A DNA stretch of 64,000 nt from Lingula anatina (taxonomy: Eukaryota; Animalia; Brachiopoda), in the NCBI GenBank assembly GCA_051362555.1, contig CM120649.1, positions 17,188,567 to 17,252,566 on the forward strand. The letters are read 5' to 3'. The position numbers and the translations under genes were made by a program. The notes beneath the pieces were generated by a model. That model had not been told where the DNA came from, made no database searches, and saw only the letters and a program-made list of their open reading frames with translations. Every line of letters starts with the position of its first letter. The first letter of the stretch is position 1. Below, piece after piece: positions 1 through 64,000 of this stretch.

Positions 1-422
1 TGTTATAAAATAATTCCCATTTTCGTATTTGGCTGTACTTATTCATTTTGAAAATTCCTATTTTCTCCTACTTTTGAAGAATTTATTCCCTATACTCTAA
101 ATAAAAGGTCTGATAAACACCATCCATTGTGTCTGTGCATGTGTACAAGTACCTGTCACTGTATCACGAAAAAAGGCAATTATTATTTTTCTTCGTTTTT
201 AATAAAATTTTGACGCTAAAAACGGTATGTGTATAATTAAAGCTATATTATTATTTTTTTTGTTTATAAGGGGGGGGATATACTTATGCCCATAATCGTA
301 AAATGGAAAAAAGCATTCTAAATTTATTTTTTAATCCTCTAAACAGGCCCGTAGCCAACAATTTCAAGGAGGGGGGTGCTGTAAATATAGCCCTTTTACC
401 CTGAAAGCTAGATTAACCTACA

Positions 423-1286
423 TCAGTTTCAGTTTATTTTATTAAAGTCTCACCCATAAATAAAATTAAAAACAATAAAAGTTAAAACAGTCATCAGGCA
501 GTTCTATAGAGCACTATGAGAGACTAAAAACTAATTACAGTTTAAATACATAAAATTTCTTCTTAATTCTAAGTTAAGGCTACAGGCTTTGGCAGTGCTA
601 AAATTCATTTTTGGATCGTCAATCAGGAAAAGAAATTTACTTTGTTCATCCAATAAATCAAAATCCGGCTTATAACATTTAGCAGTTCTAATTAAATCAG
701 TACGATGATCATTAAAAAATGGACAATTAATTAAGAAATGATTCTCATCCTCAACACAACCTGATTCACAGAGTACACACGTTCTCTCCAGGATTGGAAG
801 TTTTTCATACCGTCCAGTTTCTATTCTGAGTGGGGCCAGCCCACATCTCAGTTTAGCCAAAGCCCGCCGATACATCATACTTGAGCGATAAAGTTGGTTT
901 CTTAACGTATTCACTAACTACCAAGTCTTGCTTTAACAATCTGAGTAGCCTAAGCTTATTTCCACCTCCTTTTCTACTTGGGGTATCATCCCATAGTTTC
1001 GCCCACCAATCGGAGGGACATTAAGTTTTCACCTAGAGCATAATGGACGATGTTAATTCAGAGCAGCTTAATTCGCTGAGTATGTTGTATTATAAGGTGA
1101 TCTGACTGGTAGGTAACCCTTGCACGCATGTATCGTGCGCATCCGCAGAACAGCCTGAAAATAAATTGTTTCTTCGCCGGCCGATATTTGAGCACGGTCC
1201 CATACCCTGCTAAAGTCTGAATAGTTATTTACGAAGAAAAATATAGGTTTATTACCCAAACTATTGATAAAAGAACTCCTACACAT
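423..1286 (-). mobile_element. 5'-truncated, degraded non-LTR (LINE) retrotransposon 3' end
   Basis: ORF 531-914 has the LINE ORF2 C-terminal motif LRCGLAPLRIETGRY..C..C...EDENHFLINC. ORF 1068-1286 looks like the end of an RT domain. An AATAAA plus short-repeat tail lies near 423-445. The element abuts the upstream region of subtilase copy 1. Confidence 0.8.
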
Positions 1287-1526
1287 TCTATTGAAATTAC
1301 ACAGCTAGCGAACCTTTTCAGCAATATCGTTCGTGACCTGAATTTTCATTGACTTGAGGTCTAACAAATAACTCTTCCCGGAAGAGGTGATTCAACAGTT
1401 AGGTTGATTAATTGACCCACTTAAACTGCAAAGCGAAAGTAGTACTTGGGACAGTCGAGGCGTGGTGTCCTTTTAAGTTAATACTAGCAACTTTAGGCAC
1501 ACAGCTACTAGTAGTGGTCTGCCAAT

Positions 1527-1802
1527 ATGGCCGCCTTTACGTTCATCTATTTTATGATCCTCGGTGTGCCTTTTGTTTGTGGACAGCCTGCCGTGAATCA
1601 AACAGGAATAGAGGACAACGAATATATCGTCGAACTCAAACCATCGGTTGCAGAGTCTGACCCTGATGCCGCCATCTTAACTCTGATCAACTTTGCGTTG
1701 GCCCAAGATCCAAGGGCGATCATCTTCCATAATTACACAATCTTCGACTTCGTGGGCGTGGCCCTCAACACGACCCAGAGTGCGATTAGTTCAGATTACT
1801 AG
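1527..1802 (+). pseudogene. Subtilase copy 1: signal peptide plus most of the I9 prodomain; catalytic domain deleted
   Basis: Near-identical to the first ~87 codons of copy 4. At ~1787-1795 the sequence jumps to the 3' flank (cagattactagactacatgca, as at ~12135). Confidence 0.85.
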
Positions 1803-3686
1803 ACTACATGCATGTTAATAGTTGTTAGATTTTCTAAGAAATTGTTAAGTTAATCGTCATTTATTTTATAATTTCTACAATTGTAAGAACCCAACTGCAT
1901 CAAGGTATATCCTGTACACAACATTGGGCAAAATATAATTTTCGTTGATTGAAAAACAATTTCCTGCTATTATCATCATTGCTTGGCTCGTTGAATTTTG
2001 ATGTTGTATACCATTTGTAATTAAGTAGTTTAGTTCTCAACTAATCAAATCATGACTCATTAAGACCGCCATGTCTCTCTAACAATTCGAAGAATTTAAT
2101 CAGGTACGTTAATTTTAGCGTTTTTTTTTTTTTATTGTTTTCGGGGACTGAACACGTGAAGAGGAATAATAAGTAGTTACAGTGTATGTAGAATAATTAT
2201 ATATCTAAATAAGAATTAAGGACATTTTAAAGCGCATATACAGTGTTTTATACCTTTGACGACCGAAACAGGATAGTTAAGCAGCTTGTTTAGTTTTAGA
2301 GGTCACTTATAGTTTGGTTTTAGGAAACAGTTCTTTCAATTGAAATACCTATGCCTACGCTTTCTTTGATGAATGATTATAATAAAACCTAAAAGAAATA
2401 GATTCTGTTCTTCTGAATGTATCTAGAGTAAAGAAAACATTGTCACAGCTTTTAATTTTAATTGAAATCACCGTGCAAACATGAAAGGGCGTAAATAAAT
2501 AAATAAATAAATAAATAAATACCTATGCCCATACCTCCCCCCCCTGCCCCGAGTGAAGAGCAAATTTCGAGATACTTCAAGGGCGGAGCTAGGATTATTT
2601 GAAAGGAGGGATCTTTTTTTTTAGAATGACAGGTCGTGGATTCGAAGCCGACCCTTATACCCCCACCCCCTTAATTTTTTTGTATTTTAGAGGGCGAAGG
2701 ATGCTATTTGGTGCGGTTTAGAACTATGATTCAGTTAGTCAACATTCTAATTTCAAAAGGGGACCATTGGTCTTATTTTCTTCAAAAATCGAATGGGGTG
2801 GGGGGTTAGGACCTCCTGACACCCCCTTAATCTGCCACTGCACTAAAACCCAGACAGGAAAATACTTCACACTATTTAGATGTCTCTTTTCCATTTCTTT
2901 TTATTGAAAATATCTCTTATCTGTGTAGAGAGCAAGAATTAAAGTCGCTCACTCGACAGCAAGTTATTACAAGACCACTGAGTACAATAAGGCATTGCGT
3001 TAGATGTGCTACTAATGTGCAGCTGGGATCACATTTACAACATTCAACCAAGTCCTACGGTGGGCGTTTTCATTAGTTTCAACTTTATCAGCAATGCCAT
3101 GATTTGAGGTCTAACAAATAATAAAACTCTTCTTGGAAGAGGGGAGTAAAAAGATTTGGTTTCCACTTAGTAGGACGGGTGCTGTTCGGTGTATATGATT
3201 TAATACCTCAAGGAAATAGATTCTGTTCTGAATGTATCTAGAGTAAGCAAAACATCTTTCACAACTTTTAATTTTAATTGATATCGTCTTGCAAGTGCAC
3301 GACTAAATAAACATAAGAAACTGCAATCTTACCTATGTGGATAGCAAAAATAAAAGTCGCTCACTCGGCAGCAAGAAGACCACAAAACCATTGACTGCAA
3401 TACTGCATTGCGTTAGATGTGCCTCCAATGTGCAACTGGGATCACATTTACAGCATTTAATCAGCCCAATGATGGGCGTTTTCATTAGTTTCAACTTTAT
3501 CAGCAAAACCTTGACCTGATAATTCAGTGATTTGAGGTCTAACAAATAAAAAACTCGTCCTTGAAAGAGGTGAATCAAAAGATAGGTTAGTTTCAACTTC
3601 ACCGTGCGACAGTAGCACGCGGGTTATTCGGAGTCTTTTTAAAGCAATACTAGCACATTTAGGCGCACACTTAACGATCTGCTAGT

Positions 3687-5171
3687 ATGGCCGCCTTTTC
3701 GTTCATCTATTTTATGATCCTCAGTGTGCTTTTTGTTCGCGGACAGCCTGTCGTGAGTCAAACAGGAATAGAAGACAACGAATATATCGTCGAACTTAAA
3801 CCATCGGTTGCCGGGTCGGACCCTGATGCCGCCATCAAAACTCTGATAGATTTTGCGTTGTCACAAGACCCAAGGGCGATCATCTTCCATAAATACACAA
3901 TCTTCGACTTCGTGGGCATGGCCCTCAACACGACCCAGAGTGCTATTTCAGCCATCCGGGTACATCGATTAGTTCAAGACGTTTGGCCTAACCGTTATAT
4001 CTTGAATGATGCCGCCTATCTGGAGGTTAAAAAACAGCGCGTTGACAACAATACTGCGTGGGGCATTTGGGGCCTGGCAAGGATAAGTCAGAGACAAAAA
4101 TTGAATTTATCTGGAGAACTATTCTATGAATACGACGATATCGCAGGCAGTGAGGTTTACGCTTATGTTATCGACAGTGTAGTTGACGTTAGACACCCAG
4201 ACTTTGAAGGGCGGGCCCACTTTGGTTTCAATGCAGTTAATAACAATACGGACTTCCCCGTAAATCTTTTACAAGACCCTGAGCAAACACACGGGACACA
4301 CGTAGCTGGCACGATTGGCGGGAAAACGTACGGCGTGGCTAAAAAAGCAACAATAGTGTCTGTCAAAGCCGACACCAAAAAATGGAATCCTAGGAGTGGA
4401 AAATATGAATTTCGTTTCCAGTTCGACGACCTAATTAAAGCATTGGATTGGACAGAAGAGGATCATAGTCAGAGAAAAGCAAAGGACAGCAAAGCTAAAT
4501 CAGTCATCAATATGTCTCTCGGGGGATTTTTCAATGGTAGTGAGCCAACAGTTGTAGAAAAGACTATAATAAAACTTATTAAAATGGCGGGCATTCCAAT
4601 TGTTGTTTCAGCGGGTAATGACGCTTACCATGCTTGCAATCATACCCCCGCCCGTGTTGCTGACGCCATAACTGTCGGATGCTCGGACTATAACGATCGA
4701 CTGTGTAATTTTTCCAATCACGGCAACTGTGTTGATATCATAGCACCAGGATACCAGATTCTGTCCACGCTGCCCAACAACGGAGCCGGGAAAATGAGCG
4801 GTACCTCCATGAGCGCCCCACACGTCACCGGCGTCGTCGCGCGCTTCCTAGCTCTCCACGACACATCCCCGACTCCAAAAAGGATCAAGCAATGGCTCAT
4901 TTGGAGATCTATCAAAAATGCCGTCACCATCCTTCCCTCGGCCGTCGGCACTCCAAATCGTCTGCTCTTCATGTCACCATATCAATGGTTGATTAAAGAG
5001 TATTCCACCAAATCAACCAAGGATGTCGTCACACACCGTCCCAAGACTGTCAGCACACCAAAATACCGGAAAAAAGGACGGTTCAACTCGGCTTCGAGAC
5101 AGCACCAAGGAATTTCTACCCTTACGCTTAGTTTGGTCATTGTTGGCTTTGGCTCGGCTTCCTGCAGATAA
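3687..5171 (+). CDS. Intronless S8A proteinase-K/aqualysin-like serine protease, copy 2 (494 aa)
   Basis: Signal peptide, I9-like prodomain (EYIVELK), WGLARISQR, Asp motif YVIDS, HGTHVAGTIGG, VINMSLGG, oxyanion AGN, GTSMSAPHVTG and a hydrophobic C-terminal tail. Confidence 0.93.
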   Translation: MAAFSFIYFMILSVLFVRGQPVVSQTGIEDNEYIVELKPSVAGSDPDAAIKTLIDFALSQDPRAIIFHKYTIFDFVGMALNTTQSAISAIRVHRLVQDVWPNRYILNDAAYLEVKKQRVDNNTAWGIWGLARISQRQKLNLSGELFYEYDDIAGSEVYAYVIDSVVDVRHPDFEGRAHFGFNAVNNNTDFPVNLLQDPEQTHGTHVAGTIGGKTYGVAKKATIVSVKADTKKWNPRSGKYEFRFQFDDLIKALDWTEEDHSQRKAKDSKAKSVINMSLGGFFNGSEPTVVEKTIIKLIKMAGIPIVVSAGNDAYHACNHTPARVADAITVGCSDYNDRLCNFSNHGNCVDIIAPGYQILSTLPNNGAGKMSGTSMSAPHVTGVVARFLALHDTSPTPKRIKQWLIWRSIKNAVTILPSAVGTPNRLLFMSPYQWLIKEYSTKSTKDVVTHRPKTVSTPKYRKKGRFNSASRQHQGISTLTLSLVIVGFGSASCR

Positions 5172-7278
5172 AACGTTTCAAAAGAAGCAGATATCTATGC
5201 ATGCTATTCGTTAGCCAGGTTGGCCGTAAGCTAATATTTCTGCTTGTGTTTGATAATTTTCATTCGTGATGCTATCTGTGATTGATTTCATAGAAATAGT
5301 AAAGTTAGCCGTCATTTATTTCACAATTTTCTACAATTATAAGAACCCAACCCCACCAAGGTATCCTAAACGTACTATTGCGCAAAATGTAATTTTCGTC
5401 GATTGAAAAACAATTTCCTGCTATTATCATCATTGCTTGGCTCGTTGAATTTTGATGTTAAATACCATTTCTAAGTAAGTAGCTTTGTCCCGAGTCAACT
5501 AATCAAATTATGACTCATTAATACCGCCTTGTCTTTCTGATAATTCAGAGGAGATTTTCTTCAGATGCTTTAATTTTAGTGGTTTCCGTGGTCTGTAGAG
5601 GAAAAATAAGTAGTTATGTAGAATAATCATATTTCTAAATAACATTCAAGGATATTGTAAAGTGATTGCATTATACCATTGACAACCAAAACAGGACAGT
5701 TAATTAAAATAATAGCAGGAGGTTGCTTAGTTTTTGAGGTCAGTTTTAGTTTGGTTTTAGAAAACTGTTCTTTCAATTGAAATACTTATGCCTACGCTTT
5801 CTTTGATGTATAATTACAATAAAACCAAGGAAATAGGTTCTGTTCTTCTGAATGTTTCTAGAGGAAACCAAACATTTGTCACAGCTTTTAATTTAAATTA
5901 AAATGGCCGTGCAAACATGAAAGAGCGTAAATAAATAAATAAATATATAAGAAATTGTACCTGTGTAACGGTCAACTTATGGTAAGAGCAGTCATTTAGT
6001 TAAAAAATTATCTCCGCACAAAAATATCCAGAATCGGTTAGCTTGGCTGCGTACTGTGTAAGAACATTACTCAAAATAAAATCTCTCTTATTGTTTTCAA
6101 ATTAAACTCAAGAATCAAGTTTTGCCCTTAAAGGGATGAAAGCGATGAGGGAGCGCCAAATACTCCACAAAATTTAGCGTATATTTGATGTTTTCCCCCT
6201 CAATGACCAATGTTTACGCGGCCATTTTTTTATTTATTTAAAATATTGAACAAAATGTCATTGTGTTTGATAACTGATTCCCAACAAATTTCACAGACGC
6301 CTATGCTCATACCGCCCCCCACCCACCCCCCAGGTGAAGCGCAAATTTCGTTTCCAGGAATTACTTCAGGGGCGGATCTAGGATTATTTGAAAGGAGGGG
6401 TCCTTTTTTTTTTTTTTTTTTTTTTTAGAATGACAGTTCGTGGATTCGAAGCCGGCCCTTATACCCCCACCCCCTTATATTATTGTATTTTAGAGGGCGA
6501 AGGGTGCTATTTGGTGCGGTTTAGAACTTTGATTCAGTTAGTCAAAATTCTAATTTCAAAAGGGGACCATTGTTCTTATTTTCTTCAAAAATCGAAGGGG
6601 GTGGGGTTAGGACCTCCTGACACCCCCCTTAATCCGCCACTGCCACACTATTTAGATGTCTCTTTTTCATTTCTTTTATTGAAAATATCTCTTATCTGTG
6701 TAGATAGCAAGAATAAAAGACCATTGACTGCAATGCTGCATTGCGTTAGATGACCCTCTAACGTACAACTGGGATCACATTTACAACATTCAACGTTGGG
6801 CGTTTTCAACTTTATCAGCAATGCCATGGCCTGATATTTCAGTGATTTGAGGTTTATCAAATATTCAAACTCTTCTTGGAAGAGGGGAGTCAAAAGATAG
6901 GTTGGTTTCCACTTAACCTTACTGTGCTTTTTTTTACTCAAATAAATTTTCTCTAATTATTCTCACATTGAACTTAAATTAAATCCAAGAGAGTTATATA
7001 CTTTAATCAAAGAAACAGGGAGTGCAAAATACTTCACAAAACGGACATTTAGGTTCTGTTTGATGCTTTCCCCATCAATGACAAATATTTACATGACTTT
7101 TTTTATTATTTTGAAATATTGAACCTAATGCCGTTATCTGAGAATTGATTACTAACGAAATTTACCTACACCTGTACTCATTACCATCCCCCCCCCCCCC
7201 CCAATATACCCACGTGGAGAGTAAATTTCAGGGTAAACAAATCGAGATGGCAAAATGCTACATGCTACTGAAGTGCCT

Positions 7279-7329
<51 letters not shown>

Positions 7330-7850
7330 AAGATGGCTCTTTTCCTAGTGGATAGTAAGATTCTGAGGTCGCTCACTCGGCAGCAAGACTACATTGACTA
7401 CAACCATTGACTACAATAAGTCATTGCGTTAGATGTGCTACTAATGTGCAACTGGGATCACATTTACAACATTCAACCAAGCCTACGGTGGGCGTTTTCA
7501 TTAGTTTCAACTTTATCAGCAATGCCATGACCTGATATTTCAGTGATTTGAGGTCTAACAAATAATAACACTCTTCTTGGAAGAGGGTAGTCAAAAGATA
7601 GATTGGTTTCGACTTAACTTTACTATGCTTTTTTTTTTTTTTTTACTAAAATGAATTTTCTCTAATTATTTTCACATTGAACTCAAATTAACTCCAAGAA
7701 CTAAGTTATATGCTTAAATCAAAGAAACAGCGAGTGCAAAATACTCCACAAAACGAACATTTAGCGTGTGTTTGATGTTATCCCCATTAATGACCAATGT
7801 TTACGTGGCTTTTTTTTTATTAATTTAAAATATTAAACCAAATGCCGTTA

Positions 7851-8110
7851 TTACCTCCGCCAGGGAGGTTATGTTTTCACCCCTATTTGTCTATTTGTCT
7901 GTCTGTCTGTCTGTCTGACTGTCATCAACATTACTCCAAACGTTATGGACCGATTTTGATGAAAATTTAAGGAACTGTCAGAAGTGGGCCATAGAAGAGA
8001 TGATTAGTTTCTGGTTGTAATCCGGATCAATAATCAATCAATAATCAATAATAATAATAAATTGCTGCCTTGGCGGAGGTCTGCGCTCTCGGAGTGCTTT
8101 TCTAGTATAG
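7851..8110 (+). mobile_element. Short non-autonomous Helitron/Helentron (HINE/DINE-like) element
   Basis: Subterminal inverted repeat acctccgcca/tggcggaggt, (GTCT)n microsatellite, 3' hairpin and CTAGT end. The empty site is visible in the paralogous unit at ~7130. Confidence 0.75.
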
Positions 8111-9281
8111 TCTAAGAATTGATTACTAACGAAATTTGCCTACATCTCTACTCATTACCCCCCCCCCCCATACACCCCCATGAAGGGCAAATTTCAGAGA
8201 AGTCAAATCGAGATGGCGAAATACTACATACTACTTAAGTGTCTCTTTTCCACTTGTTTTTATTGCAAATAACTCTTATCATGTGGATAGTAAGATTCTG
8301 AGGACGCTCATTCAGCAGAAAGTTGATCACAAGACCATTGACTACAATAAGGCAGCGCGTTAGATGTGTTACCAATGTGCAGCTGGGATCACATTTACAA
8401 CATTCAACCAAGCCCTACGGTGGGCGTTTTCATTAATTTCAACTTTATCAACAATGCCATGACCTGATATTTCAGTGATTTGAGGTCTAACAAATAATAA
8501 AACTCTTCTTGGAAGAGGTGAGTCAAAAGATAGGTTGGTTTCCACTTTACCTGCACAGCGACAGTAGGACGGGTGCTGTTCAGTGTATATGATTTATGAT
8601 TATAATAAAACCCAAAGGAAATAGATTCTGTTCTTAATGTATCTAGAGTAAGCAAAATATCTTTCACAACTTTTAATTTTAATTGAAATCGTCAAGCAAA
8701 CAAGAAAGTGCTCGAATAAATAAAACATAAGAAATTGTACCCGGCTAAAGGCTGAAAGGGGGGGGGGGTAATTTAAGGATAACAGGCAGCGGAAGTGAAG
8801 CCGACCCATAGCACCCCCCCCCCCCCTTGGCTTGGGGTTAAGGGCCCTGAAAAATTTTGGTATTTTAGAGGGCGAAGGGCCCCCCTGCCCCCCCCCCCCC
8901 CCACCTTAATCCGCCACTGTGCATAAACTCAGACGACAAAATATTACACACTATTTAGATGTCACTTTTCCATCTCTTTTTATTGAAAATATCTCTTATC
9001 TGTGTAGTTAGCAAAAATAAAAGTCGCTCACTCGGCAGCAAAAAGATCACAAGACCACTGACTACAATTTACGACATTGCGTTAGATGTGCTACTAATGT
9101 GCAACTGGGATCACATTTACAACATTCAACCAAGTCCTACGGTGGGCGTTTTCATTAGTTTCAACTTTATCAACAATGCCATGACCTGATATTTCAGTGA
9201 TTTGAGGTCTAACAAATAATCAAACTCTTCTTGGAAGAGGGTAGTCAAAAGATAGATTGGTTTCCACTTAACTTTACTGTG

Positions 9282-9315
<34 letters not shown>

Positions 9316-10721
9316 AAAATGAATTTTCTCTAATTATTTACACATTGAACTCAAATTAAATCCAAGAATCAAGTTATACTGTACTTAAATCAAAGAAAGA
9401 GGGAGTTCAAAATACTCCACAAAACGGATATTTAACATGTATTTGATGTTTCCCCCATCAATGACTAATGTTAACGTGGCTTTTGTTATATAAATTTAAG
9501 ATATTGAACCAAATACCGTTATCTGAGAACTGATTCCTAACGAAATTCACCTACATCTCTCCTCATCCCCCCCCCCCCCCCTACACCCCCGTAAAGAGCA
9601 AATTTTTAGGGTAGTCAAATCCAGATTGCGGAATACTACACACTATTTAGATTTCTATTTATCATTTGTTTTTATTGTAAATAATAACTTATCCGTGTAT
9701 ATAGCAAGATTCTGAAGTCCCTCACTCTGCAGCAAGTTATCACAAGACCACTGACTACAATACGACATTGCGTTAGATGTGCTTCCAATGTGCAGGTGGG
9801 ATCACATTTACAACATTCAACCAAGCCCAATAATGGGCGTTTTCATTAGTTTCCTCGTCAGTATTGCGTTTACTTTATTTCATTTGCTCAATTGAAAAAT
9901 CTGTAGTATTCTATTTGAAATCATTAATTAAAAACTGCGATACACTTGCCACTTTTGATGAGCTATGTAAACTTCTTGATTTCTTTATTCAATTTATGTA
10001 AGAGAGATTCCTTTTAGTTTCGCAGTTGTATAATTTTAGAAACCCCGAGAACTTTCCCGGCAAAAAGGCAGGTTTTTCGAACCCGCCCTGGCAACGGAAA
10101 CGCTAAAAAGGTGTTTATTTCAACTTAAAATTTATTTACAACTTAAAAATACAGCCTGAGCATGACTCTCCTCTCTCGGAACGCTCAAATGACCCGCATC
10201 ATTCTTTGTGACTACCTTAAGGTTAGAGTGAAATCTCAGCTGTTGACTTGAACGTTATATAGATTTGCAGGTCTAAATTAAATATGAACTAAAATGTTGT
10301 TATTTGATGACGATGTGAACTTAGTTTGGCAAAATTCTTTTAGTCTGCCTGATCGGTAAACCTTGTACAAATTTATTGTGAGCACCCGCAGAACTGTGTT
10401 TTTGTAAATAGTCTGGAAATGAAATTTATACTTTGCCTGTCGAAATTTAATCAAGCTCCCTTTCCTTGCTGTGTACTTCTCAAGTTATTGACATAAAAAC
10501 TATACATTCTATTGATATTACACAGCTAGTGAACCTTTTCAGCAATATCGTTTGTGACCTGAATTTTCATTGACTTGAGGTCTAACAAATAGCTCCCTCC
10601 GGAAGAGGTGATTCAACAGGTAGGCTTATAAATTCCACTTAAACTGCAAAGCGAAAGTAGTACTTGGAACAGTCGAGGCGTGGTGTCCTTTAAGTTAATA
10701 CTTGCAACTTTAGGCACCAAT

Positions 10722-12105
10722 ATGGCCGCCTTTTCGTTCATCTATTTTATGATCCTCAGTGTGCCTTTTGTTTGTGGACAGCCGGCCGTGAATCAAACAG
10801 GAATAGAGGACAACGAATATATCGTCGAACTCAAACCATGGGTTGCAGAGTCTGACCCTGATGCCGCCATCTTAACTCTGATCAACTTTGCGTTGGCCCA
10901 AGATCCAAGGGCGATCATCTTCCATAATTACACAATCTTCGACTTCGTGGGCGTGGCCCTCAACACGACCCAGAGGGCCATTTTGGCCATCCGGGCACAT
11001 AGTTCAGTTCAAGACGTTTGGCCTAACCGTTATATATTGGATGATGCGACCAATTTGGGAGTAATAAAACAGCGCGTTGACAACAACGCTGAGGGGGACA
11101 TTTGGGGCCTGGCAAGGATATCTCAGAGACAAAAACTGAATATAGCTGAAGAAATGTTCTATGAATACGACGATATCGCAGGCAGTGAGGTTTACGCTTA
11201 TGTTATCGACAGTGTAGCTGACGTTAGACACCCAGACTTTGAAGGGCGGGCCTAGTTTGGGTACAATGCAGTTGATGAAACTACGGACTTCCCCAAGGAG
11301 CTTTTACAAGACCCTGAGCAAACACACGGGACACACGTAGCAGGAACGCTTGGTGGGAAAACTTACGGCGTGGCCAAAAGCGTAACCATAGTGTCTGTCA
11401 AAGCTGACACCAAAATATGGAATTTTTACAGGGGAGAGTATGAGTTTCGTTTCCAGGCAGATGACCTGATTGAAGCGTTGGATTGGATAAAAGAGGATCA
11501 TAACCAGAGAAAAGCAAAGGACAGCAAAGCTAAATCAGTCATCAACATGTCTCTCGGGGGATTTTTCAATGTTAGTCAGCCAACAGCTGTAGAAAAGACT
11601 ATAATAAAACTTATTAAAATGGCGGGCATTCCAATTGTTGTTGCAGCAGGAAATAGTGATGAAGATACTTGCAATTATAAACCCGCGCGTGTTGCTGACG
11701 CCATAACTGTTGGATGCTCGGACTATAACGATCGACTGTGCACATTTTCCAATCACGGCAACTGTATTGATATCATAGCACCAGGTTACCAGATTCTGTC
11801 CACGTTGCCCAACAACGGAGCCGGGAAAAATAATGGTACGTCCATGAGCGCCCCACACGTCACCGGCGTCGTCGCGCGCTTCCTAGCTCTCCACGACACG
11901 CCCCCGACTCCAGAAAAGATCAAGCAATGGCTCATTGAGAAATCGACCAAAAATGCCGTCACACTCCGTCCCAAGGCCGTCGCTCTTCATGTCGCCGAAT
12001 CAGACGTTAATTAACGGGCATTCCACCTCGGCTTCGAGTCAGATCCAAGGGATTTCTGCCTTTACCCTTATTCTGATCATTGCTGGCTCGGCTTCCTGAA
12101 GATAA
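10722..12105 (+). pseudogene. Subtilase copy 3, pseudogene
   Basis: Full-length paralogue with an in-frame TAG at 11253-11255, a 17-bp deletion at ~11981 between CGTC microhomologies, and TGC>TGA near the end. Confidence 0.9.
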
Positions 12106-12467
12106 AATATTTGATTTCGCTGTTTCAAAAGAAGCAGATTACTAGACTACATGCACGTTAATTGTTGTTAGGTTTTCTAAGAAATTGTTAGGTTAATCGT
12201 TATTTATTTTATAATTTCTACAATTATAAGAACCCAACTGCATCAAAGTATCCTATACGCAACATTGCGCAAAATATAATTTTCGTTGATTGAAAAACAA
12301 TGTCCTGCTATTATCATCATTACTTGGCTCGTTGAATGTTGATGTTGTATACCATTTCTAATTAAGTAGCTTAGTTCTCATCTAATCAAATCATGACTCA
12401 TTAAGACCGCCATGTCTTTCTGACAATTCAGAGATTTCATCAGATAGGCCTCCGTTAATTTCAGTGA

Positions 12468-15400
12468 TTTTTATGAACAGACACAGATGTGTCTGTACAT
12501 ATTGCCATCACCTGCGTCTGTCGTCGCCGATGCCGTCGCCGATGCCGATGCCGGCGCCGTGCACTTTCAGCGTTAACACTTTAAGTGGAAGACAGTTTTA
12601 CTTTTTGGCTTTATATTTACAGAGCTGACTAATATTCATAAAACGCAGGTCAAGTTCGAAAATCAGCATGATCGGGCCATTATTGTAGAATTTATGCTGT
12701 TTTTTCACTTTTTAGCATATATGCAACACTGTTAACACATTTCAAGGAAAACCGATAGGCCTGTTGTCATGAAACTCACAGGAGTAATCAATCTTACTAA
12801 AACGCAGATCAAGTTCGAAAATCGGCATGCATGATCGGGCCACTATTTTAGTAGTTATGCTGTTTTTTTTCACTTTTCAGCATATGTGCAACACTGTTAA
12901 CACATTTCAAGGAAAACCGATAGACCTGTTGTCATGAAACTCACAGGAGTAATCAATCTTACTAAAACGTAGGTCAAGTTCGAAAATCAGCATAATCGGG
13001 CCATTATTTTTTAAGTTATGCTGTTTTTTCACATTTCTTCAGATTCAATTCTTAGGCATGTTAACAGTCTCATTATTTAATTAATAAGATATGTAAAAGT
13101 GTTTGTTTGACATTTCCTGCATCTTTACAACATTGTTAGTAGATTATGTAAAAATGATGGTAAACTTGTTATCGTGTATTGTGTAATAAAGTGTCAAAAA
13201 TGGAAATAAACTCATATCATTTCAGTTTGTAAGATTCAATCATTCATTATGTTCAGAAACTCAGAATGGAGGAAATTGGACATTTGACACTGTTCTATTG
13301 ATATTTTTCACATCTCATCAACTTTCTTAGTTGATCATATAAAAATGGCAGTAAACTGTTAATTTTGTTTTATGTTAAAAAATTGTTAAAAATGGAAAAA
13401 AATGCATTTCAGGACAGTACTGTCTTGTCTACATTTTGGCATTTTCAAGGTGTGACTTTGAAGTTCCATGGGCCTGAAGACCTTTGCTAGTCACATTTTC
13501 TGAATATCCATGATACTAATAATTTATTATTAAAAATTGATGGTTATTATCCTGTTAAAAATTATGTAATATTGCATCAAAATTTGAAGAAACCCCTATT
13601 TTGGACACTGCTCCCTTGATGACCATTTAAGGAAAACCATGTCACTTACTGTTCTCAAACTTACAGGAAAGAAACATGGGACTAAAATACAGTTTCATTA
13701 GGCAGTGCAGTCTATTTGGTAAATTTTTCTGGCAGTTAATCAGTTTTTTGTGAAAATTTAATTTTTCACATATTGGCAATTTGAAGGTGTGATTTAGAAC
13801 CACCTTGGGCTTGAAGACCCATGCTAGTCACATTTTCTGAAAATCCACGATACATATATCTTATTATTAAAAACTGATGGTCTTTATGCTGTTAAGCATT
13901 ATGAAATATTGCATCAAAATAGAAGAAAACACAATTTTGGGTATTGCTGCCATGATGACCATCATGGGAAAACCACATTACTTATGATTGTCAAACTTTT
14001 AAAAAAGAAACACAGGACTAAAATGCAGCTCGAGTTGGAAAAGCAGTCTAATTGACTTCTTTTTCTGGAAGTTTTACATTTTCAAAGTGTGAACTTGAAC
14101 TCCCATGGGCCTGAAGCCTTATGCTTGTTACACATTTTACTTACATTGGTATTACCTGTTGACAGGCCTTCCCAACTACCAGACTCGGCACCTACGGGTC
14201 CAGTATAAACCGGTTTATCTGACCACACTACCCGTTTTCAAGGTGTGTGTCAGATCGCATAAAAGAGTATCAGCCACCACACCGATTTTACCTGGTGCGC
14301 GATGTGATTGCGATGATCCTAGTAATAGATAGACCCCGAGTCAGCGAGGGTTATGTGGCATACACGAGTGCGAAGCACGAGTGGATGTCACATAACCCTC
14401 GCTGACGAGGGATCTATCTTATTTAGACCACGGGTCCATTAGTGGGTTATAACGCATTCATGCAAGACGTGCGGTTATGCGAGTTACACCACGTCTGAAT
14501 CTTTTGTTCTTCACTTCCACCGTGGTCTAAAGCGGGGTTGGAAAGTAGTGCATCTCATCTACATTCATGCGCTGCTGCAATTTTCCCTGTTTATGCTAAA
14601 AATCTGACAATACCGCAATTTTTAACATAAAATTTAGGTTCGAACATAGCCAATGATCTGTCGGGGGTTAAATATTTTCTGGACGAGATTCAGTGAGTCG
14701 TCTGTGGCCATGTTGTCACTCGGAACTACACCAATGTCTCCGCACTCGACATTAGTATGGAGCTTGCGGAATGAGCCGAGGATTGCCGATTTCCATGTTG
14801 TTGTATTCATACGACTCCTACTTGACGAAAACGAGGCACGATACCCGGATGACAGGTAGGCTTACAAAATTTGTGATGGGGTATGATACTCTTTTATGCG
14901 ATCTGACACACACCTTGAAAACGGGTAGTGTGGTCAGATAAACCGGTTTATACTGGACCCGTAGGTGCTGAGTCTGGTAGTTGGGAAGGCCTGGTTGAGC
15001 TTAATTAAAATTTGATGTTGAATTTGCAGTTTAACATAATGTACTTTTACATCAGAATTGACAGTAGCCTATTTTGTTATTTCCTGCTTTTTGTCTGTAC
15101 ATTTGACAGCTTTGCTGCCTTGTTCACTTTTCAGCATATATGCAACACTGTTAACACATTTCAAGGAAAACTGATAGACCTGAAACTCACAGGAGTAATC
15201 AATCTTACTAAAACGCAGGTCAAGTTCGAAAATCGGCATGATCGGGACACTATTTTACTAGTTATGCTGTTTTTTACACTTTTCAGCATATATGCAACAC
15301 TGTAAACACAATATAAGAAAAACAGATGGGCCAATTGTCATGAAAGTCACAGGAGTGGTCAATTTTACTAAAATGCAGGTTGAGTTCGTAAATCAGCATA

Positions 15401-16679
15401 ATCGTGCCATTATTTTAGAAGGTATGCTGTTTTTTCACATTTCCTCAGATTCAATTTTTAGGCATGTTAACAGTCTCATTATTAAACTAATAAGATACGT
15501 GAAAGTGTTTGTTTGATATTTCCTGCATCTTTACAACATTGTTAGTTGATTTTGTAAAAATGATGGTAAACATGTTATCATGTATTGTGTAATAAAGTTT
15601 CAAAAATGGAAATAAATTCATATCATTGCAGTTTGTCAGATTCAATCATTCACTATGTTCAGAATCTCAGAATGGAAGAAATTGGACATTTAACACTGCT
15701 CTATTGATATTTTTCTCATCTCATCAACTTTCTTAGTTGATCATATAAAAATGGCAGTAAACTGTTAATTTTGTTTTGTGTTAAAAATTGTTATAAATGG
15801 GGGAAAAAACATTTCAGAACAGTGCTGTCTTGTTTCACATTTTGGCATTTTCAAGTTGTGACTTTGAAGTTCCATGGGCCTGAAGACCTTTGCTAGTCAC
15901 ATTTTCTGAATATCCATGATACTAATATTTTATTATTAAAAATTGATGGTCATTATGCTGTTAAACATTATGTAATATTGCATCAAAATTTGAAAAAAAA
16001 CTATTTTGGGCACTGCTCTCATGATTACCTTTTAAGAAAAACCATGTCACTTACTGTTCTCAAACTTACAGGAAAGAAACATGGGACTAAAATACAGCTT
16101 CAGTATAGGCAATGCAATCTGCAAGTTAAACAGTTTTTTTGTGAAAATTTAATTTTTCACATATTGGCATTTTCAAGGTGTGACTTTGAAGTTCCACAGA
16201 CTTGAAGACCCAGGCTAGTCACATTTTCTGAAAATCCATGATACATATATTTTGTTATTAAAAATTGATTGTCATTATGCAGTTAACCATTATGTAATAT
16301 TGCATCAGAATAGAAGAAAACACAATTTTGGGTGCTGCTGCCATGATGACCATTATGGGAAAACCATGTTACTAATGATTGCCAAACTTTCAAAAAAGAA
16401 ATACAGGACTAAAATGCAGCTCGAGTTGGAAAAGCAGTCTAATTGACTTCTTTTTCTGGAAGTTTCACATTTTCAAAGTGTGAACTTGAACTCCCATGGG
16501 CCTGAAGCCTTATACTTGTTTCACATTTTACTTACAGTGGTATTACCTGTTGAGCATAATTAAAATTTGATGTTGAATTTGCAGTTTAACATAATGTACT
16601 TTTGCATCAGAATTGACAGTAGCCTATTTTGTTATTTCCTGCTTTTTGTCTGTACATTTGACAGCTTTGCTGCCTTGTT
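12468..16679 (+). mobile_element. Large HINE/Helentron-like non-autonomous element with internal tandem repeats
   Basis: 5' palindrome atg(t/a)acagacacagatgtgtctgtacat, (GTC/GCC)n, ~160-bp tandem units, and a 3' end tgtctgtacatttgacagctttgctgccttgt present twice (~15120 and ~16679). Inserted in a T-run with no TSD relative to paralogous flanks. Confidence 0.75.
14163..14993. mobile_element. Non-autonomous DNA transposon with 110-bp TIRs and 5-bp TSD (GTTGA)
   Basis: 14163-14272 is the reverse complement of 14884-14993 with one mismatch. CAG...CTG ends. Empty site at ~16545. Confidence 0.9.
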
Positions 16680-17357
16680 TTTATTGTTTTCAGGGTCTGA
16701 AGAGAAAAGATAAGTAGTTATGTAGAATAATTATGTATCTAAATAACAATTAAGGATGTTTTAAAGCGCGACCGAAACAAGACAGTTAATTAAACCAATC
16801 GTAGCAGTTTGCTTAGTGTTAGAGGTCAGTTTTATTTTTATTTTTAGAAAACAGTTCTTTCAATCGAAATGCGTATGCCAACGCTTTCTTTGAATTTGTA
16901 TAATTATAATAAAACCAAAAGGAAATAATTTCTGCTCTTCTGAGTGTAGGCTACTAGAGGTAACCAAACTTTTGTCACGGCTTTTAATTTTAATTGAAAT
17001 CGTCGTGCAAACAAGAAAGGGCATAAATAAATAAATAAATTGTACCTGGTTAAAGATAAACTTATGACAAGAACAGACTTTTCCTTTAAAAAAATTATCT
17101 CAGCATTCAAAATATTCAAAATATTCAAAATCAGTTCACTTGGCTGCGTACTGTGCTTTTTTGAGAACATAACTCAAGGTAAATTTTCTTTAATATTCTC
17201 ACATTGAAGTCTAATTTAACTCACGAATCGAGCTTTATACTTAAAGCGATGAAACAGGGAGCGCAAAATACTCTACGAAACGGATATTTAGTGTGTATTT
17301 GATGTTTTCCTCCTCAATGCACAATGATTACGTGGCTTTTTATATATTCAATATATT

Positions 17358-17524
17358 CAGGGGCGGATTCAGAGATATTTTCTGACAGTCTTCCAAATTA
17401 TCTTTGGTGATCCATTCTTCGTTTTTGACCGTCTTCCGACAATAAAATTAGATACCCGTCAATGTTAACATGAAAATTTGACCGTCTTCCGGAAGACCCA
17501 GAAGACGGCCTAAATCCGCCCCTG
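17358..17524. mobile_element. MITE with CAGGGGCGGATT TIRs (relatives at ~2578-2840, 6367-6642, 8785-8919, 32920-33078, 35148-35316)
   Basis: Inverted ends caggggcggatt/aatccgcccctg flanked by an ATATT duplication. Confidence 0.75.
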
Positions 17525-18420
17525 ATATTGAGTCAAAAATGTCCTTATCTGAGAACTGATTCCTAACGAAATTCACCTACATCTCTCCTCATTAGCCCCC
17601 CCCCCTCCCCCATACACCCCTGTGAAGAGCAAATTTTTAGGATAATCAAATCCAGATGGCGAAATACTACACACTATTTAGATTTCTCTTTGTCATTTGA
17701 AATCTGAAATTTGAAATCATTAATTAAAAACTGCTGTACACTTGCCACCTTTGATGAGCTATGTAAACTCCTTGATTTCTTTATTCAGTTTATGTAAGAG
17801 AGATTCCTTTTAGTTTCGCAGTTGCAGAATCTTAGAAACCCCGAGAACTTTCACGACAAAAAGGCAGGTTGTTCAAACCCGCCCTGGCAACGGAAACACT
17901 AAAAAGGTTTTATTTCATTAAAACAACTAAAAAATACAGCCTGAGCATGACTCTCTTGTCTCGGAACGCTCAAATGACCCGCATCATTCTTTGTGACTAC
18001 CTTAAGGTTAGGGTGAAATCTCAGCTGTTGACTTGAATGTTATATAGATTTGCAGGTCTAAATAAAATTTGAACTAAAATGTTGTTATTTGATGACGATG
18101 TGAACTTAGCTTGGCAAAATTCTTTTAGTCTCACTGATCGGTAAACCTTGTATAAATTTATCGTGAGCACCCGCAGAACTGTGGAAGTGTGTTTTTTGTA
18201 AATAGTCTGGAAATGAAATTTATACTTTGCCTGTCGAAATTTAATCAAGCTCCCTTTCCTTGCTGTGTACTTCTCAAGTTATTGACATAAAGACTATACA
18301 TTCTATTGAAATTACACAGCTAGTGAGCCTTTTCAGCAATATCGTTTGTGACCTGAATTTGCATTGACTTGAGGTCTAACAAATAACTTCCTCCGGAAGA
18401 GGTGATTCAACAGGTAGGCT

Positions 18421-18426
18421 TATAAA
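18421..18426 (+). promoter_or_regulatory. Putative TATA box of subtilase copy 4 (also at 10627 for copy 3)
   Basis: TATAAA lies 95 bp upstream of the ATG in copies 3 and 4 and is degenerate at the equivalent position in copies 1 and 2. Confidence 0.5.
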
Positions 18427-18515
18427 TTCCACTTAATCTGCAAAGCGAAAGTAGTACTTGGAACAGTCGAGGCGTGGTGTCCTTTAAGTTAATACTTGCA
18501 ACTTTAGGCACCAAT

Positions 18516-19916
18516 ATGGCCGCCTTTACGTTCATCTATTTTATGATCCTCGGTGTGCCTTTTGTTTGTGGACAGCCTGCCGTGAATCAAACAGGAATAG
18601 AGGACAACGAATATATCGTCGAACTCAAACCATGGGTTGCAGAGTCTGACCCTGATGCCGCCATCTTAACTCTGATCAACTTTGCGTTGTCCCAAGATCC
18701 AAGTGCGATCATCTTCCATAATTACACAATCTTCGACTTCGTGGGCGTGGCCCTCAACACGACCCAGAGTGCGATTTCGGCCATCCGGGCACATAGTTCA
18801 GTTCAAGACGTTTGGCCTAACCGTTATATATTGGATGATGCGACCAATTTGGGAGTAATAAAACAGCGCGTTGACAACAACGCTCAGGGGGACATTTGGG
18901 GCCTGGCAAGGATATCTCAGAGACAAAAACTGAATATAGCTGAAGAAATGTTCTATGAATACGACAATATCGCAGGCAGTGAGGTTTACGCATATGTTAT
19001 CGACAGTGTAGTTGACGTTAGACACCCAGACTTTGAGGACCGTGCTCGATTTGGTTACAATGCAGTTGATGAAACTACGAACTTCCCCGTAAATCTTTTA
19101 CAAGACCCTGAGCAAACACACGGGACACACGTAGCAGGAACGATTGGCGGGAAAACGTATGGCGTGGCTAAAAATGCAACCATAGTGTCTGTCAAAGCCG
19201 ACACAAAAGTATGGAATCCTTGGAGAGGAGAACATGAATTTCGTTTCCAGTCCGACGACCTTATTGAAGCATTGGAATGGATAGAAGAGGATCATAGCCA
19301 GAGAAAAGCAAAGGACAGCAAAGCTAAATCGGTCATCAACATGTCTCTGGGGGGATTTACCCCTAGTAGACAGCCAACAGTTGTAGAAAGAACTATAATA
19401 AGACTTATTAAAATGGCGGGGATTCCAATTGTTGTTGCAGCAGGTAATGACGCTTACATTGCTTGCATGGTTACCCCAGCGCGTGTTCTTGACGCCATAA
19501 CTGTCGGATGCTCGGACTATAACGATCGACTGTGTACATTTTCCAATTACGGCAACTGTGTGGATATCATAGCACCAGGTTACCAGATTCTGTCCACGCT
19601 GCCCAACAACGGAGCCGGGAAAAAGGACGGTACGTCCATGAGCGCCCCACACGTCAGCGGCGTCGTCGCGCGCTTCCTAGCTCTCCACGACACGCCCCCG
19701 ACTCCAGAAAAGATCAAACAATGGCTCACAGAGAAATCGACCAAGGATGCCGTCACGATCCGTCCCACGGCCGTCGGTACTCCAAATCGTCTGCTCTTCA
19801 TGTCGCCGAATCAGACGTTAATTAACGGGCATTCCACCTCGGCTTCGAGTCAGATCCAAGGGATTTCTGCCTTTACCCTTATTCTGATCATTGCTGGCTC
19901 GGCTTCCTGCAGATAA
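18516..19916 (+). CDS. Intronless S8A proteinase-K/aqualysin-like serine protease, copy 4 (466 aa)
   Basis: Same motifs as copy 2. ATG at 18516 (the ORF-track start is an upstream GTG). TATAAA at 18421. Confidence 0.93.
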   Translation: MAAFTFIYFMILGVPFVCGQPAVNQTGIEDNEYIVELKPWVAESDPDAAILTLINFALSQDPSAIIFHNYTIFDFVGVALNTTQSAISAIRAHSSVQDVWPNRYILDDATNLGVIKQRVDNNAQGDIWGLARISQRQKLNIAEEMFYEYDNIAGSEVYAYVIDSVVDVRHPDFEDRARFGYNAVDETTNFPVNLLQDPEQTHGTHVAGTIGGKTYGVAKNATIVSVKADTKVWNPWRGEHEFRFQSDDLIEALEWIEEDHSQRKAKDSKAKSVINMSLGGFTPSRQPTVVERTIIRLIKMAGIPIVVAAGNDAYIACMVTPARVLDAITVGCSDYNDRLCTFSNYGNCVDIIAPGYQILSTLPNNGAGKKDGTSMSAPHVSGVVARFLALHDTPPTPEKIKQWLTEKSTKDAVTIRPTAVGTPNRLLFMSPNQTLINGHSTSASSQIQGISAFTLILIIAGSASCR

Positions 19917-21664
19917 AACATTCAGTGACTGCACTGTTTCAAAAGAAGCAGAGAACTAAAATACATGCATGTTATTTTATATTTTAGAAAAGTTGTTGAT
20001 GTTCCTCATTATTTTTATTATTTTCGGCAATTATAAAAACCTGCCAAGGTATCCTGTAGGCGATATTCGCCAAAGACCTAAGTTTTCTTGAGTAGAGGAA
20101 CATATTCCTGCTTGTCACGAATCATTGCTTGACTCGTTGAATATTGAACTTGTATGTGCCATCTCTTATAAAGTAGCTTAGTTCTGGACTAATCGTGTCT
20201 CATTTAGATCGCTATTATGTCTTTCTGATATTTCAGAAGAAATATTCACCAGATAGGTCTACTTAAATTTGAGGGGTTTATTGTTTTCAGGGTCTGACGT
20301 GGAAAAATAAGTTGTTTTGAAGAATATTTACACACCAAAATAACATTTTAGAATATACCTTTAACCATGGACTATTTCGGTCCAAGCTTTAACGAATGAA
20401 ACAGAATAAACAATCAAAGTTATTCATAGCAAGTGCAAGGGGTTAGTTTCATGTTGATTTTAAAAACAATCTTTTCAAAGTTGAAAAACGCTGAACATCG
20501 TTGCGTATCCGGGGTCTAGCATGTCTGGCGTGAATATTTTGTCTTAAAAAAACATCCAGTTGGTCTTATTCACGACAAACCCAATTTCTATTATTCATTT
20601 TCTAAGCAATTTTTACACTTGGTCTGATGCTTTACCTTATAAACTATGTTCGATTTTTTAAATTTTTTTTGAAAGCTGTATCAGTAAACTATTTGCAGCG
20701 GAGCCTACTTTTCCATACTACTTCTGACTCGATGTACAAATACTAAACGAGTGTGAGCTGAGGAGGATTGACCCTCATTTTTAATTCTGCTATGTATATC
20801 TAATTGTACAACTGTACTGGTATGCTTACTTTGATGTGTTATTATAATAAAACCAAAAGGATATTCATTCTGTTCTTCTGGTTTTTGAATTTATCTGGAG
20901 TAAACAAAATATTTGTCACAGCTTTTGATTTTTATCTGTTGATGAAACACAAAAATGCCTGTCCGTTATCCTACTGAAATTGCGCCGAGCAATATAAAAT
21001 AAAATGAAGTAAATAAATAAAATTTCATCTGGCTAACTTATAGCAAGAACGGAAGACTTTGCCTTGTTTAAGTTTTAACAATTATTAAAATCTTAAAACA
21101 AAATATCCAGATTCAATTCACTTGGTTCCACACTGTGCTTTAGTGTGAGCATTGCTCCAATTTGTTTTACTAATTATTCTAACATTGAAGTCAAATATAA
21201 CTCAAGAATCAAGTTTTATTCTAAAATAAACAGGGAGATCAAAATACTGTCCATTTTGCCTTTTTAGACCCGTTTCCTAATGAAATTCACCGACGTCTCT
21301 GCTCATTGAGCGTCTACCCCCCCTCCCCCTAGGGTGAAGAGCATATTTCAGGTAGGTAAAGCCAGATGAAGACAACCCACACACTATTTAAATATTTCTT
21401 TTCCGTTTGTTTTTATTGTAAATAACTCATATCCTAGTATATAGCAAGACTTTGAAACCGTTCACTCGGCAGCACGCTGACCACAAGTACACTGCAGATC
21501 AGCAATGCGTTACATGTGCAACTTTGAACACATTCACAACAGTCAACCAAGCCAAATGGCTAATGATTAATGTGCTCATTAATTTCCTCATCAGTATTAT
21601 ACTTCCGGTTGCCGTATTATAAAAATCTGCGGTATTAAATTCTAAATAGTACATTAAAAATCTG

Positions 21665-24600
21665 CTATACACTTGTCACTTTTGATGGGCTATGTGGACT
21701 TCTCGATTTTCTGTTCAGTTTCTGTAAAAGAGATTCCTTTTCGTTTTGAAGTTGTATAATCTTAGTTTTATTTCTTTCCAGCTGAGCTTCCAGAGTTTGT
21801 ATCAGAGGTCCGGACATGACGTCCATGATTCGGCATAGTGACTTGGTGTACACTGGAAGGCAGAGGCAAAAATATTACACTAAGAACACTTATATATCAA
21901 AAAAGAAAATTCTGCTTCATTTCTGCTAAGCTTTATACAATAGACATAGGTTAATATTAGGCTTGCACATAAAGTTGAAAATCCCCATATTATCCACACA
22001 AAAACAGACAACTGTACACAAAAATCCAAAATAATAAACCTCGTGAAAAATATCTAAAAAGATCTCAATTTTACCATTCTATTCAAAAGATCACTGAAAA
22101 GAACATTTGTATCCCTTTTCCCAAATAAATTTAAATAAACCTGGGATGAATTTTTTGTCGTTCATGCACTTCCAACTTTTCGGGAGCCAAAAAAGTCATT
22201 CGCCTAGGCAGCCCCCATTAACACCATGCCATATTTTCTGACTTTTATGAAATGGTGGTCTCATCCCTGATAAACAAAAATAAATAAATAAATAAATAAA
22301 TAAATGAAACCCCTGCACCTTACCAGCACTGTTGTGTATTTTGGTGAGCAGGTCTAAGTTGTCTATAGTCAAAGTCTTTCCATACGACTCTTCCTCCTCT
22401 TGACTCAGTATATGGGGTAGTTCTACCAGTGACTGTAAACATGCCTTACCCAGAGTACGGGTCTGCACCACATGGACAGGGATTTCTAATTTTAAATACC
22501 TGGTATAATAATAATAATAATAATAGTAGCAGTAGCAGTAGTAGTAGCAATAATAATAATAATAATAACAAGGATCAGCTTCAAATCCAACAACTATTGA
22601 CTGTAAAAGATACATATGAGATGTCACCAATGAATGTAATTTCTTATTGTCATCACTACTACAGCAACCAGATTTTATTAAAGCTATTACTAAGAGTTGG
22701 CATAACAATTAGCTATATTGCAATTCTTCACTTATGTACAATAATTATTCAATTTAAAAAATTTAAACGTCACTCTACAGGTTTTACAGGTTTTGTATGA
22801 CACAAATACTGAGATAAACAGATGACAGGCAGACAGACAGACAGACAGACAGACAGTTAAACACAGATGCACCCAGCACTTACTGGGGTGCCTCTCCTTC
22901 AGGGCTTTGGTTTATAGACTGAAAGCAGCATAACTGCACACGATTGGACTGCAAAAGTCAAAATTATAAATAAACAAATATGAATAAATACATATAAATA
23001 TAGAATGACAAAAAAAGGAACATTACCATTTAACTGAATTTTTCAAAAATGCACAACTTTATCATTATACAATTATTAAACAAATTTCCTTGTCAAAACT
23101 CAATAAGCCTTGCAACCAAAATGAATCTAATTGTTATACTGGCAACATATCAATCTTCAGTTCACCTTTGTATTCTTTTCCTCATTGAATACTGAAAATA
23201 TAAGCCCAATGAAGCCCTCATCAAGCATTTGGTACATGGCCTGTGTTCGGACGTCTGAAAAGAGCAGGACTTTTTCAACTGTAGCAGTTCATTTATAACT
23301 ATATCATGTGTGTGTGTGTTGTGTGTGTGTGTGTGTGTGTGTGCACATACTTGTGCATATTTTTGCATGTGCATATGAAGGTAAGAATTATAATTACCAA
23401 CACTGACCCATCAGAAGTACTAGTATGTTCCAAAGCCAATTCACAACTCCCCCCCCCTCCCCCCACACACACACACACACACTCTCCAGTGTACAACTTC
23501 CTCCTTACCCACATGTGACGGCCACACAGTGATGTGAGGATGAGAGTGATACCAGCCAAGAACCCTGATAGGTCTCTGCAGTTCATGAGCAAGTCTGTAG
23601 TAACAGTTAAGAATAAATATGTACAGCATATATTGTATAACACTGATAAAAACACATCCATATGTGCAAGTTTAAAGTCTATATGAGAAGATTCAGAATG
23701 AATGGGAGGAAAACTGTGCTGCAAGCAAGTAGCAAAGGTAAGCATTTTACATGTGTTTGAACTGCCTTTACCCGTACCTGGCTTGTTTCTGGGATTAAAA
23801 TTGCTACAAGTCATCGTTTTTAGCCTAATCAAAAAACATGAACTATATAAATGACAACTTCAACTGCAAGCTATCAGAACTTCTTAAATCCAGCATTCCT
23901 TTTAAATAAACTGGGGGGACCCTAGAATGCCATATTCTGTCTGTTTCATAGTACCTTATAGTTATAATATATAAACATGACAAGTCAAACATATCTCTGT
24001 AAGGATATTTCTGCCTGTGTGGAAGCATCGGACAGTTGTTCTGGGGAAATCTCCACCCTGTCTGGCTGCTTGTCTGATCTTCTCAGTACCATGACGGCTG
24101 ATATGTGACTGACTCTCTTCTCATCTATCTAGTGGATGGATGAATCAGAGCAAGAATAAAATCAACTTTGACTGAGGGGATATGAGAAACTACTGGCATT
24201 TAATGATAAAGGCATGGACAAATATATACATGTAGAGTACACAAAATACGTTCAGAGATTGCCGAAAACTGATTACTATCACCAGCATGCCTCTGGCATT
24301 TCTAAAAATGGGGAGCACATGTTGAAAGCATGCTGAGAGCCCATTTTGCTGTTTAGATAATTAACCTGATGATTACAAAATAAATAAATAAATAAATAAC
24401 CCTGCTTACTTATCACACAGCTATAGAGAGTAGCAAATGCTGAAAAACGGGTAAAATCAAACAAACAAAATAAATGAAAAATAACGATGCGACTTAGTCT
24501 GAGCATAATTTTGAGTTCGACTCGGACTTCAACAATTTTGAGAATCAAAACAATGACATGAAACCTGGAAGGTAAAAGTCGTTCATGAAATGCACTCACC

Positions 24601-24704
24601 TCTCCCATCAGTAACCCCATTACTTCTTCCCTCTCCGTGGACAGAGCATGCGCCAGGCACACCATGAAGGCGTCTGAGTCTAAATGTACGGCAGTAACTG
24701 CCAT
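21665..24704 (-). CDS. BRCC3: Lys-63-specific deubiquitinase BRCC36 (JAMM/MPN+), 7 exons, 276 aa
   Basis: Exons 24704-24600, 24128-24009, 23596-23509, 23254-23166, 22948-22884, 22499-22324 and 21852-21665 join in frame. Motifs HALSTEREEVMGL, DRVEISPEQLS and GWYHSHPHITVWPSHVDVRTQAMYQ. Confidence 0.96.
23597..24008 (-). other. U12-type AT-AC intron (BRCC3 intron 2)
   Basis: 5' splice site ATATCCTT, branch site TTCTTAAC at 23613-23606, AC terminus. Gives an in-frame phase-0 junction TQAE|RLAHE. Confidence 0.92.
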
Positions 24705-25000
24705 TTTCCCACTGCTTTGCGAATAAATGTCACCCAGTGTTGAAACCAACAACTAAACCGGAAGTTCAACCATGACATATGAAGACGATCGCGGAATCGG
24801 ACTCCTATTTCAAAAGAGCTCTAGTCAACAACACCACGCTAAACTCCAAAGTCCGTGCTGTTTGTGCAGAGAATAATTAATGTGTAGGTTACAGCTGTGG
24901 TGTAGGGCGTGCGTAGAACAATAGAGAAATAAGGTATGGGAAGAACTCGTGGTCTCTTTTGCTCTGCATTCATGTTTGATCTCGAATTTTATGGTTATTA
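24705..25000. promoter_or_regulatory. Probable bidirectional promoter for BRCC3 and the DUF229 gene
   Basis: Head-to-head genes, locally CpG-richer sequence and an ETS-type CCGGAAGT at 24758-24765. Confidence 0.5.
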
Positions 25001-25854
25001 TATTTAAATGAAACATATGAACATATGAAAGTTAAAACGTAGGCATTGTTTTTGTCTTAGTCCAAGATCGAGAGAGAAATAATCACGCGATCTACCTCAG
25101 CTCAATATTAATATTAATATATAATTTAATCCGAAATTTCAGACCGTACTCTGCTGTTAACAAAGCATTTGTTGCTACATCAGTGTTCATATCTATTGAT
25201 AATTTTTAACAGACTCTACAGCCAGCATATACTGTAGTACTTAACAGATAAAGTTTAATTATTATTGGACGGCTTGGCTTATTGATTTGTTTTGATGAAA
25301 AATAAAAACAGGACAGGAAGTGTCACATAAAATAAATAAGTAAAGGTAAAATTGTCATTGTCTGATCTCCTTGATGACTATGCAGGCTGCCTTTTAATGC
25401 CGATAGGTTACCAGTTATTAATCCTGTGAGCTTGGACGTACAGCTTCATGGCAGGCATTGCTTATTTTTATCAGTTAAAATAAATAAATAAGAAATAAAA
25501 GAAAAAAAGGAAGAAAAAAGTGATGACATTTTCTATCCCCTTCATAGTACTGTATAATTGTAATATATTGTGATACTCATTAATAATGTTTTTGTTATTA
25601 CAAACAGATCCAAGTAAATTATATTCACTGCAGTCAGACCACCTTCAAGACCTACAGTATACCCGGCATGTTACCCAGGAACCATGTAAACCTCTTATCT
25701 TAGGTCATAAACCTCATGACAAGTTCATTCCAAATGTCTTCCCAAAGTCTGTCTATATACATGTATATTGACCCCAGGATTATCATTTAATAAAGGTATG
25801 TCAATGTCCTTTTCTTTGTTTTTTCAGTCAGGCTGTCTATGGTAAAGTGATAAA

Positions 25855-28800
25855 ATGCCTTGTAAAGGTCGCCACTGCAGAAGTCGATTTACAAATCTAG
25901 CCTTTTTCATCACATGCTTAGGACTAGTTATATTGGGAATATACTACAATGAAGGTCAGCTCACTTCCTCATCACAATCTGATGTCACCCTAAGAGGTCA
26001 AGGTCAAGGCCGTTCTCAAGGCTATACAAGAGTTCAAGGACATTTCAAATATGGAAAAAAAAAGAGGAAAAAACTGCATGGGAAGTTGATGAAAGCTTTG
26101 TCAGAGGAAGATTTGTTGGAGTGTAAAATACCTGTTTTGAGCTTGAGAACAGATTCCAATGCTGCTGCTTTCAAAAAGATGGAGCCACTGCATTGCAATG
26201 GGCAGCAACTCATGTACTTTGATAATTCTGTATTAAAGTTGAATAAAACTGTTCTTGGAAACAGAAAGCTAAAGGAATGTAAATATTATTCCATAGAATG
26301 GTCGAGAGACCCTCCAATGGAAGAAACATACAATCTAGTCAACATTGCTAATAAAGATAGCAATTTTGAAGTGAAAGTTAATCATGACTTTGTCAAAGTT
26401 GAATGTTACTTGCAAGAATCAAAACAGAACCAAAGAATCACTGGCAGGAAACTGCTGAACTCTGAAAATTCCAGATTCCTTGACAATCAGATAAACACAC
26501 TTTTGAAAGAAACAAAACAAGTGATGCAACAAGGGCAGTCGCGATCAGGTGCTAATAAGGTCAAAGACCAAAATAATGCTAAAATAAATAGCAAAATTAA
26601 CTATCAGAAAACAATTGAGAAAAGCAAACAGATTTTGGGCCGAAAAAGCAATCCAGACAATCAAAAATTTGACGTAGAAAGAAAAAAAGACGGCCCTCGC
26701 CACAATCAGGGTCTGGTGACCCCAGTGACAGCTGGGCGCCTAGGTGATGATGATGGTGAGGATAATACAGGGGATCCTCAGTACTATGGAGTAAACTTCT
26801 TTGATGCTCATGCTCCTGATTTTGAACAGTATCTTGTGCAGGTGAGGGAGTAAGGTATCATTTAAAGAAGAAGAAGTCATCAGAATCACATTATTCAATC
26901 CAGAGAACAATGAGTTATGTTGATTTTGGTTTACTCTCCCCATTAACCAGATGTTCTATTTTACTCAAAAAATAAGAACAACACTTACAGACTAATTTTG
27001 AGTTCTCATATAAATTGTTCAGGAATTGTTTTGGCATACAATGTCAACTTTATATTTTGTATGTTTCAAGTATTATGACAGTATGTTTGAAAATCAGTTG
27101 ATGTCAAAACCTGTTGAATTTGTTCACCAAAAACTAAACTTTTACTGCTTCAGATTGCACCAGAGGCTGCTGTATTTGACAGACAAAAGGATCTCCCCCC
27201 ACACCCAGATTCGACCAAATTAAATGTCTTAATGCTGGCACTGGACTCCATGTCCCACCTTTCGTACCAGAGAAAACTTCCCCTCACCTATGCCTACCTG
27301 AGAGATACGCTGGGGGCTGCCATCCTGAATGGGTACAATATTGTGGGTGATGCCACCACTGCAGCACTCATCCCTATGTTTACAGGTAAACAGTGCCAAA
27401 GGAATGCTGTCACACCTAACACATTTTCACTTTCAACACAGTCACACCTAACACACTCTCTTGCCTGAAACATTGTCACACCTAACACACCTGCACACTG
27501 AAGACACTGTCTCACCTAACACATTGTTCAATCTCGCACTATTGAACATTTTTTTCCTCGAAACTTCAAGTGGGAAAGCAGTTATAGATTTGAGATAACA
27601 TTCAACATGAATTTAGTTGGTGATAGGACTACAGTAAGTTCAACTTAAATTTTATATAACAGAAAAATTGCTGTCAATGAGGATACCTTAAGTTATCAAA
27701 CGGAATGAATGAAACTTATTTATCTGCATTCTACAAACAGATTTAATATGAACTATATAAAACCAGTTTTTAATTGTTGTTTTTCAGGTAAGACAGAAAC
27801 TGAACTGCCTGAGACCAGGAAAAACGAGCCAGGTGCTGGCTTTGTGGATAGCTATAACCTGATATGGAACCGTTTTGAGCACAACGGCTATGTGACACTG
27901 TATGCAGAAGACATGCCATCCTTTGGCACCTTCAATCTCAGGTTAAATGGTTTTGAACACAAACCAACGGACCACTACATGCGGCCATTTTGGAACGCTA
28001 TTGATGATTACGATGATAGGGAACAGAAGAACCAGTTTTGCTTACATGGCACTCCAAAACACAGGTATTTACTGAAGTACGTCAAACAGTTCTTCACAAG
28101 GTACAGGAATGTCTCCAAGTTTGCATTCGGTTTCTACGGGGAGTTGTCCCATGCAGACAACAGCCCTGCTGAGTACATGGACAGAGACATGGTGACCTTG
28201 CTCAAATATCTGAAGAGACACAAACACCTTGACAACACCCTGCTGATTGTAATGGGGGACCATGGGGCCAGATATCGCAAAGTGCGTCACACTGTACAAG
28301 GGAAACTCGAGGAGCGCCTTCCTTTGATGACCTTGACCTTTCCACAGTGGTTTCGGGAAAAACACCCCGATCTCATGCAGAATTTGCGTAAGAATGCTCA
28401 TCGCCTTACGACGCCATTTGATATGCATGTGACTTTGGAAACGGTTCTGGATCTCAAGATGGCACAGAAGAAGATATTGTATAAAGACAGAGGGATCAGT
28501 CTGCTGAATAGTATCCCCATGAACAGGACATGTGAGTCGGCAGGTGGGTATGCCAAGACTGGTTTTGAAATCATTAAGACCAGAGTCATTCTATTCCATC
28601 TTTGGTTAAATTAATAATTAAAAAAAAAGACAACCAGATATGCAGTTGATGAAAAAAATGGGCTTGCAATTTTTTTTTAATTTTTATTAAAGAAGCATCA
28701 TAATTTGGACGTTTGTTTCAGGTGTGGCCCCGCACTGGTGCTCATGCATGGTGTCGCAGGATGTTGATGTCAGCAGTGCACGTGCTGAAGAGGCAGCATC

Positions 28801-29777
28801 TAAAGTTATAGACTATATCAATGGCCTGACATCTCAACACAGAGAGAAGTGTAGTGTGCTACACCTTGATAAGATCCTTAGTGTCAGGTTGCTAGCACCA
28901 AATGAACAGGTAATAAGTGCTCTATGGTCTGTGTTAATGTTGTACATATTTATGGCTGTGAGAACTAGTTTGATTGTAATGTGTAAATAAATTTATCTTA
29001 GATAACCATTAAAATGATTTTGGTAAAAAGTGAAAGGGGAATTTGACAGGTTATAGATGAAGTTATGAAATGTTGAAGTGATGGTTACAGTATAGGTGAA
29101 AAGAAGCAGTTAAAACAAAGACAAGTAGACACATAGTGATTGCAGGCCACATTTGATAAAAAGAAAACTTGATAACACATCCTTTGATCTCTTACTTAGT
29201 ATTTTGTCAAATTGATTCTGTTAGTTCTGATTTAGAAAAATTAACAGATTGGCCTCTTTATTTTAGTTTCTAGCAAATTTTCATGAGTAGAAATGTTTGT
29301 CTTCAGTGCTACATTTAGATTGATGAAAATTAAACGATACAGTTTAAGATGAGAAAAAAATTCAGACATCTCAAAATTTATGTATACCTATTAGTAGATG
29401 TTTAACATGTAAAAAGGTACATTGGACAAGTTTTAAATAATTTTCTTTTTACCTACATGCGTCTTCAGGTGCTGAAATATTTTAACAGTATGGATGCAGA
29501 CCAGCGAATTGCCAATTTCACTTCCAAGGTCAAGGTTGACATTGTTCATTACCAGATCACCTTGGTTACCTCTCCTAGCAACGCTATGTACGAGTCAACA
29601 TTGCAATACAACATTGGGGCAGAGAGACTGGAGGTTACCCCAGATATCAGCAGAATCAATATATATGGCAATCAGCCATATTGTGTACAAAAGAACCATC
29701 CGGATTTGAGGAAGTACTGTTTCTGTGCGGACTATCAAAGCTGGGAGAAGAGAAAGAAAAAATTGAAACATGATTAA
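25855..29777 (+). CDS. DUF229-family (alkaline phosphatase/sulfatase-like fold) type II membrane protein, 5 coding exons, ~823 aa
   Basis: Exons 25855-26841, 27154-27385, 27788-28543, 28722-28909 and 29469-29777 have GT-AG ends and join in frame. N-terminal TM helix. Motifs NVLMLALDSMS, GYNIVGD, PTDHYMRP, MGDHGAR, GKLEERLP, RLTTPFD, PHWCSC, SRINIYG..C, LRKYCFC. Confidence 0.9.
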
Positions 29778-30128
29778 GTTAAGATACCTTATTGATTGCT
29801 GCTTTGACTTTTAGTTGGGAGAATGATATTTGCTAAGATACAACGAAGGTGGGGAAATTTTACTTTTCACTTTTTATCAAATCTTTAAAACTTTGAGGAA
29901 AAGACTAGTCCATATTTGTTTATGTATAAGTATACAATGATATTAGTGGATGGGACAACTATGTCACTTGGTTTTATGTAAGGCTCAAATTTCAGTTTTT
30001 ATGACAGGATTAATGATGGATTTTTTCCCCCATTTTTTAGGAGGGGGGGGGGTAATTTTGATATAAAACAAGTATCTGCATTATGATACTTGAAAGGTGC
30101 TGAGTTTGACAAGGTGCTTTCAGAATTG

Positions 30129-30159
<31 letters not shown>

Positions 30160-30796
30160 TGTGAAAGAGGTAATTTTTCTTTTCTTCATCATCTTATTGC
30201 ACATAATACAGGCTTTTATTTGTAGGTGATTTTTGTTCAGATAATTTTATTTTATATCGGGGAGCAAAGTTTACTTTGAAGATTTACCCTTTTTTAGGCA
30301 AAGTTGGGAGGATTTTATATCACTAAAAATGTGGAAAAAAAGTTGGAGAAACAGGAAGGGCTTCATTACAAAGGAATATTTTAAAAGATTTTGCCATGAG
30401 AACAAGTTATTTCTGACTGGTCAGTTTCCCCAATGTACTCTCCAGACTTTAAAGAGAACTTAACATTTTCAAAATGTGTTCAGAATGTTTTACGTGTGGA
30501 TGTCAACTCACACTAAGGCATATTTAACAATCTGCTCTAGATGTCTACAAGAAGTTCATTATTGAGCTGTAATGTTTATCCCTTTTTTTTCAGTATTTTA
30601 ACTTTTTAATGGCAGCGCAAAGTCCACAATCTAATTTACATCTTTTCAATTATGCAATAAACTAAATAACTCAAAGACAGTTGTTGTTTTCTGGACTGCA
30701 CCTAAAAATGGCATGTTGCTTGGGAGACGCAGGTGTAAATGGACAGCGGAGAAGAAATCAGAACTTTTTAAAAGTAATTAAATAATAATTTTTTTT

Positions 30797-32534
30797 AAAT
30801 GTCACCAATATGTCCATTTTCAGTGTAACAAATCTGAAAACTAGAGTTTTGATGATGTTTCAGTAACTAAGGCAGCAGCAACAGCAGGAAGAACAAAACA
30901 CTGTATGCAACCTTTGATTTTTATTTTCCAATATTTTGTTACTTATTAAGTTTTAAAGCAAAATCTAAACATGTTCACTACTTGAAGTATTGAGTATCAC
31001 CTGTGCTATCTCTGCGGCACACACATATATAATCATATCAACATCTTTAATACACCTTTCTGGTGTTTAGAGAAAACTGGATTGAAACACAGGCTGATGA
31101 GGACTACAGTTCATATCTGTACAGGCAATTCCAGTCGAAGAACAATAAAGCTCTGAATTGATAATGGCTACAAATCAAGTGACAATTGGGTCACGGATAA
31201 TTAGGTTGATATCTAAGACCTGGGCTCTTCCCAAGTTTTCTTGCAAAGTAAACATTTGCAGTGCAGAAAAATAAAGTCTACAAGTATTGTCAAAACCAAC
31301 CAAATCATTTATTGCAGGTAGTCATGAATGTTACTTCTTTGTCACCAAGTACTACTAACAGATATAATAGCAATGTAGTTTGTTACTGCAGTTCTCCAAG
31401 AAATAAATAAATACACTGTAATTTCAACACCTTTTCTGTTATAAAAAGAATATACACAAGTTCAAAACCCAAACAAAAATGCTTTACAGACAACCAAAAA
31501 AACAAAGAAAAAAAAATCTAGTGGTGTTGAAAATGCGACCCACGATTTAATTATGATTAGAACTGTAAAAAGGGGTAAGCATTTAAATTCACTTTTGTAG
31601 GAAGCTAAACCAACTGCTCTAGACAATTTTTATTCTGACCTCTCGAGGAAACCCCCCTCAAGACATTTTCCTTGGAGTAAATGGCATTTCTGGTTTCAAA
31701 CTTACCAGTATTACGCGACAATGCATGGTATAAAGTTACAGAGGAAGAAGGGCACTACTTCCTGTACCACAACAGTGACGCATCATTTCTTATCTAATAT
31801 TACAAGGTTATTAACACTTAAAATTTACCTCTTTTAGAGTCTTGAATAATTTACAGCCTCTCTCTCTCTCTCTCCACATTCACTCAACTACTCTCACACA
31901 TTAATAGATCTGACAACAGCAACATTTTTGGAAGGGGGGTTACCATGCAGTTCAAACACATGGCCTTGTTTAGAAAACAATTTCTAGAATGTTAAACAAT
32001 ATGTTTAACAAAGTAAAATTTGGTGGAGCTCGGCTTACATATTCTCCACCAAAATGTTATCTACATTTATATAAATATAACAGTATGTTTTGGCCTAAAT
32101 AAATTCATGTCATGTTGAAATTTTTTGCTTTGAAAATGAAATAACATGGCCTCTCTCCATTTTTTCTTTTCTTTTTCAACATGGCTTACAAATATACCAA
32201 CTCATGATTGGTAGCACATCATTTTTTCCTTTGTAAATCCACAATAACCGTCTCTATTTGCCTTTTTGTCTTCTTCAATGTGACCCATCTCGACATGTGA
32301 AATGTAAGTTTTAAAATACCAAAGTTCAGAGCATATTGTAACAAGTACAAACAAGATGCTTCTGCACTATTTTTCACCCTGGTACATTTTGACAGTCCAT
32401 CCTGTGCTCAAGTTTTCACTCGCTGTGTATCATGCAGCCGATTTAGCTTAAATAGAGCACATACAGGTCAAATAACAGTTCTGTTCCACATTTGCTCCAC
32501 GTTTCTCACCTGTTTTGAAAATAAATGGTAAAAT
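30797..32534 (+). repeat. Direct repeat copy 1 (~1.75 kb) of the region downstream of TRIP12
   Basis: Colinear, high similarity to 51431-53174 from aaatgtcaccaat to gaaataaatggtaaaat. Confidence 0.93.
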
Positions 32535-32549
32535 AAGTAGCACATCGTT

Positions 32550-35500
32550 GTTTAATATTGCAAATAAGTTAACAAAAGAAAAAAAAAGATGAATAACAGT
32601 GCCTTATTATCCTCAAACACATTGGGGTTATTCATATCATGTTATTACAGCAAGATTAAAAGTTTGAATAGCAGCAGCCAGCTTCAATGGGATATTTTTG
32701 TTGTGTTTTCTTTTTAATTTATTTTTCAAACATTGGCATTTTCAGCTCCCATCCACCTGAAGCTCTTCACATTTTCTGTATTTCCACATAAGCAGTTGCA
32801 TTGTTTTTTATGTCTTTAAACATTATGTAATATTATCTTATGCACAGTCATCATTATTCAAATATTGGGATTTTCATTATGTGAATTTGAACTCTCATGG
32901 TCCTGAAACTGTAATCTTATTGCAGGGGTGGATTGAGGCCGCCTTCTGGGTCTTTCAGATTTTAAAGTTCACATTGATGGGTATCTGTTTTTTCTGTTGG
33001 AAGACCATCAAAAATGTAGGATGGATCAACAAAGATAATTTGGAATACTGTCAGAAAATATCTCTGGGTCCACTCCTGTTATTGACGATGTCACCTGTTG
33101 TGCATGATTAAAATTCAGTGTTGATTGACAGTACTATTATAGGCATGATTTATTATTGCATCAAAATTGACAAAATGAACCATTTTCTGCATTTTTATTT
33201 TCTGTTTTTGTCTGTACATTTGACAGTTTTGCTGCCTTGTTAATAATGAAATATATGTATCATGGATTTTCAGAACATGTGATTTGCATGGGTCTTCAAG
33301 GCATTGGAGGTTCTAAGTCACACCTTGAAAATGCCAATATGTAAAAAATTTAATTTTCACAAAAAAACTGTTTAACTGCCAGAAAAATTTACCAAACAGA
33401 TTGCATTGCCTACTGAAGCTGTATTATAGTCCCATGATTCTTCCCTGAAAGTTTGAGAACAGTAAGTGACAGGGTTTTCCTTAAATGGACATCATGGGAG
33501 CAGTGCCCAAAATAGGGGTTTCTTCAAATTTTGATGCAATATTACATAATGTTTAAAAGCATTATGACCATCAATCTTTAATAATAAAATATTAGTATCA
33601 TGGATATTCAGAAAATGTGACTAGCAAAGGTCTTCAGGCCCATTGAAGTTCAAAGTCACACCTTGAAAATGCCCAAATGTAAACAAGACAGCACCGTTCT
33701 GAATTTTTTTTTTTTTTTCATTTTTAACAATTTTTTAACATTAACAGTTTACTGCCATTTTTATGTATCAACTGAAAAATTGATGAGATGGGAAAAATAT
33801 CAAAAGAACAGTGTTAAATGTCCAATTTAGTGAATGATTGAATCTGACAAACTGCAATGATATGAGTTTTTTTCCATTTTTGAAACGTTATTACACAATA
33901 CATGATAAGTTTACCATCATTTTTACTTAATTAATTAATGTTGTAAAGATGCAGGAAATGTCAAACAAACACTTTTAAGTATCTTTAATATTAGTTTTAA
34001 AATAATGAGACTGTTAACATGCCTAAGAATTGAATCTGAGGAAATGTGAAAAAACAGCATAACTTCTACAATAATGGCCCGATTAGGCTGATTTTCGAAC
34101 TCAGCCTGCGTTTTATTAAGATTGACTACTTCTGTGAGTTTCATGACAATTGGCCTATCTGTTTTTCTAATATTGTGTTTACTGGGTTGCATATATGCTA
34201 AAAAGTGAAAAAACAGCATAACTACTGAAATAGAAGCCCGATCGTGCTGATTTTCGAACTGAGCCTGCGTTTTATAAATATTCATCAGCTCTGTTAATAT
34301 AAAGCCAAAAAGTAAAACTGTCTTCCACTTATCGTGTTTACGCTGAAAGTGCACAGCGACGGCGACGACAGCGACGACGGCGAATACGAGGGTTGATTGA
34401 TAAGTAGTGAGCCTCGTGTGGAAAAGGTTAAGCAGGGATATCCCTTTACAGCCCTTCTATTCCCTGACTATTTAAAGGTGTGTAGCCGAAGTTTGGTGTA
34501 ATTTGGTTTATGTCGACGAGGTAGCACTCTCAAATAAGCAAGGCAAGTGACTTTTGCAAAATGCCCCTGCTCACAAGTATGTCATTGCCATGGCTGCAAT
34601 CAACGAGTGTGGCTTTGAACTGATAGAACATCCACCTTATTCGCCTGATCTTGCTCCCTCTGACTATTATCTATTTCCCAAATTGAAAAAAGCCATTTCA
34701 GGTACTCACTTTGTGTCAGAAGATGACGTCAGGCGTGAAATGGAGGGGTCTCTGAACGGCCAAGAGAAGGGCTTCTATAAAAGTGGCATAGAGGCTCTCA
34801 AAACTAGCTGGCAAAAGTGTATAGATACTCAACGAGACTATGTTGAAAAATAAAGAAAAATACTTGTAAAATGTGTACCCCTTCTATATGAGGCTCACTA
34901 CTTATCAATCAACCCTCGTACGGTGACGACAGACGCAGGTGATGGCAATATGTTCAGGCACATCTGTGTCTGTACAGTACATAAAAACAAGGCAGCAAAG
35001 CTGTCAAATGTACAGACAAAAAACAGAAAATAAAGATGCAAAATAGGTCATTTTGTCAATTTTGATGCAATAATAAATAATGCTTATAATAACACAGTCA
35101 GTTAACACTGATTTTTAATCATGCACAACAGGTAACATGGTCAATAACAGGAGCAGATCCAGAGATATTTTCTGACAGTATTCCAAAAGCATCTTTGTTG
35201 ATCCATCCTCCACTTTTGATGGTCTTCCAACAGAAAAAAATTGATACCAGTCAATGTAAACTTTAAAATCTGACCGTCATCTGAAAGACCCACAAGACGG
35301 CCTCAATCCACCCCTGCAATAAGATTACAGTTTCTGGACTATGAGAGTTCAAATTCACATAATGAAAATCCCAATATTTGAAAAATGTTGACAGTGCATA
35401 GAATAATATTACATAATGTTTAAAGACATAAAAACCTATGCAACTGCTTATGTGGAAATACAGAAAATCTGAAGAGCTTCAGGTGGATGGGAGTTGCAAA

Positions 35501-38301
35501 TGCCAGTGTTTAGAAAAAAAATTAAAAAGAAAACACACACACAAAAAAATTCCAATAAAGCTGCTATTCAAACTTTTAATCTTGCTGTATTAACATGATA
35601 TGAATAACCCCAATGTGTTTGAGGATAATAAGGCACTGTTATTCATCTATAGCATTAATGTTGGCATTACACAATTTTTTTTCTTTTGTAAACTTATTTG
35701 CATTATTAAACAACATTTACCTGCATAATTATCACCAATTCCTAATTATGTGACACAGTTAAGAGAGCTTAACCTATAGAAAATGGGTCATTTTGTCAAT
35801 TTTGATGCAGTAATAAATAATGCTTATAATAGCACTGTCAATCAACACTGAATTTTAATCATGCATAACAGGTAACATGCTCAATAACAGGAGCAGATCC
35901 AGAGGTATTTTCTGACAGTATTCCAAATTATATTTGTTGATCCATCCTACACTTTTGATGGTCTTCCAACAGAAAAAAATTGATACCAGTCATTGTAAAC
36001 TTTAAAATCTGACCGTCATCTGAAAGACCCAGAAGACGGCCTCAATCCACCCCTGCAATAAGATAACAGTTTCTGGACTATGAGAGTTCAAATTCACATA
36101 ATGAAAATCCCAATATTTGAAAAATGTTGACAGTGCATAAAATAATATTACATATTGTTTAAAGACATAAAAACCTATGCAACTGCTTATGTGGAAATAC
36201 AGAAAATCTGAAGAGCTTCAGTTGAAAATGCCAGTGTTTAGAAAAAAATTAAAAAGAAAACACAAAAAAATAAAAATAAAAAAAATCCAATAAAGCTGCT
36301 ATTCAAACTTTTAATCTTGCTGTATTAACATGATATGAATAATCCCAGTGTGTTTGAGGATAATAAGGCACTGTTATTAATCTATAGCATTAATGTTGGC
36401 ATTACACAATTTTTTTTTTTTTTTTTTTGTAAACTTATTTGCAATATTAAACAACATTTACCTGCATAATTATCACCAATTCCTAATTATGTGACACAGT
36501 TAAGAGAGCTTAACCTATAAGACTTGAATGGGAAATCTCAACGTGTGTTTTATGTAATCTTATTTAATGGGCACTTGAAAATCAATTAGGCAAGTAATTT
36601 TATAGCTCTGAATTTAGCTAGTGATTATCCCAAGGGACAATTACCACCATCCATAAACAGTAGCCCCATATAGCACTCCATAGAGCTGCATTGCCTCCAA
36701 AACAGAAAACAATCACACTGATTTCCAACACAAGCTACACTTCAGTCCTATGAAACTTTTCAGTAAGTTAGAATATCATAAGTAAAATGATTTTTCCTTA
36801 ATGGTCATCCCAGCAGCGATGTCCAAAAAAGGTTTTTTTTTTCATCTTTTATGCAATTTAACATAATGCTTAACAGCACAACATTTGGTCATCAATTTTT
36901 AATAATAAAGTAAATGTATCATAGCTATTCAAAAGATGGGACTAGCAATGGTATTCAAGCCAATGGAAGTTCAAAGACTAAGTCACACCTTGAAAATGTC
37001 CATATGTGAAAATTTTAATTGTAACAAAAAACTATAATGCTTAACAGCATAATGACCATCAATTTTTAATAATAAAATAAAAGTATCATGGATATTCAGA
37101 AAAATTGATATGGAAAGGTCTTCAGGGCCATGGAAGTTCAGAGTCACAACTTCAAAATGCCAAAATGTACACAAGAGATAACTGTACTGAAATGAATTTC
37201 TTTCCACTTTCAACACTTTTTTTTACATATATATATATCAAAATAATCAATTTACTGTCGTTTTTAAATGATCAACTAAGAAAGTTGTTGACATAGGAAA
37301 AATATCAATAGAACAATTTTAAATGTCCAATTTGTTCCATTCTGAGATTCTGAACATGGTGAATGATTGAATCTGACAAACTGTAAAGATATGAGTTTAT
37401 TTCCATTTTTGACACTTTATTACACAATGCACAAGAACAGGTTTACCATCATTTTTATATAATCAACTAACAATATTGTTAAGATGCAGAAAATGTCAAA
37501 AGAACACCTTTACATTACTAATTAGTTCACAAATGAGATTCTTAACATACCTATGAATTAAATCCGAGGAAAAAAGACTTATATACAAAAGAAGGCACAA
37601 TTTCACCAAAACTGAACCGATCAAGCTTATTTTCGAACCTCATCTGTATTTTAGTAAATCTGATCACCCCTGTGAATTTCAAGACGATTGGCCAATTGAT
37701 TTTCCTTGAAATGTGTTATCAGTGTTGCACATATGCTGAAATAGTGAAAAAACAGCATAACTTCCATAAAAATGGCCCGATCAGGCTGATTTTCAAACTT
37801 GACCTGCATATTTTGAATATTCATCAGTTTTGTAAGTTTCAAGCCAAAAGGTAAAATGGTTTTCCATTTATCGTGTTATCGGTGCTGCATATATGCTGAA
37901 AAAAGTGAAAAAACAGCATAAATTCCCTATAAGTGACCCGATCATGCTGATTTTCGAACTTGACCTGCGTATTATGAATATTCATCAGTTCTGTAAGTTT
38001 CAAGCCAAAAGGTAAAATGATTTTCCACTTATATTGTTATCGGTGCTGCATATATGCTGAAAAAAGAGAAAAAACAGCATAAATTCCCTATAAGTGACCC
38101 GATCATGCTGATTTTCGAACTTGACCTGCGTATTACGAGTATTCATCAGTTCTGCAAGTTTCAAGCCAAAAGAAAAAACAGTTTTCCACTTATCATGTTA
38201 TCGGTAAAAGTGCACGGCGACGACGGCGACGGCGACGGCGACGGCGACGACAGACGCAGATGATGGCTATATGTACAGACACATCTGTGTCTGTACATAA
38301 A
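32550..38301. mobile_element. Cluster of HINE/Helentron-like elements (plus fragment 32550-33240; minus copies ~33257-34985 and ~34987-38301)
   Basis: Same termini and ~160-bp units as 12468-16679. Internal ~740-bp tandem duplication at 35041-35778/35781-36518. Confidence 0.75.
34387..34918 (+). mobile_element. Internally deleted mariner element
   Basis: 29-bp TIRs CGAGGGTTGATTGATAAGTAGTGAGCCTC, TA TSD (empty site at ~42121), transposase C-terminus HPPYSPDLAPSDYYLFPKLK. Confidence 0.95.
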
Positions 38302-38927
38302 AAGAAGGTCGGTATTAACTGAAAAGATCCATGAGGCCATGAGAAGTCTTCACGCACTTGTCTTTATTCTAATGACGACGACGAGTTGGAGCTTTCAACC
38401 GTTTGTTTAACCGCTGACCCTTTTTTACAAATCCAAGAGTTTATAAGCTTTATATGCTCTCCGTACCATCACCCATTTACTCGTTTTTTTTTTTTTTTTT
38501 TGTTTTTTACATTGTAGTTTGCTTGATTACCAGTCTTTTCCATTCATTCGTTCATCCAATATTTCCTTAGAAAGAAGTCTGTTAGAGCCTTTTGTCATAA
38601 AAAATCTAAAGTATTTGAATTACTAAAACTTGCGTCATACCCATCACTCAGTTTGCATGTGTTGAACACGTGATGGAAACGTTCAATTCCATTGTGGAGT
38701 TAACCAAGGAAATAAACTTGGACATGTTCCATCTTTTCCTTATACGAAAAGTGTTTTCTACACTTGTTAACTCTTAAAGAAATTTAACTCACACTCAGTA
38801 ACCCCTTTTTCCTTTTACCTATTTGATTCATTTTCAATTTTTCTTTTTTCCCAGTGGTTTTAATTATAAACTAGGACAGTCCTGGCATCAAGCGGTTTCA
38901 GCACCTACTGTACAAATGTATAAATGG

Positions 38928-39077
38928 TGACGTAAGTGAATGACTCGGCCTGAATGAGGTGCGGGCAGGTAAGACGATAGGGTTTATATAATCTGACGTA
39001 CAGGGACAACATAACCAGCTCCATTATCACTGCAGCTTGCATAAAACATTAAAATTGTCTTACTATACAACGCGAAA
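38928..39077 (+). promoter_or_regulatory. TATA promoter and 5' UTR of the peptide-precursor gene (second copy ~43607-43756)
   Basis: TGACGTAA (CRE-like) at 38928, TATATAA at 38985, AAAATG start context. Essentially identical in both copies. Confidence 0.6.
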
Positions 39078-39254
39078 ATGAAGACCGCACTCGTGCTGCT
39101 CTTGGTATTTACGGTTGTTGGTGCTAGGTAGGTTTTAATGGATTTCTCATACTTATACCCCCTCACCCCTTTACACTGGACAGCATCCTTTGTCTCCTTT
39201 GTCCGACCATGAATCTGGTCCAGTTTCAAAAAACAAAAACTTAAATCAGTCCCT

Positions 39255-39298
<44 letters not shown>

Positions 39299-42200
39299 AC
39301 AGTTGTCGGCACGTACAGTATATTTTACTCTAAAACAGGACCGAACTCGGGGACATCCAGTGTAAAGGGGCTTACATGTGAAGCTGTCAAGTGTACAGAC
39401 AAAAAGTGGAAAATAATGCATAAAATAGGCTACTGTGAATTCTGATGCAAAAGTACATTATGCTTAACTGCAAATTCAACATCAAATTTTAATTATGCTC
39501 AACAGGTAATACCAATGTAAGTAAAATGTGTAACAAGCATAAGGCTTCAGGCCCAAGGGAGTTCAGGTTCACACTTTGAAAATGCCAGAATGAGAAAAAT
39601 GAACATTTCACAAAAAATTGCATTCAATAATAAATGATAACCCAATTGAGCTGACTTTCTAATTTGAACTGCATGACCATCCTAAAAATCATACTTGTAA
39701 GTTAAAAATAATAATAAGTAACACAGTTTTCTTTTCATAATATTTGTAGCAACAGTGCAAAAATATTTTTGTCAATTTTGATGTAACAGAATAATTATCA
39801 ACTTTTGATCATTGACTATAAGTAGCATGGACTATAAATAGCATGTAAATTTGATAACCATTCGGCTTCATGTCCATGGGAGCTCTGAGTCCCACAATGA
39901 ATATGCCAAAAAGATAAAAATAAAAAATGTATAACTTCCAGAAAAAGAAGCCAATTAGACTGTTTTTTCAACTCAGGCTGCATTTTGATCCTGTGTTTCT
40001 TTTTTGAAAGTTTGACAATCATAAGTAATGTGGTTTTCCTTAAATGGTCATCATGGCAGCAGCACCCAAAATTGTGTTTTATTCTATTTTGATGCAATAT
40101 TACATAATGCTTAACAGCATAATGACCATCAATTTTAATAATAAAATATATGTATCATGGATTTTCAGAACATGTGACTAGCATGGGTCTTCAACCCCAT
40201 GGAGGTTCTAAGTCACACCTTGAAAATGCCAATATGTAAAAAATTTAATTTTCACAAAAAAACTGTTTAACTGCCAGAAAAATTTACCAAACAGATTGCA
40301 TTGTCACTGAAGCTGTATTTTAGTCCCACGTTTCATCCCTGAAAGTTTGAGAACAGTAAGTGACATGGTTTTCCTTAAATGGACATCATGGGAGCAGTGC
40401 CCAAAAAAAGGGGTTTCTTCAAATTTTGATGCAATATTATATAATGTTTAACAGCATAATGACCATCAATCTTAAATAATAAAATATACGTATCATGGAT
40501 ATTCAGAAAATGTGACTAGCAAAGGTCTTCAGGCCCATGAAGGTTCAAACTCACACCTTGAAAATGCCCAAATGTAAACAAGACAGCACTGTTCTGAAAT
40601 GTTTTTTTTTTTTTCCATTTTTAACAATTTTATAACATAAACAGTTTACTGCCATTTTTATGTATCAACTAAAAAATTGATGAGATGGGAAAAGTATCAA
40701 AATAACAGTGTTAAATGTCCAATTTCCTCCATTCTGAGATTCTGAACATAGTGAATGATTGAATCTGACAAACTGCAATAATATAGCTTATTTCCGTTTT
40801 TGAAACTTTATTACACAATACACGATAAGTTTACCATCATTTTTACTTAATTAACTTACAATGTTGTAAAGATGCAGGAAATGTCAAACAAACACTTTTA
40901 AGTATCTTTAATATTAGTTTTAAAATAATGAGACTGTTAACATGCCTAAAAATTGAATCTGAGGAAATGTGAAAAAACAGCATAACTTCTAGTGTAGAAC
41001 AGTTTCATTAGCTATGTTATTATAATAGACTTGTGAAGATTCTTTTGTCTATAGCTATTTATATTAGTTTGATCTTACCATCCAATATTTCATCTGCTTG
41101 CAGTCAGATTTTATCAGGGAATGAGGTTGTGACAGGTATGACAACCTGTCACCCCCTCTGGTGTGCTATTTACATGAAAGGGGTTAGTGAAAAGCTAAAA
41201 AGAGCATTCAGAAAAAGGAATGTAGTATTACACCATAAGGCAGGACAGACACTAAGAGGCATCCTAGTATCCCCAAAGGACAAATTAGACCCAGGAGAAC
41301 AGTGTGGAGTTGTATACCAGTGTGAGTGTCAGGTGTGTGGAGAGAAATACATCGGAGAGACAGGACGTTCCTTAACTGAAAGAATCGCTGAACATCAAAA
41401 ATCGATCAAAAAACATGATAAAAAATCTGCCCTCAGCCAACACCAGGAACAGACAGGGCATTGTATAACATCAACAACCATAGAAGACATAATAATCTTG
41501 GAAAGAGAGCCACGAGATCTACACCGGAAAGTTCTTGAAGCAATTAACATCCGCTTACATGGGGCTAAGTTGAATCGGAATGATGGGACTGAGCTACCCA
41601 ACCTCTACCTACCACTCCTAAGGGAGGGGCAGGCAAGGGGGGGATCTGACCAAATAGCACACCAGAGGGGGTGACAGGTTGTCATACCTGTCACAACCTC
41701 ATTCCCTGATGAAATCTGACTGCAAGCAGATGAAATATTGGATGGTAAGATCAAACTAATATAAATAGCTATAGACAAAAGAATCTTCACAAGTCTAGCA
41801 TAACTTCTACAATAATGGCTGATTATCGAACTCAACCTGCGTTTTATTAAGATTGAGCGCTCCTGTTAGTTTCATGACAATTGGCCTATCTGTTTTTCTT
41901 ATATTGTGTTTACAGTGTTGCATATATGCTAAAAAGTGAGAAAAAAAAACAGCATAACTACTGAAATAGAAGCCCGATCGTGCTGATTTGCGAACTGAAC
42001 CTGCGTTTTATAAATTTTCATCAGCTTTGTAAATATAAAGCCAAAAAGTGAAACTGTCTTCCACTTATCGTGTTTACGCTGAAAGTGCACGGCGACGGCG
42101 ACGACAGCGACGACGGCGAATACGGTGACGACAGACGCAGGTGATGGCAATATGTTCAGGCACATCTGTGTCTGTACATAAAAAAAAAAGAAGTTCGGTA

Positions 42201-45200
42201 TTAACTGAAAAGATCCATGAGGCCATGAGAAGTCTTCACGCACTTGTCTTTATTCTAATGACGACGACGAGTTGGAGCTTTCAGCCGTTTGTTTAACCGC
42301 TGACCTTTTTTACAAATCCAAGAGTTTATAACTTTATTAAGCTTTATATGCTCTCCGTTTTTTTTTTTTTTTTTTTTTGACAGTTGTCGGCACGTACAGT
42401 ATATTTTACTCTAAAACAGGACTGAACTCGGGGACATCCAGTGTAAAGGGGTTTACATGTGATTTTTAGATTTCGTCGATTATTTTCTTCAATTATTTCA
42501 GATTTGCACGGATAATAATCTGTTTAAAAATCGTCTCCCTTAACTAACCATACTCGGGTTTCCCATAAATTCTGAGAATTTTTCACCAATGTTTTGTCTT
42601 ACCAGGTTGGGACTCTCGGAGGCACAAGAGGATAATAGGTAAGTCACAATAATAATAACTTTTACTTGTTTCAACGATTTTAAGGGTTATGCCCCACAGG
42701 GTAGCCCACAATTATATATTGAAAGTATTAACTTAGAGAAAATATACGTACCATGGGTAATGTAACCTTACAATAGGCCTACAACCAAGGAGTTATAACT
42801 CCTTGATCAGCCAATCCACGAAAAAGGGTACAATTCTGAATAATACCTGTCGCAGCTTATTTTCGGTAGTAAAAGCATCTGCAATTAAGCTTTTATGTAG
42901 CCTTTTTTAGCAGGACCCGATGTGTTCTACTTAAAAAACAACAATTAATATAGCACCACTTGCTTTGACGGAAACCCCGGGGGTCTAGATGTCGCAAAAA
43001 GCACGGTTTCCACGCGTCGCTTCGGTATTATAGCTGATTTGCCACAAGAAAAGTTTATATTTTCCCGTATTTTAGTGTGTTTAGTCCTCAAGTAAATTGA
43101 ATTCATGTTTCTTTTTATCATACAAAGTGTTCTCTCCATGAGGCCATGAGAAGTCTTCACGCACTTGTCTTTATTCTAATGACGACGACGAGTTGGAGCT
43201 TTCAGCCGTTTGTTTAACCGCTGACCTTTTTATATATATTTCCTTAGGAAGAAGTCTGTTAGAGCCTTTTTTCATAAAAAAAATCTAAAGTATTTGAATT
43301 ATTAAAACTTGTGTCATACCCATCACTCAGTTTGCATGTGTTGAACACGTGATGGAAACTTTCAATTCCATTGTGGGGATAACCAAGGAAATAAACTTGG
43401 ACATGTTCCATCTTTTCCTTATACGAAAAGTGTTTTCTACACTTGTTAACTCTTAAAGAAATTTAACTCACACTCAGTAACCCCTTTTTCCTTTTACCTA
43501 TTTGATTCATTTTCAATTTTTCTTTTTTCCCAGTGGTTTTAATTATAAACTAGGACAGTCCTGGCATCAAGCGGTTTCAGCACCTACTGTACAAATGTAT
43601 AAATGGTGACGTAAGTGAATGACTCGGCCTGAATGAGGTGCGGGCAGGTAAGACGATAGGGTTTATATAATCTGACGTACAGGGACAACATAACCAGCTC
43701 CATTATCACTGCAGCTTGCATAAAACATTAAAATTGTCTTACTATACAACGCGAAAATGAAGACCGCACTCGTGCTGCTCTTGGTATTTACGGTTGTTGC
43801 TGCTAGGTAGGTTTTAATGGATTTCTCATACTTATACCCCCCCCCCCCCCTTTACACTGGACGGCATCCTTTGTCTCCTTTGTGCGACCACGAATCTGGC
43901 CCAGTTTCACAAAAAAACTTAAATCAGTCCCTGTTTTTTCCTTTTTTCTTTTTTATTTTTTGGACAGTTGTCGCCACGGACAGTATATTTTACTCTTAAA
44001 CAGGGCCGAACTCGGGGACATCCAGTGTAAAGGGCCGGGGTTTTACATGTGATTTTTAGATTTTGTCGATTATTTTATTCAATTATTTCAGATTTGCACG
44101 GATAATAATCTGTTTAAAAATCGTCTCCCTTAACTAACCATACTCGGGTTTCCCATAAATTCTGAGAATTTTTCACCAATGTTTTGTCTAAACAAGTTGG
44201 GACTCTCGGAGGCAGAAGAGGATAATACAGGGTTACTACCTAATATAGAATATTATTTTTTGGCTAGTAAATTTTCTACAAAATGTTCATTTTCTCTGTA
44301 ACTACTTTAAATCCAAAACTGAGGCGTGACTCCATGTGTAGCCAGGTGTGTTACCTAATTACTACACAACTCTCCTAACAATTGATGCATGCAGTTGCAT
44401 GTTCTGTGGTCAGAAATGTGAGGGGTGGTCTTTTCGGCAATTTCTGTCCTTGTATAAAAATGCATGGGTTTGACCAATCTTTGGAGTGTATTTTGAGAAG
44501 CAACTACGGAATCGCTCTGAAACTTGACAGGTACCTTAGAGAATATATGATTCGACTGCTAAGCAACGCAGCTTACTATGGGATTCTTGCTCTCAGAGAA
44601 AATGGCAGAAACGGACAGCCATTGCCAGGGAATGCAACATTTATCAGGAACTGTTAGTAAAGTCCTCCAAAGAAATGCTACAACAGGGGCACCTACTCCA
44701 ATACCTCCACCAGGGTGTCCGCGTACCACACCAAGAAGAAAGGATCGCCTTCTCCTTAGAGTGCGCCGTGCTGGTCGTACAAAGACAACCAGTGTCCTCA
44801 GAAAAGAGAGGCAGAATGTCATTCAAACGCCCATTTCAAGGTCCCTCGTGAACAAGAGATTACTGAAAGCCGGCTATTTTGCACGAAGACCAGTAGTGAA
44901 ACCACTGTTAGCAGCAGGTCATATACAGCGACGTCTGCAATGGGCTGGGGACCATGTGCGTTTGCAGCCAAAACACTGGAATCACGTCGTTTTTGGTGAT
45001 GAGGCCAGATATTGAGTTTTTAGGATTGAGGTTCGAATCCGTGTCCGCCGACATGTAGGAGAGGCATAAAACGATGTTTTTGGAAATCCTAGGGTGCAAG
45101 CAGGAGGTGGTAACGTCTCTCTTTGGGGAGCATTTCATGCCGGTGCCCAGAACAAGTTGGTTTTTCTAGGAGGCAACGTCAACCAGGGCTCCTACAGAGA

Positions 45201-48200
45201 CATTCTACAGCAAACAATGCTTCGATTTGTAAGAGTCATCTTCAGGAACAACTTTGTGTACCAAGACGACTGCGCAACTCCACATCGAGCTCGCAGAATC
45301 ATCGTTTTTCTTCAAAACCAATGGTTTCAGCAACTACCCTGGCCTGCAAACTCCCCAGATATGAACCCAATTGAAAATTTATGGCTATGGTCATCGGCCG
45401 GTAAATAGTGATGTTTTGGGACAGGCAAATATCACTTCGTGGAATGATATCTCCATCCAAACTCTAAAAAACTTGCCATAGAGTATGCTCTGTAGGATGA
45501 GGGCATTGCAAGCGGCTGCTGGAGGTCATACCCGCTATTGATGACTTTTCATGATTTACTGTAATGAGTTCTTTGACTGTGTAACATATCACTGTCATTT
45601 TCTCTAATATCTTAGCTTAAATTTATAGTGACATCAAACTGTTGAAATGGTTTTCTGGGGTGTTCTTTTCTTTGGAATGACATCTTATGTCAGATGTGAT
45701 ATTATTGACCAAAATATCTCACAATAGAAGACTGGATATTTTTATCACTCAGTGACATACTTCTTTGATGGATCAAGCCAAAAAGATTTTAATCAGCACT
45801 CAAAATAACAATGATAAAAAATATTCCATATTAAGTAGTAACCCTGTAGGTAAGTCACAATAATAATTACCTTTACTTGTTTCAACGATTTTAAGGGTTA
45901 TGCCCCACAGGGTAGCCCACAATTATATATTGAAAGTATTAACTTAAAGAAAATATACGTACCATAGGTAATGTAACCTTACAATACAACCAAGGAGTTA
46001 TAACTCCTTGATACAACTAACACTTTATATCAGTAAATTTTGAAAAGCGACGCATGTGAAATTCCGTCAATATACAAAAGCGAAGCTTGTTTGAAATGTA
46101 TATTTTTTCATTTGGGCTCATTTCCAATGAAATTATGACCCCATTCCCAGAGATTAGATCGATCTACTCTAGATCGACCTAACTCCTTGGGGGTTCACGC
46201 TGAATAGCTGTCAGCCGAGTGGGCACGAAAGTTAATTACCCCCTTACAGCTTGTAGTAGGCGGGACGGACATTTAAGCCGGATTGTTTGACAGTAATCTA
46301 GTGAGACTCCCCGCGGGGATAGATCGATCTAAAAGCTCTGGGAATACGCCCTATATGGCTACGTAGATCGACCCAACTCCACTGGAACTCTGATTAGCAC
46401 GCTTCTTCTTGTTTCCTACGTACTCATATAATCACCCGCTCTTATATATATGTATTTTACTGGTACCCAACGCCAGGAGGAGACTGTCAGAATTGTTCTC
46501 AAATATTTTGCCATCCTGACATTCCGAGCCTGAATTATCAAATTCAAAGTCTTTACAGCTTCTGTAAGTCACGTGTGCCGTTGACACTGAGTCAGTCCAC
46601 AAATGTCACTGAAGCTTGTTACATATTTGGTCGGCTTCCAAACCACTGACAATAAAGTAAATAAAGTAAATATAATCATGCTTTGGAGATACGGGGCACT
46701 GGTTGTTTGTATGGGTTCAACAGCTAACACGCCCCTTCTTCGTTGTTGGTCTTTGATGCATGATTTGGCAGGTGTCAACTTGCTTTTATAAAGGCAATTT
46801 CAATGCCAGTATAAACTAAATCGGAGGCGCTGCAGTAAACCAGTTCTGCAACATATTAGGTTGACTTGGCATCATTACGTGCGTTTTTTCTTGAAAACAA
46901 CACGTGCGTCATTACTTTTGCGGGTATTATATATAGCCTTTATTTGAGAGGTTAACACAAGTTAGACTGCAAACAGAGCCAAAAATCATTAGGTTCTACT
47001 TTAAGTACGGATGTTGTCTTCACCCTGCATTGTTTCTACATGTATATAACTTTTTTCTCGCATTGTCGATACGCCCCCCTCCCCCCACGCAGAGAGAGAT
47101 CGACATGTAACTCATGTTCCGATCATATTAAAGCACTTCTGTCACCTCACCTGGTGTCACTGTGTCTATTGGGGCGTAGAGCTGTGCTCGAGCTTTTGAA
47201 GTGCCTAAATGTATCCCATGACCCGACTTGACCTTAAAGCATTACCGGGCTCCGTATCTCGAAAGGTTCGTTATGTTGCGCACGTGCGCAAGCGTCTCGA
47301 TTCCATGGCCCCGTATCTCGAAAGAATCTGTTACGAAATCGAGACACTTGCGGACGTGCGCAACATAGCGAACCTTTCGAGATACGGAGTCCTGCCATCT
47401 CATCTGGTGTCAACGCGTCTTTAATGTCCTCCGGGCGTAGTGTTAAGGTCAATGGGCGATTTATGAAATGCAAGATTATTTGTAAGGTTGGGAATGTAAT
47501 GCATGCTTTATTATTATTATTATTTTATTATTCTTTTTTTTTTTTTTTTTTTTGACAATTTGCTTTTTCAGTTTTTTAGAGCCATTGTAATTTATCATAC
47601 GCTACAGTTGAGAGATTCATATTTGTTGTATCTTTTGTCTCAAAAGTAAACAAAGAGGCCATTAAGTATAGAAGATCTGACTACCCCTTCAAAAATGTGT
47701 CTCATTTAACATTCATTTACAGTTCTCAATCTGTTATTGGTGTATTTTTTTCAGTTCTAATGTTGTTTTGTAATGAATGTAACAGTTCGACAACTGTTTT
47801 TGGGAAGTCCTTCAGAATGTCGTAGAACAGTTAAAGAACAGCTTTCATTAAAAGAGAAAAACTTTATGTTCTAGGACAGATTAAGAACCCTAAGACCGCA
47901 TTCAAAACGATTTGAGCCAGGCTTTACAAATCCTGAGACTAAATATGGCGGGCGTACATGAAAGGAAAACCGCCCAATCTTTTAATAGTCTCTCCGCCTC
48001 TCACACGCCTCCCCACACGTCGTCCCTGCGGGGTGCAGTCATTAAATCTCAACTCGTTTGCACATAAAGATTGGGCTTCGACGGTGCTGGGGTCTAGGTG
48101 TGGCGCTCATTGCAATGCATCCTTGTCCAAAATTGGCAAAATTAAAAGCTTATTATCTACCATACGGAAGGAATTATAGGAAAATTTTTCATAGACGGCT

Positions 48201-49704
48201 GACCAAAAGTCATATGTGGCGATTTCAAGTATGCCCTTGGATTTGATCTTTATTTCAAAGTGAAACGGGCCAAAATTTTGGAAAAGAAGTAATTTTTTAC
48301 GAAAAAAAATTATTTGCGCTATAATTCAGAAACTTTCATTGGAATTTTGAATGTCAAACGTACATTTACATGTAATTCATTCCGCCACAATACCACTTTA
48401 TACCTACGGGACGCAGAAAGGATGCCCTCCAGTGTAAAGGGGGCTTAAGATGTTATTTATTAAGCATTGCAGTAGAAATTTCGAAACTTGGTGGCAATAC
48501 AAATCTGTTTAGAATGGCAGATGCAGGCTATGTAACGTCTTTCGCGAGACCTTAATCACATTTTGCATGTCAAAATTCTACTTAAAATCTTAATTCTATT
48601 TAAGGTCTATTTAAGATCTTGCCGTGCGTGTGTTTGTAATGAATGGGGTTTAACAGAATTATTGTCTTATACTGTTACCAAAATAACAAACATTATATTA
48701 TAAAATATTTACTTCTCTGTTTCAGTCACGCCGGTGGTTATGACGAAAATGTCGTCCTGAATGTTATTAAACGCGCGATAAACAACCACCGGATGAGAAG
48801 GGAATATTATGGCCCATTTTGTCCACCATGTTGTCCACCTTACTGTCGTAAGATGTGAGTAGTGATTGCTCGAATAGATCTAGGAGCCACCAAACTTTTG
48901 GTGGGTCGCAGAACAGAGACACACTTCGCATTTAGAGTTCAAGACTCGATCTGTATTGGCTGGGTTTTGAATTGAACACACAATAGTTTTCTTTATAGGC
49001 ATTCATTCATTCAAACATCATTTATTCTTTATTTTGAAATTATATCATTCATTGGACATTATAGAATTATACCACTATTATTGTATTATATGAGAGACAA
49101 AGTATATATATATATATATATATAGTGTTGTAGAATATATCGATGTGTTGAGAGGGAAATTGTACCGTAAAACCAGGAGGAAACCGCGGTTAAATAGGAA
49201 ACCGCAAGGAAATTGATTATGCTCATAATCGAGGGTACTTAGAGAGCACACTGTATTTCACAAATTGTCCAGAAATCTCTAGACTTTTAGGCGATTAGAA
49301 TGTATCTAATTGTGTTCCTTGTGCGAATTTCATGGCATGTTGTTTGAAGACGACATTGGTCTTAGCTTAGACTTTTGAGCAGGTTAGTGTCCCCTTTGCG
49401 AAATATCTAAATGAACCTTTTCTTCGTGTCTTCCATTTTAACTGAAACAATGGAAAATGGCGTAGCAATATACTGCGAGTGGCCATGCATGGTGACAAAA
49501 TAAAGTCCCGTTAGCTAGTAGCTACAGGTGCCTGGATGTGCTGTATTCATCAAATAAAACTATTTATTAGTCTGGATTAATGTGCGTATTACATGTATTC
49601 AATATTGGTGTTTTTTCTGGTTTTACAGCTCCGAGAACTCAAACTTGAAAGATGCGTCCATCCAAAAGATTGTCGAACGCAGCGTGCTGCAGACAAGGAA
49701 GTAG
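39078..49704 (+). CDS. Predicted 95-aa secreted Cys/Pro-rich peptide precursor (exons 39078-39127, 42606-42638, 48726-48854, 49629-49704; non-coding exon from 49991)
   Basis: All coding junctions are canonical GT-AG and phase 2. Translation: MKTALVLLLVFTVVGARLGLSEAQEDNSHAGGYDENVVLNVIKRAINNHRMRREYYGPFCPPCCPPYCRKISENSNLKDASIQKIVERSVLQTRK*. AATAAA at 50144 and 50175. Confidence 0.72.
40992..41796 (+). mobile_element. 5'-truncated Penelope-like retroelement (GIY-YIG endonuclease) with inverted pseudo-LTR
   Basis: GVVYQCECQVCGEKYIGETGR..RIAEH..SALSQH..LEAINI..LNRNDG. 41026-41171 is an inverted copy of 41652-41797. TSD AGCATAACTTCTA. Confidence 0.92.
41703..41742 (+). ncRNA. Minimal type I hammerhead ribozyme in the Penelope pseudo-LTR
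   Basis: CTGATGA, stem II (atctg..cagat), GAAA-TA-TT, with flanking tcc/gga pairing. Confidence 0.7.
43757..44227 (+). pseudogene. Second copy of precursor exon 1 (43757-43806, intact) and exon 2 (from 44196, damaged)
   Basis: MKTALVLLLVFTVVAA followed by a GTAGGT donor. The exon 2 acceptor is CAG>CAA, and a Tc1 sits in the TA just before its donor. Confidence 0.75.
44228..45846 (+). mobile_element. Full-length decayed Tc1-like transposon
   Basis: TIRs CAGGGTTACTACYTAATATRGAATATT, TA TSD, broken transposase (WNHVVFGDE; YQDDCATPHRA; WPANSPDMNPIENLW). Confidence 0.95.
46144..46345. mobile_element. Probable MITE
   Basis: Inverted ends attcccagag..tagatcgatcta / tagatcgatcta..ctctgggaat. Confidence 0.5.
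47246..47394. mobile_element. Fold-back MITE with ~56-bp arms
   Basis: ctccgtatctcgaaaggttcg..cgcaag(c)gtctcgatt is mirrored at 47337-47390. Confidence 0.75.
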
Positions 49705-50237
49705 ATGCGCATTTACAAAGGTGAAAATCCAAACTTGTAGACTGGATCAGAGACTGGGATAGGGAGAAGCGATCTTAATGTATTCTAAAATACGGAAGTA
49801 GTTTTTACCTGTTAAATGTTTAGATATTAGACGCTGTTTGCAATTCAGTTTCTTTAAGCAAATCCTTTTTTGCCTAGTTGTTGCTTATTTAGTGATTTAA
49901 AGGATGGTGCAAATGTACATGTGGCATCTGTGGTGCTACTGTACCTACCGTATTTACTAAGAGAGTTCGTCCACTTTTCTTTCATTACAGGTGTCCGTTA
50001 GATATCTGTAGAGACCACTTGGAAAACAACCATTGGAGAAACAATGAAGTAAAGACAGATACACAGATACATTCATTACTATTTGACACTGCTTTTAATT
50101 CATGGATTACATCAAAACTTTTCAGTTTCGATCTATTGAATGTAATAAATAAATTCAGACTTCAAATCGCCTTTAATAAAGTTGGATGTTGATATCGATG
50201 TTAGTTTTGAGGGTCCTTTCCTTACTTATGTGAATCC

Positions 50238-51432
50238 TTTTTTATGTACAGACAAAGATGTGTCTGTACATATTGCCATCACCTGCGTTTGTTGTCGCCG
50301 TCGCTGTCGCCGTGCACTTTCAGCGTTAAACACACGATAAGTGGTAGACAGCTTTACTTTTTGGCTTTATATTTACAGAGCTGATGAATATTCATAAAAC
50401 GCAGGTCAAGTTAAAAAATCAGCATGATCGGGCCATTATTGTAGAAGTTATGCTGTTTTTTCACTTTTCAGCATGTATGCAACACTGTAAACACAATATA
50501 AGAAAAACAGATAGGCCAATTGTCATGAAACTCACAGGAGTGGTCAATCTTACTAAAACGCAGGTTGAGTTCGAAATTATTTTAGAAGTTATGCTGTTTT
50601 TTCACATTTCCTCAGATTCAATTTTTAGGCATGTTAACAGTATCTTTATTTAACTTATAAGATACGTAAAAGTGTTTGTTTAACATTGTTAGTTGATTTT
50701 GTAAAAATAATGGTTAACTTGTTATCGTGTATTGTGTAATAGAGTTTCAAAAATGGAAATGAACTCATATCATTGCAGTTTGTCAGATTCAATCATTCAC
50801 TATGTTCAGAATCTCAGAATGGAGAAAATTGGACATTAAAAACTGTTCTGTTGATATTTTCCCCATCTCATCAATGGTCTTAGTTGGTCATATAAAAATG
50901 GCAGTAAACTGTTAATGCTGTTTTATGTTAAAATATTGTTTAAAGTGAAAAAATAAACATTTCAGAACATGGCATTTACAAGGTGTGACTTTAAAGTTCC
51001 ATGGGTCTGAAGACCTTTGCTAGTCACATTTTCTGAATATCCATGATATTAATATTTTATCATTAAAAATTGATGGTAATTATGCTATTAAACATTATGT
51101 AATATTGCATCAAAATTTGTAGAAACCCCTATTTTGGGCACTGCTCTCATGATGACCATTTAAGAAAGAACGTCACATACTATTCTCAAACTTACAGGAA
51201 AGAAACATGGGACTAAAATATATCTTCAGTAGGCAATGCAGTCCGTTTGGTAAATTTTTCTGCAATTATGCTTTAAATTACGTTTCTTCAAATTTTGATG
51301 CAACATTACATAATGATTAATAACTGTCTTCCACTTATCATGTTAACGCTGAAAGTGCACGACGACAGCGACGGCAACGACAGAAGCAGGTGATGGCAAT
51401 ATATACAGACACATCTGTGTCTGTACATAAAA
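50238..51432. mobile_element. Rearranged HINE-like element with two 5' ends in inverted orientation
   Basis: Plus-strand 5' end at 50238 and minus-strand 5' end at ~51323-51432. Confidence 0.7.
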
Positions 51433-53174
51433 ATGTCACCAATTTGCCCATTTTCAGTGTAAAACAAATCTGAAAGCTAGAGTTTGGATGATTTATAAGT
51501 AACTAAGGCAGCAGCACGTCAGGAAAAACAAAACACACTGTTTGCAACCTTTGATTTTTATTTTCCAATATTTTGTTACTTATTAAGTTTTAAAGCAAAA
51601 TCTAAACATGTTCACTATTTGAAGTATTGAGTATCACCTGTGCTCTCTTTGTGGCACACATATAGAATCATATCAACATCTTGAATACACCTTTCTGGTG
51701 CTTAGAGAAAACTGGACTGAAACACAGGCTGATGAGGACTTCAGTTCATATCTGTACAGGCAATTCCAGTCTTAGTACAGGCAATTCCAGTCTTTGAACA
51801 AAGCTTTGAAATGATGATTGCTACAAATCGAGTGACAATTAGGTCACGGCTAATTAGGTTGGAATCTAAGACCTGGGCTCTTCCCAAGTTTTCTTGCAAA
51901 GTAAACAATTGAAGTGCAGATAAATAAAGTCTATAAGTATTGTCAAAACCAACCAATTTATTTATTGCAAGTAGTCATGAATGTTATTTCTTTGTCACCA
52001 AGTACTACTGACAGATATAATAGCAATGTAGTTTGTTACTACAGTTCTCCATAAATAAATACACTGTAATTTCAACACCTTTTCTGTTATAAAAAGAATA
52101 TACACAAGTTCAAAACCCAAACAAAAATGTTTTACAGACAACCAAAAAAAATGAAGAAAAAAATCTAGTGGTTTTGTAAATACGACCCACGATTTAAGTT
52201 TGATTAGAACTGTAAAAAGGGGTAAGCATTTAAATTCACTTTTGTAGGAAGCTAAACCAACTGCTCCGGACAATTTTATTCTGACCTCTCGAAGAACCCC
52301 CCTTAAGACATTTTCCTTTGAGTAAATGGCATTTCTGGTTTCAAACTTACCAGTATTACGCGACAATGAAAGTGAATATGCTGGTATAAAGTTACAAAGG
52401 AAGAAGGGTAGAACTTCCTGTACCACAACAGTGATGCATCACTTCTTATCTAATATTACTACGTTATTAACACTTAAACTTGAACTCTTTTAGAGTCTTG
52501 AATAATTTACAGCCTCTCTCTCTCTCCACATTCGCTCAACTACTCTCTCACATTCATAGATCTGACAACAGCAACATTTTTGGGAGGGGGATTACCATGC
52601 AATTCAAACACATGGCCTAGTTTAGAAAACAATCTATAGAATGTTAAACAATATGTTTAACAAAGTAAAATTTGGTGCAGCTTGGCTTATATATTCTCCA
52701 CCAAAATGTTATCTACATTTATATAAATATAACAGTATGTTTTGGCCTAAATAAATTCATGTCACGTTGAAATTTTTTGCTTTGAAAATGAAATGACATG
52801 GCCTCTCTCCATTTTTTCTTCTTTTTCAACATGACTTACAAGTGTACCAACTCCTGATTCGTGGCACATCATTTTTTCCTTTGTAAATCCACAATATTGT
52901 CTCTATTTGCCTTTTTCAATGTGACCTGTCACGACACGTAAAATGTAAATTTAACAATACCACAGTTCAGAGCATATTGTAACAAGTACAAACAAGATGT
53001 TTCTGCACTATTTTTCACCCTGGTACATTTTGACAGTCCATCCTGTGCTCAAGTTTTCACTCGCTGTGTATCATGCAGCCGATTTAGCTTAAATAGAGCA
53101 CATACAGGTCAAATAACAGTTCTGTTCCACATTTGCTCCACGTTTCTCACCCGTTTTGAAAATAAATGGTAAAA
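51431..53174 (+). repeat. Direct repeat copy 2; probable distal TRIP12 3' UTR or flank
   Basis: Matches 30797-32534 and lies ~600 bp downstream of the TRIP12 stop codon. Confidence 0.9.
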
Positions 53175-53784
53175 TTAAAAAGGCTAAAACATCCTGAAAT
53201 TTTTGTCTTTTATTGTATCAAAAGCTTCCTTGTAACTTTCCATTCTTAAGTTAAGCAACAGAACTGAATCAGAATTCCCCTTGTCACGGGAATTTCTGAA
53301 AAACCACTTCCAGTGTGGCAGAACAATGTATTGCAGTGGAAAAGCCTCGATGTCAATGTGTCTGTGGTCTCTGATGCTCACATGTCAAATGCTGTCTTAC
53401 ACTTGAATAGCATCTCTAATGGCTAGTTCTAAGTAGCACATTATCCCAACTGAATTTCGAATCCAAACTTTGAGTTAATAACATTCCAAATCCCCGAAGT
53501 GACATCCAAACTTCTAGCACTTTTGAATTGGGTTTATTTCTACCCGGAAGCTTTTCTCTTGTGGGGTGACAATTTGGCTTTTTCACCTTCTTGCCCATGC
53601 TGGTGCTAAAACTATCCATTTCACTATGATACAACATTTGATGTAGCAACCAAAAAAGGCCATTTCCTTTTGATCTTGCTATTTGCATTCCATGTATCTC
53701 TCTCTAACCATTATGTTCTTCTTTGATGCAAATAAGAAACCTCAGTAAAGCCATGGCCTACACTCTGCCATATCAGACCCAGTG

Positions 53785-64000
<10,216 letters not shown>

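What the first reader, a model, noticed from the sequence alone, without database searches (positions are those of the whole stretch)
39078..50180. Hidden 5-exon gene for a toxin- or neuropeptide-like precursor releasing EYYGPFCPPCCPPYC
Seen: a TATA box, a 50-nt signal-peptide exon, a 33-nt micro-exon, a 129-nt exon, a stop-bearing exon, a UTR exon and two AATAAA signals. All coding introns are phase 2 and join into a 95-aa ORF. A 15-aa Cys/Pro-rich peptide (C-CC-C, repeated CPP) is bracketed by RMRR and RK. Known: signal/pro/RxRR/Cys-rich organisation on separate exons is typical of conotoxins, invertebrate defence peptides and neuropeptides; RxRR is the furin consensus. Inference: a lineage-specific bioactive two-disulfide peptide that I do not recognise. 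An N-terminal Glu could cyclise to pyroglutamate.
Basis: partly seen in the sequence, partly recalled or inferred. Interest (0 to 1): 0.9.

Follow-up and report, generated by a model that had tools for sequence, protein, structure and literature searches.

The report
Orphan brachiopod cysteine-rich peptide precursor

Summary
All five exons, GT-AG ends, phase-2 introns and the 95-aa frame are in the DNA. Exon 3 is 100% identical to Lingula anatina RefSeq XP_013415350.1, 'uncharacterized'. RNA covers exon 3 exactly, on the + strand, at low depth. One contig joins exon 3 to exon 4. All 7 upstream loose ends join exon 3 directly to a second copy of exon 1 (43757-43806) and skip exon 2, as RefSeq does. 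That predicts an 84-aa precursor. The 5' end is tandemly repeated in three partial units; one exon-2 copy has lost its acceptor and carries a Tc1 insertion. No homologue was found in any protein library searched. Signal peptide, RMRR cleavage and release of the C-CC-C peptide are predictions. An anionic, single-copy, low-expression peptide in a filter feeder fits a signalling peptide (0.45) better than a defence peptide (0.22) or a toxin (0.04).

The parts
38559..39077 (+). Promoter, upstream copy (TATATAA at 38985); 512 of 519 nt identical to the downstream copy
39078..39127 (+).
42606..42638 (+). Exon 2, 33-nt symmetric phase-2 cassette with consensus donor; intact in DNA, absent from RefSeq and from 7 of 7 informative reads
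43236..43756 (+). Promoter, downstream copy (TATATAA at 43664)
43757..43806 (+). Exon 1' (Ala15); predicted signal peptide; matches RefSeq residues 1-16 and the RNA loose ends
44197..44227 (+). Dead copy of exon 2: acceptor lost, split from its donor by a transposon
44228..45846 (.). Decayed Tc1/mariner element, TA-flanked, terminal inverted repeats; PF01498 and PF13358 fragments
48726..48854 (+). Exon 3: end of predicted signal peptide, pro-region, RMRR, 15-residue C-CC-C peptide, RK
48802..48846 (+). Codons of the predicted mature peptide EYYGPFCPPCCPPYC (net charge -1; computed monoisotopic mass 1733.60 with two disulfides)
   Evidence: sequence
49629..49720 (+). Exon 4: C-terminal tail ending RK-stop (TAG 49702); inner donor after 49700 used by RefSeq
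49991..50180 (+). Exon 5: likely 3' UTR, AATAAA at 50144 and 50175; coding in the RefSeq model

Best explanation
This is a transcribed, spliced orphan gene of the brachiopod Lingula whose product is likely a secreted pre-pro-peptide, predicted to be cut by a furin-type convertase into a small disulfide-bonded peptide that likely acts as a neuropeptide- or hormone-like signal. Shown: transcripts carrying the Ala15 exon 1' splice straight to exon 3 and on to exon 4. Inferred: an 84-aa precursor enters the ER on a 16-19-residue signal peptide, and the pro-region is removed at RMRR, with a favourable Glu after the site. The four cysteines pair within or between chains. The C-terminal RK is cut and trimmed to give the 15-mer, or is left uncut to give a 40-residue form with a helical tail whose terminal RK is trimmed. 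Cys-Pro-Pro-Cys disfavours a bond between its own two cysteines, so 1-3/2-4 pairing or a hinge-like covalent dimer is the likely arrangement. The 33-nt exon 2 is an ancestral pro-region cassette that can be lost in frame because all coding introns are phase 2.
For: Exon 3 is transcribed with exact ends on the + strand, with zero intron depth; exon1'-exon3 and exon3-exon4 junctions are seen. An independent RefSeq model has the same first three exons. Residues 4-16 have mean Kyte-Doolittle hydropathy 3.0. RMRR fits the R-x-R-R furin consensus and the stop follows RK directly, as in many prohormones (sequence; own knowledge). The stop is 16 nt before the last junction, so NMD is not expected (50-nt rule from own knowledge). 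The two promoter/exon-1 copies have 0 substitutions over 38701-39120 where the 4.5% intron divergence predicts about 19, which fits constraint or gene conversion. In RNA the exon-3 difference shared by X12, X15 and X10 (48768) is synonymous. Low read counts, one copy in the window and net charge -1 fit a signal better than a bulk defence or structural product. The CPPC disulfide constraint comes from a passage of PMC4848426.
Against: No SignalP, ProP or peptidomics could be run, so secretion and cleavage are untested. No homologue, receptor or tissue is known, so 'signalling' rests on layout and exclusion. The motifs are not in the supplement of the brachiopod neuropeptide survey PMC8557429. 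There is no amidation Gly. RK-Ile is a weak site. The X10 contig carries a Gly-to-Val change inside the peptide (48812; one contig, allele or error). RefSeq reads a longer 112-aa protein with two more Cys. AlphaFold on the single sequence is uninformative (pLDDT 50, pTM 0.24). Tissue of the runs is unknown, so low depth may only mean the wrong tissue was sampled.
Confidence: 0.45

Rival explanations
1. Same precursor and processing, but the peptide is a host-defence, antifouling or feeding-deterrent peptide, or a small protease inhibitor, released from epithelia or coelomocytes.
For: Signal/pro/Cys-rich layout is common in invertebrate defence peptides (own knowledge). Orphan status and a rearranged, transposon-rich 5' end fit a fast-evolving gene. 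The very small X10 data set (8141 contigs) holds it at depth 8.3, so some tissue may express it well.
Against: Net charge -1 and only 15 residues, unlike cationic defensins, macins or big defensins (own knowledge). No Pfam family. No paralogue in the window. 2, 12 and 1 reads in three large libraries.
Confidence: 0.22
2. A young or decaying orphan transcript whose protein has no selected function, or whose true product is the unprocessed 112-aa RefSeq protein; the peptide boundaries are coincidental.
For: No homologue among 5.8 billion clusters or 1.84 billion representatives. Low expression. RefSeq splices at an inner donor and has no stop in exon 4.
Against: Signal peptide, RxRR, four Cys and terminal RK occur in the order expected of a precursor. 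The RefSeq tail shifts frame between the RefSeq allele and this window, which suggests exon 5 is UTR. The inner donor is a poorer match to consensus than the outer one (sequence). The promoter is strongly conserved between copies.
Confidence: 0.16
3. A secreted structural or cross-linking protein (chaetae, periostracum, pedicle cuticle) in which CPPC/CPP units form inter-chain disulfides after the pro-region is removed.
For: CPPC forms inter-chain rather than intra-chain bonds in IgG hinges (passage of PMC4848426). Cys/Pro-rich units are typical of cross-linked matrices (own knowledge).
Against: Not found in the supplements of two Lingula shell papers, searched by motif and, for one, by accession (their own gene ids may hide it). 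Very low read depth. Only one Cys/Pro unit, not a repeat array.
Confidence: 0.13
4. A conotoxin-like toxin used against predators or competitors.
For: C-CC-C is the cysteine arrangement of alphaB-conotoxin VxXXIVA (passages of PMC3559828). The pre-pro-peptide layout resembles most conotoxin precursors.
Against: No sequence match to any toxin. VxXXIVA is 40 residues with no pro-region and much longer loops. There is no expanded hypervariable family in the window, and expression is far below venom levels. Brachiopods are filter feeders with no known venom apparatus (own knowledge).
Confidence: 0.04

Closest known systems
RefSeq XP_013415350.1 / LOC106177190 / UniRef A0A1S3JY60 (Lingula anatina, uncharacterized, 112 aa)
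   Same: Same locus: exon 1' and exon 3 identical, exon 4 with one Ile/Val difference.
   Different: No exon 2; inner donor in exon 4 and a coding exon 5; no function or peptide assigned; singleton cluster.
Single-copy cysteine-loop prohormones of spiralians (somatostatin-related peptides, allatostatin C, Medial DREP)
   Same: Signal, pro-region, basic site, short Cys-containing peptide, optional post-peptide (passages of PMC9048919 and PMC10501145).
   Different: No WK motif, four Cys rather than two, all coding introns phase 2 rather than phase 0; 15 residues and no amide, against 40 residues with amide for Medial DREP.
alphaB-conotoxin VxXXIVA (C-CC-C framework)
   Same: Order of cysteines C-CC-C; four Cys, two possible disulfides.
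   Different: 40-residue peptide, no pro-region, 28-residue signal, cone-snail venom duct; no sequence similarity found.
C17orf67 / DUF4543 (PF15076) small secreted chordate proteins
   Same: Top ESM Atlas feature neighbour in both searches, score 0.78-0.79; similar length (87-90 aa).
   Different: Score is below the 0.9 lead threshold and in the range of shuffled proteins; Pfam scan gives 0 families. A lead only.

Membership tests
Secreted pre-pro-peptide (general kind) | Spliced, expressed transcript with intact frame | tested here: met
Secreted pre-pro-peptide (general kind) | Cleavable N-terminal signal peptide | tested here: inconclusive
   Hydropathy 3.0 over residues 4-16 and small residues at -3/-1 by inspection; no SignalP available
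Secreted pre-pro-peptide (general kind) | Convertase sites flanking the peptide | tested here: met
   RMRR before and RK after, as sequence motifs; actual cleavage not shown
Secreted pre-pro-peptide (general kind) | Processed peptide detected in tissue | not testable with these tools
   Needs peptidomics
Neuropeptide | Expression in neurons and a cognate receptor | not testable with these tools
   Tissue of runs is not given
Somatostatin-related peptides (protostome SSRP, consomatin) | WK motif in a two-Cys loop; phase 0 intron in the pro-region | tested here: not met
   Definition from passages of PMC9048919; no W or K in the peptide, introns phase 2
Allatostatin C | Two Cys with a six-residue loop; phase 0 intron | tested here: not met
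Medial DREP | About 40-residue medial peptide, two disulfides, C-terminal amide, homology to family | tested here: not met
   Definition; no amidation Gly, no hit; motifs absent from 5 supplements held as text
Conotoxin superfamily of alphaB-VxXXIVA | C-CC-C cysteine order | tested here: met
Conotoxin superfamily of alphaB-VxXXIVA | 28-residue signal, no pro-region, 40-residue mature peptide, cone-snail venom duct | tested here: not met
Cationic antimicrobial peptides (defensins, macins, big defensins) | Net positive charge and family profile match | tested here: not met
   Charge -1; 0 Pfam families; feature recalled from own knowledge
C17orf67 / DUF4543 | Match to PF15076 | tested here: not met
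   0 families at E up to 10 (HMMER filters drop most matches above about 0.1); Atlas score 0.78-0.79 only

The most novel reading that the evidence does not exclude
The founding member of a brachiopod-specific signalling-peptide family with a new proline-rich C-x2-CC-x3-C scaffold, possibly a hinge-like disulfide-linked dimer, made from two tandem promoters as pro-region variants with and without the 11-residue exon 2.
Probability: 0.25. Interest if true: 0.65.

Novelty: new member of a known kind. Interest (0 to 1): 0.4.

Why it matters
Brachiopod peptide signalling is known mostly through families shared with molluscs and annelids. An orphan precursor with a short, synthesizable two-disulfide peptide is a direct candidate ligand for the many orphan lophotrochozoan GPCRs and peptide-gated channels, and a new small cystine scaffold if it folds. 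The locus also shows a micro-exon being lost in frame after tandem duplication and Tc1 insertion, and it suggests that the RefSeq C-terminus is mis-spliced. It is not a new kind of system, and nothing here points to a venom.

Tried and rejected
No whole genome is held, so paralogues outside the 64-kb window could not be sought. Protein searches: exon 3 against longer proteins gave 1 of 1 candidates, the RefSeq protein; the RefSeq protein against 61-196 aa gave only itself among 5 candidates; exon 3 against 23-74 aa gave no candidate. The 1.84-billion library gave 2 hits: itself and P0002, a repetitive cat protein whose score is summed over 7 repeats, rejected (24% identity, E 0.007 pairwise). 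Pfam gave 0 families. PDB sequence hits are chance level (best E 0.038 for the RefSeq tail; E 2.4 for exon 3). ESM Atlas gave only sub-threshold DUF4543 neighbours and no structure hit. The AlphaFold model was too poor for a fold search, so none was run. Sequencing-run search: no RNA holder listed among indexed runs, which is no evidence on expression; raw-read runs were laid instead. The length of the X10 contig does not decide between the two exon-4 donors. Its start within 2-3 nt of the exon-3 acceptor (255 + 131 of 387 nt) would fit two upstream exons joining there, but this is only a hint. Literature: accession and motif search of the full-text library gave 0 papers. Supplements searched without a hit: PMC8557429 (1 file; 'PPYC' hits shown are a neuroparsin entry), PMC13425148, PMC4595640, PMC10501145, PMC13121700. 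The supplement of PMC13542836 could not be read, and subscription papers on Lingula immunity were not searchable. Earlier scan findings: none. Rejected: that the exons belong to a repeat (exons 3-5 have no second match in the window). Also rejected as the sole explanation: two haplotypes assembled in tandem, because two locus-specific pieces occur three times.
Full report
Observation. The peptide between RMRR and RK has 15 residues, 4 Cys, 5 Pro and net charge -1. It is the only C-x2-CC-x3-C motif and the only dibasic-flanked four-Cys stretch in the six frames of the window. Exons 3-5 have no second match in the window.

Identity. The 42 codons of exon 3 are 100% identical to part of XP_013415350.1 (LOC106177190), an uncharacterised 112-aa protein of the brachiopod Lingula anatina, a cluster of one. 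The gene is therefore annotated, not hidden. Nine of 21 listed sequencing runs hold half or more of the words of 48700-50200; all nine are one organism, from three studies.

Promoter and exon 1 are present twice: 38559-39127 and 43236-43806, with 512 of 519 promoter bases and 49 of 50 exon bases identical. The one exon difference changes residue 15 (Gly upstream, Ala downstream). Exon 2 is also present twice. The copy at 44197-44227 has lost its acceptor and is cut from its donor by a TA-flanked Tc1/mariner element at 44228-45846. Two locus-specific pieces occur three times (38328, 42214, 43135; 39299, 42380, 43964). The 5' end thus consists of three partial tandem units: promoter plus exon 1; exon 2 without promoter; promoter plus exon 1' plus dead exon 2'. 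Three copies are more than two uncollapsed haplotypes would give, but no DNA reads were laid here, so assembly error is not excluded. Lingula heterozygosity is given as 1.6% (passage of PMC4595640), against 4.5% between the duplicated introns. Over 38701-39120 the two copies have no substitution where about 19 are expected, which points to constraint on the promoter or to gene conversion.

RNA. Four of the 21 listed runs were laid on 48690-48950. Depth is confined to exon 3 in all four and is zero in the flanking intron. Counts are X12 2 reads of 12.4 M records, X15 12 of 9.5 M, X18 1 partial read of 11.1 M in the other direction, and X10 one contig at depth 8.3. First mates lie on the minus strand in X12 and X15, which fits a + strand RNA. 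All 7 upstream loose ends (X15, agreement 1) are the Ala15 exon 1' joined directly to exon 3. RefSeq residues 1-16 also equal exon 1' and it lacks exon 2. The X10 contig continues into exon 4 and runs 255 nt, beyond the 92 nt of that exon; only its first 30 letters were shown. The animals sequenced may carry a different 5' structure from this window, so the reads do not prove that the upstream copy is silent. Exon 2 is unlikely to be chance: it is the only such cassette on either strand of the window, and 0 of 500 simulated 9.6-kb sequences held one (criteria set after seeing exon 2). It is best read as an ancestral cassette that can drop out in frame.

C-terminus. RefSeq splices at an inner donor just before the stop and reads 28 more residues from exon 5. 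That tail maps in two frames on this window and would run 66 residues here, so exon 5 is not held to one frame between alleles. The outer donor matches consensus better, and its stop is only 16 nt from the last junction. Both forms keep the peptide.

Relatives. None were found: 5.8 billion clusters; 1.84 billion representatives; the one other hit is a repeat artefact; Pfam; PDB sequences; ESM Atlas, DUF4543/C17orf67 at 0.78-0.79, a lead only. Short peptides from poorly sampled phyla are easily missed by these searches. The single-sequence AlphaFold model is low-confidence (pLDDT 50).

Mechanism. Shown: transcription and two splice junctions. Inferred from sequence and general knowledge of convertases: ER entry, removal of a short pro-region at RMRR, disulfide formation, and release of the 15-mer or of a 40-residue form if RK-Ile is not cut. 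Cys-Pro-Pro-Cys does not allow an intrachain bond in IgG hinges (passage of PMC4848426), and vicinal bonds were inactive and unreported in the C-CC-C conotoxin study (passages of PMC3559828). That leaves 1-3/2-4 pairing or a covalent dimer as the likely forms. Pyroglutamate from Glu is possible but less usual than from Gln (own knowledge). Anionic charge, a single copy in the window, low depth in three large libraries and a filter-feeding host favour a signalling role (0.45) over defence (0.22), no selected peptide (0.16), structural (0.13) or toxin (0.04). One result against strong constraint on the peptide is a Gly-to-Val change in the X10 contig.

Comparison. It works like a single-copy cysteine-loop prohormone but fails the defining features of somatostatin-related peptides, allatostatin C (passages of PMC9048919) and Medial DREP (passages of PMC10501145). 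It shares only the cysteine order with alphaB-conotoxin VxXXIVA. Papers: passages and supplements of PMC8557429, PMC4595640 and PMC10501145; supplements only of PMC13425148 and PMC13121700; passages only of PMC9048919, PMC3559828 and PMC4848426; others as search listings. A full-text search for the accessions and the core motif found 0 papers. Tables using other gene ids, unread supplements (PMC13542836) and subscription papers could still mention it.

Verdict. A real, expressed orphan gene, already annotated but not interpreted, that is a credible new pre-pro-peptide. New member of a known kind; interest 0.4.

Noticed in passing
window 3675-5171, 10632-12014, 18426-19916 (+): Three tandem single-exon-looking subtilisin (Peptidase_S8) reading frames; the first and third hit PF00082, the third also Inhibitor_I9. 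The middle copy has an in-frame TAG at 11253. Long uninterrupted S8 frames in an animal genome may reflect retroposition or horizontal origin; untested.
   Followed up: partly
window 41012-41803: GIY-YIG endonuclease fragment (PF01541), likely from a Penelope-like element, lying between 152-nt inverted repeats of 98% identity (41020-41171 and 41652-41803), inside intron 1 of the upstream copy.
   Followed up: partly
window 12468-16667, 33093-34388, 36696-38303, 39381-42185, 50238-51433: An abundant dispersed repeat family with about 160- and 330-nt internal units, in both orientations; one copy starts about 60 nt after the last AATAAA. Not classified.
   Followed up: no
window 24279-24752 (-), 25846-29777 (+), 55320-55703 (-): Neighbouring genes: a JAB/MPN exon (BRCC36-like by recall), a DUF229 gene and a HECT-domain exon (TRIP12-like by recall). 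No peptide-processing or defence cluster.
   Followed up: partly
window 48812: G>T in the X10 contig changes the Gly of the predicted mature peptide to Val; absent from X12 and X15 reads. Allele or error.
   Followed up: no
window 47247-47392: 146-nt imperfect palindrome (81%) in the long intron, MITE-like.
   Followed up: no
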